Notes under the pieces: model-generated | What the model was told of the DNA's origin: nothing | The model's database searches: none | What the model saw: only the letters and a program-made list of their open reading frames with translations | Position numbers and translations under genes: made by a program | IMG/VR virus record: IMGVR_UViG_2671180676_000003 | DNA length: 45,001 nucleotides | Source: a virus | Taxonomy: Duplodnaviria; Heunggongvirae; Uroviricota; Caudoviricetes | Strand: one strand, 5' to 3' | Part shown: piece by piece, positions 1 through 45,001 of the stretch | Position numbering within the stretch: the first letter of the stretch is position 1 | Layout: each line of letters opens with the position of its first letter

Positions 1-191
1 ACAATGCCTGTGTGGAAAGCTTCTTTCATTCGCTGAAGGTGGAATGTATCCACGGGGAACGCTTTAGCAGCCGGGAAATAATGCGGGCAACGGTGTTTAA
101 TTATATCGAGTGTGATTACAATCGCTGGCGTCGTCACAGTGCCTGTGGCGGTCTCAGCCCGGAACAATTTGAAAACCATAATCTCGCTTAG
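1..191 (+). CDS. IS3-family transposase OrfB (integrase core), C-terminal fragment; 5' end off-window
   Basis: Open frame from the window edge to TAG at 189-191; C-terminal sequence typical of IS3-group transposases. Confidence 0.8.
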
Positions 192-221
192 GGCCGTGTC
201 CACATTACGTGGGTAGGATCA
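1..221 (+). mobile_element. IS3-family insertion sequence, right end only (element continues upstream of the window), including terminal inverted repeat ending ...GGGTAGGATCA
   Basis: Bases 3-191 translate to ...[57 protein letters not shown], which I recognise as the conserved C-terminus of IS3-group OrfB transposases. It is followed by an IS3-like terminal repeat (GGCCGTGTCCACATTACGTGGGTAGGATCA, 192-221). Recognition is from memory. Confidence 0.85.
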
Positions 222-713
222 CCCAGCGTCCTGACAGAATCCTCGAAAAACAACGAGCATACTGCCACCTGGGTTGATGTTTACTTCTACCTGACCCAGA
301 TTGACGTCAGGCTCGACAAACGCTACGCGGCCACCAGACAGAATAATCGTCTCATTCGCACACTCTGTTGCACGCTCATACCACTTTGTATCTAGGGATT
401 GAGGAATTAGCATCACTGTTGTAACTCCGCGAGCCTGCTCACGTATAGCCGCATCAATCCAGGGGGAGATTTTGGAGTAGGGTGGATTGAGGAAGGCAAT
501 TGTACCTGGCTGTCCCCATTCAGATTTCAAAGCATCACGCTCAACGCCTATGAAATTAGGCAGCTTTGCATTGTCCTTGTTGCAGGCAACGTCAACATCA
601 AATGTCACTCCAAGATAACGTTGAATGGCAGAAAACAGCCAGTCAGGTGTTCTCCAGAGGTCACGAAGAGAGTTGTCGCGCTTTCGCTGTTTGATTTTTT
701 CGGCTGCAATCAT
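219..713 (-). CDS. Phage-type DNA N6-adenine methyltransferase, 3' end truncated by the IS3-family insertion
   Basis: 164 aa with NPPY catalytic motif (FLNPPYSK). The stop codon TGA (rc of 219-221) is supplied by the last bases of the IS terminal repeat, so the native C-terminus is missing. Confidence 0.65.
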   Translation of the reverse strand: MIAAEKIKQRKRDNSLRDLWRTPDWLFSAIQRYLGVTFDVDVACNKDNAKLPNFIGVERDALKSEWGQPGTIAFLNPPYSKISPWIDAAIREQARGVTTVMLIPQSLDTKWYERATECANETIILSGGRVAFVEPDVNLGQVEVNINPGGSMLVVFRGFCQDAG

Positions 714-780
714 CTTCTTTCTCGATAGGTAAGTAAATACCTATTTTTGCATTTGATTTTATGTCTGGCAATCAAATAAA

Positions 781-828
781 ACGCGCCAGAAATGCAAACG
801 AGAAGCTCTCTGGCGCGTTTTTGTGGTG
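781..828. terminator. Putative bidirectional intrinsic terminator hairpin
   Basis: CGCGCCAGA...TCTGGCGCG stem followed by TTTTT on the plus strand and a T-rich run on the complement; lies between two minus-strand genes. Confidence 0.4.
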
Positions 829-896
829 CTGGGTATGTGATTGGCTTACCCAGCACTATAAAGCTCTCTATGGGCTTTATTTTCAGTAGGGGAACG

Positions 897-1706
897 TCAT
901 CCAATAGTGTACTCCGCGACAAACTTCTTAACGATCGGTGATTCTTCGTTCAATGTTAGATTTCCACCGTCTCTAACGGCAATTCCTGTCGCTGGAAATA
1001 CAGCCATCATTTGCCCAGCCTGAGTTGACGCAGTGTTAAGCGGATACGGTTTTTCTGGATTGCTCATTAAAGCAATCTTAATACTATTACTTGTAGCCTT
1101 CTTTTCTGTGAGAAGGTGTCTCATGGAAATTACCGTGTAAACACTAATATCTGGACCTCCGCTAAACCAATTAAGAAGGTTTAATATCTTATCCTTTGCT
1201 TTGACAGGCGCGTTATCGTAAGCGTCTAAAAAAATATCTTTCTCTAAACCCGCTTTATTGAAAAACGCATCATCTTTATCACTTAGAGCAAAACGAGGAC
1301 CTCTTGCAGTACGCGCTTTTTTATTTGTGTTGCTATCATTTGACTGTTGAACTTTTAATTCATCATTAATCTCAACACACCCTTCAACCTCGATGATCCC
1401 CAACTGTTCTGGTTCGTTTTCGGCAGCTTCACCACTTTCAGCGTTAATTACGTTTATAGGCTCATGCGCTAACTCCAACTCATTTAAAGCTGAGCTGAAA
1501 TCACCTGCTTTTTCTTCATTGAACAGTTCTTCGGCAACATCATCAGAACTCATGGCTACGCCAGCATCTAGGCCGAGCAGCAGATCGTCAATATCATCAG
1601 TATTTTCAACCTGTGCAGCTTTTTTTACTGGTTCATCAAGTGATTGCAACATGGCTGCCAGCTCGTCCAGATCATCATTTGTCATTACATTTTCAACCGA
1701 ACTCAT
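897..1706 (-). CDS. Hypothetical protein with highly acidic N-terminal half
   Basis: 269 aa ORF; N-terminal region rich in D/E. No motif recognised. Confidence 0.5.
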   Translation of the reverse strand: MSSVENVMTNDDLDELAAMLQSLDEPVKKAAQVENTDDIDDLLLGLDAGVAMSSDDVAEELFNEEKAGDFSSALNELELAHEPINVINAESGEAAENEPEQLGIIEVEGCVEINDELKVQQSNDSNTNKKARTARGPRFALSDKDDAFFNKAGLEKDIFLDAYDNAPVKAKDKILNLLNWFSGGPDISVYTVISMRHLLTEKKATSNSIKIALMSNPEKPYPLNTASTQAGQMMAVFPATGIAVRDGGNLTLNEESPIVKKFVAEYTIG

Positions 1707-1864
1707 GTAAGTCTCCTTCTGTTTGGTTACATTTGCGTTTCGATGGCTACATTTTGACTAAACCTATCAGGCGGAAAAGTATTAAATACAGGCAGGAAAT
1801 GATTGAAAGGCGACTGTTCTTTAAAAGAAAGCCTACTTTAAACTTTTTAAAGTAGGCTTTTGTT

Positions 1865-2422
1865 TTACACAATTTCAGAGGGTAATTTAAAAAATCCGTA
1901 CTTATTACGTGCCTTAAAGAAGCATTGCATCATTAAGTTTGTGTCATATAAGGCACTATGTGCTTTGGCATGATCGTATATAAAGCCAAGAGAGAAGGCC
2001 AACTCTTCAAGGCGGGGACGTTTACCGTCTTCTGTGGCCCACAATCCCGATAACATAGTATCTATAACAGGAACTTCTGGCAGTCTTACTCCATACCCTG
2101 AAAACTCGTGTCGAATAAATGGTATATCAAATGCTTCGCCGTTATGAGCAACCCACACACTACATGCCCCCATATAAGCGCCAATTTCGCTGGCATGATT
2201 TGACAACAAAGGTTCAGCTGCGAGCTGTTCCAATGAAATGCCATGAACGGCTTGAGCTTTCGGATCTATGTTTCTGCGAGGGTTAAAACGCATCTCCAGA
2301 CTATCAATATGTCTCTGTGTCTCCAGTTCATAGCGGGTAATTGCGATTTCAATAATTTTATGACCAGCAAGGAAATCCAGTCCCGTAGACTCGATATCGA
2401 TGCCTGCAACAATCGTTGTCAT
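1865..2422 (-). CDS. DnaQ-like (DEDDh) 3'-5' exonuclease
   Basis: Exo motifs visible: GIDIESTGL (Exo I), HNGEAFDIPF (Exo II), HSALYD (Exo III). AAGGAG Shine-Dalgarno 6 nt upstream of ATG. Confidence 0.75.
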   Translation of the reverse strand: MTTIVAGIDIESTGLDFLAGHKIIEIAITRYELETQRHIDSLEMRFNPRRNIDPKAQAVHGISLEQLAAEPLLSNHASEIGAYMGACSVWVAHNGEAFDIPFIRHEFSGYGVRLPEVPVIDTMLSGLWATEDGKRPRLEELAFSLGFIYDHAKAHSALYDTNLMMQCFFKARNKYGFFKLPSEIV

Positions 2423-2431
2423 CAGAACTCC

Positions 2432-2851
2432 TTACAACTTCTTAGCGCCCTTAAGTAGTGCGCTACGTACAAATTGAGCCGCTTTTTTCAAAGTTTCTTC
2501 ACTGGTTTCACAGACAATCGGATCTTTCCACTTACCTGACACAGTGTTGAGAATATTGATTTGGTTGCTATCCAGACAAACAGAGATATAAAGCACCGTG
2601 CCACCAGCCAGCATCAAATGCATAGGAAACAGAGGCTTTTTACTGCCTTCACTGAACTGAGACATGGCGATGTTAATGGCTTCACCCACTTGTGTACCAA
2701 CAAGCCCCTGCGCAGTTTCGAATATGGCACGAATAGCCAGACGAGCCTCTCGATCGCTCATAAGCGACCGGGAATGTTCGTCCGCTACACGAATCAAAGC
2801 CTCTGTTGTTTTCCGATCCAGTTCATCTTCAAGCAACATTTCACTAAACAT
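2432..2851 (-). CDS. Hypothetical protein
   Basis: 139 aa ORF in operon context; no recognisable motif. Confidence 0.5.
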   Translation of the reverse strand: MFSEMLLEDELDRKTTEALIRVADEHSRSLMSDREARLAIRAIFETAQGLVGTQVGEAINIAMSQFSEGSKKPLFPMHLMLAGGTVLYISVCLDSNQINILNTVSGKWKDPIVCETSEETLKKAAQFVRSALLKGAKKL

Positions 2852-2912
2852 TTTTTATCCTTAACCCATTTTGAGAGTTTTATTGTCGCAATGTCGAAGA
2901 GGCGAACAATTT

Positions 2913-3557
2913 CTAATGAACGGTCACTCGGCCACAGAACCGGTTTTCTATCTTTTCTACAGCGTTATCTAGCATTCTCATCACTGATCTGGCTCTTGCT
3001 TCAACCGTGCGATATCGGTTGGAAACGACGAAGGTTTGCAGATCTCCCCTTTGCGGATGCAGGTGAATTTTTGTCAGTTCCCCGCACATCAACGCATCAA
3101 TACGAGCGACATACAGACGGTCTAATGATGCTCGTTGTGATCGCAAGTAATCTCGCTCTGAGAGAGCGACTCCCGGGCGTAAGCCAGCAATGGCGTTAAA
3201 GTTTGAAATAGCAGTTTTGTGGCAAAACTTTTCGATATCGAGGGCTAACTCAATACACCGATCTTCATTTGTATGGCCGACCAAATCCAACGTGTAGGCC
3301 ATAACATCAGCAGGTGTGCGATCGATAACAAAGCCTTCAACACCACGCGTAAGTAGCTCTATATGCTTTGCTATTTCCATTTGAATCTGAAGCCGCTCAT
3401 ATAGAGGCATAGAATCACCTACTCGAACACCGAGGCGGCTCATCAAACTTCCGACACCAGCATCCACGTAAGGGATTCCGTAATGTTTGTCGATATATTT
3501 AGCCAGGGTTGTTTTCCCACTGCCCTGAGCACCAGTGATCCCAATCCGGTAATCCAT
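2913..3557 (-). CDS. P-loop nucleoside/deoxynucleotide monophosphate kinase-like protein
   Basis: N-terminal Walker A (GITGAQGSGKTT); size and position beside DHFR/ThyA are consistent with a phage dNMP kinase. Stop/start overlaps the DHFR gene. Confidence 0.55.
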   Translation of the reverse strand: MDYRIGITGAQGSGKTTLAKYIDKHYGIPYVDAGVGSLMSRLGVRVGDSMPLYERLQIQMEIAKHIELLTRGVEGFVIDRTPADVMAYTLDLVGHTNEDRCIELALDIEKFCHKTAISNFNAIAGLRPGVALSERDYLRSQRASLDRLYVARIDALMCGELTKIHLHPQRGDLQTFVVSNRYRTVEARARSVMRMLDNAVEKIENRFCGRVTVH

Positions 3558-4033
3558 TACGACCTTCTGTATACGATCTGCGAAAAGCCAGGCTCTTCCT
3601 CGCTGGCTCGTTGGGTATAAGCTGTTTCAACAGGCACAAAGCCTAAATTACGCATCATGCTTGCCGGGAAGAATGCATCGGCGTTTGGCACATCAACGCC
3701 GATGTGGGAGAGCCAAATCTCTTCAACATGCGGCATGAATAGCGAGTAAATTTGTTCCCCGCCAATCACCCACACAGGCTCTGGTAATCGCAACACATCA
3801 TCCACACCAGCAGGGTAGAATCCATTTGGTACAAAGCCATGAGAGCGCGTCAAAACGAGGTTATGACGCTCTGGAAGAGGGCGTTTGAGACTTTCCATCG
3901 TTTTACGCCCCATAACGACAGTGGCGTTTTTGGTGAGTCTCTTAAATAGCTTCAGATCGGTAGAACAACGCCAGGGGAGTTCATTCGCTATGCCGATCTC
4001 ATAGTTACGGCCAACAGCAGCGATCATCTTCAT
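3557..4033 (-). CDS. frd: Dihydrofolate reductase
   Basis: 158 aa; alignable by eye to E. coli FolA (MIAAVGRN.., LPW, VVMGRKTMESLKRPLPERHNLVLTRS, VWVIGGEQIY). Confidence 0.85.
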   Translation of the reverse strand: MKMIAAVGRNYEIGIANELPWRCSTDLKLFKRLTKNATVVMGRKTMESLKRPLPERHNLVLTRSHGFVPNGFYPAGVDDVLRLPEPVWVIGGEQIYSLFMPHVEEIWLSHIGVDVPNADAFFPASMMRNLGFVPVETAYTQRASEEEPGFSQIVYRRS

Positions 4034-4443
4034 TTGCTCACCTCATAGATGACCGGTCGATGGTGAGAGTCGGCTAAAGCGGCACGGAGTCGAGGATCGT
4101 GCACCAGCGCAGCGATAAGCAGATCGCCTTTATGCTCCGCTAATGTGCGCTTAATATGCTTCTCATAACTGGTGCCATTCGGTACGAGATGAAGCCAGTC
4201 ATAATCAACGCCAAAATCTTTCAGCCATCGTTTAGTTGGCGCTTCAAGAGTTTCAGAGCGGCTACTGATAAGCACCACTTCAGCCCCTGAGCGAGCAAAA
4301 CCACGCAACATACGGCTGGTGGGGAAAATGAGTTCATCACCGGCAATGAGCTGGCCTGCATCCGCGTCAGATACTGATTTACGATGGCTGGCATTTGCCA
4401 GCACACCTTCAATTTCGCATAAGACATACATACCTCTTGCCAT
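4030..4443 (-). CDS. Hypothetical protein, possibly HAD-like hydrolase fold with E-x-E in place of the D-x-D nucleophile motif
   Basis: ORF 4030-4491; I place the start at the ATG at 4443 just after the thyA stop. Motif VLCEIEGVL resembles HAD motif I but with Glu instead of Asp. Assignment is weak. Confidence 0.35.
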   Translation of the reverse strand: MARGMYVLCEIEGVLANASHRKSVSDADAGQLIAGDELIFPTSRMLRGFARSGAEVVLISSRSETLEAPTKRWLKDFGVDYDWLHLVPNGTSYEKHIKRTLAEHKGDLLIAALVHDPRLRAALADSHHRPVIYEVSK

Positions 4444-4444
4444 A

Positions 4445-5548
4445 TCACACCGCCACTGGAACCTTGATCCACGATAGAGGGTCATAGCCAAGAATTAAAA
4501 CCTCGTCCCATTTGAAATCATCCAACTCTGACCATTCATGAGGGAAAATAACGACCGGATCTGAATGCTCTGGAGCCTGTCGTTTCATTAGCTCACACAC
4601 ACCTTCCATGTGGTTGTTGTACAAATGCACGTCAAAGCCAAAATGCACAAATGCACCGGCCATGTGACCCGTAATCTTCGCGAGAAAATGAGTGAGAATG
4701 CCATAGCCAGCAATATTGAATGGCATACCAACAAAAGTGTCTACGCTACGCTGTACGAGGCAGGAGTTGAGGATGCGTTTGGGGATTCCAAGTTCATCCA
4801 GTTCAGCTTCAGTAACACTGCCGTCCATCTCCAGATCGTATAGCATCTTGGTGTAGATAGACTCGTAACCGAGGCGACTGTGTTGAAGACCAATGTCAGT
4901 TGCCATCGTTAAACGGGTTTCAAAATCCAGCTCACGACTCCACAAAGAGAAGACAAAGTGGCAAGGTGGCAGTTTCATATCCTCAAGCTCGCCTACGTTC
5001 CATGCGTTAAGCATGATGCGACGATCGGTAGGGTTCGTGCGCAGTGTATCGACAATACGCTGTAGCTGATCGATTTCACGGGACAGCACTACGCGATCTT
5101 CACTGATACCCAGGTATCCCTCGACTTTGTACCCGCGTTCACGGAAAGTAGCGATCTTGCTCAGATATTCACTATGGCTCACGATGCGGGTATCTTCCCA
5201 TCGACGCCACTGCTTACCGTAAACCGGCCCCAAATCGCCATTCTCATCGGCCCATGCATCCCAAATCTTAACGCCGTTATCCTTGAGAAATTGGATGTTG
5301 CCCGTGCCTTTCAGATACCACTCAAGTTCGACAAGCAGTGGCTTAAGATTTACCGCCTTTCCAGAAATAAGCGGCACAGTCCCACCAGTAAGCATGTAGT
5401 AAGAGGGAACGTAGCAGGTGCTTAAAGTACCAGTGCCTGTGCGATCATCAGCCTGCACGCCGCTTTTAAGCACCGTCTCAATAACTTTTGCATACGATGC
5501 GTTTGTTACCTGACCGTTCGTATGCTCACGATTCAAAAGGAGTGACAC
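4445..5548 (-). CDS. thyA: Thymidylate synthase (ThyA family) with two internal insertions
   Basis: DRTGTGT, WADENGDLGPVYGKQWR, LPPCH, MPFNIAGY motifs. The annotated ORF begins at GTG 5575 directly after a stop. I favour the in-frame GTG at 5548 preceded by GAGG, but the start is uncertain (5536-5575). Confidence 0.85.
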   Translation of the reverse strand: MSLLLNREHTNGQVTNASYAKVIETVLKSGVQADDRTGTGTLSTCYVPSYYMLTGGTVPLISGKAVNLKPLLVELEWYLKGTGNIQFLKDNGVKIWDAWADENGDLGPVYGKQWRRWEDTRIVSHSEYLSKIATFRERGYKVEGYLGISEDRVVLSREIDQLQRIVDTLRTNPTDRRIMLNAWNVGELEDMKLPPCHFVFSLWSRELDFETRLTMATDIGLQHSRLGYESIYTKMLYDLEMDGSVTEAELDELGIPKRILNSCLVQRSVDTFVGMPFNIAGYGILTHFLAKITGHMAGAFVHFGFDVHLYNNHMEGVCELMKRQAPEHSDPVVIFPHEWSELDDFKWDEVLILGYDPLSWIKVPVAV

Positions 5549-5719
5549 AAAAACCTCACAAAGATAAGTAACCACTTATTCATTACGTGAGTTTACATTT
5601 ATTGAGAGAACAAGGCCAGATAGATAAAAAAATGGTGGCCATAGGCCACCAAAAACGAATAGTTGTTTCAGGAATTTAACGCGCCAATACAATATACATA
5701 GATAGATAACTACCTACAA

Positions 5720-6589
5720 TTATTTTTTGATCATTCCGTACATTGCTGAGGCTTTAGCTTGCTCAACAAAGGAGGATAAATCGACATCACTATAGGTTGG
5801 AGACTTCAGAATCTTTCCATCGGAAATTCGAAAACCGATCATCTTATCGGTACCATCAGCATGGCGAAATCCCAGGTCTGAAGAGTCGTATTTGCAGTTG
5901 GCCACAGCCTGGCGACGTTCCTCTACATCAGCAGGCCATAATTTTGTCATGTTAGACCGATGAATTTCGCCAACCAGCTCGACTACATTGATACCGAGGA
6001 AATCAGCCAGTCGATAGGTCATCATGCACGCCACATAGATTTTGTTCATGACACGGCGCAGTTCCTGAATCAGCTCAGAATCCTTAACAGTCTTGTTCTC
6101 AAGTTTATCTGCCAGCTCTTCGAGCATACATGACGCCTCACGAGCTTCCTGAAATGGCATTGCCATATCATCGAAAACAGTGTTACCGGGCACAAAAATT
6201 GTCTGCATAAAGCGATCAATGCTCTGTTCCTGCGTGTAATAGGTCATGCCGGTAGAAATACCACCTTTGATGGCGACCATCGTACCAACACCAACGTATA
6301 AAAAGTCGGCCATTGCATCCAGCAGTTGCTCAATATCCCCATTCATTGCAGCTGGAATACCTTCCACTACAGCTTCTTCATGAATCAGGCTTGCACGGAG
6401 ACGAAGCAGCTCTGGTGTCGGCATAACGCGTCTCGGATGCTGGAAGAGTTCATGAAACTGATCGACCATCTTGTAAATACTTTCAGTGGCTACACCATGG
6501 CCTTCATGCAACTCATATGGTTCTGGCTTAAATCCAATGAGTCGATCGGTGGCAAGTTTCAGGTGGTCAGTCAGTTTGGTAAAGTTCAT
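5720..6589 (-). CDS. Hypothetical protein (possibly all-alpha nucleotide pyrophosphohydrolase-like)
   Basis: 289 aa; E-rich helical motifs (LIHEEAVVEG, DIEQLLDAMADF) and a nucleotide-metabolism neighbourhood. The functional guess is weak. Confidence 0.45.
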   Translation of the reverse strand: MNFTKLTDHLKLATDRLIGFKPEPYELHEGHGVATESIYKMVDQFHELFQHPRRVMPTPELLRLRASLIHEEAVVEGIPAAMNGDIEQLLDAMADFLYVGVGTMVAIKGGISTGMTYYTQEQSIDRFMQTIFVPGNTVFDDMAMPFQEAREASCMLEELADKLENKTVKDSELIQELRRVMNKIYVACMMTYRLADFLGINVVELVGEIHRSNMTKLWPADVEERRQAVANCKYDSSDLGFRHADGTDKMIGFRISDGKILKSPTYSDVDLSSFVEQAKASAMYGMIKK

Positions 6590-6666
6590 GCTAGTTTTGT
6601 TCCTTCTTAATTCTTGTGATCCATTGTGGCCCAGCGTTGCCAGGCCACATAATGCTTTGTATCGGT

Positions 6667-7809
6667 TTACAGGTCTGCAAACTGGCTTAGAGAAGCCTTA
6701 TCCACGGTAGAATCGATCTGACCTACCAGATATGTGCTTTGCTCTGCCTCTTGTGGTGCAATTTGCAGTGTGTCGGTTAACAACCACTTGTTCATCCAGA
6801 CCAGCGGATCAGTGGTAACTTCTGGAAATAAAGCCTTCAGGCCAAGACGATTCATAGCCAGATTGGTTCGGTATTTTACATAGGTCTTCAGAATATCCGC
6901 GTTTAAACCAATCATCGAACCGTCTTTGAAGAGATAGTCTGCCCAGTTCATTTCTTGTTCGGCGACTGATTTCATGGTGTCGTAAATGACGTTTTCTTCA
7001 TCAGCAGCAATCTCTTTCCACAATAAACCTTCGCGACCGGTACGCATGAAGCGGATCATGCGTTCAGTTCCTTCGCAATGCAGAGCTTCATCACGGGCAA
7101 TAAAGCGCATAATTTTGGTGTTACCCTCAAGCAACTTCCGTTCACCAAAGGCAAACGTACATGCAAAACTTACGTAGAAACGGATCGCCTCAAGCGCATT
7201 AATGGACACCAACGTGCGGAAAAGCTGACGATGCAAAGGGTATGGCTCCCAGCCATATTCATTTACGTACAGACGCTCAAATTCCTTCTCACCTAACGAC
7301 TGGCGCTCGCAGGTCATCCCATAAAGCCTGTCATATTCAGCAGAGATACTGATCGCTCGGTTGATGATTTCTTCATCCGTAACAATACCGTCAAAAACAA
7401 TGCTCGGATCGTCCACCATGCCACGAATAATGTGGGTGTAGCTGCGGCTATGGATAGTCTCAGAGAAAGACCACGTTTCAACCCACGTTTCCAGTTCAGG
7501 AATAGAGATAAGCGGCAGCAGCGTTGCATTTGGACTACGTCCCTGAACTGAATCGAGTAACGTTTGATAACGGAGATTGCTCAGAAAAATGTGACGTTCG
7601 TGGTCCCGCAGCTTCGTGTTGAAGTCGATACGATCGCTCGAAATATCAACTTCTTCCGGCCGCCAGAAGAAAGACAATTGACGTTCAATCAACTTTTCAA
7701 AATCACGGTATTTTTGCTGATCGTAACGTGCCACGTTGACAGATTGTCCGAGGAACATAGGCTCTTTGGTTGCATCATTAGCACCCAAACGGAACGTTGA
7801 ATATGACAT
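6667..7809 (-). CDS. nrdB: Ribonucleoside-diphosphate reductase class Ia beta subunit
   Basis: MSYSTF...[39 protein letters not shown] closely parallels E. coli NrdB. Start chosen at the ATG at 7809 with AAGGA upstream, not the longer ORF start at 7845. Confidence 0.9.
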
Positions 7810-7914
7810 GTGTTTTTCCTTTTGCTTTTTGATGTGTTTAAACAAGTTGTTATCTTATTTGTTTAAACAAGGCTTACAAATCAAAGAGAAGGTGGGGATA
7901 CACCCCACCATATG

Positions 7915-10230
7915 TCAGATTTTGCAGGCTCCGTCGCACTCATCTTCTGGCTCGACGGCTACAGCTTGCGCCAGTGGATTCTGCGGTTCGTCGTCATCAC
8001 GCTTTCCTGCCCCATCTCTGGTGTTGTGGTAGTAAAGCGTTTTAACTCCCATCTTGTAGGCGAGAAGCAAATCTGACAGTAGCGTCATCATTGGGACTTT
8101 ATCGCCTTCAAAGCGAGAAGGGTCATAGTTGGTATTGGCTGAAATAGCCTGGTCAAAGAACTTCTGGATGATCGCCACCTTTGTCAGATAGCCGCGGTTG
8201 TCCGGCATATCCCACAGGTATTCATACTGTTCCTTCAGTTTTTCAAACTCAGGCACGACCATCTTAACGATGCCGTCCTTAGAAGATTTCACCGACACCG
8301 GGCCACGAGGCGGTTCGATGCCGTTGGTGGAATTAGTGATCTGGCTGGAAGTCTCGCATGGCATTTGTGCCGTCAGTGTGGAGTTGCGAAGGCCGTATTT
8401 TGCAATACGTTCACGCAGTTCTTCCCACGGCATCTTTAACTCAAAGTTGGTTTCGCCACTTTCGTCTAATGAAGAACGGTAATGGTCGATCGGCAACTGA
8501 CCAATTGCGTACTTGGTCTGCTCAAACCAGTCACACTCACCTTTTGCTTCAGCAAGTCGGCAGCTGGCATCAAGAAGGTAATACTGGATAGCTTCGAATG
8601 TTTCATGCACCAGTTTATTGCCAGCGGTATCAGAATAACGAACGCCATTCTTTGCCAGGTAATAAGCAAAGTTGGTTACACCAATTCCCAAGCTACGACG
8701 AGCTTTGGCAGGCACTTCGGCTGCCTCCATCGGATAGTCTTGATAATCCAGTAACGAATCCAGTGCAGCAACGGCATAGAACGCCACCTCTTTAAGAGAC
8801 TCCAGTGAACGGATGGCTCCGAGGTTAAAAGCGGATAAAGTGCATAGCGCGATCTCACCGTTCGGGTCGTCGGTAAATGCCAGTGGACGGGTGGGTAGGG
8901 TGATCTCCATACACAGGTTTGACTGGCGAACAGGTGCAAGAGCAGGAATGAAAGCGCCATGCTCATTAATATGATCGACGTTCGCAATATAAATTCGGCC
9001 CGTGGACGCTCGTTCCTGCATCAGAGATGAGAACAGCTCAATGGCAGGTACTGACTTCTTGCGAATTGAATCATCGGCTTCGTATTTATGGTACAGCTTT
9101 TCAAACAGCTCCTGGTCTGTGAAGAAGGCTTCGTACATATCAGGCACATCATGCGGGCTGAACAGAGTGATGTTCTCGCTTCTGACGAGTCGACGGTACA
9201 TTAGACGGTTACTCATGACGCCGTAATCAAGATGGCGAACGCGGTTTTCATCAATACCACGGTTATTTTTCACCACCAGCAGACTTTCAACTTCAAGATG
9301 CCAGATCGGGTAAAACGCTGTTGCTGCGCCACCACGAACACCACCTTGCGAACAAGATTTAACAGCCGTCTGGAAATGCTTCAGGAATGGAATAACTCCA
9401 GTATGGGTGGCTTCACCATTGCGGATCTCGCTGCCCAGCGCACGGATACGGCCAAAACCAATACCAATTCCAGCACGACGTGAAACGTAGTCGATAATTG
9501 CGGCTGAAGCTGCACTAATCCCTTTCAGACTATCGCCAGACTCAATCAGCACACAACTGGAGAACTGACGGGTTGGAGTACGGACGCCGGCCATGATTGG
9601 TGTGGGCAGAGACAGTTTGAACGTACTTGTAACGTCATAGAAACCTTTGACCATCTCCATACGTGTTTTGCCAGCGCAGTCGTCTTCCCAATTCTGGAAC
9701 AGACACATGCCTACCAGCATATAGATATGTTGCGGTCCCTCATGAATCTCACCAGTAACACGGTTTTGAACGAGGTATTTGCTTTGCAACTGCACCGTAG
9801 CTGCATAGCCAAAAAGATCGTCACGTTTCGGCTTAATGTAATTGCCGAGTTCTTCGATCTCTTCAAACGAATAATGTGTCAGCAAATCCTTGTCATAAAC
9901 GCCCTTGTTAACGTTCTTGACAATGTGTTGGTAGAAGTTCGGATAGTCGTAACGACCGAAGGCATCTTTGCGGATTTTAAAAATGTTCAGGCGGGCAGCC
10001 ACCTGTGAGTAATTTGGTGCTTCTGGTGAGATCAAATCAGCGGCAGATTTAACCAAAGCCTCATGCAACTGGCTGGTGGTCATCCCATCAAAAATGCTGG
10101 CCGCAGCTCCCATTGCTACAGCGGATGCGCTTACACCACGAATGCCTTCTACGCCATACATTACGACGCGGTTGTATTTTTCTTCGGATAACGGCTCTGT
10201 TTGGCCGTTACGTTTTACGATGCTTATCAT
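7915..10230 (-). CDS. nrdA: Ribonucleoside-diphosphate reductase class Ia alpha subunit
   Basis: 771 aa, collinear with E. coli NrdA across the whole length (e.g. YLVQNRVTGEI, SLPTPIMAGVRTPTRQFSSCVLIE, FQTAVKSCSQGGVRGGAAT, PCETSSQI, C-terminal CxxxxCKI). Confidence 0.95.
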   Translation of the reverse strand: MISIVKRNGQTEPLSEEKYNRVVMYGVEGIRGVSASAVAMGAAASIFDGMTTSQLHEALVKSAADLISPEAPNYSQVAARLNIFKIRKDAFGRYDYPNFYQHIVKNVNKGVYDKDLLTHYSFEEIEELGNYIKPKRDDLFGYAATVQLQSKYLVQNRVTGEIHEGPQHIYMLVGMCLFQNWEDDCAGKTRMEMVKGFYDVTSTFKLSLPTPIMAGVRTPTRQFSSCVLIESGDSLKGISAASAAIIDYVSRRAGIGIGFGRIRALGSEIRNGEATHTGVIPFLKHFQTAVKSCSQGGVRGGAATAFYPIWHLEVESLLVVKNNRGIDENRVRHLDYGVMSNRLMYRRLVRSENITLFSPHDVPDMYEAFFTDQELFEKLYHKYEADDSIRKKSVPAIELFSSLMQERASTGRIYIANVDHINEHGAFIPALAPVRQSNLCMEITLPTRPLAFTDDPNGEIALCTLSAFNLGAIRSLESLKEVAFYAVAALDSLLDYQDYPMEAAEVPAKARRSLGIGVTNFAYYLAKNGVRYSDTAGNKLVHETFEAIQYYLLDASCRLAEAKGECDWFEQTKYAIGQLPIDHYRSSLDESGETNFELKMPWEELRERIAKYGLRNSTLTAQMPCETSSQITNSTNGIEPPRGPVSVKSSKDGIVKMVVPEFEKLKEQYEYLWDMPDNRGYLTKVAIIQKFFDQAISANTNYDPSRFEGDKVPMMTLLSDLLLAYKMGVKTLYYHNTRDGAGKRDDDEPQNPLAQAVAVEPEDECDGACKI

Positions 10231-10303
10231 GTATCACCAAATAAAGAGGGCCACTAAATATAGTGGCCCATGTTAATAGATAAGCACTTACCTATCAATG
10301 AAA

Positions 10304-10873
10304 TCAAATGAGAGACTTAAGAACATCGCGCACCTGGCGGAACTGATCTGTTTGCATACCGGTATGGATGGCAGCCACCGCATCAGCCAAATGTTCGTTT
10401 TTGTTCACGAGAACATCCTGTCCAGATTGCTTACGACGCAGCCACGGTGCTTTAGGGTGTTTTTTCGTAGCCCACTGGATAATCTCTTCTTTCGATGTAG
10501 TAAGTTTATTGCCGACAAAATGCTTGATTTCGTTTGGAGTAACCTGGATCAATGGCTTATCCACACACGCAAGTACACCGATACAAATACCGTAAGACGT
10601 CTGCGAACGAGAGTTTTGGCTCCCAACCGGTAGCTCACAAAAAACCATATTTGCCTTATCAATGATTGGCTTCGCAACACGCCATATTTCACTGGCTCGG
10701 CGCAGATCGTCACTGTTCACACGAACGGTCTTTTTGTTACTCCCCGCTTTAGTCTCAACAAGAGTAAGGCCGTGAATCTCAAGTTCGTCCGTCTCAAGGT
10801 CTAAAGTGCCCACAGCAAGCCCAAAGTTGCTCATTGAGGGATCAACACCAACTACGCTGATTTTTTTACTCAT
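10304..10873 (-). CDS. RuvC-like Holliday junction resolvase (RNase H-fold nuclease)
   Basis: N-terminus KISVVGVDPSMSNFGLAV resembles the RuvC ILGIDPGSRVTGYGV catalytic start; downstream E and HLADAVAAIH motifs match the RuvC acidic pattern. Confidence 0.6.
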   Translation of the reverse strand: MSKKISVVGVDPSMSNFGLAVGTLDLETDELEIHGLTLVETKAGSNKKTVRVNSDDLRRASEIWRVAKPIIDKANMVFCELPVGSQNSRSQTSYGICIGVLACVDKPLIQVTPNEIKHFVGNKLTTSKEEIIQWATKKHPKAPWLRRKQSGQDVLVNKNEHLADAVAAIHTGMQTDQFRQVRDVLKSLI

Positions 10874-10882
10874 ATAGTCTCC

Positions 10883-11641
10883 TTACCATGTTCCCCATAT
10901 AGGGTTTTCCAATAATCTCGCCTCCAACGAATTGGCTACTATTGCCGTTTGCAACGTTGGTTGGGGATAGTTTGCAAAGTCTGAATACTCATTTTCCTGC
11001 GTGACACGTTTATCTGCGGCATGTTTATCTGCGGCATGTTTTACACCACTTGCTATGAAATGACGCATGATGCCCAACAGCCTCCGACTGTCTGCACTAT
11101 CGTTTGCTAAAACATGAGGGAGCTGAAGTTCGATTTCTACCATTTCTCCATACTTACCAACAAACTGTAGTTTGTCCGCACTGTACTTTTTATCCCTCCT
11201 TTGGATAAGGAAACCAGTAAAAGCATCACCTGGCGATGCCAAACTATCCACCCGCTTATTGGCAAGTCGAATAAGGTTCGTGAAAGCCATACAGTGATGC
11301 GCACCCATTCCCCCAAAGAACCCTTCGCTATTAATGTTAAGATCTTCAGTTTCATGGGATGCAATAAACCCAGGCCCGACGTTGGGAAGATATCCCCCCT
11401 CAACAAAAGGATTAATCAGGATCGGCGCAATACATCCAGGTGGTAGTGATTTCAAACTTTGCATCAATGGCGTCTCGGATATTAGACCAAGCAACGCGGC
11501 GAATTGTACTCCGTCAATATTGTTGCTGCCCCACAGAATACGTGGAGCCGCACCATTGGAAGTATGCCCATTGATCAGTTTTATCGACTGCATCACTGCA
11601 AATACCTGCAAAAACTGCGAGCGGCTTAATTTAAACGACAT
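10883..11641 (-). CDS. Hypothetical protein with internal KHAAD tandem duplication
   Basis: 252 aa ORF; 15-bp perfect tandem repeat at about 11003-11042 encodes KHAADKHAADK. Confidence 0.5.
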   Translation of the reverse strand: MSFKLSRSQFLQVFAVMQSIKLINGHTSNGAAPRILWGSNNIDGVQFAALLGLISETPLMQSLKSLPPGCIAPILINPFVEGGYLPNVGPGFIASHETEDLNINSEGFFGGMGAHHCMAFTNLIRLANKRVDSLASPGDAFTGFLIQRRDKKYSADKLQFVGKYGEMVEIELQLPHVLANDSADSRRLLGIMRHFIASGVKHAADKHAADKRVTQENEYSDFANYPQPTLQTAIVANSLEARLLENPIWGTW

Positions 11642-13547
11642 AGCTGCGCCCCTCTTTAACTTCCAGCGTAATAGTTTCCCGGAACCATGACTTCATCTCT
11701 TTATGGGAGATAATCAGCACAGTACCTCGCTCGCGAGCTTTGGACTCCAGAATACCCATGAGGCGTTCAAGACCGGCTGTATCGAGTGCATCGTCAATTT
11801 CGTCGCCGATAAACAAATCGATGTTTTTACTCGCCCGGTTACTAACCAGATCCTGCAATGCCAAAGAACACGCAATGCGAACCTTCCGCTTCTCACCACC
11901 AGAGAGGGTCTGGAACGACTTACTTGAACCTTTCTTCTGCACACTAATGTTGAATTTGTCGCGATACTCACCTTTTTTAGTGACATCCATCGTCGACCAC
12001 TCAGCAGTAATATTCCCGTCAGACAACGTATTGAGATACTCGGCAGTGCGTGTATTCAGGAAAGGCGTAACAGACGTCAAAATATGAGAACGCACCCCGG
12101 CAGGAGAGTAGACCTGACGAGCTTTTTCCAATAGCAACGTTTGTTCCTGAATAGCCTTCAACTCATCTTTTAAGGACTTGAAGGTAGACTTACTGGATAC
12201 CAGGTTATCTTCGTGTCTGGCGATAAGAGCAATAAACGGATTAATCTCTTTTGATATACGATCGACCTCAGTACGAGCACGAGTCACAAGAGACTCAATA
12301 GCAACAACCTCCTTCTCACGATGACGCAAAGATGAGAGTTGTTTCGTAAGCTCTTCAATCCGGGCAATGATAGCCGTTACATCAGGTGTCGTTTTAACAA
12401 GGGCAGACTCAATGCTTAACGCTTTCTCAAGATTCGTTTTGTGTTTAGCCATTGCCTCTGCAAGTGTCTTCGCCTGACCAATTTCCTGACGTGCTTGTTC
12501 AATGAAATTCTCCTTCACCGTTGATAGATCTTCTTCGCAGTAGGCTTTGCCACAAGTAGGGCATGGTGATCCCACTTTAGTACCAACCTCTTCTGCTTTA
12601 GTCTTAAAATTACGCGCGCGGTTCATTGCATCAGCCTGACTATTTTCTGTAGCTTTGATGCTTGCCCGAATATCAGTTATCGCACCACGAACTTTGAGCA
12701 ACTTGGCGTCATGTTCTTCTTTTGAGGCTAACTTTTTGCGCTCACTTTCGATTGCCTTCTCGGTATCACGGATCTGTTCGGGAAGAGTGCGGATCTCAAG
12801 TTCAACTTCCGTTAACTCAACTTCGGCACTGGCCAGCCCAGCCAGGGCATCGTCATAACGTTTAGAACGCTCTTGCTCCCATGATTCAGAGGAGGCTTTC
12901 GCTGACTCAATTTCTGACTGTGTTGCCTCAATGGTCGAGATTGTCGACTCCAATTTGGTTTTAACCACATCCATACGTGCGGCAGCTGCATTAGCTCGCT
13001 CACGAGCAATAGCGTAGGCGCGTGTCAGTCTGTCAACGCCAGCGGCTTCTTCTACGATGGTTTTGAGGTTTTTGTCGGACATTCCAGGTAAATCTGGCAT
13101 AGCTTCTTGGCTCGCATAGATGGAAGCCATGAAAACCTCTTTAGATGCACCGATCAGACGCTCGACGAACTCTTGCGTCAGCGCATCTTTGCCTTTCGTC
13201 ATATCGCCATCTTCACCACGAACGATAAGACGATTTTTGAACTCTTTGTGTTTACGGTGACGAATGATCGCATATCTCTTGCCTTCATCCTCGATGGTTA
13301 CTGCAACACGACAGTTCTTTTCATGGTCGGTAGACAACACATCGTCACCCTTCACACCATGAGCTGTTTCGCCATAAAGACACCACATCAGGCTATTCAT
13401 TAGAGTTGACTTTCCAGAGCCATTACTTGATGCGGAACTATCATCACTATTAACACCCTGAATGAGCACTAAACCACGCTGATCTAACTCGACCTCCGCG
13501 CTGGCGATAGCCATAAAATTCTCAACCTGGAGCTTTAAAAACTTCAT
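11631..13547 (-). CDS. SbcC/Rad50-like SMC-family ATPase
   Basis: N-terminal Walker A (NGSGKST), long coiled-coil region, central CPTCG zinc-hook-like motif, C-terminal signature/Walker B region (LSGGEKRK, LFIGDEID). Adjacent to the SbcD-like gene. Confidence 0.8.
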   Translation of the reverse strand: MKFLKLQVENFMAIASAEVELDQRGLVLIQGVNSDDSSASSNGSGKSTLMNSLMWCLYGETAHGVKGDDVLSTDHEKNCRVAVTIEDEGKRYAIIRHRKHKEFKNRLIVRGEDGDMTKGKDALTQEFVERLIGASKEVFMASIYASQEAMPDLPGMSDKNLKTIVEEAAGVDRLTRAYAIARERANAAAARMDVVKTKLESTISTIEATQSEIESAKASSESWEQERSKRYDDALAGLASAEVELTEVELEIRTLPEQIRDTEKAIESERKKLASKEEHDAKLLKVRGAITDIRASIKATENSQADAMNRARNFKTKAEEVGTKVGSPCPTCGKAYCEEDLSTVKENFIEQARQEIGQAKTLAEAMAKHKTNLEKALSIESALVKTTPDVTAIIARIEELTKQLSSLRHREKEVVAIESLVTRARTEVDRISKEINPFIALIARHEDNLVSSKSTFKSLKDELKAIQEQTLLLEKARQVYSPAGVRSHILTSVTPFLNTRTAEYLNTLSDGNITAEWSTMDVTKKGEYRDKFNISVQKKGSSKSFQTLSGGEKRKVRIACSLALQDLVSNRASKNIDLFIGDEIDDALDTAGLERLMGILESKARERGTVLIISHKEMKSWFRETITLEVKEGRSYVV

Positions 13548-13822
13548 ATAACACCTTTGATACCGTGTGTTAGCTTTTGACCTTCTTTCAATCTGAACTC
13601 CGTATGCGCCGGGAAGGATCTGCGCCTCAATACGCCTTTTCTGGTTAACCTTCCAAGATAAAACGCTACGGGATTTCCTTGTGGCGGGTAGGGCTTGTGA
13701 AACATCACCGTCTGGCCTCGTTCAAGTCTTTTCATCGTGATGGCAAAGTCTCGAAAGCTCCCATAACGACTTTGCCTCACACAGCCTCCGAACTCTCCGC
13801 TTCGGTGAGGATTTCCTGACAC
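13544..13822 (-). CDS. Hypothetical small basic protein
   Basis: 92 aa Arg/Lys-rich ORF filling the gap between the sbcD-like and sbcC-like genes; its stop overlaps the sbcC ATG as ATGA. Confidence 0.3.
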   Translation of the reverse strand: MSGNPHRSGEFGGCVRQSRYGSFRDFAITMKRLERGQTVMFHKPYPPQGNPVAFYLGRLTRKGVLRRRSFPAHTEFRLKEGQKLTHGIKGVI

Positions 13823-14862
13823 AAAATATCCAACTTGCTCAGATCAAATCCGCCGTCAGTATCGTGGACAATCTTGCAATAAGCAGATACCGACTCTCCC
13901 AGGCTATCGATTTTGCTGGTTTCCGTTGTGCTTGCTGTCCCTTCCATCATTGATGACTTACGGATGAAGTTGCACACGACACCTTTTGCACCCATTGTTT
14001 TGAGGATGTTCTGGTACTTAATGCCTTCTTCATCGTTCTCAATTACGGCGCGGAAACGCACGTAGTTGCCGCGAATTTGGTCATCGGCAACATAATCTTC
14101 CAGGTTAATGAATTTAGGCGCACTGGTTTCGTAGTGACTGAAACTGCCGTCCGGGTTTACGATCATGTAACCAGCCAGAGATCCAACATCTCCCCAATTT
14201 TGATGGGTCAGCGCACCGACACTGATAACTCCAGGAATGACCTCTTTGTGGTTGTGGTAATGCCCACTAAGCACGAGACGAAAGCCGATATCCTTTAACT
14301 CCTGCGCATCGATACCGACGTCAGGCATTGTTGGAATGGCTTTGTTAATGGATGTATGGATAACAACGTCATGATTATCACCTTCTACGCTCTTACGTAA
14401 TGCTTTCAGATCGCTGATAAGCTCCGCATGATTGTTACGCCAGCTAATCAGGTGGACAGTCACATCACCAATTTTTATTGAGTGTGGGCGTTTGCCACAT
14501 ACGATTACCACGCCGATAGAACTCAGCGATGCTGCTGCGTTGGCGCTATATACTGAATCGTTGGTTTCAAGATCGTGATTACCGGCCAGCATTACTACTG
14601 TCAGATCAAGCTCGTTGATAATCCACTTGTACGTTTCAGTTACGTAATGCAAAACAGAAGGGGACACAGTTCCTCGGACGTGAAATGTATCACCGGCAAC
14701 CAACATGTACTTACAACCGGCCTTCTTCATGGCGATGGCTGCTTCTTTCGTTGCTTCCAACTGTATTTCAAGTCTGGAGTTAAGCCCCTCTGCGTTCGTC
14801 GTGGAGAACGCATCCCATTTGTGGTAGTGGCAGTCAGAAATGACGCCGTATGGCAAAGTCAT
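13777..14862 (-). CDS. SbcD/Mre11-like calcineurin-type phosphoesterase nuclease
   Basis: Phosphoesterase motifs DCHYH, GDTFH, GNHD, GHYH in canonical order. Confidence 0.85.
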   Translation of the reverse strand: MTLPYGVISDCHYHKWDAFSTTNAEGLNSRLEIQLEATKEAAIAMKKAGCKYMLVAGDTFHVRGTVSPSVLHYVTETYKWIINELDLTVVMLAGNHDLETNDSVYSANAAASLSSIGVVIVCGKRPHSIKIGDVTVHLISWRNNHAELISDLKALRKSVEGDNHDVVIHTSINKAIPTMPDVGIDAQELKDIGFRLVLSGHYHNHKEVIPGVISVGALTHQNWGDVGSLAGYMIVNPDGSFSHYETSAPKFINLEDYVADDQIRGNYVRFRAVIENDEEGIKYQNILKTMGAKGVVCNFIRKSSMMEGTASTTETSKIDSLGESVSAYCKIVHDTDGGFDLSKLDILCQEILTEAESSEAV

Positions 14863-15116
14863 GTGTTTTTCCTTTGTGGTTATTTTGATACAAATTTTAA
14901 GAGCAATGAGAAGGTAAACAACTATGCATAACGGTATGTTAGGAATGAAACGAGCGTCTTAATATACAAAATTTATAAGTAAGTATATACCTATTTATTG
15001 TGGCGCAACTTTGCTTGTCTGTATGACTAAAAATAAGACAGGATCACTGTAGAACGCTATGAGAGCTATTTTGAGGAGGCGTAGATTCTATCTACGCCAA
15101 TATACGATCTGGAGGG

Positions 15117-15761
15117 TTACAGCGCGTCAGTGGGCTTTTTACGCGCTGCGTTTATGCTTATGACGCCAGCTTTTGGACGTGGGTCAACAAGGTTAAGCTC
15201 TTCTTCGCTGTGGTATTCGAGGTCGAACTCACGTTTTACATGTCTGATGTAGATTGCGGTGAGCAGGCTATCTTTGGTCAGAAAGTGTCCGTAGGATTTG
15301 CGGATCACTTCTTCTACCTTCTCGATTTTCTCACCACCCATACAGAGATGATTAAACCGGCTGTGTTTCCGCAACATTTCGTCTACTGGGCCTGAGTAAA
15401 CCTTGTCTACTTTCCCAAAACGGATGATTTTTCCTGTGTCTGCGGATACGAGGCAAATCAGCTTGTCTGGTGATAAACGATCTCGCCACGTCACACCTGA
15501 ACGGAGTGTGTTGAAGTAGGGGGCATCCAATCCGATGATCGGTTTACGAAATGCGAGTAATGGAACGTACCTGATGCAACTGTTTAAATGAAAATTCACA
15601 CCAGCCTTATCAAGTTTAATTCTGGTTTCGTAGATCGGGCACTTCGCCGCTATACCGCAGATGTCACAAAGCAACTTCTGCTTATTCAGGTTGGAATTTG
15701 ATTCGATAGTGTAGGAGCCGTCTTCAAGACGACGAACCCAGCGCGTGCGTTTTAGATCCAT
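15117..15761 (-). CDS. Hypothetical protein
   Basis: 214 aa ORF containing a CDICG...C cysteine cluster; function unknown. Confidence 0.5.
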   Translation of the reverse strand: MDLKRTRWVRRLEDGSYTIESNSNLNKQKLLCDICGIAAKCPIYETRIKLDKAGVNFHLNSCIRYVPLLAFRKPIIGLDAPYFNTLRSGVTWRDRLSPDKLICLVSADTGKIIRFGKVDKVYSGPVDEMLRKHSRFNHLCMGGEKIEKVEEVIRKSYGHFLTKDSLLTAIYIRHVKREFDLEYHSEEELNLVDPRPKAGVISINAARKKPTDAL

Positions 15762-15846
15762 ATGTCATTTTTCTGTGATTGTTAGCCGAGGCAACGATAA
15801 CCCACCAGGTGCGCCGAAGGTAGTAAATGCCTGTTTTAATTATTCA

Positions 15847-15925
15847 CATATCCACAGGATAGATCCTAATAAAGAGATCCATAGATAGATCCTTATATAG
15901 ATCAAATAAGATCCCCGATCGCTGT
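15847..15925. promoter_or_regulatory. Origin-like region: DnaA-box-like site (ATATCCACA) followed by a cluster of six GATC sites
   Basis: TATCCACA at 15849-15856; GATC at about 15863, 15876, 15888, 15899, 15911 and 15918. This resembles the DnaA box plus GATC-heptamer arrangement of P1-type origins (established knowledge). Confidence 0.45.
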
Positions 15926-15960
15926 AAGCCGCGCCACGACTGGTCTGAAGTCATGTTCAT

Positions 15961-16062
15961 GTATGCTGTCAGCGGTAATTGATAGTCTGTCAGCGGTTCA
16001 CCGTATGCTGCCAACTGTTTTTGGTATTCTGTCAGCGGCAAATCAAGTATGCTGTCAGCGGT
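15961..16062. repeat. Upstream iteron array (about five copies of TATGCTGTCAGCGGT-like 15-mers)
   Basis: Direct repeats (ATGCTGTCAGCGGT, TCTGTCAGCGGT, ATGCTGCCAACTG, TTCTGTCAGCGGC, ATGCTGTCAGCGGT) immediately 5' of the rep gene. Confidence 0.75.
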
Positions 16063-16082
16063 TGAATGACAAAGGTGTCCAC

Positions 16083-17177
16083 ATGTCCACAAAAAATAAA
16101 AAAGGTAAAAATAACAAAGAAGTAGAAGATAACATCGACAACTTTGAAGAAGGTTCCCTTGAATTGTACACAGGGGAACTTGTCCCTAATAGCAACAATA
16201 CAGTCCAACCAATTGCGTTGATGCGACTGGGGTTGTTCGTCCCCACGCTTAAGGGAACAAAATACAGTAAACGTAACAAGCCAAATGAGATCGATGCTTC
16301 AAAGGAGCTTGTCCAGCTCGAAGTAGCCCGTTCTGAAGGCTATTCCGATATCAAGATAACCGGTCCTCGTCTCGACATGGATCATGATTTCAAAACGTGG
16401 GTGGGCGTTGTGCGTTCGCTGGCAGAATACGGCGAACCTAACGGTCGTGTCGAGTTAAGCATCACGAAATTTGCTAAGTTTTGTGGCTATCCATCGTCAC
16501 AGATCCGCAAAACACTCCGCGACCGGCTTACAAACAGTCTTTTGAAGATCATGCGTACAACTCTGTCTTTCCAGAGAACGTATGAAGAAAAGAACGTCGA
16601 CGGCTCTAACAAGATCTCGCTTCTGATGGTGCACCTCATCAATAGCGTGGACTACAACGAGCAGAAAGATACGGTGGTGTTCTATGCAGAACCGAAGCTG
16701 GCCGAACTATATCGCTTTGACCATAAGGTTCTTTTGCAGTTAAAGGTTATCAATAAGCTACCACGCAAAGAAACAGCACAGGCTCTGTACACCTTCATCG
16801 AAAGTCTTCCAACCAAGCCTGCGCCGGTATCGCTTGCTCGATTGCGTGCGCGACTCAATTTGAGTAGCAGGAATGTCAGCTCGCAGAATCAGACTATACG
16901 TAACGGCTTAAAAGCTCTCCAAGATTTGGGCTATCTCGAATACAGCGAGATTAAGCGTGGGCGGTCGATCTATATCCAGATTCACAGCCGCAATCCAAAA
17001 CTCAAAGTCGCACCGCCAAAACCTGAAGACATCGAACCCAAAAAACCAGATGAGAAAGCTGGGGAAATTGATGCCAAACAGAACATTATCAACAAGATAA
17101 CCGAACTTTCGCAGAATTTGACGCCTGAAAATATCAAGATGATTGAGATCCTTTCCAATAGTCTCAAACTGCTTTGA
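16083..17177 (+). CDS. Iteron-binding plasmid replication initiator (Rep), inferred from context
   Basis: 364 aa from the ATG at 16083 (AAAGGTG Shine-Dalgarno); basic N-terminus; flanked on both sides by iteron arrays. The longer ORF start at 15963 lies in the iterons and is rejected. Confidence 0.65.
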   Translation: MSTKNKKGKNNKEVEDNIDNFEEGSLELYTGELVPNSNNTVQPIALMRLGLFVPTLKGTKYSKRNKPNEIDASKELVQLEVARSEGYSDIKITGPRLDMDHDFKTWVGVVRSLAEYGEPNGRVELSITKFAKFCGYPSSQIRKTLRDRLTNSLLKIMRTTLSFQRTYEEKNVDGSNKISLLMVHLINSVDYNEQKDTVVFYAEPKLAELYRFDHKVLLQLKVINKLPRKETAQALYTFIESLPTKPAPVSLARLRARLNLSSRNVSSQNQTIRNGLKALQDLGYLEYSEIKRGRSIYIQIHSRNPKLKVAPPKPEDIEPKKPDEKAGEIDAKQNIINKITELSQNLTPENIKMIEILSNSLKLL

Positions 17178-17709
17178 TATGCTGTCAGCGGTGAAATGTA
17201 TGCTATCAGCGGCTATTTTTCTGAAAAGTATGCTGTGAACGGTTAAAGATATGCTACCAGCGGTATAGTGAGATGAACGTATGCTGTGAGCGGTAAATCA
17301 TCTATCACCACTCAATGCTCTGTCATACCTCCCCAGTGGTTACTAACCTCGAAGAGTGCATTCCATATAGGTTTGCGCTCACTAACATTCTATTGCTATT
17401 GCGCTGATTGCTTGTAGTGAAAGGCATTTATTGCCTGCTACTCCCTGATAGAACGTATGCTGTCAGCGGTGTTTTATTGAGGAATTTTTGTTTGGATATG
17501 CTATCAGCGGTAATTAATGGCATATGTCAGACATTCGTATGCTGCCAGCGGTAATTTTGTTCTGGTTATACCCATACCGGTACACATTATTCATGCAATG
17601 TCTTAAGTATGCTGTCAGCGGTAAAAAATCGAGTAAAGTATGCTGTGAGCGGTGAGATAGACTCTCGATATGCTATCAGCGGTAGTTGATTGTGTATGCT
17701 GTCAGCGGT
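17178..17709. repeat. Downstream iteron array (about 12 copies of the TATGCTGTCAGCGGT family)
   Basis: Copies at about 17178, 17199, 17230, 17251, 17280, 17456, 17497, 17537, 17617, 17638, 17668 and 17695 with minor variants (ATCAGCGG, GTGAGCGG, CCAGCGG); irregular spacing. Confidence 0.8.
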
Positions 17710-17756
17710 GACGACTATGAAATATGACTGCGGAACGTGCCGCAGTCAGTTTGCAT

Positions 17757-17969
17757 TTAGTGTATTTTCTTTAACAGACCCCAAAGTGTTCCGGCTTTTG
17801 TAGTCAGTTTTCCTGTTTCTGGATCGTACATACGCCATTCACGCCGCTGGTGGACGATATACCCATCTTCACGTTCCAGACGCTCAAGAATGCCAGGCTG
17901 CTTGAAACCCTTAGCACGCCAGTAGCCGCTTGTTTTCTCGATTTCCAGACCTGCCAGTGTTAATGCCAT
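17757..17969 (-). CDS. Hypothetical protein
   Basis: 70 aa ORF; start overlaps the stop of the upstream gene. Confidence 0.4.
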   Translation of the reverse strand: MALTLAGLEIEKTSGYWRAKGFKQPGILERLEREDGYIVHQRREWRMYDPETGKLTTKAGTLWGLLKKIH

Positions 17970-18304
17970 TACCCAACCTCCTTGCAGTCATCGAAAAGGT
18001 AGCTTTGCTGAGAAGCGTGAACGCCATAGAAGCCCTTGTATTTGTTGTATACGAAGTGGTCTTCTCCGACGCCGGTTAATTTGCCATTACGATTTGTGAG
18101 ATATGGGGATGACAACACTCGATCGTCACGCACAACATAGAACTGGTCGCCGCTGTCTACGACCATCGCTCCATATGGTGCTTTTATGACGTCGGTAAGA
18201 GCGCCATTCTTAACGTCGGCTACAGACATTTCACACTGATAAACAGTGGTGTCGGCCACAACGATCGAAGAAAGAAACAACAGCGCGAATGGGATGGTCT
18301 TCAT
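17969..18304 (-). CDS. Hypothetical secreted protein
   Basis: 111 aa with an N-terminal signal-peptide-like segment (MKTIPFALLFLSSIVVA). Confidence 0.5.
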   Translation of the reverse strand: MKTIPFALLFLSSIVVADTTVYQCEMSVADVKNGALTDVIKAPYGAMVVDSGDQFYVVRDDRVLSSPYLTNRNGKLTGVGEDHFVYNKYKGFYGVHASQQSYLFDDCKEVG

Positions 18305-18480
18305 GCTGCCACCTCTTTGATTACATCAAATGCTGAATTAAATACGAGCACGATAGCCAAAGCGTTTATGACTACGTCGTGCACCGGGGAAAAGACTTTA
18401 CGAATGACACCAGTGAAAATGCAGTCGATGACAAAAGCTATTGAAACGATGAGTAACAAGTATTCAATAAAAATCTTCAT
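18301..18480 (-). CDS. Hypothetical small membrane protein (59 aa; below the ORF-track cutoff)
   Basis: My own translation: MKIFIEYLLLIVSIAFVIDCIFTGVIRKVFSPVHDVVINALAIVLVFNSAFDVIKEVAA. Its stop overlaps the next gene's ATG as ATGA. Confidence 0.4.
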   Translation of the reverse strand: MKIFIEYLLLIVSIAFVIDCIFTGVIRKVFSPVHDVVINALAIVLVFNSAFDVIKEVAA

Positions 18481-18519
18481 GATAGGTAGATACTAACTTA
18501 TATAAACTTTACTGTAAAC

Positions 18520-18795
18520 TCACTCAAAAGTGCTGATGCTTAAAATACGCTCAAGATGTTCAGCATCTTCATTACTGATTTGTTGAGTCTCTTCTACGTA
18601 CCAACAGTTGCCGTTATGCCAACAAACACCATCATCATCAACCATCACTGAATCAGCGTCATGACCTGTATATTCAACAAGAGTACGCTGGATCAGCGCG
18701 TCAGTTTCTTCATCGTTAAGGCCATCGACTTTGACCATAAAAAGCGGAAACACGTCATAGACAGTGCTGGTAACGATTCGAACTAAAACTCTCAT
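18520..18795 (-). CDS. Hypothetical acidic protein
   Basis: 91 aa ORF. Confidence 0.45.
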   Translation of the reverse strand: MRVLVRIVTSTVYDVFPLFMVKVDGLNDEETDALIQRTLVEYTGHDADSVMVDDDGVCWHNGNCWYVEETQQISNEDAEHLERILSISTFE

Positions 18796-18850
18796 GTGTT
18801 TTTCCTTTTGTGGTTAGTGTTTACTTATTTTGTTAGTTATGAATAGGCGA

Positions 18851-19276
18851 TCAATCTTCTTGGTTAGGGAAAAACTGTTCAATAACTCTGTCAACGGCTG
18901 TGTCTATATGGAGTAGATGCCACACAACCATATCTTTGCTTCCCATGCCTTGTGTGAATATCACGTCATACTTACGCCATGCGCAGTGGAACCAATATGC
19001 TGAGTCATCAATTGGTAAATCCTCTCCCGCCTCTTTGAAGTATTTCAGCAGCATTGCCTGCTCTGCCGTTGGCGTTGGACCTATTTCCTGAGCGTACATA
19101 CGGATGAATCGCTGCCAGTCTGTCTCGTCGGGGGTTGGATCTGGTGGGGGCATTTCTGCGATAGCGTTTCGTAGCTGATGCGCCCAATCAGGTTCAGGAA
19201 AGCCTTTTGCTACTTCATCATCAATAACATCCAGAGCCACGTTTGCGGCATCGTAGAGTTTCTTAATAACTGTCAT
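18851..19276 (-). CDS. Hypothetical protein
   Basis: 141 aa ORF. Confidence 0.5.
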   Translation of the reverse strand: MTVIKKLYDAANVALDVIDDEVAKGFPEPDWAHQLRNAIAEMPPPDPTPDETDWQRFIRMYAQEIGPTPTAEQAMLLKYFKEAGEDLPIDDSAYWFHCAWRKYDVIFTQGMGSKDMVVWHLLHIDTAVDRVIEQFFPNQED

Positions 19277-19323
19277 GTTTTCTTATCCTTTTAAACAAAT
19301 TGTTTTCTTAATAAGATAATTGC

Positions 19324-19350
19324 GATAAAAAAGGCGTCCAACTGGACGCC
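19324..19350 (-). terminator. Intrinsic terminator
   Basis: GGCGTCC-AACT-GGACGCC hairpin followed on the minus strand by TTTTTTATC, just 3' of the SPFH gene. Confidence 0.5.
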
Positions 19351-19367
19351 TGAACTTTTTAGGGGAG

Positions 19368-20198
19368 TTATTTCACTGTAATGAAAGGAGTGTTAGCCCC
19401 TTGAGTCATGTACTGCGGTAACTGGCCATTCCATTTATTGATGGCTTCCAGCTCCATAACGTTCGGGTTTTGACGCAGAGCTTCACCGCGCAGACGAATG
19501 GCGTCGGCTTCTGCTTGCGCACGAGCACGGATAGCATCAGCTTCACCATTAGCCTGTTCACGTAGCATATTCGCCTCAGCTTTACGCTGTTCAACTTCCT
19601 GCTGACGTTGCAGAGTACGCTGGTTAGCCGTTACTTTGGCGTTGATAGATTCAATGACGGTTTTTGGGTAATCAGGCTTTCCAACCCATGACAGGCTCAG
19701 TACCTCAATACCAACCGGAGACATCTCTTTCTGAATATCTTTCAGTGCGTTGTCCAGCAATTGCGCCTTACCACCGTCGATAAATGAGTCAGTGGTCATA
19801 CGGCTGGCCAAACGGTTTAGAGAGTCGGCAATTTTCTGACGCAGATCTGATTCGGTGATATCGTCTACGCCTTTGCGATAGGTCTGGAACACCGTCGTTA
19901 CCTTGTCACGATTAACCAGATACGCAACGCCAATTTTGTGACCAATAGCAGTACCGTCACTCATCTGGAATGTGAACGGCTCGTCGTAGGTCTTCATTTG
20001 TTTGAAGGTCGGGAATACGTAAAGTTCGGTGTTAAGACCTGTCCATTGGCGACCAACGCCAACCACTTCACCGATCCCTTTGTCTTCACCTAATTTGTTT
20101 ACTTTGATGCCAACGTATCCAGGCTCCACGCGATCACAGCCAGTAAGACCCATTGTGCAAATAGCCGCCAGAGCAACTGCAAGTAAACCTTTCTTCAT
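19368..20198 (-). CDS. SPFH/band-7 (prohibitin/HflKC-like) domain lipoprotein
   Basis: Signal peptide with lipobox (LTGC); band-7-like core and a C-terminal coiled coil rich in AEA/RAQ repeats. Confidence 0.7.
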   Translation of the reverse strand: MKKGLLAVALAAICTMGLTGCDRVEPGYVGIKVNKLGEDKGIGEVVGVGRQWTGLNTELYVFPTFKQMKTYDEPFTFQMSDGTAIGHKIGVAYLVNRDKVTTVFQTYRKGVDDITESDLRQKIADSLNRLASRMTTDSFIDGGKAQLLDNALKDIQKEMSPVGIEVLSLSWVGKPDYPKTVIESINAKVTANQRTLQRQQEVEQRKAEANMLREQANGEADAIRARAQAEADAIRLRGEALRQNPNVMELEAINKWNGQLPQYMTQGANTPFITVK

Positions 20199-20201
20199 TA
20201 C

Positions 20202-20402
20202 TTATTTCCCCTTTGCTTTGATTAATGAGTTGATAAACTTACGACCAGCAATAAGACCGATTACAGGAGCACCAAAACCAACGATAACTCCAAACATGAC
20301 GGCTAAATCACTCTTGGTAGAAATCAGCGACGGAACCAGTAAACCGTAGATGAGAGCCACTGAAAGGCCTGTGGCTACTGCCAATAGATAGATTTTGATC
20401 AT
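20202..20402 (-). CDS. Small two-helix membrane protein, likely partner of the SPFH protein
   Basis: 66 aa, two hydrophobic segments; immediately upstream of the SPFH gene; sigma70-like TTGAAA-N17-TATTAT upstream. Confidence 0.5.
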   Translation of the reverse strand: MIKIYLLAVATGLSVALIYGLLVPSLISTKSDLAVMFGVIVGFGAPVIGLIAGRKFINSLIKAKGK

Positions 20403-20463
20403 GTGTTTTCCTATGTGGTTGTTATGCGAAAATAATAAGTAAGTACTTATATATTTTCAAGAG

Positions 20464-20490
20464 ATAAAAAAGGCGTCCTGTGGACGCCTT
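20464..20490 (-). terminator. Intrinsic terminator
   Basis: AAGGCGTCC-TGT-GGACGCCTT hairpin followed by a T-run on the minus strand, 3' of the RecA-like gene. Confidence 0.5.
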
Positions 20491-20494
20491 GTGT

Positions 20495-21568
20495 TTACTC
20501 TTCTACTGACTCGGTGGGGTTGTCTTTTGCTCTTCGGTCGTCGATTGCCTGCAAAGCCGCAATGATTTCAGCCAGTGGCTTCTCCCGATACATCTCGACG
20601 ATCTGCGATTTGGTGTATTTCTTGTCACCAATTTCAACTCGCCCGCTGGCGTTCTTTGGCAGGTATCCTTCTTCCAGCATGTACTCGACGAGCGATTCGA
20701 TAACGTCGAGGCCACGAGTAGGATCGAAGTAGAATTTCCAGGTGCATTTGCCATACGGTGGTGCAACTTTGTTTTTGATGCATTCTGCGCCTACGTCCTG
20801 GCCGATCTTCTCTTTACCATCCTTCATCACCGATGCACCAAGACGGATACGTACAGAAGCGTAGAACTTCGGTGAATCTCCACCTGGCGACGTAGTAGGG
20901 TCGCCAAACATTACACCGATTTTTGTGCGAACCTGATTCAAGAAGATGATGCAGGCGTTGTATTTGCGTGCCCACAAAGCCAGAGTAGGGAAGTTCGCAC
21001 TTGTCGCACGAGCCAGTGCCGTATTGTCGTTCATGTTTAGCTGATCTTTGTCTTTGGCAGTGCCTTCAGCCATCTTTTCGAACTTCTCGGCTTTGGAGTT
21101 CGGAACCATAGACGCAAGTGAGTCAGCCACGATACAGATAGGTGCTGATTCAGGGATAAGCTCTTCATCACGTACCAATTTAAGTATTGTGCCGATCAAC
21201 TCTACAGAGTCTTCGAAGGTGTCAGGCTGCTTGTATACCCACTGACCGTCATCCTCATCTGCGTTCAGGCCATTGGCTACAGCCAGGCCAACGTCAAAAC
21301 TGTTTTCATGATCGAGGAATACCGCCAGACCATCTTGTTTTTGAGCGGAGATCATCGCTGCTGTTGCAAGGAACGTTTTCCCTGCACTTGGAGGACCGAA
21401 TACTTCGACGATACGACCACATGGGAAGCCGCCATCGTAACGACCAGAAATAGCTTTGTTTAACGGTGGAAAGCCTGTATCAATCCAATGAGTTACTTTC
21501 TGAATTTCGTCGTTGCTACCGATTTTCTTTTTCAGAGCAAGTGCCAGTGCGGATTTTCCTTTTGCCAT
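20495..21568 (-). CDS. RecA-family recombinase
   Basis: GRIVEVFGPPSAGKT Walker A in RecA-like context; 357 aa. Confidence 0.85.
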   Translation of the reverse strand: MAKGKSALALALKKKIGSNDEIQKVTHWIDTGFPPLNKAISGRYDGGFPCGRIVEVFGPPSAGKTFLATAAMISAQKQDGLAVFLDHENSFDVGLAVANGLNADEDDGQWVYKQPDTFEDSVELIGTILKLVRDEELIPESAPICIVADSLASMVPNSKAEKFEKMAEGTAKDKDQLNMNDNTALARATSANFPTLALWARKYNACIIFLNQVRTKIGVMFGDPTTSPGGDSPKFYASVRIRLGASVMKDGKEKIGQDVGAECIKNKVAPPYGKCTWKFYFDPTRGLDVIESLVEYMLEEGYLPKNASGRVEIGDKKYTKSQIVEMYREKPLAEIIAALQAIDDRRAKDNPTESVEE

Positions 21569-21570
21569 GA

Positions 21571-21843
21571 TCAGGCTCCTTTTGTTTCGTTGATTCGTTT
21601 TAAAGCGGCGGATTCATCGAATACAATCGCATCGTGGTTAAGGAGTCTGGATACACGAGCGAGGATTTTTACGACCTGCTCGCTGACTAATCCAAACTCG
21701 CGATCTGTCGCTTTCATTCCGGCAGCGCCTAGAATTGACGGCAGTGCGATGACAGCGTACTCACCGTGATAAAAGACAATCTCTTTTGCCAGTTGGGCAG
21801 GGGTGGTTGTAGCGCCATTGATAATCGATTTAAGCATTAGCAA
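21571..21843 (-). CDS. Hypothetical protein
   Basis: 90 aa ORF positioned for translational coupling between the FEN and RecA-like genes. Confidence 0.4.
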   Translation of the reverse strand: MLMLKSIINGATTTPAQLAKEIVFYHGEYAVIALPSILGAAGMKATDREFGLVSEQVVKILARVSRLLNHDAIVFDESAALKRINETKGA

Positions 21844-22781
21844 TACCTTTCGAATGGAAGAACAAACACTTCAAGGTCTTCAAGGAACGAACGGAAATTC
21901 AGCTCGTAGCACAGTTGCTCGAATGCTTTCACGTCACGATTGCCTTTGATTGTTTCGATTTCGGTAGGCGGAAACTTCGTCTCAATCAGGTTCATTAGCG
22001 TGATGTTTCTCTTGAACGCTTCGAGCATTCGACAGCCTGTTTTCTCGTTGAAGGCATTCTTCGCTAGTTTGTTGAAGGCGGTCTTATGACGCCCTTTATT
22101 AACCACGATTGAGCCGTCGTTGATGCCGCGTACCATCGTTGCGACACTTCCCCATTCATGCAGCAGCTCTTTCGCACCGCCAGCACCAATGCCACCAACA
22201 CCGCTAATGTTGTCCGAGTTATCGCCTTGTAATGCTTTTGCTTCCAAAAATGCGCGAGGCGTGGCGAATCCTGTCAGCTCCGCAAATTGCTCAAAATTAA
22301 CCTGCTTGTTTTTGGCGTCTTCACGCAGGCTTACCCAGCTTACGTTTTCGCGAACTAACTGAAGCCAGTCGCTATCGCCTGTTAACAGATAGATGTGTTC
22401 AACGGTTGGCTGCGGTGCCATGCGGGATACCAGCAGCCCGGCCAGATCATCCGCTTCTGCATCTTTTGCAATGATTTGGTTAACACCAAGCGCGGTCATC
22501 ATTTTGAGGATGTATGGCTTCTGGATAGCAAAGCCTTCCTTCATCTTTTTCATATCAGGATCGTCGTCGCGATTTGCTTTGTAGTCCGGGTAAAAGTCGC
22601 GACGCTTGTCACTAAATCCATCCCAAAGAATCATAGGTCGGGCATGGAGGATGGAGGCATAACGACGGACGTTCTTAACAAAGCCGAAAGCAGCCTGTAC
22701 TTCCATTTCGCCGTTGTGCAATTTGTCAGATTGTTGGTGGTAATAACCCAGGCTATTGCCATCTACGAAGAGATAATTCAC
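21837..22781 (-). CDS. 5'-3' exonuclease / flap endonuclease (T4 RNase H and T5 D15 class)
   Basis: NYLFVDGNSLGYY N-terminal motif and helix-hairpin-helix GDNSDNISGVGGIGAGGAKEL. The track's GTG start at 22832 sits inside the upstream terminator hairpin, so I place the start at GTG 22781 with AAGGA upstream. Confidence 0.8.
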   Translation of the reverse strand: MNYLFVDGNSLGYYHQQSDKLHNGEMEVQAAFGFVKNVRRYASILHARPMILWDGFSDKRRDFYPDYKANRDDDPDMKKMKEGFAIQKPYILKMMTALGVNQIIAKDAEADDLAGLLVSRMAPQPTVEHIYLLTGDSDWLQLVRENVSWVSLREDAKNKQVNFEQFAELTGFATPRAFLEAKALQGDNSDNISGVGGIGAGGAKELLHEWGSVATMVRGINDGSIVVNKGRHKTAFNKLAKNAFNEKTGCRMLEAFKRNITLMNLIETKFPPTEIETIKGNRDVKAFEQLCYELNFRSFLEDLEVFVLPFERYC

Positions 22782-22799
22782 CGGTACATTCCTTCCAAA

Positions 22800-22828
22800 A
22801 AGTAAGGCGTCCGTAGACGCCTTACTGG
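22800..22828 (-). terminator. Intrinsic terminator
   Basis: GTAAGGCGTC-CGTA-GACGCCTTAC hairpin followed by TTTT on the minus strand, 3' of the SSB-like gene. Confidence 0.45.
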
Positions 22829-22841
22829 TCACGTAATGGGA

Positions 22842-23870
22842 TTACAGAGAGTCCAGCTCTCTCAGTAGGTCATCCAGACCTTCATCTTCCGTCGCAGATG
22901 CGGTTGCTACAGATGTCGCTGCGACTGCTTCAGACTCTTTGACTGATACGGCAACGGCAGCGGAACTTGCCTCTGGTTTAAATTCAGTTTCAACGGCACG
23001 GAGGATTTCTTCATCAACCAGACTGGTTGGTTCAGAAGCCGGTGTGTGCGCGGTTGCTACAGCCGTCGCTCCTTCTGTATGACCAGTGACAGAGCCAAAT
23101 CCAGGTAGTGCCGCAGCCGATGTTTTCGCGGTTGAGGAAATTGCTGGTGCAGATGCTGCGGCAGTTGGTGCAGCGATGCCAATCAGACGACCCATAGTGC
23201 GAACTGTCGACAGAAGACGAGTTTCATCAGCCTGATTTGCGTATGCGATCAGATCATGCTGGGTGTTCCAGAATTTATCTTCGATATCGCCTTTGTAGAC
23301 TTTACGCTTAGGCGAGACGTCATATTTGGTATCGCGACCAGAGCCAGTACGTTTAATCAGGAATGCGTAGCCTTCCTCTTTGCTCAGTGGATTGCCGATA
23401 TCATCAGCGATGTCTTCGGTGATTGCTTTGCAGATATCATCGAATACAGTAGACGGCAGCTCGATTAACTGGCATTTCTCAGCATCTGCGAAATCCTCAC
23501 GAGCAGAAAGAATGCCGTTGACCAGGTAGCGAGGAGTGGCACGCATTTGACCGATGCGTTCTTCCATTGCTTTGTTACCCTTGTGACGAGCGCGACCTTC
23601 CATCACCATTTCGCATAGCTGACAAGCGCGACCGTGAGTATGTTGCTCACAAATATAAGCGTTGGTTGCTTCTTTACCTTCCTCGTTCTGATACTTAACG
23701 TAGTGCATACCGAAAGTCTGGAAGAACTTACCGTTTGGGTCGTCTTTATTCGGGAAGATGCGGATATAGTTGACGCCGTCTTTTAAACGAGTCAGATCAA
23801 CGTTGTTGCCACGTTTGGCGGCAATGTCTTCACGAGTTTTGTTAAGCAAATCAAGTAATGTCTTAGACAT
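22842..23870 (-). CDS. Single-stranded DNA-binding protein, T4 gp32-like
   Basis: Zinc-site-like C-x2-H-T-H-G-x3-C-x2-C (CEQHTHGRACQLC) resembling gp32 CSSTHG..CPVC; Ala/Ser-rich linker; acidic C-terminal tail (EDEGLDDLLRELDSL). Confidence 0.65.
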   Translation of the reverse strand: MSKTLLDLLNKTREDIAAKRGNNVDLTRLKDGVNYIRIFPNKDDPNGKFFQTFGMHYVKYQNEEGKEATNAYICEQHTHGRACQLCEMVMEGRARHKGNKAMEERIGQMRATPRYLVNGILSAREDFADAEKCQLIELPSTVFDDICKAITEDIADDIGNPLSKEEGYAFLIKRTGSGRDTKYDVSPKRKVYKGDIEDKFWNTQHDLIAYANQADETRLLSTVRTMGRLIGIAAPTAAASAPAISSTAKTSAAALPGFGSVTGHTEGATAVATAHTPASEPTSLVDEEILRAVETEFKPEASSAAVAVSVKESEAVAATSVATASATEDEGLDDLLRELDSL

Positions 23871-23987
23871 GTGTTTCTCCTTGTTGTGATTTGGCCGATG
23901 GCGCTATGCGCGTTGGGCTTTCGTTCATTCGTGGCTCTTTCGAGCTGTTAAATGATAGATCAGTACTTACTTATTATCTATCAAAAA

Positions 23988-24419
23988 TCAACGGGGAGTA
24001 ATAAAGCGTTCAGAGCCTAATCGCTCTAATTCAACGATAGCCATCTTCGACGCCTGAACGATCATGTCTCGGCGATGCGAAAAGGCGGCGACAGCATGTT
24101 TGTATATGTCTGCGATGTGCCGTGCTTCATCCAACTTCTGCCGTTTAGACAGATACTGTGGGTTTGTTTTAACCTTAGCGTCTAGTACAGATTCGTTAAA
24201 CTTAATGCCGTTCATACTCAAGTTTTTACGCTCTGTGTCGTATAGCTTTGCTTCAACAGCTTCAAGGTTAAGTTTTGCCTCTGCGACACTTCTTTCTGCA
24301 TGGGCGAGCTTTGAACCATACTCCATCAACAGGCGAGGTTGTTTACGCCAGACGTCTTCCAGATTGTCTCTGTCAAACTCGAGATCAGACATTATTTTCT
24401 CGTAAATATCGGTGTTCAT
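23988..24419 (-). CDS. Hypothetical protein (possibly UvsY-like recombination mediator)
   Basis: 143 aa helical protein directly upstream of the gp32-like and RecA-like genes; size and position are the only support. Confidence 0.3.
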   Translation of the reverse strand: MNTDIYEKIMSDLEFDRDNLEDVWRKQPRLLMEYGSKLAHAERSVAEAKLNLEAVEAKLYDTERKNLSMNGIKFNESVLDAKVKTNPQYLSKRQKLDEARHIADIYKHAVAAFSHRRDMIVQASKMAIVELERLGSERFITPR

Positions 24420-24547
24420 ATTGATATGCTCAAACTTACTTTCGTGTATCTGATTATATCAAACAAATAGAGCTTTACTGTCATGATTGGCGGTAGACAG
24501 TATCGGCGCTAAGGTGCAGAATCAGGAGGTACACCGAGCAAAGCAAA

Positions 24548-25546
24548 TTGAGAATAAAACCAATGGATAAGGCTAACAAACAAGTCAAAGCAACAAAGTC
24601 AGTGCCGACTAAAAAAACAGCCCTCCCCCCAAAAGCTAAGTCTGTAAAGCCAGCGGCAGAAAAGAATAAAACTGAAGGTATGACATATCCGAAAACCAGT
24701 GCGGATGGACACGCTGGAGAGTACTTGTTTGCCTATTGGATTTCTCGTTATTTCAGATGGCCTTGTCGATTGCTAGATATTGATATGGGATTGGATGCTC
24801 AGGTTGAAATATATGAAAATAATCTTTCGACAGGTTTTTTTATCGGCGTTCAGATAAAAACCACCTCACGCAAAATGAAGAGAAGGTTAAGCGTACAAAT
24901 ACCTTATAAAAATATAACCTATTGGGGAAGTTGTGATTTTCCTGTGGTAATTGTTTTGATATGCCTACACGATGATAATGAATTAGACGAACCTGCTATT
25001 TATTGGAAGCATTTAGATAAAAAAACAATTTCTAAAATAAAGGATAAAGCATTAAGAAGTGACTCTGGATGTGCTCCTGTAACTTTCAATAAGGATGATT
25101 ATCTGTCTGAATGGGCAGACAAACCAAAGTGGGTCGACATGTGGCTTACAGAAGAAGATAAAGAGATAATTGAGCTTGCAAAGCGAGTAAACAAGACGTT
25201 GCTAGAGATAGGTGTTCCTCTTGATAAATTCGGAGACGAGTATGACCGCAGCACCTACCTGTGTAGCCCTGAGCGGGTAGTACCAGACTTGAACTCTATG
25301 ATGAATGAATATGAAAAAATAAATAACCATATACGTGTAAAGCGTCGATTAGTAGAATTCGATCCTGTAGTGTCGATTTGTTCACAAAATTATGAAAAGT
25401 ATCTACCTAAAATCCTTGAATATTTTGAAGATGTGGTCGCACGTAGTGTCGGTTCATACTCGATTGCAGAACATTTCGAACCATACAGTGATCGTAATCA
25501 TATTCTGAATCGAATAATTATAGAGAAAGCCCCTAATTCAAGATAG
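24548..25546 (+). CDS. Hypothetical protein with Lys-rich N-terminal tail and PD-(D/E)xK-like nuclease core
   Basis: Plus-strand gene in a minus-strand block, AT-rich. Motif GEYLFAYWISRYFRWPCRLLDIDMGLDAQVEIYEN...FIGVQIKTT fits a D..D/E..E.K restriction-endonuclease-like pattern. Start is TTG 24548 or ATG 24563. Confidence 0.5.
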   Translation: MRIKPMDKANKQVKATKSVPTKKTALPPKAKSVKPAAEKNKTEGMTYPKTSADGHAGEYLFAYWISRYFRWPCRLLDIDMGLDAQVEIYENNLSTGFFIGVQIKTTSRKMKRRLSVQIPYKNITYWGSCDFPVVIVLICLHDDNELDEPAIYWKHLDKKTISKIKDKALRSDSGCAPVTFNKDDYLSEWADKPKWVDMWLTEEDKEIIELAKRVNKTLLEIGVPLDKFGDEYDRSTYLCSPERVVPDLNSMMNEYEKINNHIRVKRRLVEFDPVVSICSQNYEKYLPKILEYFEDVVARSVGSYSIAEHFEPYSDRNHILNRIIIEKAPNSR

Positions 25547-25552
25547 TCAAAT

Positions 25553-25590
25553 GAAAAGCTCGTCAATTGACGAGCTTTTCATTAGGCGAC
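25553..25590. terminator. Putative bidirectional terminator hairpin
   Basis: GAAAAGCTCGTC-AATT-GACGAGCTTTTC, a perfect 12-bp stem between convergent genes. Confidence 0.4.
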
Positions 25591-25719
25591 TTTCTTACCA
25601 AAAATATTGGATAGCGTGACTCTGGTCTGGCGCTTCAGCCTGTACTGTCTCACATCGCCAATCTTGTTTACTTCCATAAACTCTTTGCTCTTTGGCCACC
25701 TTCATGGTGTTCGCTTTGT

Positions 25720-35651: not shown

Positions 35652-36473
35652 ATGACTATCCTTGAAAATCCTGATGCGAATGTTGAATCTGTTTATAGTC
35701 TTCATCCAACCACGTTGTTTCATTTTACAAAAAACGAAGATGCTTTCTATAGCATATTGGCTGAGAAATATTTTAAACCATTTCTTGCTCGCGAGGAAAT
35801 AAGAGGAGTCGGGGGACGTAGGAGGTTTGCAGTACCAATGGTATCGTTTTGTGACATAAAACTATCACAAATCAGAGATCATAGCGGAAAATATGGAGAA
35901 TTCGGTCTTGGGCTAACTAAGTCTTGGGCGGAAAAGAAAGGTCTACACCCAGTTCTATATATGAATAAGAGTAGTGAAATATTTTCTAAATACAATGCCA
36001 GAATTCGACTTATTAAAAATAAGTTGGTGCCGCTTTGGAAGGCTAGAGGAAATTTAGATACCAAAAACAGAATAGAGTTTGAGAAATTGAAAGCAGAATA
36101 CTCTGATCTATATAATTTACTGCGTTATATGAAAAATTACAGAGGCAAGCTAGAGCGAAAAGATAATAAAACAATAGAGAATTATATATATGCAGACGAG
36201 AAAGAGTGGCGTTATGTGCCAGCTCCTTTTATTGGTGATTTATGGCCTAGTCTGAGTTTGGAGCGTGTTATCACTTCTGATGACAAAGCAAAAATTAGCT
36301 CAGAATTTTCAAAGTTTGGCATTGATTTTGAGTTCAATGATATAAAATATATACTTATACCTAAAGAACAACATATCCAAAAGCTAATTAACTTTCTCTC
36401 AGGTTTAGATGGATTTGAATCTTCAATTATTAGCAAAATTCTGACCATGGATAAAGTAAAGCAAGATTTTTAA
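35652..36473 (+). CDS. Hypothetical protein, gene A of AT-rich two-gene cassette (candidate defence/abortive-infection component)
   Basis: 273 aa from ATG 35652 (AAGGTG Shine-Dalgarno; the track start GTG 35607 is less likely). About 33-35% GC by hand count against roughly 45-50% for backbone genes. Conserved-looking N-terminal block LHPTTLFHFTK...AVPMVSFCD...GEFGLG. Confidence 0.6.
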   Translation: MTILENPDANVESVYSLHPTTLFHFTKNEDAFYSILAEKYFKPFLAREEIRGVGGRRRFAVPMVSFCDIKLSQIRDHSGKYGEFGLGLTKSWAEKKGLHPVLYMNKSSEIFSKYNARIRLIKNKLVPLWKARGNLDTKNRIEFEKLKAEYSDLYNLLRYMKNYRGKLERKDNKTIENYIYADEKEWRYVPAPFIGDLWPSLSLERVITSDDKAKISSEFSKFGIDFEFNDIKYILIPKEQHIQKLINFLSGLDGFESSIISKILTMDKVKQDF

Positions 36474-36499
36474 TTTTTGGTTTAACGGGAGCCTAATTA

Positions 36500-37711
36500 G
36501 TGTCAATATTTTTAAGCGAAAAGGAAATGCAAAATTGGATAATTGACAAATTATCTGATCAAGATGGATTATATAATTCAATCATCAATATTGATAAATT
36601 AAACGAATTTAATCCGAAAAGACCCGAAGAGAAAAAAATTAAGGAGAGTTATCAGTTTTGTTTAAAGAACATAACATTGTTACATTTAATGACAGATGAT
36701 GAGAATATCTCAGCAACAAAATCTGAGATATTAAGACCTGATGTTGTTGCTTATTCAACAGAGAATGAATCCTTAGTTCTTATTGAGTTAAAAAACTTTT
36801 CAACACCAACAAGGGAAGCTGGAACTGAGTTGGTGGCATATGCTGCGGAACTAAAAAGTTACTTGTCATACTTGTCTGATGGAGATATTACCAATGTACT
36901 TATATCACCTGACTGGCCACCCCTGGTTAGACACTTTATTTTTAATATGATCGTGTGGCAGAAGAAAAACTTTCTATGTTTAGAACCTTGCTATGATTTA
37001 CAAGGTAACGTATCACTTACTCCTTTAGATATTAATAAATTAGTTATTGCGGAAGAAGCACTCAAGTTCTCATTTCGTCATCTTGGTGGGTTTCATATAT
37101 GTTTGTATGATGATGAAATGTATAATAAACCGACTTCAACTTCTCGTTTACATTCGAAATTGAATGTTATTAAAGCCAGCATGGCAAAAATGTCCTCAGA
37201 CGGTGAAAAGACTAATAGCCATGGGTTTGCTATTTTATGTAGAAATTTGAATGAGAGAACTTTAGCGCCATATACGATTACTCTAGTTAATGTTTCTGCG
37301 TTTTCTTCCATAGAGCGATACTTTCATTCGCCACAAATATCCAATGCTTCTCAACTCCCTAGAATAGGACAAAAAATTTATGACATTTACACTCATTACC
37401 AACCATCAGGTTTTGGGGCATCAATGTCGAAAATTTACAATTCTGGGAAGGCATATTTAGAAAAAATTAATTGCAAGCCGCGGATCGAGGTTATAGACAC
37501 CTGGGATGTATTGCAAGCACATACACATGCGCCTTATATGGAAATGGTTCATATTGAAACGTGGGGAGTTTTTAAAGAAAAATTGATTGAAGGTCTAAAT
37601 GAATGTTATGAGGATGAATATTACACACCTGATTTTGACGATGTAGATTTTTGCATGGTGTGTATTGAATCCTTAATTGACCAGAATTATGAATTTATAA
37701 AACTTTTTTGA
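36500..37711 (+). CDS. Hypothetical protein with N-terminal PD-(D/E)xK nuclease motif, gene B of AT-rich two-gene cassette
   Basis: 403 aa; GTG start 26 nt after the gene A stop, with GGGAG Shine-Dalgarno; motif ILRPDVVAY...ESLVLIELKNF fits PD...(D/E)xK; same AT-rich composition as gene A. Confidence 0.6.
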   Translation: MSIFLSEKEMQNWIIDKLSDQDGLYNSIINIDKLNEFNPKRPEEKKIKESYQFCLKNITLLHLMTDDENISATKSEILRPDVVAYSTENESLVLIELKNFSTPTREAGTELVAYAAELKSYLSYLSDGDITNVLISPDWPPLVRHFIFNMIVWQKKNFLCLEPCYDLQGNVSLTPLDINKLVIAEEALKFSFRHLGGFHICLYDDEMYNKPTSTSRLHSKLNVIKASMAKMSSDGEKTNSHGFAILCRNLNERTLAPYTITLVNVSAFSSIERYFHSPQISNASQLPRIGQKIYDIYTHYQPSGFGASMSKIYNSGKAYLEKINCKPRIEVIDTWDVLQAHTHAPYMEMVHIETWGVFKEKLIEGLNECYEDEYYTPDFDDVDFCMVCIESLIDQNYEFIKLF

Positions 37712-37713
37712 AG

Positions 37714-37745
37714 AAAAGGGGCCGAAGCCCCTTTGAATTTTGCGC
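37714..37745 (+). terminator. Intrinsic terminator closing the two-gene cassette
   Basis: AAAGGGGC-CGAA-GCCCCTTT hairpin followed by GAATTTT immediately after the gene B stop. Confidence 0.55.
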
Positions 37746-37888
37746 TGAAAAAAGTGTTGCTAGGATGTTAGCAAGCTATGGTTAAGAACGTCTGCCGTAA
37801 TTGTCTATCACAGCGTTGAGCGGTCTGGTTTATGTTAGCGGAGTCTTAATCGAGTTGATTAAAAGGCCAAACCGCTCAACGCTGTGTC

Positions 37889-37976
37889 TGGCGGAGAGTA
37901 ATGGAATCGAACCATCATCGCTTGCGCAATGGGACGGTTTTCAAGACCGCTTGAGCACCATGCTCCCTACTCTCCG
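37889..37976 (-). tRNA. tRNA-Ser (anticodon UGA), long variable arm
   Basis: Hand-folded: anticodon arm GCGGT-CTTGAAA-ACCGT, long variable arm, T-arm GATGG-TTCGATT-CCATT, encoded CCA. The D-arm fit is imperfect, so boundaries are approximate. Confidence 0.55.
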
Positions 37977-38199
37977 GCCGTTGTGGTGGCCGGTACTGAA
38001 TCTCCGGCATACGGTGCAGCCAATTAGGACTACGGACGATCACCGCTCGCGAAAGGGAAGATTTGCGGCCGCATTTCCCTAACATCCAAGAAAGCTATCG
38101 CATCAGTCTGCGAATCCACCACAACGGTAAGATCACTACCTTTCGACCAGTCATTGTGCACATGAACGACGATTAACCGTAATGATCTTATCGTTGTAT

Positions 38200-38275
38200 T
38201 GGTGCCGGTTAGCGGACTCGAACCGCTGACATCCTGCTTACAAGGCAGGCGCTCTACCAACTGAGCTAAACCGGC
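38200..38275 (-). tRNA. tRNA-Thr (anticodon UGU)
   Basis: Perfect cloverleaf by hand: acceptor GCCGGTT/AACCGGC, D-arm GCTC-AGTTGGTA-GAGC, anticodon arm CCTGC-CTTGTAA-GCAGG, T-arm AGCGG-TTCGAGT-CCGCT, encoded CCA. Confidence 0.9.
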
Positions 38276-38279
38276 AATT

Positions 38280-38366
38280 TGGTGGGGAGTGATGGAGTCG
38301 AACCACCCGAGTCGCAATGACAGTAGATTTACAGTCTACACCGCTACCTCTACGGACTAACTCCCC
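38280..38366 (-). tRNA. tRNA-Tyr (anticodon GUA), long variable arm
   Basis: Acceptor GGGGAGT/ACTCCCC, anticodon arm GTAGA-CTGTAAA-TCTAC, long variable arm, T-loop TTCGACT, encoded CCA. Confidence 0.8.
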
Positions 38367-38371
38367 TAAAT

Positions 38372-38446
38372 TGGCGATGGTGGGTGGATTCGAACCACCG
38401 ACCAGTTGGTTAACAGCCAACTGCTCTACCGCTGAGCTACACCATC
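38372..38446 (-). tRNA. tRNA-Asn (anticodon GUU)
   Basis: Acceptor GATGGTG/CACCATC, D-arm GCTC-AGCGGTA-GAGC, anticodon arm GTTGG-CTGTTAA-CCAAC, T-arm GGTGG-TTCGAAT-CCACC, encoded CCA. Confidence 0.9.
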
Positions 38447-39237
38447 AATTCAGCACTGCCAGTATTTATTACTCAACAGTGCCAATCGCGGCGGTGTTAG
38501 TTTCTGCCAGGAAACGCACCGCTACTTGCACTTTTCGTTAGTGCCAGACGTTTTCGACTTCGCTCAATAGAAGGCAAAATCTTTAAGTAGATGATGTTTT
38601 TTGAGGACAGCACCTACTTTGTAATTTATACAATGTGATGTATGGAATCATTTGTTGTGAAAACAGGCACCAATGGCAACAGTGGTTAAACCTACACAAC
38701 AATCCTGTCTTCACAACGTTGAGGCCACTACTCCGATTGAATGTTTGCCCAACATGTTACATATCAACGCTCGCCTGTATCTCTGTGAATAGAACCTTAG
38801 AATTGATAAAAATGTAATGGCCTCAACGTTGTGTGCTGGCTAACCATACCAGCCGGGCTACGTCGCCGCTTTTTAACCCAGTATAAACGACATAATTGAA
38901 CAAAATGACGTAACAGGATGGGCGGTCAGAGGCTAAGAATCCGGGAGTCATATGGAGTTGAAAATATACCAACCGCCCATTCTGTTACTTCATCGAATAG
39001 GGCATAGTGGTTTGGCTGTCTATGCCCTATCCTGCGTTCTGCAATCACACTCGCTCAGTGTGTCCCATTTCGGTAACGAGGCTGGAAACTGACCTCGCTG
39101 GTGTTTGGCTTATTAGGCTACTGCCAGATAGACTTCTTCGTTTGCACTTGTATTTAAGTTCAAACAGTCGCGTCTCAACGAAAACAAAGTCATCTTATAC
39201 ATAAAAGATAAGTAAGTAAATACTTATCACCATGTTT

Positions 39238-39528
39238 TTATTCGGTTGTGCCTTTTTTGATCAAGGCCACTCTACGACTAGGTGTTCTTGTGATGGTGGC
39301 AGTGAATCGTTTCGCTTGGATAGTAATGGTTTCGTTCTCCTTAAGTTGCCCGTAGCGAGTTTCAACCAGGGTGCCAAGACGCCACAGACCATCATCGATA
39401 CGTTTATGACTAGCAAATTTAATCAGCAACAGTTTTACGACTAACTGACCTACGTAAAAGGCGAATGCGACTCCGGCCGCTAAGAAATAGGTGGCCAACC
39501 ACCAGTCCCAAGAAGTTAAATTGCTCAT
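39238..39528 (-). CDS. Hypothetical membrane-anchored protein
   Basis: 96 aa; N-terminal hydrophobic helix (WWLATYFLAAGVAFAFYVGQLVV). Confidence 0.45.
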   Translation of the reverse strand: MSNLTSWDWWLATYFLAAGVAFAFYVGQLVVKLLLIKFASHKRIDDGLWRLGTLVETRYGQLKENETITIQAKRFTATITRTPSRRVALIKKGTTE

Positions 39529-39677
39529 TTTCTAACCTTTGTTTCATGAACTACCCGATACACACGCTTTCCGATGCACAGTGTTTTGGTTTTAAGTTCC
39601 TGCTTAATTAAGTCACGACAGATGCCGAAGCCGATAAGGAAGCCACCCATAAAAGCTAATGAGATGTATGGAATCAT
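39525..39677 (-). CDS. Hypothetical small membrane protein (50 aa; below the ORF-track cutoff)
   Basis: My own translation: MIPYISLAFMGGFLIGFGICRDLIKQELKTKTLCIGKRVYRVVHETKVRK; ATGA overlaps at both ends. Confidence 0.35.
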   Translation of the reverse strand: MIPYISLAFMGGFLIGFGICRDLIKQELKTKTLCIGKRVYRVVHETKVRK

Positions 39678-39889
39678 TTTAACGCTCCTGATTCTACTAA
39701 TTGCTGTAGCAATACTTTCCCTTTATCAGTTAACTGGTAGTTGGCCGAACACCACGTTTCAGAAACGTTTGCAACCAACCCTAAACGCTCTAACTTAGCT
39801 CGCGTTTTAGGCTTCCAGTACTCAGGGAACTCCGGCCACTTACTGATTTCATGAAGCGTTTCCTTCTCCCGTTTACTTAATACGATCAT
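39674..39889 (-). CDS. Hypothetical protein
   Basis: 71 aa ORF; its stop overlaps the next ATG. Confidence 0.4.
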   Translation of the reverse strand: MIVLSKREKETLHEISKWPEFPEYWKPKTRAKLERLGLVANVSETWCSANYQLTDKGKVLLQQLVESGALK

Positions 39890-40052
39890 CCTTAATCTCC
39901 TTCAGGGTGTTGGTTATTTCTACAATGCGATAAATACGACCGCGTCTTTCTATAACACCGCTTTTAATGTAGTCATTGATGCAACTGGACATCACCACAA
40001 TACCTATGAAAAAACCAACTGCTAAAAATGCAATCATCCAGCCGAGCATCAT
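39873..40052 (-). CDS. Hypothetical small membrane protein (59 aa; below the ORF-track cutoff)
   Basis: My own translation: MMLGWMIAFLAVGFFIGIVVMSSCINDYIKSGVIERRGRIYRIVEITNTLKEIKDDRIK; its ATG overlaps the ligase stop as ATGA. Confidence 0.35.
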   Translation of the reverse strand: MMLGWMIAFLAVGFFIGIVVMSSCINDYIKSGVIERRGRIYRIVEITNTLKEIKDDRIK

Positions 40053-41371
40053 TCTTTATCTCCGATTCGATCTTCTGTATCGCGTAAGCAACGCGGCCAT
40101 TTCAGTCGTGGGTGGCGTAAGCTGCCATCCGGCGTTTTCTCGTGACAATGAACCTCGACAATACGACCACGGTACTTCTCTTTATTGTTCCAGATCTCGT
40201 CCAGATATTTATGCTTAATGCCGCTCGCACGAACAATCACACCGTTTTCAAGGCGAATAACAATTTTTCCAAGCGTGTTGGCAAAACCAGAGTCCGGATC
40301 GCCCGGCTCAAAATCGATAATTTCACCATCTTCTGAATCTTCGTCTTTTAACTTCCACCAGCTGCGGGTACGTTTAAACTCGTAAACAGAGTTCGGATCT
40401 TTGCCCATCTCCCCTTCTTCGTTATCGTCCAGGCGTTTCATGAAGCGTTCGATGAAATCTTCGTGGCTATGGATGATATAGAACGGATGCAGGTGAATGT
40501 CTTGTGTGTAGCCTTCACTGCGATCGTTTTTGAACAACGCCACGAGAATAGCCAGGCGCTCTTTCAGCTTCATACCTGTCTTTGCATACTCTTTGGATTT
40601 AGCCTGTGTCCGCCATTCCGGTAGGAAGAAGTCGAAAACATGATAAATAGCGCCAATTGCCTGCACGTTCTTTTTGCGCAATGCAGATACGGACTGGTTA
40701 AATGAACCGGCTGTTCCTTCACCATCGAAGAAGATGTGTTTGTGGCCTGAGAGTTTGCCTAATTCGAGCATTGCTGGCTTTAGGTGATCGAGAGACGTGA
40801 TTGGATTACCAGTACGAGAAAGGAAGTTAACCTCTTCCTCGTCAACAATAACCTCACAAATTACTCGCAAACCATCGAGCTTAAGGCTGCCAATCATCGG
40901 CCATTTGGCTTTAGGATTTGGCTTGAAGGGGTATTTGTCGCCTTTTTCTTTATACGGTGACGCCAGCTGCACCTCGAATTTCGGAATGGGATTTTCAAAA
41001 ACCTTGTTGCATAGGCTAATCCCAACACCTGCTTTCGGGTCTTTTAAGAGGAAACGACGGAACACGTCCTGCCCATCGGCGCACATTGACGCCACGATAG
41101 ACTCAACAGCTGCTATTGCTGCGTTCCCCGTCAGCTCGCGAGAGGCCAGCTTATTCAGTACATCAATGGCTTTTTCGTCACTTGGGACGGACTCACTAAG
41201 CGGCTCTGCCACTTTGTATTTCTTTACCCCAAAACGGATGAAAGGGTTGAGCATCAATGAAACCATGCTTTGTTCAAAGTCATCCATGTTGGCCAATGCC
41301 TCTTTTTTTGCATTGGTTCCCATAGCTTTCATTTCGTCCAGCTTATGCTTAAGTGCGATCAACTTTTTCAT
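40049..41371 (-). CDS. ATP-dependent DNA ligase
   Basis: Nucleotidyltransferase motifs: KLDGLR (motif I, KxDG), FFDGEG (motif III), WWKLK (motif V), C-terminal PRLKWPR-like motif VI. Confidence 0.85.
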   Translation of the reverse strand: MKKLIALKHKLDEMKAMGTNAKKEALANMDDFEQSMVSLMLNPFIRFGVKKYKVAEPLSESVPSDEKAIDVLNKLASRELTGNAAIAAVESIVASMCADGQDVFRRFLLKDPKAGVGISLCNKVFENPIPKFEVQLASPYKEKGDKYPFKPNPKAKWPMIGSLKLDGLRVICEVIVDEEEVNFLSRTGNPITSLDHLKPAMLELGKLSGHKHIFFDGEGTAGSFNQSVSALRKKNVQAIGAIYHVFDFFLPEWRTQAKSKEYAKTGMKLKERLAILVALFKNDRSEGYTQDIHLHPFYIIHSHEDFIERFMKRLDDNEEGEMGKDPNSVYEFKRTRSWWKLKDEDSEDGEIIDFEPGDPDSGFANTLGKIVIRLENGVIVRASGIKHKYLDEIWNNKEKYRGRIVEVHCHEKTPDGSLRHPRLKWPRCLRDTEDRIGDKE

Positions 41372-41838
41372 TGTTGTTTTGCCTCCATATGTTGATCGAT
41401 TTGCTCATGTGTTTCTTTTGTTGTTTCTTCAAGCAACGCCGCATACACGTCAGTGATCGCTGTTTGTGATGTGGCGCTCTTCTTAACCATGCTACTAATC
41501 GTTACACTGTCACGTTTTCGTTTTATAGTTCTGGCTTGTTTATTCCGTTCTTCAACCTCCTTAATGAGTGCGGTCATATCTTCGAAATACAGAGATTCTC
41601 CTTTACGAATCTCTTCAACCATCATTTTTAACGCCTTGCATTTGCCTGCTTTAATAGCGGTTGCGCACGACTGGAAAGAAGTTCGAGGAAGACGGTTTTC
41701 TTTGAAGGCAAGAATGGTGTGCTGGCAAACGGAATAGCTGCAATATGCCGACTCACCGTTTATCTTTACTTCCTCACAACGAAGTGAATAACCGTTATTT
41801 CCTGAAATAGAAGGGATTTTTGACAAATCAGCTTTCAC
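41368..41838 (-). CDS. Hypothetical protein
   Basis: 156 aa; its stop overlaps the ligase ATG as ATGA; promoter-like motif 20 nt upstream. Confidence 0.5.
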   Translation of the reverse strand: MKADLSKIPSISGNNGYSLRCEEVKINGESAYCSYSVCQHTILAFKENRLPRTSFQSCATAIKAGKCKALKMMVEEIRKGESLYFEDMTALIKEVEERNKQARTIKRKRDSVTISSMVKKSATSQTAITDVYAALLEETTKETHEQIDQHMEAKQQ

Positions 41839-41904
41839 AATTACCGCCAGAAATAATCTTGTGCTTACCTATCATTATTTGCGTAAAAACGACACACAGA
41901 GAGC

Positions 41905-42681
41905 TTACCAACTTCCCCAGCTAATCATCTTGCGCTGATCGCTTTCTAAGCGATAAGGGGCAAGAAGCTCTGTGACATGATTGGTGGCGTATGATTTAGC
42001 CTCTTGCTTAATCATCGGTAATTCGTTAGCAATCCTGACCATCTTCCCAGCAAATTCCGCCATTACGCCATCACAAGCCTTCCCCGCATCAACAACGATA
42101 TGCACAAGATCCAACTGGCTTTTGCACATATCCCAAAGAGACGCGTATTCACTCTCTCTGATTACATTTACGGCACTATTAGCCCCTTTATTAATCAAAA
42201 CTTCCAACAGATTTTTCGGGGTAACGAAATCTGCTTTCAGAGATAATGTCTTTTCACCACTTATCGAACGCAAGTACTCTTCGTAGTTATTCTTCATCAA
42301 ACCGCTGCTGCGCATTGCTAGAACTGCTTCTTGAATGGCCGCTTCAATAGTTTCGTCGTTTGAAAGACAAAAAACGGTATTTGTGTAGATCACTCTGCCA
42401 TCAAGCCATGCTCCAACCTGCACTTTAAGACTGAGCGGGTTTTCTTTGCTAATAAAAACAACTAATGCAGAACGCCGTGCACAAGAAGGTTCGCCCCATA
42501 CGTGTAACTCAACTTTCAGATAAGGCAACCCTGGTAGCGGGATCTCGTCCATACGAGCAGCGATATGATTCATTGCTGTATTGACGGCCTTTCCAATGAT
42601 GTCTAGTCGACTGCCCTCGCTGATTTCTAAACCTGTTTTATCAATGATGTCACAGGCCAATTTCTGAATTTCGTCTTTCAT
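41905..42681 (-). CDS. Hypothetical protein
   Basis: 258 aa ORF with the recurrent promoter-like motif about 40 nt upstream. Confidence 0.5.
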   Translation of the reverse strand: MKDEIQKLACDIIDKTGLEISEGSRLDIIGKAVNTAMNHIAARMDEIPLPGLPYLKVELHVWGEPSCARRSALVVFISKENPLSLKVQVGAWLDGRVIYTNTVFCLSNDETIEAAIQEAVLAMRSSGLMKNNYEEYLRSISGEKTLSLKADFVTPKNLLEVLINKGANSAVNVIRESEYASLWDMCKSQLDLVHIVVDAGKACDGVMAEFAGKMVRIANELPMIKQEAKSYATNHVTELLAPYRLESDQRKMISWGSW

Positions 42682-42806
42682 ACCAACTCCTAGCTAACAG
42701 ATGAAAGTATTCTTACAAAAAACTAAGTATGTATCTACTTATCATTTTAGGCGCAATAGTTCCCTATACGAAGATGCCGGGCTTATAGTCTGCCCGGCAT
42801 TCACCA

Positions 42807-43220
42807 TTAATGAGCTACAGCCTCACTGTTGCACATCTTTCTGTAGACCTGCTTATAACGCTGTAAGTCATGAGGATCATTAGGTGCCAACGACTTCGAT
42901 AGGATTTTGTATACCACCCCTTTCGAAAACATGCCCTTTGGCTTCATTTCGAGTTCAACAACATATGAGTGATAGCCCACGTATGCACCAAAGCCATTTT
43001 TGGCGTTCAATTCTCCGCACACAAAGCCTGTCACACTCCCATCGTCATGATCAGTCCTGACAAACTTATCTTTCCTAAACATCACCGACGTGGGATCTTT
43101 CATATCATCCGCAATTGCTTGTTGGCCCAGAGCAATAGCCTTCTCATCTGTAGGCTTACACCCCACTAAAGCAAACAAAGACAATAAAGCTCCTGTTAAA
43201 ATCAGCTTATTTTTGCTCAT
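42807..43220 (-). CDS. Hypothetical lipoprotein
   Basis: 137 aa; signal peptide with lipobox (LFALVGC). Confidence 0.6.
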   Translation of the reverse strand: MSKNKLILTGALLSLFALVGCKPTDEKAIALGQQAIADDMKDPTSVMFRKDKFVRTDHDDGSVTGFVCGELNAKNGFGAYVGYHSYVVELEMKPKGMFSKGVVYKILSKSLAPNDPHDLQRYKQVYRKMCNSEAVAH

Positions 43221-43453
43221 GTTGGCTTCCCTTTATTTATATTTATCGCAGGTATTAGTTAATCAAAACACGAGCAGTGCCACAATAATTAAATGGCGTA
43301 CTATTTCTTATGGTTATTAGTTTCCTAGTAACTTTACCGACCATAAACTAAATCAACAAAGCTGACATATTAACTAAATTTAAGTACCATTTTTCGCACA
43401 CTTGACACTTGCCGCGTCTAAACTGTTCATCCTATATCAACAGAACAAAAAAT

Positions 43454-44599
43454 ATGAAATACATAAAATCTTCATCGTTGCTGGCATTAACTTTGCTTTT
43501 TAGCTCTGGATTCGTTAACGCAGACAATAAACAAACGCTGATAGAAGCCGCTACCGCAGGGGATACCGCAGCACAAAGTGAGTTAGGGACAAATTATTTT
43601 GATGGTATCAATGGTTTTGATAAGGATGTAGTTGAGGCCAAGAAGTGGATTGATCTCGCTGCAGAAAAGGGAGACAAAGTAGCATATTATGCACTTGGGG
43701 TTATGTACACATTTGGCGAGGGTGTAGATAAAGACTTAAATAAAGCAGTTGAGTACTACAAACTTGCGGGAGATGCTCGTGAAGGTAGAGCCTATAACAA
43801 TCTTGGTGCTATTTATCAAAAGGGGATGCTTGGTAAAGTAGATCATGCGCTCGCCATTAAATACTTCAAACTAGCCTCTGATGCCGGGTATGTTAAAGCT
43901 AGCTACCTTCTTGGTGCGTATTACCAATATGGTAAAGGTGTACAAAAGAGTTATAAAAAAGCTTTTACTTATTACAAAAAAGCGGCGGATCAAGGTAGTT
44001 CAGATGGCATGTTCGCATTAGGCACCTTATACGATGACGGTTTAGGTGTTAAACGCAACGATGCCGAAGCAATTAAGTGGTATAAAAAAGCTGCTGAACT
44101 CGGAAACGCCGATGCCATGACAAATCTTGGCATTATGTATGAGTATGGTGAAGGGGTTAAAAAAGACTATAAAAAAGCAGCTGAGCTTTATCAGGCTGCT
44201 TGTGATAAAGAAGATAAAAATGGCTGTGATTACATTGCAGAACTGAAAGAAAGCGGCAAATATCGAGCGCCGGCTTCCAAAGCCAAAACAAAATCCGCCA
44301 CCCAGCGACTTATTGCTAAATCCATTGATAAGGGCGTTAACGCTACATTTACCTGGCAGGGTGATGATGCTACCTTCACCGCTAATGATGGCAAAGTTGA
44401 CTGCACCTTTCTGAAGGATTTTTCAGAGAAAGGAGGCAATCTGGCTACCTCGTTTGTTTGCACCGACAACGTTCAAATCATCCTGAAGCAATTCAGAGAT
44501 ACCAAGAATGCCTACCTCGCAGTAATGACTGACAACTTCAATACAGAAGTTAAATCATTTTCGGTCAATGTGTATGTGACTAATACTGGTTCAAACTAG
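43454..44599 (+). CDS. Secreted Sel1-like repeat (SLR/TPR-like) protein with C-terminal domain of unknown function
   Basis: Signal peptide MKYIKSSSLLALTLLFSSGFVNA, then about six Sel1-type repeats (e.g. AxxWYKKAAELGNADAMTNLGIMYEYGEGV) and about 130 aa with no recognisable motif. The track's TTG start at 43409 is less likely. Confidence 0.7.
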   Translation: MKYIKSSSLLALTLLFSSGFVNADNKQTLIEAATAGDTAAQSELGTNYFDGINGFDKDVVEAKKWIDLAAEKGDKVAYYALGVMYTFGEGVDKDLNKAVEYYKLAGDAREGRAYNNLGAIYQKGMLGKVDHALAIKYFKLASDAGYVKASYLLGAYYQYGKGVQKSYKKAFTYYKKAADQGSSDGMFALGTLYDDGLGVKRNDAEAIKWYKKAAELGNADAMTNLGIMYEYGEGVKKDYKKAAELYQAACDKEDKNGCDYIAELKESGKYRAPASKAKTKSATQRLIAKSIDKGVNATFTWQGDDATFTANDGKVDCTFLKDFSEKGGNLATSFVCTDNVQIILKQFRDTKNAYLAVMTDNFNTEVKSFSVNVYVTNTGSN

Positions 44600-45001
44600 T
44601 GCTGCAATGCCTTTCACCTTGCTTAAGAGTTCAAGCTGTCGTGAATAAGGTTTTGCGCAATAGTAGGCTTTGATAATCTGCCCCGGTGTCGCATCGCCGG
44701 GGTCGAGTCCTTCCTCGCCCAAACACGCAACTTTGACATTAAGACCAATACTTGTGAGTCGCCTAGCTGCGGCCATAGTGTTGCGTATAGCTTGCTTTTC
44801 ACTATCCCACATCATGATCACATTACGTAATCCACGCGCCTTGAGCGTCAGGAACGCGCCCAGCTGATCTTCTGCATCCTGAGTGGTGTTGCCAGATAGA
44901 TGCATCCCGAACGTTCCTATTGGTTCCACGTAATCACGTAATGTTTCTTCGTCAAAAATAGCTCGTTTGACCCCCATAACATCGTAAGCGTCAACGGAGC
45001 A
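44591..45001 (-). CDS. Partial CDS (5' end off-window), possibly the TOPRIM-containing C-terminal part of a primase-like protein
   Basis: The frame stays open to the window edge upstream of the first Met; acidic motifs (MMWDSEKQ, GLDPGD) vaguely resemble TOPRIM. Weak. Confidence 0.3.
   Translation of the reverse strand, partial: CSVDAYDVMGVKRAIFDEETLRDYVEPIGTFGMHLSGNTTQDAEDQLGAFLTLKARGLRNVIMMWDSEKQAIRNTMAAARRLTSIGLNVKVACLGEEGLDPGDATPGQIIKAYYCAKPYSRQLELLSKVKGIAALV

Follow-up and report, generated by a model that had tools for sequence, protein, structure and literature searches.

An ISEc16 end very probably truncates the phage N6-adenine methyltransferase gene of an SSU5-group phage-plasmid

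In the 45,001-nucleotide stretch of the IMG/VR virus record IMGVR_UViG_2671180676_000003 (the whole of which is called the window here), a short adenine methyltransferase gene ends where an insertion sequence (IS) begins. A preliminary description had read this as a recent disruption of the gene by an IS3-family element. The locus therefore raises the question of whether the junction is genuine, in which element and by which event it arose, and whether the shortened enzyme can still act. The features around the junction are as follows:

1–221, plus strand: right end of ISEc16 (IS3 family), comprising positions 1024–1244 of the 1,244-bp element.
3–191, plus strand: last 62 codons and TAG stop (189–191) of the ISEc16 transposase (OrfB part), from the ORF list and Pfam.
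192–221, plus strand: right terminal inverted repeat of ISEc16, ending in ...GGGTAGGATCA with the family-typical CA, from comparison with the left end of a full copy.
219–221, minus strand: TGA stop of the methyltransferase, formed by the last three IS bases; the intact allele has CAC (His165) here.
222–224: CCC, the Gly164 codon, the first target bases beside the IS and presumably the right-hand copy of a 3-bp duplication.

Members of the IS3 family carry terminal inverted repeats of the form 5'-TG...CA-3' and a DDE transposase with an rve domain; their overlapping genes orfA and orfB are joined by programmed -1 frameshifting, and their full length is about 1.2–1.5 kb. The element at the start of the window was confirmed as a member of this family and specifically as ISEc16. 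Positions 1–221 matched ISEc16 copies in many plasmids of E. coli and E. marmotae at 221 of 221 bases (E = 9e-112), and these copies carry the annotation "IS3-like element ISEc16 family transposase". Comparison with a full copy (L006:778–2021) showed that the window starts inside the IS, with its first base at IS position 1024. The 62 C-terminal residues of the transposase, whose catalytic part lies outside the window, matched the integrase-core C-terminal domains rve_2 (3e-22) and rve_3 (7.9e-10) in Pfam, and the rve_2 match is shared with the plasmid copies. The end ...GGGTAGGATCA (211–221) matches the ISEc16 right terminal repeat exactly, the terminal CA included; the left end of the full copy is TGATCTTACCCACCAATAGTGGACAC. 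The insertion differs from the known ISEc16 insertions in its target site, at which none of the searched records carries the element, and in that only its right end lies inside the window.

The inner boundary of the IS was located from both sides. More than 160 phage-plasmid records, from plasmids of about 110 kb, begin to match exactly at base 222, and several of the plasmids are 100% identical over 222–2500. The other ISEc16 copies examined cease to be identical after the base that corresponds to 221 and have differing flanks beyond it. Thus, 221/222 is the true IS terminus. Alignment of the DNA to the intact methyltransferase allele (L001:3001) placed ISEc16 exactly between codon 164 (GGG, Gly164) and codon 165 (CAC, His165), so the reading frame meets the IS-terminal TGA at once. 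The preliminary description had stated that the terminal bases GGATCA (216–221) provide the stop codon and that the native 3' end of the gene was replaced by IS sequence. Both statements held, with TCA at 219–221 read as TGA on the minus strand and with 33 codons and the native stop displaced at the junction 221/222; the coordinates and content it gave were likewise correct. The immediate IS-derived stop carries no special meaning; needing only a placement between codons, it is expected for one third of insertions in the present orientation.

It was considered very probable that this is a real ISEc16 junction truncating the methyltransferase at codon 164. The best-supported history is that an ISEc16 copy transposed between codons 164 and 165 of the gene in an SSU5-group phage-plasmid close to pUTAK-6-1. 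A 3-bp target-site duplication is typical of the IS3 group, and on this general knowledge the CCC at 222–224 is the presumed right-hand copy of such a duplication. If the event was a simple insertion, the left junction should read 5'-...CTTGCTTATAGAGTGCCC/TGATCTTACCCACCAATAGTGG-3', with CCC duplicated and the ISEc16 left end, TGATCTTACCCACC, directly after it.

Judging from gene order and nucleotide identity, the element that received the IS is an SSU5-group phage-plasmid of E. coli, very close to pUTAK-6-1. Positions 222–44,984 aligned in one piece to pUTAK-6-1 (NZ_CP157149.1, L008) with 6 substitutions and 3 single-base indels (99.98% over 44.8 kb), and the phage region was 97–99% identical to the Escherichia phages CMS-2020a, Cyrano and PhiR41_1. 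Collinear gene content and an orthologue in phage SSU5 assign the element to the SSU5 group. The phage-plasmid host that had been supposed earlier is thereby specified, given the more than 160 plasmid matches and the collinearity with pUTAK-6-1. The three indels (window positions 22,167, 31,588 and 32,157) break ORFs in pUTAK-6-1 and not in the window: a 331-aa ORF is reduced to 225 aa and a 702-aa ORF is split into parts of 284, 205 and 244 aa in pUTAK-6-1, while both are intact in the window. The reference probably carries sequencing errors or pseudogenes at these indels. Since they break ORFs only in pUTAK-6-1, the sequence of the window is of good quality and the real divergence amounts to about 6 SNPs.

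The quality of the flank also bears on whether there is an IS in the gene at all. A chimeric join at a repeat, or an artefact of the contig end, could be suspected because the window starts inside one multicopy IS and ends in another, and because the junction was present in none of the public collections searched. However, the join lies exactly at the IS terminus, as transposition would make it, and repeat misjoins arise inside repeats and not at their last base; on the sequence, such a junction has the signature of transposition and not of repeat-induced misassembly. The flanking 44.8 kb, with ORFs intact where the reference has frameshifts, argue in the same direction, and an artefact of either kind is extremely improbable.

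The comparison with pUTAK-6-1 also dates the event. The methyltransferase gene is intact in pUTAK-6-1. Among 207 complete E. coli records with the locus, the insertion site was uninterrupted over 801 bp in 206, and the remaining record was cut at the site by its own start; an insertion hot spot was thus ruled out. A scan with the 45-nt junction found it in none of the GTDB genomes, IMG/VR or the JGI metagenomes, and a BLAST search found no PLSDB or complete E. coli genome record spanning it. Since a near-identical sibling has the intact gene and the junction was seen nowhere else, the insertion appears to be recent and private. The recent mobile-element disruption of the preliminary description is therefore upheld, with the intact sibling only 6 SNPs away.

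Two further records touch on the same region. In E. coli ST12468, the methyltransferase region is present with 100% identity on both the phage-plasmid and the chromosome (NZ_CP103694.1, 954271–955150), which suggests an integrated copy on the chromosome. The sibling phage-plasmid pRM9975-1 (NZ_CP028433.1) carries another IS3-family element, IS1203 (L002:5208–6421), just upstream of the 3'-5' exonuclease gene, which is annotated there as shorter (516 nt vs 558 nt); this is another IS strike in the same gene block.

The far end of the window likewise falls in an IS:

44,984–45,001, plus strand: terminus of an IS66-family element, GTAAGCGTCAACGGAGCA, recognised from the end of the relatives' matches at 44,984 and from the context of the 18-mer.

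All close relatives stop matching at 44,984. The 18-mer GTAAGCGTCAACGGAGCA was found in 66 IMG/VR contigs with variable, unrelated upstream flanks, and in all but two of them it is followed by a conserved interior; the annotation of a full copy, about 2.5 kb long, reads IS66-like ISEc43 family with TnpB. This terminus interrupts a hypothetical gene, a homologue of the pUTAK-6-1 CDS at 41464–42579; an IS66-family insertion would be expected to duplicate 8 bp of its target. Thus, two different IS ends, lying 221 and 18 bases inside the window, enclose the 44,763-bp half of the phage-plasmid that serves replication and nucleotide metabolism. Such an arrangement is equally compatible with a contig bounded by repeats, with two simple insertions and with an IS-bracketed fragment.

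The last of these corresponds to an IS-mediated rearrangement (adjacent deletion, inversion, cointegrate formation or IS–IS recombination) in place of a simple insertion. The sequence to the left of the IS would then not be the 3' end of the methyltransferase gene, and the 44.8-kb half would be a fragment held between ISEc16 and the IS66-family element. In line with this, both ends of the segment are IS termini close to the window edges, and the displaced 3' end of the gene was not found inside the 45-kb window; this says little, however, since the window covers 45 kb of an element of about 110 kb. A clean target-site duplication was present in none of the five other full ISEc16 copies (L006, L009, L010, L011 and L012). 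L006 and L009 have a common left flank and different right flanks, and sharing one flank only, they show that ISEc16 copies do recombine. The chromosomal copy of the region in strain ST12468 is also compatible with rearrangement. Against it stand the perfect collinearity of the segment with pUTAK-6-1 and the existence of SSU5-group phage-plasmids distinguished from one another by nothing but gained or lost insertion sequences, which have already been described (bioRxiv 10.1101/2025.09.12.675607, legend of Fig. S9; the main text of that preprint makes no mention of methyltransferases). Between the window and pUTAK-6-1, too, two IS ends and 6 SNPs are essentially the whole difference. Rearrangement is accordingly rated as rather unlikely.

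The effect of the insertion on the enzyme was then considered from the part of the gene that is left:

219–713, minus strand: ORF of the truncated phage N6-adenine methyltransferase, 164 of 197 native residues followed by TGA; the upstream region is unchanged.
477–488, minus strand: catalytic motif IV NPPY, residues 76–79, retained, from the translation.
743–771, minus strand: retained promoter-like site upstream of the gene, which matches the consensus only weakly; the intact plasmid has it as well.

From base 222 onward, the DNA is 100% identical to that of the intact alleles. The intact product WP_000559568.1 (197 aa; L001:2899–3492), encoded by pUTAK-6-1 and pMB3825A_2 and with an orthologue in Salmonella phage SSU5, is identical over residues 1–164. 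Its gene lies in the same neighbourhood, with genes for a 269-aa hypothetical protein, a 3'-5' exonuclease, DHFR, ThyA and NrdAB. The loss at the C-terminus, which the preliminary description had proposed to measure against an intact orthologue, is 33 aa (164 vs 197): in place of residues 165–197, which comprise a strand, a helix and a basic tail, the truncated allele has the IS-derived stop. The lost sequence is HSISKIPLDVMKSLGGYDPANVIRKKRPSKKAA, and with its stop the displaced end of the gene amounts to 102 nt. The region downstream is also separated from the gene; in pUTAK-6-1 and pMB3825A_2 it has a small gene of the WP_000121543.1 / WP_032203380.1 type and then rnhA. The transposase and methyltransferase genes are now convergent. 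Scans for promoters and terminators returned background-level matches only, and the promoter-like sites were no more numerous than in shuffled sequence.

The truncated protein is still recognised as a phage-type N6-adenine methyltransferase, as had been stated earlier. It scored 130.3 bits against PF05869 (Dam; cut-off 28.1) and 110.1 bits against TIGR01712 (phage_N6A_met; cut-off 97.05), and it shares with the small phage Dam-type methyltransferases of these families the NPPY motif and a Rossmann-like class I fold. GATC specificity is known for other PF05869/TIGR01712 members, outside the present clade. The motif agrees with the pattern (D/N)PP(Y/F/W); in alignment A1, N76, P77 and Y79 are invariant and P78 is present in at least 90% of the sequences. 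The survival of the N-terminal 164 aa with NPPY, claimed at the outset, is thus substantiated. Truncation reduces the coverage of the profiles from 160/169 to 150/169 positions (PF05869) and from 162/165 to 146/165 (TIGR01712), and the C-terminal strand and helix that follow the last core strand in a complete domain are absent from the truncated protein. The bit scores fall by only 1.5–4 bits in PF05869 and TIGR01712, so sequence conservation in the lost part is weak.

This small change in the profile scores leaves room for an insertion that is real and near-neutral, in which the 164-aa protein would be the whole catalytic core and would still methylate, the tail being an accessory, lineage-specific appendage. 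All invariant columns of alignment A1, like NPPY, fall within residues 1–164, and natural members of 154–160 aa exist that end just past the ...SMLVVF(H/R)G strand (P0088, P0090, P0107 and P0190), although some of these short members are on short contigs and may be incomplete. The tail, however, is kept by all orthologues, down to those of about 50% identity. In the alignment, the ones of full length, which belong to Escherichia, Salmonella, Cronobacter, Klebsiella, Xenorhabdus and Providencia, all measure 192–211 aa, and all have the tail motif I-P-L-x-V-M-K-x-L-G-G-Y followed by a basic end; the orthologue of phage SSU5 has 197 aa and 84.8% identity. The preliminary description had allowed that related intact methyltransferases might end at the same residue as the truncated one, and the orthologues show that this is not the case.

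Structure prediction and distant relatives also speak against a near-neutral loss. The AlphaFold model of the intact protein (mean pLDDT 83) contains a strand at 166–171 and a helix at 172–179, packed on the domain, and then a disordered basic tail; over residues 161–180 the block-mean pLDDT values are 88 and 93, so that the strand and helix are predicted with high confidence. The truncated protein, modelled from a single sequence without an alignment, reached a pLDDT of 41, a value that carries no information on its stability. A sequence search of the PDB with the methyltransferase gave no matches, and Foldseek against the PDB returned generic class I adenine methyltransferases only (M.TaqI, KsgA and CamA; TM about 0.44, a weak similarity). 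Among 1.84 billion representatives searched, 93 distant relatives with a single domain reached from the N-terminal region to the last core strand. An extension of at least 15 residues past that strand was present in 86 of them (92%; median 26), and six had at most 7 residues there, the length kept by the truncated allele. Near-neutrality is thus possible, though doubtful.

We consider it probable, on sequence and model grounds, that the truncated allele is null or hypomorphic. The protein would keep NPPY, the core sheet and the N-terminal part and would lose elements that the family preserves throughout, namely one strand, one helix and the basic tail, so inactivity or a strong loss of activity is the most likely outcome. 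The consequence would be the loss of the element's own adenine methylation, and in a dam+ E. coli host this loss would probably be tolerated in the plasmid state. We infer a possible role of the methyltransferase in restriction evasion or regulation; a search of the literature on PF05869, ISEc16 and phage Dam enzymes returned nothing specific to the present gene.

Independent frameshift alleles of the same methyltransferase recur in the databases (P0073, P0076, P0077, P0065, P0079 and P0027). In one example, a base is missing at or beside the GGGG run of GAATGGGGACAGCC, a short way upstream of NPPY; the P0077 allele was present on 44 contigs, the longest of 111 kb. Either real pseudogenes or homopolymer sequencing errors could account for these alleles. 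They recur in full-length phage-plasmids beside the IS allele, and it is conceivable that loss of the phage-plasmid's own methyltransferase is selected and not accidental. Alternatively, the IS-bracketed 44.8-kb replication module might be a domesticated plasmid derivative without virion genes. We regard both readings as very unlikely. Selected loss, if true, might be explained by escape from methylation-dependent restriction or by locking of the element in the plasmid state.

Each component (ISEc16, the methyltransferase and the SSU5-group phage-plasmid) is a catalogued one, and the case is an ordinary recent mutation with no departure from known biology. It matters little beyond annotation, where the gene deserves to be marked as a pseudogene or truncated allele disrupted by an IS and the element as an SSU5-group phage-plasmid that carries IS sequence. 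Set beside the near-isogenic pUTAK-6-1, this natural knock-out could reveal what the methyltransferase does, be it evasion of restriction during transfer or a part in induction. The pair of IS ends also recalls that, over the short term, SSU5-group elements change mainly through IS traffic.

A look-up of the exact 164-aa product returned three contigs (L003:8697, L004:1471 and L005:537) with partial genes at contig ends. They come from three assemblies and have different nucleotide alleles, and all stop at the same base (...GACGCTGGGC), which lies one base beyond the point of IS insertion. They were ruled out as IS junctions, since each ends in ...GCTGGGC with the base of the intact allele. 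Because partial products of other lengths exist (P0019, P0020 and P0028), the shared end base is ascribed mostly to selection by the exact-length look-up itself.

Follow-up and report, generated by a model that had tools for sequence, protein, structure and literature searches.

Many genes of the window (the whole analysed stretch of 45,001 nucleotides) are preceded by a recurrent motif of about 20 bp, which raises the question whether the motif is a promoter in itself or the operator of a regulator encoded by the same element, and in the latter case which protein reads it. The window represents the replication and nucleotide-metabolism arm of an SSU5/pHCM2/pMT1-type phage-plasmid. Elements of this family are common (more than 800 PLSDB records, from Klebsiella, E. 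coli, Enterobacter, Salmonella Typhi and Yersinia pestis), and their choice between plasmid state and lysis was essentially undescribed before. A text search of the literature retrieved no description of the motif or of SSU5-type regulation, which Gilcrease & Casjens 2018 or Kim et al. 2014 could contain, and a search with motif strings returned unrelated primers only. As set out below, the motif is probably the operator of a genome-wide lytic regulon of this phage-plasmid type, with a 128-aa XRE protein as the most likely repressor.

Sequence and placement of the motif

The motif is an imperfect palindrome, (aaTG)ATAGGTAAGT|ACTTACCTAT(CAtt), of 20-28 bp (approximately 24 bp), with AAGTACTT at its centre. 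In the first-pass annotation it had been described as a set of near-identical copies in the same orientation, neither of which held. The literal consensus AAGTAAGTNCTTACCTATCAT gave only 3 matches with at most 3 mismatches, 2 of them on the minus strand; therefore the motif was searched with an iterated matrix and then with a symmetric matrix instead of the literal consensus. The best-scoring strand is the plus strand for about half of the sites and the minus strand for the remainder, as expected of a palindrome. The partly palindromic core noticed before is two-fold symmetric, both by the symmetric matrix and by the information content, which is mirror-image and equal between the two halves. 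No conservation was found past ±14 nt, and no –35 or –10 element occurs at a conserved distance outside the palindrome. A division into two spacing classes (16 and 20 bp) was rejected; the 20-bp frame also accommodates the sites at 5560 and 20431, in which one half is weaker. To our knowledge, the palindrome does not resemble Fur, FNR, LexA or NrdR boxes or the MotA and late motifs of T4 past short words.

With the symmetric 28-bp matrix, 14 sites with a score of at least 14 and 17 sites with a score of at least 10 were found in the window, compared to 0.1 and 0.27 sites, respectively, in first-order Markov shuffles (0.1-0.9 over all shuffles), a frequency clearly above expectation. All 11 copies listed previously carry the motif, but the list was incomplete, lacking the site at 18478-18505 and the weaker ones at 5698-5725 and 18805-18832 (Table 1). 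Weak matches at 25315, 32040 (inside cobT) and 43949 are probably due to chance. The distance to the downstream gene, given before as 12-110 nt, ranges from 1 to 112 nt between core and start, with the exception of the site at 39204-39231, where the tRNA cluster lies approximately 750 nt downstream. The suspicion that the N-terminal extensions of two open reading frames overlapping the motif are artefacts is probably correct, since comparison with Cyrano places the thymidylate synthase start at 5548, and AAGGA-N6-ATG is found at 35501 in the small ORF.

Table 1. Copies of the palindrome, their predicted promoters and the candidate regulator gene in the window. Promoters are given as –35, spacing and –10 and are on the minus strand for the operator copies. 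Orthologous sites are given by position in Cyrano, SSU5 or Klebsiella elements.
Feature	Position	Strand	Matrix score	Surroundings	Predicted promoter	Orthologous sites
Operator copy	721-748 (core 725-744)	.	28.5	11 nt before gene 219-713 (adenine methyltransferase homologue)	TTGCCA(771-766)-17-AAAAAT(748-743)	Cyrano 77432, SSU5 77647, Klebsiella 50990
Operator copy	5560-5587	.	24.6	15 nt before thymidylate synthase start (5548); preceded by terminator-like hairpin 5651-5633		Cyrano 72591, SSU5 72507
Weak copy	5698-5725	.	15.0	overlaps stop codon of MazG-like gene 5720-6589		weak: Cyrano 72454, SSU5 72353
Operator copy	10272-10299	.	31.2	between ruvC-like gene 10304-10873 and nrdA (start 10230); terminator-like hairpin 10269-10248 directly past the –10	TTGATA(10298-10293)-17-TAACAT(10275-10270)	promoter and operator kept in Cyrano, SSU5 and both Klebsiella elements
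Operator copy	14971-14998	.	29.6	112 nt before sbcD-like gene start (14862)		Cyrano 63195, SSU5 63076
Operator copy	18478-18505	.	22.0	flank TATCATG contains ATG of ORF 18301-18480	TTTACA(18518-18513)-17-TAGTAT(18495-18490)	Cyrano 59395, SSU5 58070, Klebsiella 70916
Weaker copy	18805-18832	.				
Operator copy	20431-20458	.	31.6	32 nt before gene 20202-20402	TTGAAA(20460-20455)-17-TATTAT(20437-20432), strong	Cyrano 57442, SSU5 55691 (TTGAAA-17-TATCAT)
Operator copy	23951-23978	.	31.6	84 nt before gp32-like SSB gene start (23870)	TAGATA-17-TATCAT (23980-23952)	Cyrano 52655, SSU5 52171, Klebsiella 74892
Operator copy, one half degenerate	30709-30736	.	18.9	between cobT-like gene (stop 30750) and cobS-like gene (start 30654)		SSU5 45120
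Promoter of XRE gene, predicted	33347-33374 (block 33347-33389)	+		followed by GGTAAGCACTTACC at 33376-33389	TTTACA-16-TAATAT	
XRE/Cro-CI-type helix-turn-helix protein, 128 aa, candidate binder	33421-33807	+		identical to Cyrano CYRAN_45 'putative repressor'		
Operator copy	35551-35578	.	31.8	divergent gap between small ORF/glutaredoxin operon (minus; probable start ATG 35501, AAGGA ribosome-binding site) and AbiGi gene (35607, plus); best match to the first-pass consensus	TTACTT(35562-35557)-17-TATAGT(35539-35534)	
Operator copy	39204-39231	.	32.0	10 nt past stop of gene 39238-39528; promoter directed at tRNA cluster (Asn, Tyr, Thr, Ser; 38446-37889, minus)	TTTACT(39220-39215)-17-TAAGAT(39197-39192)	Cyrano 38248, SSU5 41769
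Copy with one good half	41849-41876	.	22.5	14 nt before gene 41368-41838	none convincing	Cyrano 35603
Operator copy	42719-42746	.	28.1	41 nt before gene 41905-42681		Cyrano 34726, SSU5 38174

The motif is also found in relatives of the element, with 20-26 copies per genome by the symmetric matrix in Cyrano, SSU5 and two Klebsiella relatives. Although 87% of the genome of Cyrano, a 94%-identical phage, is coding, 19 of the 20 sites there have their centre between genes (binomial P = 3e-16). The motif occupies orthologous gaps in Cyrano, SSU5, Klebsiella phi12.3 and a Klebsiella plasmid, the DnaE of which is only 65% identical; among these gaps are the TerL/portal junction and those before tail, fibre and holin genes, and some copies lie between late structural genes. 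Many sites are located in very short gaps, often 0-40 nt past a stop codon. A scan of IMG/VR with the exact pattern yielded mostly contigs of 60-113 kb, the size of the SSU5-type family.

Overlap with predicted promoters

All promoters in this study are predictions from the sigma-70 consensus. For 63 sites, the best gene-directed score was 8.8 on average, compared to 6.4 in the reverse direction (paired Wilcoxon p = 2e-7). Control scores were 4.3 at random positions, 5.45 in intergenic gaps without the motif (p = 5e-5) and 6.5 for the bare consensus palindrome in random flanks. At many sites, TTGAAA, TTGATA, TTTACA or TAGATA is present at a spacing of 16-17 bp and conserved between orthologues, and approximately one third of the sites have good –35 hexamers (TTGAAA, TTGATA) at 17 bp. 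The sequence TTGAAA-N17-TATTAT had been quoted correctly before and lies at 20460-20432 on the minus strand. The –10 element starts at +7, +10, +20/24 or –14 relative to the palindrome centre, a register which varies among sites and is kept between orthologues.

The palindrome covers different parts of these predicted promoters. At 10272-10299 it fills the spacer and overlaps both hexamers, at 20431-20458 it makes up the spacer and reaches halfway into the –10, and at 721-748 it covers the stretch that follows the –10 and surrounds +1. In the 35551-35578 site, the right half supplies the –35, as the predicted hexamer lies at 35562-35557. This varied overlap with gene-directed promoters (spacer, –35 or +1) corresponds to a repressor-operator geometry. 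Together with the independently conserved halves, the overlap in several registers favours the earlier suggestion of an operator for an element-encoded regulator. The other suggestion, a promoter in itself, is not supported: conservation at a fixed distance outside the palindrome is missing, and a –10-like hexamer is as frequent on the distal side as on the gene side.

The XRE protein as candidate binder

The XRE protein, already named as a candidate regulator in the first-pass annotation, is predicted by the computational evidence to be the best-supported and most likely binder of the palindrome. Its gene adjoins the integrase gene (33802-34905). The protein matches PHROG 8 'transcriptional regulator' (E 1e-11) and, below the curated cut-off of 30.2 bits, Pfam HTH_19 (E 8e-4, 19.7 bits), while a PDB sequence search returned no relative at E ≤ 1. 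The AlphaFold2 model (pLDDT 71) comprises a five-helix N-terminal domain (helices 12-65), for which C.AhdI, SinR, HigA and P22 C2 were retrieved as fold matches (TM 0.65-0.78, rmsd 1.5-3.6 Å; E-values weak), in addition to 434. Helix 3 is nearly invariant in the SSU5 group (N-A/P-N-N/I-L/I-S-L-I-K). Approximately 865 PLSDB plasmids carry the gene, and their counts per genus equal those for the DnaE of the family.

The predicted promoter of the XRE gene is followed by GGTAAGCACTTACC, the only perfect core palindrome in the window. When this intergenic region is aligned between the window, pHCM2, pMT1 and Klebsiella, the promoter block stands out as a conserved island against 62% identity elsewhere, and GGTAAGCACTTACC, positioned at +1, is presumed to be an autoregulatory operator.

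Regulators encoded outside the window were screened with Pfam. CYRAN_114/SSU5_121 proved to be FljA, a member of an RNA-binding family, and was set aside as a candidate DNA binder. No domain matches were obtained in Pfam for CYRAN_37, Cra and CYRAN_112/113/116/117/123, and the small ORFs in the window matched only PHROGs of unknown function.

A related palindrome also occurs in Acinetobacter. An Acinetobacter phage-plasmid with a DnaE of 40% and an XRE protein of 40-48% identity carries about 30 copies of the cognate palindrome ATCAGTCAGTACTGACTGAT, also given as ATCAGTCAGT|ACTGACTGAT (37 matches compared to 3.7 expected). These include a copy at the TerL/portal junction and three around its XRE gene. 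Helix 3 of the Acinetobacter protein differs from that of the SSU5 group (R-P-N-V-L-S-M-I-K).

The XRE gene is absent only from the free-phage isolate SSU5 and from one truncated record. Compared to 98-99% identical Enterobacter plasmids, SSU5 has a deletion of approximately 7.6 kb comprising the XRE module, the junction of which was found in none of 823 plasmids. Since SSU5 propagates as a free phage without it, the XRE protein is unnecessary for activating the motif promoters. Loss of the repressor module may explain why the type phage SSU5 behaves as a lytic phage. In the LF82 lysogen, the XRE gene (CYRAN_45) is expressed, with transcription 10-fold above background (PMC9928086). Among the 14 lysogen-expressed Cyrano genes, 13 are without the motif; a motif site is found at 1 of 9 expressed and 20 of 72 silent genes, a trend in the predicted direction that is not significant alone.

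Proposed mechanism

A symmetric dimer of an element-encoded regulator, most likely the XRE protein, would read the palindrome on double-stranded DNA. The copies would sit on ordinary sigma-70-type promoters heading approximately 20-25 transcription units (12-14 of them in the window), and the units under control would be DNA-metabolism genes as well as virion and lysis genes. Whether the palindrome lies in the –35/–10 spacer, contributes the –35 or spans +1, RNA polymerase would be excluded by a bound dimer, and binding would repress rather than activate. Many dispersed sites would together keep the complete lytic programme silent during lysogeny as a plasmid, and all units would open simultaneously if the repressor were lost or inactivated. 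The XRE protein would limit its own synthesis via the core-only copy at +1 of its promoter. Several sites, e.g. 41849 and TerL/portal, are without a convincing promoter; these may have another role, such as a roadblock, or be decaying. With the same operator on early and late units, the timing of the late genes is not accounted for by the operator model.

A wider version can be put forward only tentatively. One small XRE repressor might silence an entire phage-plasmid of 100-110 kb via about 25 identical palindromes, acting as promoter operators and as elongation roadblocks at promoter-less late junctions such as TerL/portal. This single-tier lock might be conserved at the level of junctions and shared from Enterobacterales (pHCM2, pMT1, SSU5 and pKpn types) to Acinetobacter, with operator and recognition helix co-evolving. 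The operator difference between these two groups, the only ones compared, is small (essentially GTAAGT vs GTCAGT).

The wiring is testable, since an operator sequence, a map of lytic transcription units and a named candidate master repressor are provided. Furthermore, the matrix may be used for recognising and annotating such elements, for correcting start codons and for engineering inducible or locked derivatives.

Alternative readings

Silence of motif-bearing units in the lysogen and the presence of the motif before late as well as early genes would also fit activator-dependent promoters of the P1 late type. AAGT|ACTT would then be an activator box near –20, the outer TATCAT the –10, and the motif a positively controlled lytic promoter. 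P1 late promoters are annotated (NC_005856) as AAGT(G/T)ACTT-N4-TAnnnT, and a single box there serves the divergent promoters LP26/LPpmgL, i.e. a symmetric element of similar size; in the sites studied here, TAnnnT starts 7 nt from the palindrome centre on the gene side in 36 of 63 cases. However, it is equally common gene-distally (38 of 63), so that TAnnnT appears to be part of the symmetric site rather than a directional –10. Moreover, the good –35 hexamers at one third of the sites are not needed by an activator-dependent promoter, the registers differ by more than 30 bp among sites, and conservation extends over all 20 bp, even over the 'spacer' GGT/ACC, which can vary freely in P1. The core copy that the XRE gene has at +1 of its promoter also speaks against activation, and tblastn detected no Lpa homologue (best E = 1.4; remote homology possible) in the window, in Cyrano and SSU5, or in the Klebsiella and Acinetobacter elements. 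Activator-dependent promoters are thus an unlikely explanation.

Less probable still are elongation roadblocks ('stoperators') as the general function, or sites for another DNA-binding system, e.g. KorB-like silencing by the two ParB-like proteins. Very short gaps are in line with roadblocks, some of them without room for a promoter: at TerL/portal, where none fits, the site extends over the stop codon and the ribosome-binding site of the portal gene. So are the approximately 25 copies across both arms, as in mycobacteriophage L5, and a weak copy is found in the divergent uvsW/parB gap (Cyrano 105103). Most sites, however, coincide with directional promoters, and the palindromes differ from the asymmetric and orientation-dependent stoperators of L5. 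No evidence ties the ParB-like proteins to the motif, whereas conserved copies accompany the promoter of the XRE gene itself in two distant groups.

An element acting at the RNA level, i.e. a stem-loop for processing, stabilisation or termination or a target of the FljA homologue, is very improbable. In its favour are the location of the palindrome between the genes of long operons, the overlap of some copies with ribosome-binding sites and a full-length FljA-family protein (PF03614, E 1e-80) encoded by the element. FljA of Salmonella is an mRNA-binding translational repressor. Half-site pairing amounts to 7.18 of 10 positions compared to 7.45 ± 0.09 with shuffled halves (67 distinct sites). 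The halves are therefore conserved independently, with pairing slightly below that of shuffled halves and no compensatory covariation, which argues for a DNA site for a dimer and not for an RNA stem. In addition, folding would be impossible at 41849 and 30709, where one half is degenerate, a U-tract is absent, the distance to the start codon spans 1 to approximately 160 nt, and it is the sequence and not the pairing that is conserved across genera.

A promoter for a phage-specific polymerase or sigma factor of the T7/SP6 class, which a long, highly conserved motif just upstream of many genes and sometimes too near the start codon for a normal promoter might suggest, is the least likely reading, given the two-fold symmetry without directional information, the accompanying normal sigma-70 hexamers and the absence of an annotated RNA polymerase or sigma factor in Cyrano, SSU5 and the two Klebsiella elements.

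Comparison with known systems

The repressor-operator reading has parallels in two systems; in its mode of action the motif would be comparable to the C1 operators of P1 or the stoperators of L5, without belonging to either. P1 (NC_005856) is likewise a phage-plasmid, in which one repressor acts at many monovalent, dispersed operators on sigma-70 promoters of lytic functions (ref, ssb, ban, dmt, lpa, repL and others), and the promoter of the repressor itself carries operators, as is presumed for the XRE gene. The C1 operators are asymmetric 17-mers (ATTGCTCTAATAAATTT), whereas the palindrome described here has 20-28 bp and an unrelated sequence; a tblastn search with C1 against five related elements and the window yielded no homologue (best E = 6). 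Furthermore, the late genes of P1 are controlled by Lpa and not directly by C1, while the palindrome is found before virion and lysis genes as well.

Mycobacteriophage L5 and Cluster A reportedly use a repressor, gp71, with 'stoperators'. About 25-30 copies are distributed over both arms in short intergenic gaps and silence the whole genome in the lysogen, a pattern shared with the palindrome. Stoperators are 13-bp, asymmetric, present in one orientation and block elongation, in contrast to palindromes that lie mostly on promoters without strand preference, and host clade and repressor family appear to be unrelated. The phage-plasmids would be a third independent example of silencing from dispersed operators after P1 and the Cluster A mycobacteriophages; the principle is not new.

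With the Cro-CI systems of lambdoid phages and P22, the XRE system shares the five-helix helix-turn-helix domain (P22 C2, 434, SinR, C-proteins), a palindromic operator, a divergently transcribed small gene and, presumably, autoregulation. In lambdoid phages the operators are grouped in one or two immunity regions, whereas here more than 20 are dispersed over 100 kb, and the XRE protein is without an S24 peptidase domain.

The palindrome centre AAGT|ACTT resembles the –22 box of P1 late promoters, a point against the operator reading. In the latter, the palindrome AAGTnACTT is followed by a TAnnnT hexamer, as is AAGT|ACTT here, with a distance between box centre and hexamer of 7.5 or 10.5 bp compared to 9 in P1. 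The P1 late promoters have no –35, whereas –35 hexamers are present here, flanks are symmetrically conserved and registers are variable.

Genomic context and the dispersed palindrome

By megablast, the window falls into the SSU5 group of phage-plasmids. Identity is 97% with Escherichia phage CMS-2020a, 94% with Cyrano, which is the E. coli LF82 plasmid prophage, and 81% with Salmonella phage SSU5; the E. coli plasmid NZ_CP157149 encodes a DnaE with 100% identity to that of the window. The window corresponds to the reverse complement of approximately 31–78 kb of Cyrano, an arm encoding helicase, primase, ligase, tRNAs, integrase, CobT/CobS, DnaE, recombination proteins, RepA, SbcCD, NrdAB, thymidylate synthase and related functions, mostly on the minus strand.

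All 11 places at which the first-pass annotation had noted a recurrent motif do carry one. With ≤3 mismatches allowed, the literal consensus proposed there was matched at only three places; two of these are on the opposite strand, which gave the first sign of a palindrome. When a position matrix was iterated on both strands, every site was found twice, 4 nt apart, and the re-centred motif is a 20-bp core, ATAGGTAAGT|ACTTACCTAT, which often continues outwards as aaTGATA...TATCAtt. The common orientation ascribed to the copies is without meaning for such a palindrome. With a symmetric 28-bp matrix, 14 (score ≥14) to 17 (score ≥10) sites were found in the window, well above the 0.1–0.3 sites in Markov shuffles of it. 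The earlier list had missed 18478-18505 and two weak copies, while weak matches at 25315, 32040 (inside cobT) and 43949 are probably due to chance. It is also a reasonable suggestion that some N-terminal extensions overlapped by the motif are spurious: a start at 5548 gives the thymidylate synthase ORF the same length as its orthologues in Cyrano and SSU5 and should be the true one, and the annotated ATG of a 72-aa ORF lies within aATGATA of the palindrome, with a good AAGGA-N6-ATG at 35501.

Positions of individual features (window coordinates unless a piece is named; L001 and L003, pieces of Cyrano; L004, SSU5; L134, pECL-90-1)
Feature	Position	Strand	Remarks
IS3-family transposase ORF, 3' end	12-191	+	At the window's start (1-215)
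Adenine-methyltransferase gene	219-713		Abuts IS3 ORF; 164 aa (197 aa in Cyrano)
Terminator-like hairpin	5633-5651	-	Directly beside operator/promoter unit
Terminator-like hairpin, nrdA	10248-10269	-	Directly beside operator/promoter unit; stem starts immediately past predicted -10
Predicted promoter TTGATA-17-TAACAT	10298-10270		Before nrdA; register 1
Predicted promoter TTGAAA-17-TATTAT	20460-20432		Register 1
DUF4365 protein	24548-25546	+	Between dnaE and uvsY; HicAB there in Cyrano
Divergent 70-aa gene	32957-33169	-	PHROG 2627
Half-site TATAAGTAAG	33179-33193		Directly upstream of 70-aa gene
XRE gene promoter TTTACA-16-TAATAT	33347-33374
Core copy GGTAAGCACTTACC	33376-33389		Directly after promoter; only perfect core palindrome in the window
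XRE gene	33421-33807	+	128 aa
72-aa ORF	35359-35577
Low-GC island (35–40% GC)	35607-37711	+	AbiGi-family protein (PF10899, E 2e-24) and 403-aa partner
Sel1-repeat gene	43409-44599	+	396 aa; six repeats, E 8e-53
FljA gene	L003 20781-21302 = Cyrano 100780-101301	-	Full-length (PF03614, E 1e-80); SSU5_121
GACCTGCTTCTGTATATA/TATATACAGAAGCAGGTC hairpin	L001 1158-1214 = Cyrano 31157-31213
GACCTGCTTCTGTATATA/TATATACAGAAGCAGGTC hairpin	L001 48083-48141 = Cyrano 78082-78140
SSU5 deletion	L004 42596-42761 vs L134 (pECL-90-1 17683-25366)

Placement and conservation among relatives

The same matrix detected 20–26 sites in the whole Cyrano genome, 23 in SSU5, 18 in Klebsiella phage ST13-OXA48phi12.3 and 23 in a Klebsiella plasmid (DnaE just 65% identical) that has a slightly different consensus, GATAAGTAAGTATTTACTTATC. 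Sites occupy orthologous gaps among these relatives and extend beyond the early arm: late-gene copies are found in the gap between large terminase and portal genes, near the portal gene end and upstream of the genes for major tail, minor tail, tail-fibre and holin proteins. Although 87% of the Cyrano genome is coding, 19 of 20 site centres there fall between genes (P = 3e-16). Many sites start 0–40 nt past the preceding stop codon and finish 2–160 nt ahead of the following start codon. When IMG/VR was scanned for the exact pattern, 119 stretches were obtained, most of them on contigs of 60–113 kb, the size of the SSU5 family.

Relation to sigma-70 promoters

Sigma-70 promoters were scored by weighted -35 and -10 hexamers with a spacer of 15–19, from -40 to +45 of the centre, and the best scores averaged over 63 sites from four genomes. 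Gene-directed predicted promoters reached a mean of 8.8 (≥8 at 41 of 63 sites), compared to 6.4 in the opposite direction (≥8 at 13 of 63; paired Wilcoxon p = 1.8e-7), 4.3 at random positions, 5.45 in 63 motif-less intergenic gaps upstream of Cyrano genes (Mann-Whitney p = 5e-5) and 6.5 for the consensus palindrome in random flanks. Since the gene-directed score exceeds all controls, the directional promoter signal is real and not made by the palindrome.

The predicted promoters take several registers, which are kept at orthologous sites. In register 1, the first base of the -10 is 7 or 10 nt to the right of the centre, so that the palindrome fills the spacer and overlaps both hexamers. In register 2 (39204, 35551), the -10 starts 20–24 nt right of the centre and the right half, TTTACY, serves as -35, while in register 3 (721) it starts 14 nt left of the centre and the palindrome covers +1. 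Core-promoter overlap in several registers is typical of repressor operators; an activator is expected at one fixed upstream position. A -10-like outer hexamer, TAnnnT, 7 nt from the centre, is present on the gene-proximal side at 36 and on the distal side at 38 of 63 sites, and is therefore part of the symmetric recognition sequence rather than a directional promoter element. The nrdA hairpin, with its stem directly after the -10, could stop read-through from upstream, yet be missing from transcripts of the nrdA promoter.

The XRE protein as candidate repressor

The window encodes one recognisable regulator, the XRE protein, 100% identical to CYRAN_45 (annotated as 'putative repressor'). Its match to Pfam HTH_19 is weak (E 8e-4, below cut-off), while it matches a PHROG transcriptional-regulator family with E 1e-11. 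In an AlphaFold2 model (pLDDT 71), an N-terminal five-helix domain superposes on C.AhdI, SinR, HigA, P22 C2 and 434 repressor (TM 0.65–0.78); the helices following it in the model could mediate dimerisation. Among homologues with 45–66% overall identity, the predicted recognition helix hardly varies. By tblastn, the gene was found in 865 PLSDB plasmids, including pHCM2 (S. Typhi) and pMT1 (Y. pestis), and its counts per genus nearly equal those of the family's DnaE: Klebsiella (348/348), Escherichia (230/232), Enterobacter (92/94), Yersinia (63/63), Salmonella (49/49) and Citrobacter (25/25). Among the matches listed, it adjoins the integrase in all but a few.

In the LF82 lysogen transcriptome (PMC9928086), expression of 14 Cyrano genes exceeds background, CYRAN_45 among them; the motif-bearing units, except CYRAN_81, are outside these 14. 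In an intergenic alignment of the window, pHCM2, pMT1 and two Klebsiella elements (62% mean identity), the promoter of the XRE gene and the core copy form the conserved island. This core-only copy at +1 is presumably weaker than full sites, and its position would be the usual arrangement for negative autoregulation. The divergent 70-aa gene is kept in pHCM2, pMT1 and Enterobacter, with a similar small divergent gene in the Acinetobacter element, and may encode a Cro-like or anti-repressor partner of the switch.

Among phage records, the XRE gene is missing only from SSU5, which may be strictly lytic, and from a truncated record. The SSU5 sequence follows that of Enterobacter plasmids at 98–99% identity as far as the tRNA-Asn gene, from where it passes directly to cobT, a junction present in 0 of 823 related plasmids. 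The missing stretch of approximately 7.6 kb, which all 823 possess, comprises, in pECL-90-1, the divergent 70-aa gene, the XRE gene, integrase, a toxin-antitoxin pair, grxA and phoH. Because of this unique junction and its isolation as a free phage, used for biocontrol (PMC10972627), SSU5, the group's type phage, appears to be a recent derivative that lost the repressor by deletion, recently enough for the operators to stay intact. SSU5 grows without the XRE gene, so the XRE protein is not an activator required by motif promoters.

A related system is encoded by an Acinetobacter baumannii phage-plasmid (NZ_CP156934, pieces L013/L014; DnaE 40%, XRE 40–48% identical). Its palindrome, ATCAGTCAGT|ACTGACTGAT, is related to, yet distinct from, the window motif and has 37 matches at ≤6 mismatches versus 3.7 in shuffles. 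The copies are intergenic, including the terminase/portal junction and three around the XRE gene, and gene-directed predicted promoters are modestly enriched (8.6 vs 7.3, p = 0.04). Helix 3 reads R-P-N-V-L-S-M-I-K in A. baumannii versus N-A-N-N-L-S-L-I-K. Acinetobacter AB-type phage-plasmids have their own dispersed palindrome, ATCAGTCAGTACTGACTGAT, with about 30 copies at equivalent gene junctions; no description of it was found in the literature searched.

Proposed mechanism and alternatives

Computation establishes the motif itself, its symmetry, placement and conservation, the overlap with predicted promoters and the distribution of the XRE gene; from these we infer protein binding, the direction of regulation and the binder. 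The motif is very probably a protein-binding operator overlapping lytic promoters, and it seems likely to mediate repression rather than activation. Five lines tie the XRE protein to it (distribution, expression, the SSU5 deletion, autoregulation, and recognition helix with covariation), and we lean slightly towards this protein as the binder. XRE dimers would sit on about 25 dispersed operators, overlapping the sigma-70 promoter of almost every lytic transcription unit, and thereby keep the element in the plasmid state; the weak operator at the XRE gene's own promoter would cap the protein level, and removal of the repressor would open all lytic units together.

The most serious rival is an activator promoter like that served by Lpa in P1. 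The -22 boxes of P1 late promoters, AAGT(G/T)ACTT-N4-TAnnnT in the annotated record, resemble the motif centre AAGT|ACTT, and one box serves two divergent late promoters. However, neither an Lpa nor a C1 homologue is detectable in the window and related elements, the -10-like hexamer is symmetric, good -35 hexamers occur, registers differ between sites, conservation spans all 20 bp, and the promoter of the repressor gene itself has a copy at its +1. The few sites that lack a promoter, 41849 and the TerL/portal junction, where the flank contains the portal ribosome-binding site, may have a stoperator-like or ParB/KorB-like role, but this would leave most sites unexplained.

The covariation test speaks against an RNA element. 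Across 67 distinct sites, 7.18 of 10 positions pair (Watson-Crick or G-U), compared to 7.45 ± 0.09 when halves were exchanged at random among the sites; compensatory changes are thus not seen. The halves stay near consensus independently of each other, and some sites, such as 41849 and 30709, retain only one good half. With sites oriented by transcription, both halves have equal information content position by position, and conservation ends within ±14 nt of the centre. This pattern is the mark of double-stranded DNA recognised by a symmetric dimer rather than of an RNA hairpin. The symmetry likewise speaks against a phage-polymerase promoter, as does the lack of an annotated polymerase or sigma factor in Cyrano, SSU5 and the two Klebsiella elements.

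Among known systems, the dispersed C1 operators of P1, likewise a phage-plasmid, are functionally close but are 17-bp asymmetric sites of an unrelated repressor. The gp71 stoperators of mycobacteriophage L5, also among the functionally closest, are asymmetric and orientation-dependent. The motif works like both systems but fails defining sequence or homology features of each; in terms of protein fold, the closest system is the ordinary Cro-CI repressor/operator pair. No description of the motif, motif strings included, was found in the openly accessible literature.

Further features of the element

The shortened methyltransferase gene abutting the IS3-family ORF appears to have been truncated by the IS element. 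What lies between dnaE and uvsY, on the strand that does not carry the lytic genes, appears to be a hotspot of variable defence or toxin-antitoxin content; the Sel1-repeat gene is also on that strand and has no upstream motif copy. The low-GC island, likely an AbiG-type abortive-infection module, adjoins a motif copy, is missing from Cyrano and SSU5 and was apparently unlabelled in the first-pass annotation. Just outside the window, two hairpins with 17-18-bp stems, GACCTGCTTCTGTATATA-N21-25-TATATACAGAAGCAGGTC, and AT-rich loops bracket the entire early arm; AT-rich matrix matches resembling them in sequence, stems aside, occur at corresponding SSU5 and Klebsiella positions. FljA, annotated in Cyrano and SSU5 as 'transcriptional regulator/repressor', is of the same family as the Salmonella protein that represses translation of phase-1 flagellin, and the phage-plasmid copy might silence host flagellin.

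Follow-up and report, generated by a model that had tools for sequence, protein, structure and literature searches.

Positions 15840-17750 of the window, by which we mean the whole 45-kb stretch of viral DNA that was analysed, very probably hold the replicon used in the prophage (plasmid) state by a phage-plasmid of the SSU5 group, a replicon homologous by descent to the oriR-repA-incA unit of P1. The initial annotation had read the region as an iteron replicon with the organisation of the P1 RepA/oriR type, and the order of its parts (DnaA boxes, GATC sites, five iterons, rep and a second array) matches that of the curated P1 oriR/incC-repA-incA (Table 1). Given that the anatomy is almost identical to the classic P1 plasmid origin, this reading is right. 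The accompanying label "P1/F-style" holds in its P1 part, whereas "F-style" is looser than needed because the kinship is specifically with the P1/RepFIB branch. The replicon is thus real and was correctly interpreted, but it is an ordinary one and already known, being present in plasmid-typing databases and belonging to a published element family (the SSU5/pECOH89/p09EL50 group). Our analysis shows how the sequence is built, that both Rep and the origin core are homologous to P1, that the iterons are under purifying selection and that the element is carried exclusively outside the chromosome; the mechanism is taken from P1. A search of the literature found no experiment on this particular replicon, which by analogy with P1 would be expected to replicate autonomously, to have its iterons bound by Rep, to depend on Dam and SeqA and to be subject to handcuffing.

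Table 1. Parts of the replicon, in coordinates of the window.
Feature	Position	Strand	Remarks
Two tandem DnaA boxes	15840-15856	+	Outer edge of the origin; aligns base for base with the annotated P1 oriR DnaA site
Six GATC (Dam) sites	15862-15920		Corresponds to the P1 oriR methylation/opening region
G+C-rich spacer (..GCCGCGCCACGACTGG..)	15921-15960		Between GATC region and iterons; conserved in P1, SSU5 and Klebsiella relatives (alignment)
Origin (incC-like) array, five iterons	15961-16066	+	Iterons at 15962, 15983, 16004, 16025, 16048
rep, 364 aa, predicted RepA/RepFIB-type iteron-binding initiator	16083-17177	+	Pfam and P1 RepA homology
incA-like array, proximal cluster, five iterons	17177-17294	+	Iterons at 17178, 17199, 17229, 17250, 17280
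Iteron-free spacer splitting the downstream array, 160 bp	17295-17454		
incA-like array, distal cluster, seven iterons	17455-17709	+	Iterons at 17456, 17497, 17538, 17608, 17639, 17669, 17695
G+C-rich hairpin, 9-bp stem	17725-17748		Lies past the array, before the convergent gene 17757-17969

The outer part of the origin is the part most directly comparable with P1 at the DNA level, as positions 15829-15943, which make up the DnaA-box/GATC origin core, share 78% DNA identity with P1 oriR. A DnaA-box-like site had been noticed before rep; the site is there, in the form of two tandem boxes instead of one. Box 1 (TTATTCACA, 15840-15848) is an exact match to TTATNCACA and box 2 (ATATCCACA, 15848-15856) has one mismatch to it, and P1 likewise carries two tandem boxes at the outer edge of its origin. 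The cluster of six GATC sites was counted exactly; the sites, mostly AGATCC heptamers, lie within about 59-60 bp at spacings of 14, 12, 12, 10 and 7 bp, and the cluster is unique in the window by the criterion of at least four sites within 80 bp. These six sites align with the five annotated Dam sites of the P1 heptamer cluster, and their spacing is the same in Klebsiella pJN2-26 and nearly so in SSU5 (13, 12, 12, 10, 7). The IHF consensus WATCAANNNNTTR was found nowhere within the replicon, the GC-skew profile has no clear switch at the origin, and a search of positions 15000-18500 against Rfam (E <= 1) returned no match.

The iterons were located by searching both strands of the whole window for TATGCTGTCAGCGGT with at most three mismatches. 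This search returned 17 iterons between 15962 and 17709, all of them on the + strand, and one further, unrelated site elsewhere in the window; 0.92 matches are expected by chance, and 18 were reached in none of 100 shuffles. According to the information profile, the core of the iteron is 16 bp long (R-TATGCTGTCAGCGGT) and is followed by a weakly A-rich tail. The initial annotation had counted about five copies before rep and about twelve after it, and the numbers are exactly five and exactly twelve (17178-17709). Spacing in the origin array is 21, 21, 21 and 23 bp, as compared with 21, 21, 21 and 22 bp in P1, so that both origins carry five iterons phased at 21 bp. The repeat itself differs from that of P1 (ATGTGTGCTGGAGGG), with which it has only the TGCTG core in common, and relatives whose Rep has diverged (P1, SSU5) keep the layout, each with a distinct iteron sequence of its own. 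In relatives, change amounted to 8.7% in iterons versus 42.9% in spacers (p = 2.6e-6), and a second comparison gave 1.0% versus 8.1% (p = 3e-4). As judged from these comparisons, the iterons are under purifying selection, their rate of change being far below that of the intervening spacers.

The open reading frame proposed for rep is present and is preceded by a Shine-Dalgarno sequence, AAGGTG, at 16072-16077. A longer reading of Rep in RefSeq begins at 15963, which places the start inside iteron 1; most deposited annotations start Rep 40 codons too early in this way and leave the iterons and the origin unmarked. It was also observed that rep is the only gene on the + strand in a block of minus-strand genes. 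An HMM check of the protein against Rep_3-type families, which the initial annotation had suggested, yielded PF01051 Rep3_N (Rep_3/WH1) at 37.5 bits, above the curated cut-off of 22.4. BLASTP aligned Rep with P1 RepA at 46% identity over 278 aa (E 3e-86; P1 residues 20-284 of 286), and by this similarity Rep is a clear homologue of P1/P7 RepA, from which it differs in having an extra N-terminal extension of 31 aa and a C-terminal one of 55 aa. At E <= 1e-5 there are 477 homologues of Rep, and among the 120 matches listed PF01051 occurs in every one. Rep has no match in NCBIfam and, by sequence, no direct one in the PDB, where relatives were found only by fold search. In the latter, the best matches to the AlphaFold model are RctB, RepE and the WH1 domains of pPS10 and MSBI, all iteron initiators; confidence in the model is only moderate (pLDDT 69), and a different arrangement of the domains keeps the global TM-scores to these structures low.

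A candidate rep promoter, TTGGTA (16021-16026) and AAGTAT (16045-16050) separated by 18 nt, lies within the origin array and has a weak -10 hexamer. Its position, among iterons 3-5, is that of the annotated PrepA of P1 (TTGCTA-18-TAGGAT). A scan for the sigma-70 consensus upstream of rep found no + strand promoter, and therefore the argument for autoregulation of rep is one of positional homology to P1. The leader that separates the ATG from the last iteron measures 20 nt here and 59 nt in P1.

The first downstream iteron abuts the stop codon of rep, which is the same junction as in P1, where the second array also begins at the stop codon and is spaced near multiples of the helical turn. Spacing downstream is irregular, ranging from 21 to 176 bp, and is mostly close to such multiples (21, 30 and 41 bp). 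The two arrays differ in that incA of P1 holds nine copies (three direct and six inverted), whereas the twelve copies here are all direct and are split by a 160-bp spacer. This spacer (17295-17454) contains no degenerate iteron with up to five mismatches and has no match in Rfam; it evolves rapidly in EC_T6, and its conservation does not extend to Klebsiella. Natural alleles carry 9, 12 or 13 downstream iterons, and it is the last distal units that vary, three of them being absent from PhiR41_1 and one extra unit being present in p4_0.2. The hairpin beyond the array is likely a bidirectional terminator that marks the right end of the module, and DNA homology to SSU5 starts again at 17759.

The 2.1-kb replicon stretch is 100% identical to Escherichia coli p09EL50 and to about 120 other plasmids of ~110 kb. 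The plasmids that are identical over this stretch are typed by MOB-suite as non-mobilizable, rep_cluster_488. Positions 12000-36999 of the window are 100% identical to NZ_CP157149.1, and the window as a whole differs from p09EL50 by a few indels only, all outside the replicon. Escherichia phage PhiR41_1, deposited as a phage with MG1655 as its host, is 99.3% identical over the replicon stretch. Among 5,426 complete E. coli genomes the replicon is present in 120, at 185 places, all of which are on plasmid records of ~100-120 kb and none on a chromosome. This exclusive location on plasmids lends indirect support to the autonomous low-copy replication that would be expected from P1. The rest of p09EL50 carries annotated capsid, portal, terminase and tail genes, and the replicon lies within an extended run of genes for phage replication and nucleotide metabolism, including nrdAB, thyA, dnaE and a DnaB-like helicase gene. 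The earlier proposal of a lysogenic extrachromosomal phage-plasmid, as opposed to a virulent phage, is borne out by the near identity to p09EL50 and PhiR41_1 and by the plasmid location of all E. coli copies, and it helps to annotate the contig.

According to published work, pECOH89 and p09EL50 are phage-like plasmids of the SSU5 kind that share an identical RepA (PMC3999498), and nothing of substance distinguishes the replicon of this group from the one studied here. The PlasmidFinder type under which published typing reports name the family is IncFIB(H89-PhagePlasmid), a type that is mentioned in 25 papers. Virions have been demonstrated for the relative Cyrano, which carries a different Rep (PMC9928086). 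A preprint on RepA-linked copy-number mutants of a phage-plasmid (10.64898/2026.08.19.745698) was set aside as irrelevant, as it concerns a different family with control of the CopA/IncFII type.

Within the wider group, the replicon of the Salmonella phage SSU5, pLF82/Cyrano and pHCM2 type has the same backbone, flanking genes and layout, as well as the DnaA-box/GATC half of the origin, at 77% DNA identity up to position 15921 of the window. It differs in its Rep, which is only 48% identical, in its iteron (AACCACTGTAGAGAG) and in the mixed orientation of its downstream iterons, and in SSU5 the origin half is tandemly duplicated. It is therefore of a different specificity, and probably of another incompatibility type, with the backbone being common to both. 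The Klebsiella IncpKPHS1/pJN2-26 type is closer, with a Rep that is ~85% identical, the same iteron consensus and the same five-iteron origin and spacing, but it has eight downstream iterons instead of twelve, and its spacers have diverged. For this Klebsiella group, iterons downstream of repA have been reported, four being counted, together with a RepA without a known domain (PMC6735626).

If the replicon works as P1 does, Rep monomers would bind the five phased iterons beside rep, and host DnaA at the two outer boxes would help to open the GATC-rich stretch and to load the helicase. Re-initiation would be limited at the six GATC sites, through their methylation by Dam and the binding of SeqA. 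When it occupies the origin iterons, Rep would also repress transcription of rep, the promoter apparently lying among iterons 3-5. The twelve downstream iterons would keep the copy number low through titration of Rep and through Rep-mediated handcuffing with the origin iterons, in cis and in trans, and they would be the main incompatibility determinant. Iteron control and handcuffing have reportedly been worked out in P1, and it is from there that copy control by the downstream array, by handcuffing and titration, would follow. The same replicon could be governed differently, with the downstream array acting mainly by titrating Rep and not by handcuffing origins. We consider this possible but rather unlikely. 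Twelve high-quality predicted sites against five at the origin would make an effective sink, and the natural variants with 9, 12 and 13 copies fit a dosage-type control equally well. In P1, however, pure titration is insufficient because Rep is autoregulated, and pairing of origins has been demonstrated there. The sequence itself separates neither mode from the other.

It is improbable that the region serves also, or mainly, as an origin of lytic phage DNA replication beyond plasmid maintenance. Its embedding among nrdAB, thyA, dnaE and the DnaB-like helicase gene would suit such a role, but rep stands alone on its strand within the block, the closest characterised relative, P1 oriR, is a plasmid origin in a phage that has a separate lytic replicon, and arrays for low-copy control run counter to the needs of lytic amplification.

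Many direct repeats in a non-coding stretch could also be taken for a partition centromere, a CRISPR-like array or some other repeat with no part in replication, a reading to which we give very little credence. The downstream units have the same sequence as the origin iterons upstream of rep, no cas or par gene is adjacent, and Rfam gave no match. A CRISPR array would have repeats of at least 24 bp at regular spacing, unique spacers of uniform length and cas genes nearby. The units here have a 16-bp core, are spaced irregularly and also occur upstream of rep, and no annotated cas gene lies near the replicon, in agreement with the initial view that a CRISPR array was unlikely. The par operon is adjacent to the replicon in P1 but not here; in p09EL50, ParB-like proteins and a small AAA family ATPase, possibly ParA, are encoded tens of kb away. 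The idea that the repeats flanking rep are attL and attR of an integrated prophage or mobile cassette, as two 20-bp repeats are labelled in the GenBank record of Klebsiella phage pJN2-26, has next to no probability, as these are two of 13 iteron copies in an arrangement equal to that of P1 and the E. coli element is chromosomal at none of its 185 places; we regard the labels as a mis-annotation.

For the plasmid replicon of P1 type, which we retain, the main gain is one of annotation, namely the exact coordinates of the DnaA boxes, the Dam sites and the 5 + 12 iterons, and the likely true start of Rep. Mis-annotations in public records were also spotted, and the DNA of the origin core proved homologous to that of P1 oriR. 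Tentatively, the cassette of iterons, rep and control array (about 15922-17758) could be exchanged as a module that sets specificity, placed between a deeply conserved origin core for host factors, still 78% identical to P1, and conserved backbone genes, although we hold this to be a minority possibility. If it is true, phage-plasmids of the SSU5 type could change their incompatibility type by recombining at these borders, and recombination from iteron to iteron within the downstream array, with its natural alleles of 9, 12 and 13 copies, would adjust copy number and thereby the dosage of cargo genes, those for resistance among them. The natural variants in iteron number offer a simple handle on how copy number is controlled in this clinically widespread group of phage-plasmids, in which ESBL genes are sometimes carried.

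A scan of the 45-kb window with the 15-mer TATGCTGTCAGCGGT, allowing up to three mismatches, returned 18 matches against 0.92 expected by chance, and no shuffle out of 100 reached 18. All but one lie within 15962-17709, every one of these 17 on the plus strand, and a position-wise count gives an iteron core of 16 bp (R-TATGCTGTCAGCGGT) with a weakly A-rich tail behind it. The initial annotation had described a rep ORF preceded by one DnaA-box-like site, six clustered GATC sites and about five iterons, and followed by about twelve more. The ORF, the GATC cluster and both iteron arrays were recovered, with exactly five and twelve copies; the DnaA-box-like site is also present, but consists of a tandem pair of boxes.

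Features of the rep region, in window coordinates
Feature	Position	Strand	Description
DnaA box 1	15840		TTATTCACA, exact to TTATNCACA
DnaA box 2	15848		ATATCCACA, one mismatch; tandem with box 1
GATC cluster, six sites	15862-15920		only group of at least four within 80 bp in the window
Origin iterons, five copies	15962, 15983, 16004, 16025, 16048	+	ahead of rep ORF; spacing 21, 21, 21, 23 bp
rep ORF	16083-17177	+	Rep, 364 aa
Downstream iterons, first group, five copies	17178-17294	+	after rep ORF
Downstream iterons, second group, seven copies	17456-17709	+	after rep ORF
G+C-rich hairpin	17725-17748		terminator-like

The plasmid replicon of phage P1, as annotated in the curated genome record AF234172, opens with a DnaA site and then five Dam sites; next come five incC iterons, the promoter PrepA amid them, then repA and lastly nine incA iterons. 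Scanned identically, P1 and the window each have two DnaA boxes, with five and six GATC sites, respectively, and five origin iterons, whose spacing in P1 (21, 21, 21, 22) differs from that of the window in the last interval alone. The boxes lie 100 bp from the first iteron in P1 and 105 bp in the window, and in both the downstream array begins at the rep stop codon. This match in layout bears out the P1-type origin and incompatibility-array layout proposed initially, and the feature is supported as a textbook P1/RepFIB-type iteron replicon. Given a base-for-base alignment of the DnaA-box/GATC/GC-rich core, and 78% DNA identity between 15829-15943 and P1 oriR (E 3e-17), the likeness is, at the level of sequence, homology beyond mere analogy. 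A candidate rep promoter (TTGGTA-18-AAGTAT), weak and uncalled by a consensus scan, occupies the place of PrepA (TTGCTA-18-TAGGAT). The window departs from P1 in its iteron sequence, which has the TGCTG core alone in common, and in its downstream array, which is divided by a 160-bp iteron-free spacer into five and seven copies, is spaced mostly at 21, 30-31 or 41 bp (30-42 bp in P1), is direct in all 12 copies (three direct and six inverted in P1), and is not followed by a par operon.

The profile check of Rep against Rep_3-type families returned Pfam Rep3_N, the initiator WH1 domain, at 37.5 bits, above the curated cut-off of 22.4. In tblastn searches of phage records, Rep matched P1 and P7 RepA (E 2e-64), RepA of Salmonella phage SSU5 (48% identity) and Klebsiella SSU5-like phages (~85%), and BLASTP against P1 RepA gave 46% identity over 278 residues (E 3e-86), covering residues 20-284 of 286. 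There are 477 relatives at E <= 1e-5 in a large protein database; PF01051 is present in all 120 among the matches listed, and those with names are mostly RepB-family, RepA or RepFIB initiators of Enterobacterales plasmids. A PDB sequence search with Rep gave no direct match. An AlphaFold model with 35 homologues as input (mean pLDDT 69; most of residues 65-305 confident, ~205-240 less so) suggests an iteron-type initiator, its top PDB fold matches being RctB domains 2-3, RepE of F, and the WH1 domains of MSBI1.176 and pPS10 RepA; global TM-scores are low, as expected with a differently arranged pair of winged-helix domains. Compared with the 286-aa P1 RepA, Rep has in addition a Lys-rich, disordered N-terminus and a C-terminal tail of 55 aa (residues 310-364, window 17010-17174), predicted to comprise a disordered linker and two helices.

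The RefSeq/PGAP rep CDS starts at 15963 (product 404 aa), which falls within iteron 1, so that its 40 additional codons (15963-16082) would be translated iterons. AAGGTG precedes the ATG at 16083, rep in the record of Escherichia phage PhiR41_1 begins at the equivalent ATG, and the extent of the P1 RepA alignment is consistent with this position; we take 16083, not 15963, as the true start. Many deposited E. coli plasmid records (hits H95-H114) are rotated to open precisely at 16083, the short Rep start, and the origin and upstream iterons are thereby divided between record ends and easily missed.

Relatives of this replicon retain the layout with a changed sequence. In Klebsiella phage pJN2-26, whose Rep is ~85% identical, the iteron is the same, the five origin copies keep identical spacing, and eight copies lie downstream to the window's twelve. 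SSU5 (Rep 48% identical) has another iteron, AACCACTGTAGAGAG, in the same arrangement. Differences affect 8.7% of iteron positions and 42.9% of spacer positions in the Klebsiella origin array (p 2.6e-6), and 14% and 50%, respectively, in its first four downstream units (p 7e-4). In E. coli EC_T6 (96.7% identical) the values are 1.0% and 8.1% (p 3e-4), a comparison made on the downstream array, as changes in the origin array are too few to be informative. These alignments show that substitutions avoid the iterons, indicating that they are under selection. The number of iterons varies naturally where the downstream array ends distally (17608-17709): an 87-bp iteron-to-iteron deletion leaves nine copies in PhiR41_1, a 26-bp unit duplication in plasmid p4_0.2 (NZ_CP023851) makes thirteen, and in nearly all remaining E. 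coli records, which align gap-free, the count is twelve. The third origin iteron of p4_0.2 lies beyond the three-mismatch threshold. In the pJN2-26 record (MZ779062), the 20-bp repeats flanking rep that are labeled attR/attL (1878-1897 and 3148-3167) are two of the 13 Rep iterons and not attachment sites. In SSU5 the origin half (DnaA box, GATC repeats and iteron set) is tandemly doubled upstream of repA (2271-2499 and 2655-2900), the second copy having lost most GATC sites, and the downstream iterons are of mixed orientation.

DNA homology to SSU5 extends across the upstream gene and then the DnaA/GATC core as far as 15921 (77%), breaks at the iterons and restarts at 17759 (73%), just beyond the hairpin; within rep only two short patches are conserved. 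A break of this extent between conserved flanks suggests that iterons, rep and control array form a unit, and on this alignment the block has the character of a specificity cassette, diverged or exchanged, within a backbone common to both. Such a reading fits pECOH89 and pLF82, whose backbones are almost the same but whose RepA proteins share just 48% identity (PMC3999498).

Plasmid p09EL50 of E. coli O104:H4 2009EL-2050 and several others match the region 15700-17800 at 100% identity, and PhiR41_1 matches it at 99.3%; in all, 121 plasmid records have a coverage of this region of at least 80%. Positions 12000-36999 are 100% identical to plasmid NZ_CP157149.1, and p09EL50 follows the window colinearly at 95-99% identity, save for a few indels outside the replicon. 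Colinearity breaks at 19282-19295, 24419-25787, 35037-37809 and 42742-44645; at ~19290 p09EL50 has ~2 kb (three hypothetical genes) missing from the window, the remaining segments differ, and these breaks lie outside the replicon and reflect a mosaic backbone. In PLSDB p09EL50 is classed as non-mobilizable and its replicon as rep_cluster_488. Elsewhere this plasmid has genes for the major capsid protein, portal, large terminase, tail and tail fibre, for ParB-like proteins and for a small, possibly ParA-like AAA family ATPase, along with a toxin-antitoxin pair. The replicon occurs in 120 of 5,426 complete E. coli genomes, at 185 places, every one of them on a plasmid record and not one chromosomal; this distribution and the phage structural genes of p09EL50 uphold the proposed extrachromosomal phage-plasmid. 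Four tRNA genes lie on the minus strand at 37889-38446 (Ser-TGA, Thr-TGT, Tyr-GTA and Asn-GTT); the pECOH89 paper gives Thr and Asn only.

The anatomy, the P1 homology, selection on the iterons and plasmid-only carriage are established here, and the mechanism is reasoned from the known biology of P1, including the curated feature notes of AF234172. By analogy, Rep monomers would bind the five origin iterons, where Rep would repress its own promoter, and DnaA on the outer boxes would aid opening of the GATC-rich region and helicase loading. Dam methylation and SeqA sequestration at the GATC cluster may limit re-initiation. The downstream array would lower copy number through titration and Rep-mediated pairing with origins (handcuffing), and would set incompatibility. 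Iteron control and handcuffing in P1 are reportedly the subject of Chattoraj in 2000 (PMID 10931340) and of Das and Chattoraj in 2004 (PMID 15491371), both cited in PMC5397158.

The replicon is already known, being of a textbook type in a phage-plasmid family that has been sequenced, typed and published. pECOH89 and p09EL50 are SSU5-like phage-like plasmids with identical RepA (PMC3999498), the latter described in PMC3486847; the type designation IncFIB(H89-PhagePlasmid) is found in 25 papers, and typing tools include SSU5 (IncFIB) replication genes according to a 2025 preprint (10.1101/2025.09.12.675607). For the Klebsiella branch, iterons downstream of repA were noted, with four counted and no RepA domain found (PMC6735626). 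The value left is one of annotation, namely the exact origin features, the Rep start and the mislabelled att sites, to which the natural iteron-number alleles can be added.

Follow-up and report, generated by a model that had tools for sequence, protein, structure and literature searches.

The window analysed here is the whole stretch of 45,001 nucleotides, and its positions 39226-37710, read on the minus strand, appear to be a non-coding RNA operon of an SSU5-like phage-plasmid (Table 1). The operon would begin with a promoter overlapped by a palindrome, followed by a structured RNA of ~350 nt, hairpin modules and the genes of tRNA-Asn, tRNA-Tyr and tRNA-Thr. Its second half would consist of a hairpin with a tRNA-derived module, tRNA-Ser, the IR-A hairpin and a terminator. 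A 96-aa ORF and the promoter-like site lie upstream of the RNA, and an integrase gene is located ~3 kb from the locus.

Table 1. Features of the non-coding operon, listed in the direction of the minus strand.
Feature	Position	Strand	Sequence, arms or basis
Promoter-like site	39192..39226	minus	sequence reading; putative promoter function
5' arm of the ~350-nt RNA	39161..39185	minus	GUUUUCGUUGAGACGCGACUGUUUG; RNAduplex
Start-less tag frame	39110..39145	minus	alignment with homologues
Tag-end helix and two pseudoknot modules	39042..39127	minus	covariation
3' domain of the ~350-nt RNA	38835..39041	minus	RNAalifold
IR-B hairpin	38712..38833	minus	arms 38712-38731 / 38814-38833
Hairpin following IR-B	38654..38717	minus	GUUGUGAAGACAGG / CCUGUUUUCACAAC
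tRNA-Asn(gtt)	38372-38446	minus	ARAGORN, Rfam
tRNA-Tyr(gta)	38280-38366	minus	ARAGORN, Rfam
tRNA-Thr(tgt)	38200-38275	minus	ARAGORN, Rfam
IR-C hairpin	38116..38202	minus	(CCAA)UACAACGAUAAGAUCAUUAC / GUAGUGAUCUUACCGUUGUG(GUGG)
Module X, tRNA-derived structured element	37978..38127	minus	closed by CCGUUGUGGUGG / CCACCACAACGG
tRNA-Ser(tga)	37889-37975	minus	ARAGORN
IR-A hairpin	37809..37886	minus	arms 37809-37828 / 37867-37886; inverted-repeat search
Bidirectional intrinsic terminator, putative	37710..37731	minus	sequence

ARAGORN reports exactly the four minus-strand tRNA genes (Ser, Thr, Tyr, Asn) of the first-pass annotation; they are co-oriented and seen by predictors, as the genes of a phage tRNA cluster are. 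Thr, Tyr and Asn exceed the Rfam gathering score. The Ser call, which had been marked for checking, is made by ARAGORN as well; in Rfam this gene scores just under the cut-off of the tRNA-Sec model (46.6 bits vs 47), because of its long variable arm. It is annotated as tRNA-Ser in Cyrano and D6, and the D6 record flags it 'AA not called by tRNAscan-SE'. Related tRNA clusters are found in Cyrano, SSU5, pJN2-26, D6 and P7. Among SSU5-like relatives the complement is Asn only in 21, Asn-Tyr-Thr-Ser in 13, Asn-Ser in 10, Asn-Thr-Ser in four and none in seven.

The stretch upstream of the cluster, described earlier as about 800 bp without convincing ORFs, measures 790 bp (38447-39237) and indeed holds no credible ORF. 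All its ORFs are at most 65 aa long, a Pfam search with two of them gave no matches, and alignments with relatives contain numerous indels that are not multiples of three and break the frames. The small ORFs were therefore rejected as genes; RefSeq annotates an ORF in the conserved region as a 'C-type natriuretic protein'. The idea that the stretch might encode small RNAs was borne out, although its main content, a tmRNA-like tag module with conserved pseudoknots, had been overlooked. This gives an explanation for a conserved, previously unannotated or mis-annotated region: it encodes a structured RNA of ~350 nt, running from about 39185 to 38835 on the minus strand, which is best explained as a tmRNA derivative reduced to the mRNA-like part and devoid of the tRNA-like domain.

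The putative promoter has a -35 TTTACT (39220-39215), a 17-nt spacer and a -10 TAAGAT (39197-39192), and is overlapped by a conserved 14-bp palindrome TAAGTATTTACTTA at 39226-39213. With a consensus score of 8/12 it falls under the threshold of the scanning tool. All SSU5-like lineages, and FelixO1-like phages too, have a -10-like hexamer (TAAGAT, TATGAT or TATAGT) exactly 7 nt ahead of the G of GTTTTCG; in FelixO1-like phages the promoter takes the form TTGACA-17-TATAGT. Its position would set the 5' end of the RNA at GUUUUCG in two independent groups, and every variant appears to start at or near this almost invariant sequence. Many non-SSU5 phages carry the module without a promoter of its own and with tRNA-like modules on its flanks, so the ends there must come from processing. 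At the far end of the operon a candidate terminator, GGGGC-CGAA-GCCCC, is accompanied by a T-run on both strands. The scanning tool did not list this candidate, whose GC hairpin spans 37718-37731, but judging from the sequence it probably ends the operon.

The first 145 nt of the RNA resemble the mRNA-like domain of tmRNA. The start-less tag frame reads GCA AAC GAA GAA GTC TAT CTG GCA GTA GCC TAA TAA, that is ANEEVYLAVA and two stops; GCAAACGA and TAATAA are common to this region and E. coli ssrA. The resume region is assigned the top posterior probability under the Rfam tmRNA model (displayed for the wV8 homologue), and ARAGORN with relaxed thresholds recognises the resume consensus and the tag in FelixO1, HK620, wV8 and Carvaje, while missing them in the window. 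The element has the resume codon, short start-less ORF and stop expected of a tmRNA. In E. coli tmRNA the frame is set by U85 and A86, i.e., -5 U and -4 A relative to the resume codon. Among the phage RNAs, all groups have A at -4 and most have U at -5, where the window carries C (..UACAAGU|GCA).

The tag frame is intact in all but one of the 127 matches of a tag-constrained scan. A scan without the tag constraint found frame and stop intact in 77 of 79 matches, or 77 of 78 genuine ones: of the two exceptions, L251 keeps the frame but starts with AKDD and L258 is not this element. Changes within the tag in the unconstrained scan are synonymous (AAC/AAT, GTA/GTG, TTC/TTT, GAA/GAG, GCC/GCT, TAT/TAC) or conservative, the signature of coding-type selection on the tag. 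An alternative frame, AUG CAA ACG ... UGG CAG UAG, was rejected, as its middle changes non-conservatively and SSU5-like elements have CUG or GUG in place of its 'start'.

At the end of the tag, CUGG (39127-39124) pairs with CCAG (39101-39098) to form a tag-end helix with the stop codons between its strands. Then comes PK-a, in which CGAGG (39097-39093) pairs with CCUCG (39081-39077) and the loop UUCCA (39087-39083) with UGGGA (39067-39063), and a PK-b stem of CACAC (39062-39058) with GUGUG (39050-39046). As in tmRNA, the stop is enclosed by a helix and the tag is followed by pseudoknots. In 27 non-SSU5 homologues 98% of the cells are paired, the pseudoknot helices at 100%, and seven pairs are changed on both sides; the covariation score was reached by 0/500 shuffles, and slid controls pair at 28-43%. 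The outer tag-end helix is invariant, 100% paired and so carries no covariation. Upstream of the tag there is only a hairpin, CUUUG/CAAAG in most groups, which is nearly invariant and so holds no covariation by which a PK1 could be judged. The SSU5-like variants were counted and folded separately. In 10 SSU5-like lineages RNAalifold predicts 87 pairs, 14 of them with compensatory changes. The window RNA folds at -121 kcal/mol (z = -4.28), which none of 100 shuffles equalled. The predicted 3' domain consists of hairpins at 39032-38995, 38994-38904 (long, 19-27 bp) and 38853-38835 (GCUGGU/GCCAGC, 7-nt loop), and conservation across all lineages ends at ~38835.

The tRNA-like domain of a tmRNA, with its G3:U70-containing acceptor stem, T-arm and 3' CCA, is absent. 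Run with its default settings, ARAGORN reports no tmRNA for the window, SSU5, HK620, wV8, Carvaje or FelixO1, and the 'tRNA domain' reported at relaxed thresholds is assembled from halves of neighbouring real tRNAs. T-loop motifs in the window are limited to the four tRNAs and one chance match within a 771-aa ORF, and a search for an acceptor piece elsewhere in the window found none. The layout of a permuted tmRNA is also lacking: there is no upstream acceptor piece, and the RNA starts with GUUUUCG, not with a 5' acceptor strand. In L010-type phages an upstream tRNA-like module ends in ...CUCUUUCCA, to which the following bases are not complementary. A tRNA-like gene downstream of the element in wV8 (G3:U70, A73, CCA) was considered as the missing domain and rejected, since its slot holds a normal tRNA in a sister phage (tRNA-Arg) and nothing comparable in other groups. 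A nested tmRNA-like topology via the direct repeats AGUGCUCUUUCC of the HK620-type was dismissed too, because on reading the sequence the alternative pairing offers a shorter helix than the local closing stems do.

The Rfam scan that had been called for confirmed three tRNAs only; no other family reaches its gathering score, and GOLLD, ROOL, Y RNA and similar families give no match even at E up to 10. Weak matches to tmRNA and permuted-tmRNA models do occur at the same spot in four unrelated phage groups, at 10-29 bits, below the gathering scores of 47 (RF00023, RF04321) and 84 (RF01850).

Both long inverted repeats of the first-pass annotation are real. The sequence of the one behind tRNA-Ser (IR-A) had been quoted exactly, but it was placed at 37839-37888, about 30 nt off the real site (37809-37886). 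It has 20-nt arms that are 95% complementary. These arms (CACAGCGUUGAGCGGUUUGG / CCAGACCGCUCAACGCUGUG, a stem of 20-22 bp) are separated by 38 nt, in which the nested palindrome mentioned before can be seen (TTAATC/GATTAA). IR-A begins 2 nt past tRNA-Ser and is conserved after this gene in the window type, Cyrano and pJN2-26. IR-B had been set at 38708-38723 / 38818-38833; its arms are now shifted as in Table 1 and form a 20-bp stem (CACAACGUUGAGGCCAUUAC / GUAGUGGCCUCAACGUUGUG, 95%) enclosing 82 nt. The proposed relationship of the two repeats holds: their common core CACARCGTTGAG has four exact copies, only at the IR-A and IR-B arms, and with up to one mismatch five copies are observed vs 0.44 expected (0/100 shuffles reach five).

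Several further long inverted repeats had been missed (38116-38139/38179-38202, 37978-37989/38116-38127, 38905-38926/38972-38993 and 38654-38667/38704-38717). Together with IR-A and IR-B, three additional stems make up a family of at least five stems of ~20 bp, which start with CACA(A/G)CG and finish with CG(U/C)UGUG. The hairpin following IR-B has GUUGUG in common with the IR-B 3' arm and is kept with compensatory changes in SSU5 and pJN2-26. The 224-nt Thr-Ser spacer, also passed over before, holds a conserved hairpin and a tRNA-derived module. IR-C is homologous to the closing stem CACAAC-AGGUAAGAGCA / UGCUCUUUCC-GUUGUG of the tRNA-like modules of HK620, Carvaje, L010 and D6; Cyrano does not have it, and the Ser and Thr tRNAs are 8 nt apart there. 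Module X contains two hairpins, UCGCA/UGCGA on the 5' side and GCCGG-AGAUUCAGUA-CCGGC on the 3' side. In the window, Carvaje and D6 it immediately precedes tRNA-Ser, and in L048, L104 and L014 its frame holds a T-arm-bearing tRNA-like sequence. The search for module X returned 44 distinct candidate sequences with both strands counted, of which the conserved family is a subset.

The stems have median lengths of 19-27 bp. Conservation of the repeats in relatives, proposed earlier as a check, was found, the stems being maintained by compensatory changes, and non-Watson-Crick positions comprise 139 G.U vs 30 A.C on the minus strand, which points to selection on the minus-strand RNA. The 10 distinct variants of IR-A contribute 19 G.U vs 9 A.C positions; 21 distinct variants of IR-B (median stem 19 bp) have 384 Watson-Crick, 17 G.U and two A.C positions, and its distal part covaries (GGCC/GGCC, GACC/GGUC). 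These data support the view that the repeats are structured or processed at the RNA level, and with such a strand asymmetry a purely DNA-level element, such as the remnant of an attachment site, is not supported. Nor is a terminator role supported, as no U-tract follows any of them and the likely terminator is the separate GC hairpin. Integron attC (inverse core RYYYAAC at the 5' and core GTTRRRY at the 3' side of the folded strand) was rejected, since the order GTTGAGC ... GCTCAAC read in IR-A is the reverse; for an att site identity to a host attB was looked for, and the E. coli chromosomal matches examined were in the prophage Q-S intergenic region, none at attB.

The ~20-bp stems close or delimit the modules of the transcript. 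Their length matches RNase III substrates, and they may serve as RNase III cleavage sites; such cleavage together with tRNA processing would release the individual RNAs. The stems may also be points of module gain and loss. In one lineage (L105) the IR-B 5' arm and interior are missing, and the breakpoints coincide with the two copies of CAACGTTG, an 8-bp palindrome.

The 5' arm of the RNA is complementary to nt 81-105 of host tmRNA, around the resume codon G90. In the window this duplex has two 10-bp blocks (dG -26.3) and is only marginally better than shuffles, 7/60 of which are as good. The HK620, L010 and Carvaje types reach -39.6 to -41.0 vs shuffle means of -24 to -29, with 0/60 shuffles as good. 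The best site on the host RNA lies in the resume region (nt 54/68/81-106) for 17 of 20 representative arms, all 61 distinct arms pair better with host nt 66-108 than with their own tag region, and the median z against shuffles is 5.0. The arms diverge between groups, yet pair to the fixed host AAAAAAUAGUCGC through wobble changes (GCGACUGUUU, GCGAUUAUUUU, GCGUCUAUUUU). E. coli, Salmonella and Klebsiella share this target sequence, the one difference being an additional A in the Salmonella A-run; a divergent Salmonella target (tag ANDETYALAA) was discarded, as two retrieved Salmonella sequences match E. coli apart from that A. The predicted pairing starts in the linker behind PK1, runs across the resume codon and reaches codon 5-6. 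Judged by sequence, the arm appears to have the conserved seed and the significant complementarity to a conserved accessible target that are expected of a base-pairing RNA. Part of the target is within PK1 and protein-bound in vivo. Cofolding that takes self-structure into account yields a modest net gain of -4 to -16 kcal/mol, a range that overlaps with that of arm-shuffled controls. RNAalifold also proposes intramolecular partners of the arm with weak covariation: 5' CGUUG/3' CAACG, GCGAC/GUCGU, and UGUUUG with the RNA's own CAAACG.

The best explanation, which we put forward tentatively, has the RNA dock on host tmRNA, whose tag template it would block or replace. The arm would dock the phage RNA on host Ala-tmRNA/SmpB and mask the host resume codon, leaving the phage resume codon ~9-20 nt past the duplex, depending on the lineage. 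Rescued stalled ribosomes would then add a phage tag ending in LAVA in place of the host ALAA tag; the minimum effect would be a block of host tagging. ClpX is known from published work to recognise terminal LAA, therefore a LAVA end should alter the fate of tagged proteins. The full version, a 'tag-swap' RNA in which a template-half tmRNA grafts itself via the antisense arm on the charged host tmRNA so that the phage peptide replaces the degradation tag, is possible but rather doubtful; we know of no precedent for a tag template given in trans to a one-piece tmRNA.

A pure anti-tmRNA or decoy, which pairs with host tmRNA or titrates the binders of mRNA-like domain and pseudoknots (S1, the SmpB tail, RNase R) and so inhibits host trans-translation or tagging while the phage tag is never translated, would make use of the same arm complementarity, and mimicry of the mRNA-like domain and pseudoknots, backed by covariation, would suit it. 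It also requires no unprecedented template switch. We nevertheless regard it as unlikely, since it leaves unexplained why the tag evolves as a translated one (intact in 77/79 unconstrained matches, with synonymous or conservative changes) and why the frame determinants -5 U and -4 A are retained, even though -5 is C in the window. Coding selection on the tag is accounted for if the phage has an autonomous tmRNA, in one piece or in two, whose tRNA-like or acceptor piece is too divergent to be recognised or is supplied by an adjoining tRNA-like module such as module X or the mini tRNA-like modules of HK620, L010 and D6. Two-piece tmRNAs occur in nature, T-arm-bearing tRNA-like modules frequently adjoin the element, and in wV8 the odd tRNA-like gene (with an encoded CCA) lies ~100 nt downstream. 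Genome announcements of FelixO1-like phages report an ARAGORN 'tmRNA' (PMC4319497, PMC4392139); such mentions in the literature are passing only (phages Moogle and Mushroom) and concern an element without a tRNA-like domain. Autonomy is improbable given the ARAGORN results and Rfam scores above (10-29 bits vs 47 for both tmRNA and permuted tmRNA and 84 for beta-tmRNA), the variable downstream tRNA slot, which in L028 holds the normal tRNA-Arg, and the single chance T-loop outside the window tRNAs. Moreover, acceptor-like module stems have no G3:U70 on sequence reading, and the SSU5-like and FelixO1-like RNAs start from their own promoter at GUUUUCG without a 5' acceptor strand.

Least probable, in our view, is that the repeats act at the DNA level, in recombination, attachment, protein binding or tRNA cassette exchange, and that the stretch is the decaying, functionless remnant of a captured ssrA fragment. 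The varying tRNA content of close relatives, homology breakpoints at the stems, the CAACGTTG breakpoints of the lineage lacking the 5' arm and interior of IR-B, the nearby integrase gene and the spread of the modules to unrelated phage-plasmids would all fit. The excess of G.U over A.C on the minus strand is, however, an RNA signature, pairing is maintained by compensatory changes, and an intact tag with covarying pseudoknots in at least 42 clusters is not what decay produces. A role of the stems as recombination hot-spots could co-exist with the RNA role.

In comparison with one-piece tmRNA (SsrA; RF00023), the resume region ...AUAAAU/GCA AAC GA... essentially reproduces the tmRNA consensus, the 10-codon tag is of the AN(D/E)xx(Y/F)... 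type, stops lie between helix strands with pseudoknots after the tag, and the SSU5-like element of ~350 nt is close in size to E. coli tmRNA (363 nt). Unlike tmRNA, the phage RNA has no acceptor stem, T-arm or CCA end, shows an arm antisense to host tmRNA instead of a recognisable PK1, ends its tag with LAVA (ALAA in the host tag ANDENYALAA), scores far under the Rfam gathering threshold and is encoded by a phage or phage-plasmid next to tRNA genes. No SmpB gene was seen in the window. The two-piece permuted tmRNAs of alpha-, some beta-proteobacteria and cyanobacteria (RF04321, RF01849-RF01851) are a precedent for a template on a separate, base-pair-held chain, and the permuted model is among the weak matches at the phage element. 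There, however, the gene first encodes a CCA-ending acceptor piece and right behind it a coding piece with the 5' acceptor strand at its start. The phage element has neither; its proposed partner is the complete host tmRNA, paired at the mRNA-like region.

Stable non-tRNA RNAs in a phage tRNA cluster are known from T4 (species 1 and 2, or rnaC and rnaD). Like them, the RNAs described here are structured and lie within a co-oriented phage tRNA array from which they are presumably freed by the tRNA-processing machinery; to our knowledge, the T4 RNAs have neither a tmRNA-like tag nor an antisense arm. AgvB and AsxR of EHEC prophages are anti-sRNAs pairing with host non-coding RNAs. StxS is derived from the PR' leader (PMC7547250). 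Similarly, the phage RNA, which in lambdoid phages is part of the late PR' leader, would pair with a host non-coding RNA via a 5' seed, but the target would be tmRNA, and the RNA is much larger, with its own translatable tag module and pseudoknots.

All bacteria have tmRNA, which is known to us only as a single RNA or a one-gene permuted pair joining tRNA-like and mRNA-like domains. Our literature search found nothing on a tmRNA without the tRNA-like domain or on antisense control of tmRNA, and the Felix O1 genome paper makes no mention of the element. If the RNA does act on host tmRNA, this would be a new viral strategy against, or making use of, ribosome rescue and ClpXP-directed proteolysis, and tmRNA research would gain a naturally occurring case of template function split from tRNA function. 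If the tag is in fact swapped, a foreign coding piece would trans-complement one-piece tmRNA, a new way of viral reprogramming of host protein quality control.

This template-only relative of tmRNA is conserved in hundreds of phages, phage-plasmids and prophages. It was found in 317 phage records, 773 plasmids and 147 of 5426 E. coli genomes, either co-oriented with tRNA genes or in the late leader, and conservation of the tmRNA-like module spans 42 or more sequence clusters of unrelated phage groups. A scan of genome contigs with the pattern AAACACCAGNNNGGTN{1,4}TTCC was discarded, the pattern being too loose for 596 Gb and the rows returned chance matches. Enterobacterial phage tRNA islands are assembled from one common kit, which comprises tRNAs, tRNA-derived modules and stem-closed RNAs. 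The tmRNA-like module also neighbours the tRNA genes of FelixO1-like, HK620-like, Klebsiella and other phages, and the same modules occur in unrelated P1-group phage-plasmids at 93% identity. Carriers of the element include the Yersinia pestis pMT1 and Salmonella SSU5 phage-plasmid lineages, as well as prophages.

The stretch described in the first-pass annotation as devoid of convincing ORFs proved to be just that: its 790 bp contain no ORF longer than 65 aa, and the two ORFs tested from it had no Pfam match and have frames broken by indels in relatives. The stretch is ~80% identical in Salmonella SSU5, Yersinia pestis pMT1 and phage-plasmids of Klebsiella, Enterobacter and Citrobacter (773 plasmid records). 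A segment of ~100 nt (39091-39197) has matches in unrelated phages as well, where it bears no annotation: Felixounavirus, HK620, Klebsiella siphoviruses and an Aeromonas phage (317 phage records). At this head of the minus-strand tRNA array lies a structured RNA of wide distribution, which has a tmRNA-type tag and lacks a tRNA-like domain.

Among SSU5-like elements conservation extends from the RNA 5' end to ~38835, i.e., over ~350 nt, for which RNAalifold gives 87 pairs and compensatory changes in 14 of these; the predicted fold of the window RNA has an energy of -121 kcal/mol (z = -4.28). A model including two pseudoknots 3' of the tag, PK-a and PK-b, was subjected to a covariation test on 27 non-SSU5 representatives. 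In these, 98% of cells were paired, seven pairs had changes on both sides (37 cells), and the covariation score was matched by none of 500 shuffles; sliding the partners as a control reduced pairing to 28-43%. The PK-a stem occurs as UGAGG/CCUCA, CAAGG/CCUUG, CAGGG/CCCUG or CGAGG/CCUCG, its loop and downstream strand as CCGA:UCGG, CCAG:CUGG, CCAA:UUGG or CUCCA:UGGAG, and the PK-b stem as CGCAC/GUGUG, CGCAU/AUGUG, CGUAC/GUAUG, CGCAG/CUGUG or CAGAC/GUCUG.

The tag frame in the window encodes ANEEVYLAVA followed by two stops; its E. coli ssrA counterpart is GCA AAC GAC GAA AAC TAC GCT TTA GCA GCT TAA TAA. The resume region of the wV8 homologue is aligned to the Rfam tmRNA model with top posterior probability, and four unrelated phage groups have weak tmRNA-family matches at this position. 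A tag-constrained scan of viral contigs yielded at least 120 loci, whose cores comprise 95 distinct sequences and fall into 42 clusters at 85% identity. A second scan, anchored on the downstream structure alone and leaving the tag free, gave 79 matches, one of which (L258) is not this element. The AN-type 10-codon frame and its stop are intact in 77 of the 78 genuine matches; the other one (L251) also keeps the frame, but with an AKDD start. Differences between tags are synonymous (AAC/AAT, GTA/GTG, TTC/TTT, GAA/GAG, GCC/GCT, TAT/TAC) or conservative, following AN[D/E][E/N/D/T/Q][M/V/Q/T/A/S][Y/F]LAVA with rare ...LAAA and AKDD... variants. The tag thus evolves as a translated sequence does, under coding-like selection, and its frame has no start codon. 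An overlapping AUG-frame was rejected, as its changes are non-conservative and its first codon in SSU5-like elements is CUG or GUG.

With default settings, ARAGORN called a tmRNA nowhere in the window and the relatives run. At a relaxed threshold it recognised the resume consensus and the tag in FelixO1, HK620, wV8 and Carvaje, though not in the window, assembling the "tRNA domain" from halves of adjacent genuine tRNAs. Such borrowed halves probably explain passing remarks that Moogle and Felix O1 encode "ssrA" (PMC4319497, PMC4392139). A window-wide search for the T-loop motif found the four tRNAs and otherwise one chance match within a 771-aa ORF, and in FelixO1-like phages the tRNA located 3' of the element differs among sister phages. 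wV8 has an odd tRNA-like gene which was missed by ARAGORN and scores 31.7 bits with the Rfam tRNA model. It has acceptor pairs C1-G72, G2-C71 and G3.U70, A73, an encoded CCA and a UCU anticodon-like loop, and no clear D-arm; the same slot in a sister phage is occupied by a normal tRNA-Arg(TCT).

In SSU5-like and FelixO1-like elements a -10 hexamer (TAAGAT, TATGAT or TATAGT) is located exactly 7 nt 5' of the first G of GTTTTCG; the wV8 hexamer has a perfect TTGACA as its partner. The window RNA is predicted to start near 39185, from a putative promoter whose -35 is overlapped by a perfect 14-bp palindrome. Every SSU5-like lineage keeps this palindrome, which resembles an operator for some regulator. 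In other groups, GUUUUCG (rarely AUUUUCG or UUUUUCG) comes shortly 3' of a tRNA-like module, with no intervening nucleotides in L010-type elements and 3 nt in HK620-type ones, so that processing would yield the same or nearly the same 5' end.

Judged by sequence, the 5' arm of the element is complementary to host tmRNA: from GUUUUCG onward it can pair with the part of E. coli tmRNA that surrounds the resume codon (G90). Nucleotides 1-25 of the window arm match host nt 81-105 in two 10-bp blocks (dG -26.3), while in HK620, L010 and Carvaje types the pairing spans host nt 54-105 at dG -39.6 to -41.0 (shuffle means -24 to -29; 0/60 shuffles as good). The resume region is the best site on the 363-nt host RNA for 17 of 20 representative arms, compared to ~5% of shuffled arms. 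When pairing was scored in a simple way, each of the 61 distinct arms fitted host nt 66-108 better than the homologous stretch of the RNA to which it belongs, and 57 of them beat all 30 shuffles (median z 5.0). Arms vary between phage groups, and pairing to the fixed host sequence is kept via wobble-compatible changes; phage tags vary at codons 3-5, and the arm does not change along with them. Across E. coli K-12, two Salmonella and Klebsiella pneumoniae, the target (host nt 41-130) differs only by one additional A in Salmonella. Between the paired part and the phage resume codon there are 9-10 nt in HK620-type elements and ~15 nt in the window, and host tmRNA has 11 nt from PK1 to its resume codon. 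The energy of the window arm alone is unexceptional (7/60 shuffles as good), cofolding that includes self-structure leaves a net of -4 to -16 kcal/mol only, and RNAalifold gives the arm intramolecular partners too.

A translated tag without a tRNA-like domain needs a carrier, and we infer that host tmRNA, contacted via the arm, would serve as one, being the sole candidate the data support. The phage RNA would then function by a tag swap, in which host tmRNA reached by the arm carries the phage tag template; in a minimal version, host tagging would simply be blocked. We give a role directed at host tmRNA, both versions combined, nearly even chances, and consider the swap itself less likely than not. 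In its proposed working the phage RNA resembles the coding piece of two-piece tmRNA. It does not qualify as a tmRNA, since the tRNA-like domain is missing and its scores stay under the Rfam threshold. Our literature search found neither an account of a tmRNA without a tRNA-like domain nor one of an antisense phage RNA directed at tmRNA. Grafting of a phage tag in this way, if true, would be categorically new.

The element is always co-oriented with nearby tRNA genes or with the late transcript. It lies within a tRNA array in wV8 and ~200 nt upstream of a tRNA-Ser in Carvaje; HK620 and E. coli prophages have it in the PR' late leader, with Q on one side and the holin gene on the other. Expression of the lambdoid module can therefore be expected under Q antitermination. 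The same slot holds tRNAs and stx in Stx phages. The module is carried by 147 of 5426 complete E. coli genomes and is unannotated in the records listed; PGAP places no annotation over the region in E. coli genomes. Over the structured RNA, RefSeq shows an ORF labelled either "C-type natriuretic protein" or hypothetical protein (SSU5 NC_018843.1 41773-42287; several plasmids), and this ORF call is almost certainly spurious.

Features of the tRNA region in the window and, where a locus is named, in homologous loci
Feature	Coordinates	Strand	Remark
403-aa ORF	36500-37711	plus	weak HSDR_N_2 match, nothing else
GC hairpin	37718-37731		T-runs on both sides; likely end of unit; seen in sequence alone
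IR-A stem (inverted repeat)	37886-37809	minus	arms 37809-37828 / 37867-37886; CACA(A/G)CG family
tRNA-Ser(tga)	37889-37975	minus	ARAGORN
Module X	37978-38127	minus	5' hairpin, variable middle, 3' hairpin beside closing helix
Module X closing helix	38127-37978	minus	CACA(A/G)CG family, reverse polarity: GUUGUGGUG...CACCACAAC
IR-C stem (inverted repeat)	38202-38116	minus	CACA(A/G)CG family
tRNA-Thr(tgt)	38200-38275	minus	ARAGORN and Rfam
tRNA-Tyr(gta)	38280-38366	minus	ARAGORN and Rfam
tRNA-Asn(gtt)	38372-38446	minus	ARAGORN and Rfam
ORF-free stretch	38447-39237
Stretch holding conserved block	38447-38653	minus	last hairpin to tRNA-Asn
Hairpin after IR-B	38717-38654	minus	CACA(A/G)CG family
IR-B (inverted repeat)	38712-38731 / 38814-38833	minus	RNA 38833-38712; CACA(A/G)CG family
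19-27-bp hairpin	38994-38904	minus	without family motif
Tag frame	39145-39110	minus	GCA AAC GAA GAA GTC TAT CTG GCA GTA GCC TAA TAA
-10 TAAGAT	39197-39192	minus	window sequence
-35 TTTACT	39220-39215	minus	window sequence
Palindrome TAAGTA-TT-TACTTA	39226-39213		overlaps -35 of putative promoter
Small ORFs	40052-39238	minus	right of tRNA region
DNA ligase gene	41371-40049	minus	right of tRNA region
tmRNA-like module, HK620 (L004)	1440-1700		between qut and tQ terminator or holin gene
tmRNA-like module, E. coli prophage (L128)	3001-3203		between qut and tQ terminator or holin gene
tRNA-like gene, wV8 (L005)	1322-1400	minus

The inverted repeat downstream of tRNA-Ser (IR-A) has the sequence reported in the first-pass annotation but is located ~30 nt to the left of the position assigned there. 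The core proposed to be common to both repeats, CACARCGTTGAG, is indeed present in four exact copies, far above chance and confined to the arms of IR-A and IR-B. On the minus-strand RNA, stems of this family start with CACA(A/G)CG and end with CG(U/C)UGUG. They are kept in SSU5-like lineages, with compensatory changes in the distal halves. Non-Watson-Crick stem positions on the minus strand include 139 G.U vs 30 A.C, which argues for selection on minus-strand RNA rather than duplex DNA. With median lengths of 19-27 bp the stems are as long as RNase III substrates, and no stem is followed by a U-tract; the stems may be sites of processing. Homology among relatives breaks at the stems. In L105, a Klebsiella-type lineage, the 5' arm of IR-B and the 82-nt interior (compared to window 38712-38833) are missing, and the breakpoints lie at the two copies of the 8-bp palindrome CAACGTTG, which suggests that these palindromic cores are deletion or recombination points. 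Between the last hairpin and tRNA-Asn, most SSU5-like lineages share a conserved block, GUCUGGCACUAACG(A/U)AAAGUGCAAGU, with a hairpin GCACU/AGUGC.

The 224-nt gap between tRNA-Thr and tRNA-Ser is made up of IR-C and module X, for which a search of both strands gave 44 distinct candidate sequences. Some phages have, within the same frame, a tRNA-like sequence that bears a T-arm and has the acceptor stem GUUGUGG/CCACAAC, so module X, a conserved structured RNA, is considered tRNA-derived. In HK620 and Carvaje, modules of the IR-C/module X type come after the tmRNA-like module. IR-C and module X also accompany tRNA-Ser in the P1-like phage D6 (93% identity), indicating exchange of tRNA-island modules between the unrelated SSU5-like and P1-like plasmid-prophage families. 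These families have tRNA-Ser, module X and CAACGTTGAG-type hairpins in common at ~93% identity, as in D6 (L281, 1200-1880) and also in P7.

The region as a whole is an array on the minus strand that combines tRNAs, tRNA-derived modules and stem-closed RNAs. ARAGORN, run on the 45-kb window, recovered the whole cluster proposed earlier (Ser, Thr, Tyr, Asn), all on the minus strand. The tRNA-Ser gene scores 46.6 bits with the Rfam tRNA-Sec model, under the cut-off of 47, because of its long extra arm; the Ser call is accepted by ARAGORN, and tRNA-Ser is annotated in the records of relatives. tRNA content varies among SSU5-like relatives. The replicon belongs to the SSU5/pHCM2/pMT1 phage-plasmid group and is near kin of phages CMS-2020a and Cyrano; E. 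coli plasmid pUTAK-6-1 is 99.9% identical to the window over the tRNA/ORF-free region. The right-hand neighbour genes are all on the same strand as the tRNAs, and the GC hairpin likely ends this unit. In pUTAK-6-1, a gene for an "abortive infection system antitoxin AbiGi family protein" and the 403-aa ORF converge on the end of the tRNA operon (window 35652-37711, plus strand). They appear to share its bidirectional terminator, and the 403-aa ORF may encode the toxin partner.

Follow-up and report, generated by a model that had tools for sequence, protein, structure and literature searches.

Background

Several proteins with Sel1-like repeats (SLR) interact with hosts: EsiB (c5321), which binds secretory IgA, the Helicobacter Hcp proteins and Legionella LpnE. 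Another Sel1 protein, EnhC of Legionella, reportedly inhibits a lytic transglycosylase. A second group of genes to be considered here are the morons, or lysogenic-conversion genes, said to have been defined for lambdoid phages by Hendrix and colleagues; examples are lambda bor and lom, the cor lipoprotein and T5 Llp. SSU5-like phage-plasmids are common in clinical Enterobacteriaceae and have mainly been studied as carriers of resistance genes.

In the SSU5-like element analysed here, two adjacent genes encode a lipoprotein and a Sel1-repeat protein. The latter has the same tandem 36-aa alpha-solenoid repeats and Sec signal as EsiB/c5321 (PDB 4bwr), the Oxalobacter-type protein (6ok3) and H. 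pylori HcpB/HcpC (1klx, 1ouv), and its terminal Cys pair is as in the Hcp proteins. Unlike EsiB, 6ok3 and HcpB/HcpC, it is prophage and phage-plasmid cargo; moreover, none of them has the predicted C-terminal beta-barrel that is its most conserved part. This barrel has no sequence-family membership among the MliC/PliC, ACP and PhiA inhibitors or the small-barrel immunity proteins of the BtaiB type, and unlike in these it is fused behind a Sel1 solenoid. The likeness to morons lies in single genes present or absent between conserved neighbours, deviating GC, exported envelope products, recurrence at tail-gene and ogr-int positions in other phages and, for the Sel1 gene, a candidate promoter of its own and an orientation opposite to the surrounding operon.

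On balance, we think it probable that the replication module of this SSU5-like phage-plasmid contains a slot for cargo, and that this has been taken up by two accessory genes ('morons'), each independent and self-contained, with products that would both go to the cell envelope of the lysogen.

Results and Discussion

The slot and its inserted segment

The window, by which we mean the whole stretch of 45,001 nt that was analysed, is an SSU5-like E. coli phage-plasmid with 100% identity to plasmid pUTAK-6-1, in agreement with the sequence-only reading, which had called it a phage-plasmid. Its features around the slot are collected in Table 1. The left-flank gene belongs to the minus-strand replication module and also borders the slot in Cyrano, SSU5, pHCM2 and plasmids of Enterobacter, Klebsiella and Cronobacter. 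In phage Cyrano the two flanks are only 75 bp apart, and its similarity to the window stops near position 42745 and restarts at the primase stop; the slot region spans about 1246-1252 bp in empty-slot plasmids versus 3080 bp in the window. The base composition of the segment is unlike that of the surrounding genome, with a GC of 0.39 at 43001-44000 versus about 0.44-0.47 across most of the backbone. The other plus-strand islands of the window, which include AbiGi-family and DUF4365 genes, are likewise low in GC and oppositely oriented.

Table 1. Features in and around the cargo slot (positions in the window)
Feature	Position	Strand	Remarks
Left flank of the slot, conserved hypothetical gene of the SSU5 group	41905..42681	-	phrog_4248, E 2e-131
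Inserted cargo segment, about 1.84 kb	42750..44590		missing from empty-slot relatives
GC-rich hairpin just 3' of the lipoprotein stop codon	42776..42798	-	exact inverted repeat GCCGGGC-N9-GCCCGGC
Lipoprotein gene, 137 aa	42807..43220	-	open reading frame
AT-rich divergent intergenic region	43221..43453		233 bp, between lipoprotein and Sel1 genes
Candidate promoter of the Sel1 gene	43362..43390	+	CTGACA-N17-TACCAT, about 90 nt 5' of the ATG; promoter scan
Sel1 gene, 381 aa	43454..44599	+	signal peptide, six Sel1 repeats, capping helix, flexible linker, C-terminal domain of about 95 aa
Sec signal peptide of the Sel1 protein, residues 1-23	43454..43522	+	predicted cleavage VNA/D; read from the sequence
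Six 36-aa Sel1-like repeats and C-terminal capping helix (Cys250/Cys257), residues 24-270	43523..44263	+	Pfam Sel1
Lys-rich flexible linker, about 18 aa	44264..44302	+	pLDDT <50 in the model
C-terminal near-orphan domain, about 95 aa, and stop codon	44303..44599	+	predicted small 8-stranded beta-barrel
Right flank of the slot, 3' part of the DNA primase gene	44591..45001	-	phrog_47; continues beyond the window

The hairpin has a fold energy of -25.6 kcal/mol (z -2.8) and is common to the closest relatives; it is not a canonical terminator, because it has no U tract. Both encoded proteins match full-length PHROG families (phrog_8741, E 4.6e-209; phrog_2320, E 1.9e-39), and therefore the features of the two genes are not due to chance. 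PHROG assigns no function to these families. In databases the products are labelled 'tetratricopeptide repeat protein' and 'hypothetical protein'; database annotation assigns a function to neither gene, and searches of the literature turned up no paper on them. In PADLOC-DB 2.0 no defence family was matched: the lipoprotein matched nothing, and the only hit was a 21.7-bit PtuA fragment on the Sel1 repeats, without a significant stretch.

The lipoprotein

The minus-strand gene had been read as that of a 137-aa lipoprotein, and so it proved. Its N-terminus, MSKNKLILTGALLSLFALVG|C, is a signal peptide that ends in the lipobox L-V-G-C, and Cys21 is invariant in 65 homologues, 7 of which are matched by Pfam LPAM_1. 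Lipidation is predicted at Cys21 and would anchor the protein to the periplasmic face of the outer membrane; sorting to that membrane would follow from the Lys at +2 by the E. coli Lol rule.

The mature domain is predicted to have an alpha-beta4-alpha, cystatin/NTF2-like fold with a probable Cys68-Cys130 disulfide. Proteins of this fold (cystatins, latexin and the periplasmic domains of VirB8/TraE/DotI) have only 4-13% sequence identity to it. Cystatins have a QxVxG inhibitory loop, which the lipoprotein family lacks, and the latter is in addition lipid-anchored; no Pfam family of the cystatin superfamily was matched. The family is large and prophage-borne, with more than 347 members and without a Pfam model, and its conserved motif is DP-S-x2-F ... 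VCG-x2-NAKN-x2-G-x-Y-x-G. Searches of Pfam, NCBIfam and PADLOC gave no informative match, single-sequence and profile searches against PDB sequences found no relative, and when its fold was compared with the viral structures of BFVD, the only hits were phage lipoproteins, themselves uncharacterised.

The Sel1-repeat protein

The mechanical start of the Sel1 reading frame is a TTG at 43409 (396 aa); the ATG at 43454 gives 381 aa and is the start in the RefSeq annotation of the identical plasmid. The N-terminal signal peptide, MKYIKSSSLLALTLLFSSGFVNA|DNK, consists of a basic n-region and a hydrophobic core of about 15 residues followed by the signal peptidase I site V-N-A|D, and it is retained in homologues of only 34-56% identity. 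Both gene products thus carry the export signals that had been proposed for them. The Sel1 protein had also been called secreted; the Sec signal peptide is indeed there, and what the sequence predicts is export to the periplasm only.

The presence of about six Sel1-like repeats, proposed from the sequence, was confirmed by Pfam Sel1 (PF08238; 175.5 bits, cut-off 30.7, E 7.6e-53), which finds six of these tandem units of about 36 aa. Homologues of 345, 381 and 417 aa differ by exactly one 36-aa repeat. By sequence, the repeats are related to solved SLR solenoid structures (6ok3, E 1.6e-73; 4bwr, 9.3e-66; 1ouv, 3.3e-40; also 6deh and 1klx), and the six-repeat solenoid may offer a protein-binding surface in the periplasm. 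NCBIfam equivalogs all stayed below their cut-offs (MerG 78/350, MotX 58/330, AlgK 57/700, ExoR 35/450), and these scores reflect repeat similarity only. The protein also matches PDB chains 5jkp (E 6e-16) and 5jjo (E 4.5e-14), which we take to be of the Tli5 / PA5086-5088 family. For a Sel1-repeat T6SS immunity gene of this type, a cognate effector was sought next to the gene and none is adjacent, the neighbours being replication genes.

The remainder of the protein (residues 255-381) had been described as about 130 aa with no recognisable motif. Its C-terminal domain is uncharacterised as stated; the region as a whole, on the other hand, splits into a Cys-x6-Cys capping helix, a linker, which is the most variable segment of the protein (dN/dS about 0.3), and a beta domain.

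The C-terminal domain

This domain is predicted to be a small disulfide-bonded beta-barrel tethered by the flexible linker. Periplasmic proteins for inhibition, immunity and ligand binding belong to this fold class of small 8-stranded barrels. The barrel is the most constrained part of the Sel1 protein: Cys317 and Cys336 are invariant, and the invariant residues form the pattern C-x2-NVQ-x2-LK-x-F-x4-N-x-Y-x4-T.

Its distribution is extremely narrow. An exhaustive search of 1.84 billion representative proteins found 8 clusters, 7 of which are real relatives; the remaining one, P0129, was discarded as a spurious match of 'FTWSGD' Ig-like repeats. Only 4 fragments were found by a word-indexed homologue search, and tblastn against 50,697 GenBank phages gave no match. 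Four C-terminal domains had no match in Pfam at E<=10; neither single-sequence nor profile searches matched PDB sequences, and the NCBIfam and PADLOC family searches returned nothing beyond Sel1. In the fold comparison, barrels of unrelated kinds (avidins, outer-membrane proteins, designed barrels and DUF4251) reach scores equal to or higher than those of MliC/PliC-type proteins. DUF4251, represented by PDB 4gdz from Bacteroides eggerthii, belongs to another phylum and another architecture, and its Pfam model does not match the C-terminal domain at E<=10.

Distribution of the two genes

In related phages and plasmids, the two genes are present or absent between the same conserved neighbours. 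The slot is empty in Cyrano, CMS-2020a and PhiR41_1 and in elements of Shigella, E. albertii and K. oxytoca; it holds the lipoprotein gene only in plasmids of Enterobacter, Salmonella and Cronobacter, and the Sel1 gene only in Enterobacter and Citrobacter plasmids and some E. coli-type contigs. Both genes occupy it in about 50 plasmids and in 14 of the 24 IMG/VR contigs that carry the C-terminal domain, one of these 14 having a frameshifted lipoprotein gene. Elsewhere the same place is taken by unrelated cargo: a family of 345-350 aa in SSU5 and pHCM2 (SSU5_041/pHCM2 WP_000209842) and one of 388 aa in K. pneumoniae (WP_060577902). As a consequence, the two genes are to be regarded as dispensable cargo made of two independent modules; they form neither a system of two genes nor a part of the virion or late functions. 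Accessory cargo was what had been proposed from the sequence, and absence of the genes from the viable Cyrano, CMS-2020a, PhiR41_1 and SSU5 agrees with it; their treatment as one locus in the functional sense does not hold, since each occurs alone in the same slot and separately in other types of prophage.

The segment is present in 62 of 5426 complete E. coli genomes, always on a plasmid, and the locus in about 91 plasmid records, compared with 791 matched by the query around the slot, chiefly by way of its flanking genes. Variants in decay have an IS1 insertion, frameshifts or only remnants of the segment. Two Escherichia chromosomal copies, considered as possible native chromosomal genes, were rejected (L019 and L024): they are remnants that contain IS debris and a piece of the primase gene. 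Human, pig, poultry and cattle sources as well as soil and water have yielded carriers, and no link to a pathotype is visible.

In other temperate phages, members of both families turn up again where morons typically sit. The lipoprotein family is found between ogr and int in the P2-like SEN5 and between the tail genes K and I in the lambdoid Fraca. In a P2-like contig, the Sel1 gene separates tail tube FII from chaperone E; in Leclercia prophages it follows tail-fibre or tailspike genes, and it is found as well within an interrupted cdiA and on a Pantoea megaplasmid.

Expression signals and selection

In 8 of 11 contexts of homologues, among these 8 some outside the SSU5 group, the motif CTGACA-N17-TAnnnT is found 88-107 nt 5' of the ATG, and the spacer around it has diverged among these contexts; a candidate promoter may thus travel with the Sel1 gene, even if its -10 element is poor. 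Because this conserved candidate promoter is the gene's own and is convergent with the minus-strand replication operon, the gene is likely to be expressed in the plasmid-prophage state. No terminator was found after the Sel1 gene, whose 3' end overlaps that of the primase gene by 9 bp.

In relatives that have only the lipoprotein gene, this follows the primase gene at a distance of 33-57 bp and in the same orientation, and for this reason it may be co-transcribed with the replication genes and not be specific to lysogeny. A sigma-70 promoter directly 5' of the lipoprotein gene was considered and rejected: the sole TTGATT/TATAAA pair is spaced by 19 nt and would leave the transcript without its ribosome-binding site. 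Neither gene is disrupted, and a dN/dS of 0.03-0.2 shows purifying selection on both.

Alternative explanations

The Sel1 protein could be a host-interaction or colonisation factor, released or surface-exposed, which would bind a host molecule; the phage-plasmid would in this way convert its bacterial host towards better gut or extraintestinal fitness. We regard this as rather unlikely. It is true that the repeats match EsiB/c5321 (4bwr, E 9e-66), LpnE-type (6deh) and HcpC/HcpB (1ouv, 1klx) proteins, that the protein carries a signal peptide and that many carriers are clinical or animal-gut isolates. However, all Sel1 proteins match one another, so that this similarity is generic; the barrel, the most constrained part, is absent from EsiB, Hcp and LpnE; and no secretion-system or autotransporter feature would take the protein past the periplasm. 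Carriers come also from soil, water, poultry, pigs and cattle without a pathotype pattern, and the position of the gene in tail operons or beside tail-fibre genes of unrelated prophages is more typical of genes that act in phage-versus-phage conflict. A further explanation, which we consider less probable still, is that the C-terminal domain inhibits peptidoglycan hydrolases in the periplasm, as do MliC/PliC, Neisseria ACP and Brucella PhiA, and that the Sel1 solenoid adds a second binding surface, in analogy to what is reported of EnhC. Lysogens would then be protected from host lysozyme, T6SS muramidases or the virion-borne wall-degrading enzymes of superinfecting phages. Against it, MliC/PliC was matched neither by single sequences against Pfam at E<=10 nor by the profile against PDB sequences, barrels of the avidin, outer-membrane, designed and DUF4251 kinds score equally or better, and the invariant motif of the domain is unlike the MliC/PliC signature.

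The arrangement of the genes, adjacent and divergent around a shared 233-bp spacer, and their co-occurrence in most E. coli carriers (the roughly 50 plasmids and 14 of 24 contigs given above) would suit a single two-component envelope system, acquired and acting as a unit, in which an outer-membrane anchor recruits the periplasmic Sel1 protein. We give this little credence, as each gene is found alone and intact in the same slot, and the two are never seen together outside SSU5-like elements. Moreover, between the window and the NZ_LR882992 plasmid the lipoproteins are 98.5% identical, whereas the Sel1 proteins differ heavily in their repeats and by one whole repeat; on sequence comparison, the divergence of the two proteins is decoupled. 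The location within the replication module, and the relatives in which the lipoprotein gene is directly downstream of the primase gene on the same strand, could finally indicate that both genes serve the phage life cycle, as envelope or lysis accessories or as replication factors, and are not cargo. This is scarcely credible: the isolated plaque-forming SSU5, Cyrano and PhiR41_1 lack both genes, as do most SSU5-like plasmids, and pseudogenised copies persist in otherwise intact elements, so that the presence/absence pattern contradicts such a role and largely refutes it.

Proposed role

Under the explanation that we prefer, a slot holding two independent envelope-protein morons, the lipoprotein and the Sel1 protein probably act separately. 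Their most likely role would be protection of the lysogen at the envelope, a proposal that we put forward tentatively and at less than even confidence. It is favoured because such protection is the usual task of prophage lipoproteins that are exported and of periplasmic barrel proteins for inhibition or immunity; to argue from position, that cargo in such a slot is there for protection, is no more than suggestive. Protection would consist in binding, blocking or inhibiting an agent arriving from outside, and candidate targets may be the receptor or injection step of a superinfecting phage, or an incoming cell-wall-degrading enzyme or toxin.

A bolder extension, which we consider unlikely, is that the fusion of a Sel1 solenoid with a mini-barrel is the founding member of a so far unnoticed class of periplasmic protection factors carried by phages and that the primase-proximal slot is a hotspot of uncharacterised single-gene defence or exclusion cargo. 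The gene, together with its own promoter, would then form a mobile one-gene module that moves among phage-plasmid replication modules, P2-like tail operons and tail-fibre-proximal sites; its highly constrained barrel would neutralise an incoming envelope-targeting agent, such as the machinery by which a superinfecting phage injects or degrades the wall, or a toxin that is secreted or delivered by contact, and the hotspot cargo would include the SSU5_041/pHCM2 family and the Klebsiella 388-aa family.

Conclusions

The locus is a well-characterised example of ordinary prophage cargo. One cargo slot of SSU5-like phage-plasmids has been defined and shown to exchange unrelated single genes, and it is a concrete place to look for traits that alter the surface of lysogens or how well they resist phages and toxins. 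As a domain, the C-terminal barrel is strongly constrained, very narrow in distribution and without a described family; should it turn out to act in inhibition or exclusion, periplasmic protection proteins would gain a new architecture.

Results

A polymorphic cargo slot

The interval between the phrog_4248 gene and the DNA primase gene, here called the slot, is a dispensable and polymorphic cargo site, and the two genes that it holds in the window, one for a lipoprotein and one for a Sel1-repeat protein, are independent cargo units. The region matches the E. coli plasmid pUTAK-6-1 at 100% identity and many ~110-kb plasmids, pECOH89 included, at 97-99%, and its relatives among phages include Cyrano, CMS-2020a, PhiR41_1 and SSU5; the window is therefore an SSU5-like phage-plasmid, in agreement with the carriage proposed in the sequence-only reading. 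According to the annotation of the identical plasmid, the backbone consists of minus-strand nucleotide-metabolism and replication genes, with a few plus-strand genes between them. In Cyrano the two genes that flank the slot are only 75 bp apart, and similarity to the window ends near 42745 and restarts at the primase stop codon, so that ~1.84 kb are inserted relative to this phage.

A sensitive DNA search with the slot region returned 791 plasmid records, for the most part because of matches in the flanking genes, and among the examples inspected the slot has at least seven states. It is empty in E. coli, Shigella, E. albertii and K. oxytoca; it holds only the lipoprotein gene, 33-57 bp downstream of the primase gene and on the same strand, in Enterobacter, Salmonella and Cronobacter; only the Sel1 gene in Enterobacter, Citrobacter and some E. 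coli-type contigs; and both genes in ~50 plasmids and in 14 of the 24 IMG/VR contigs having the C-terminal domain of the Sel1 protein (in one with a frameshifted lipoprotein gene). In SSU5 and S. Typhi pHCM2 it is occupied by an unrelated gene family, in K. pneumoniae by another unrelated gene, and in E. fergusonii and others by IS1-disrupted or frameshifted copies. The SSU5/pHCM2 products (57% mutual identity) are apparently cytoplasmic; neither this family nor the Klebsiella protein matches Pfam, SSU5_041 has no PADLOC match, and both are candidate defence or exclusion cargo. Truncation of the Sel1 gene by IS1 and frameshifted lipoprotein genes were observed as decay variants in otherwise intact elements (H215, a database match in E. 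fergusonii NZ_CP056962; proteins P0002, P0006 and P0008; region L045). Of 5426 complete E. coli genomes, 62 carry the cargo segment, on plasmids in every case; the C-terminal domain is present in 91 of 72,556 plasmid records, beside the primase gene of an SSU5-type replicon in all records listed. The locus is thus accessory cargo, as proposed earlier, and not a conserved virion or late component, the outcome that the sequence-only reading had named as refuting it.

Two other plus-strand islands interrupt the minus-strand backbone of the window. One, with the lowest GC content of the window (0.32 at 36001-37000), carries in the identical plasmid an 'abortive infection system antitoxin AbiGi family protein' and a 403-aa hypothetical protein, and is probably an AbiG-like defence island; the other, a lone gene (GC ~0.41) between a hypothetical gene and dnaE, is annotated there as a DUF4365 domain protein and is likely to be further cargo.

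Location of the features in the window and in regions of relatives (L-numbers)
Feature	Location	Strand	Remark
DUF4365 gene	~24561-25544	+	
Two-gene AbiGi island	~35652-37711	+	
phrog_4248 gene	41905-42681		conserved hypothetical; left flank of slot
Hairpin	42776-42798	-	directly 3' of lipoprotein stop codon
Lipoprotein gene	42807-43220	-	137 aa
Sigma-70-like site	43362-43390		CTGACA-N17-TACCAT
Sel1-repeat gene	43454-44599	+	381 aa
DNA primase gene			right flank of slot; 3' end overlaps Sel1 gene 3' end by 9 bp
SSU5_041 (SSU5)	L003:3938-4975	+	family of 345-350 aa
pHCM2 slot gene	L021:1479-2531	+	WP_000209842.1; same family
K. pneumoniae slot gene	L023:1764-2930	+	WP_060577902.1; 388 aa
Decay variant	L045:2504-2918		
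Fraca lipoprotein pair	L005:2821-3681		
cdiA-embedded Sel1 copy	L028:3044-4306		Pseudenterobacter timonensis
P2-like prophage Sel1 copy	L047:3044-4285		
Chromosomal remnant	L019:6001-6549		
Chromosomal remnant	L024:2978-4933		

The two genes in other settings

Relatives can have either gene alone, and intact, in this slot. The histories of the two are decoupled: the window and the ETEC plasmid NZ_LR882992 encode lipoproteins with 98.5% identity, but their Sel1 proteins show strong divergence over the repeat region and a difference of one entire 36-aa repeat. In the homologue contexts examined, the two genes were never found together outside SSU5-like elements. A member of the lipoprotein family lies between ogr and the integrase gene of the P2-like phage SEN5, and a relative between tail genes K and I of the lambdoid phage Fraca; the latter is the first of a tandem pair of different small lipoprotein genes, the second product (111 aa) being unrelated and uncharacterised. 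Full-length relatives of the Sel1 protein outside SSU5-like elements are 42-58% identical. They are encoded in a P2-like contig between the genes for the tail tube (FII) and the tail assembly chaperone (E), in Leclercia prophages immediately behind a tail-fibre or GDSL-tailspike gene, on a Pantoea megaplasmid and, in a copy with 56% identity, within an apparently interrupted cdiA. The settings in other prophages are classic positions of morons, autonomous accessory genes of temperate phages, and because of them both genes can be said to behave as cargo that moves gene by gene, each independently of the other.

Haemagglutinin repeats flank the cdiA-embedded copy, and downstream of it come PT-VENN and DUF6862 domains; the copy may have been inserted there by chance or be linked to contact-dependent inhibition. 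Copies on Escherichia chromosomes are remnants with a primase fragment still attached; two of them, in a region with trp/ompW or yciB-like genes, keep the C-terminal domain or the entire Sel1 gene, which overlaps that fragment as it does the primase gene in the phage-plasmid, and L024 has debris of an IS3-type transposase upstream.

Architecture of the two proteins

In the six-frame ORF list the plus-strand ORF ending at 44599 starts mechanically at TTG 43409; RefSeq places the start at ATG 43454 in the identical plasmid. The N-terminus of the resulting protein, MKYIKSSSLLALTLLFSSGFVNA followed by DNK, reads as a textbook Sec signal peptide and would place it in the periplasm. By eye, residues 38-254 form six 36-aa repeats; Pfam likewise scores six Sel1 repeats (175.5 bits, cut-off 30.7; E 7.6e-53), and matches to Sel1-repeat proteins in the PDB have E-values from 1e-73 to 1e-40. 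Behind the repeats come a capping helix, which bears a Cys-x6-Cys pair, then a linker rich in Lys and finally a domain of ~95 aa. The protein genuinely belongs to the Sel1-like repeat family, and its C-terminal barrel is undescribed. The N-terminus of the P2-like prophage copy, MKKIKCKILLILLTLSVGCNTYA, may be that of a lipoprotein (S-V-G-C) or of an ordinary secreted protein (TYA followed by A), so that the mode of anchoring may differ among relatives.

The minus-strand ORF from the same list begins with a lipoprotein signal, MSKNKLILTGALLSLFALVG before the Cys, with lipobox L-V-G-C. The next residue is Lys, and under the Lol sorting rule of E. coli a Lys after the Cys leads to anchoring in the outer membrane, the predicted location of this protein. 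It belongs to a large prophage family (>347 matches, nearly all in Enterobacterales) that has no Pfam domain. The stable, GC-rich 7-9 bp hairpin next to its gene (fold z -2.8) has no U tract, is shared exactly only with the closest relatives and may be a terminator, a stabiliser or a recombination scar. Full-length matches of the two proteins to PHROG families were to phrog_8741 (E 4.6e-209) and phrog_2320 (E 1.9e-39), both without assigned function.

The sequence-only reading of a plus-strand signal-peptide protein with about six Sel1 repeats, of ~130 aa without recognisable motif beyond them, and of a 137-aa lipoprotein on the opposite strand was therefore correct; the ~95-aa domain has no Pfam match at E<=10 and no PDB sequence match, profile search included. 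It is predicted to be a small eight-stranded beta-barrel, with fold-match figures of 9.2 for DUF4251 (4gdz), 7.9 for Cap15, 7.8 for the T6SS immunity protein BtaiB, 6.1-7.7 for PliC, MliC, PhiA and ACP inhibitors, and 6.2-7.6 for avidins and outer-membrane barrels; the modelled fold class is clear, yet the resemblance is generic. Cys317 and Cys336 are invariant among relatives. When 1.84 billion representative proteins were searched exhaustively with HMMER, only 8 clusters matched the domain, 1 of them spuriously; Sel1 repeats precede it in all matches reaching the N-terminus, the others being C-terminal fragments. The domain is a near-orphan, restricted to this Sel1 protein family in Enterobacterales.

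Selection, mosaicism and expression

Both genes are under purifying selection: in pairwise Nei-Gojobori estimates the lipoprotein has a dN/dS of 0.03-0.04 and the Sel1 protein one of 0.11-0.20; in the latter the C-terminal domain is most constrained (0-0.06) and the linker least (~0.3). In one plasmid pair dS is 0.05 in the C-terminal domain and 0.58 in repeats 4-6, and because of such ~ten-fold differences within single pairs, together with alleles of 5, 6 or 7 repeats (345, 381 or 417 aa), the comparison with relatives L010, L011, L012, L013, L006 and L029 indicates a mosaic gene, shaped by intragenic recombination and repeat gain or loss.

Of 11 homologue contexts, 8, including the P2-like tail-operon and cdiA-embedded copies, have the motif CTGACA-N17-TAnnnT at 88-107 nt before the ATG, although the remaining upstream DNA has diverged; a frequent form is CTGACA-N11-TTGAAGTAACCT. 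It clearly travels with the Sel1 gene and, its -10 element being weak, remains a candidate promoter or regulatory box. The Sel1 gene is transcribed towards the minus-strand replication operon and lacks its own terminator; expression would be autonomous in the lysogen and best while that operon is quiet.

Discussion

Database matches and the literature give neither gene an established function. We tentatively favour a role in envelope protection or exclusion, as a possibility still short of probable, because exported prophage lipoproteins and periplasmic mini-barrels are typically receptor blockers, inhibitors or immunity proteins, because the slot and the other plus-strand islands hold defence-type cargo (AbiGi-family and DUF4365 annotations in the identical plasmid), because the Sel1 gene recurs beside tail and tail-fibre genes in other prophages, and because no part of the Sel1 protein is more constrained than the barrel. 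A host-interaction role like that of EsiB, Hcp or LpnE has generic repeat similarity as the one point in its favour, and no pathotype association was found.

A specific peptidoglycan-hydrolase inhibitor would be compatible with the barrel fold, but neither protein belongs by sequence to the MliC/PliC family; nor is either a member of the DUF4251, cystatin or PADLOC defence families, or of the NCBIfam equivalogs MerG, MotX, AlgK and ExoR. Against an obligate system of lipoprotein and Sel1 protein, which share the slot here, stands the occurrence of each gene alone, and against a function in the phage life cycle the existence of viable phages without both.

A more far-reaching but unlikely reading is that the slot is a cargo hotspot of phage-plasmids and that the Sel1 protein represents a new class of mobile factor acting in exclusion or protection from the periplasm. 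Since both proteins already have public database entries (the Sel1 protein as 'tetratricopeptide repeat protein', the lipoprotein as hypothetical protein), they are an architectural variant of a known cargo type.
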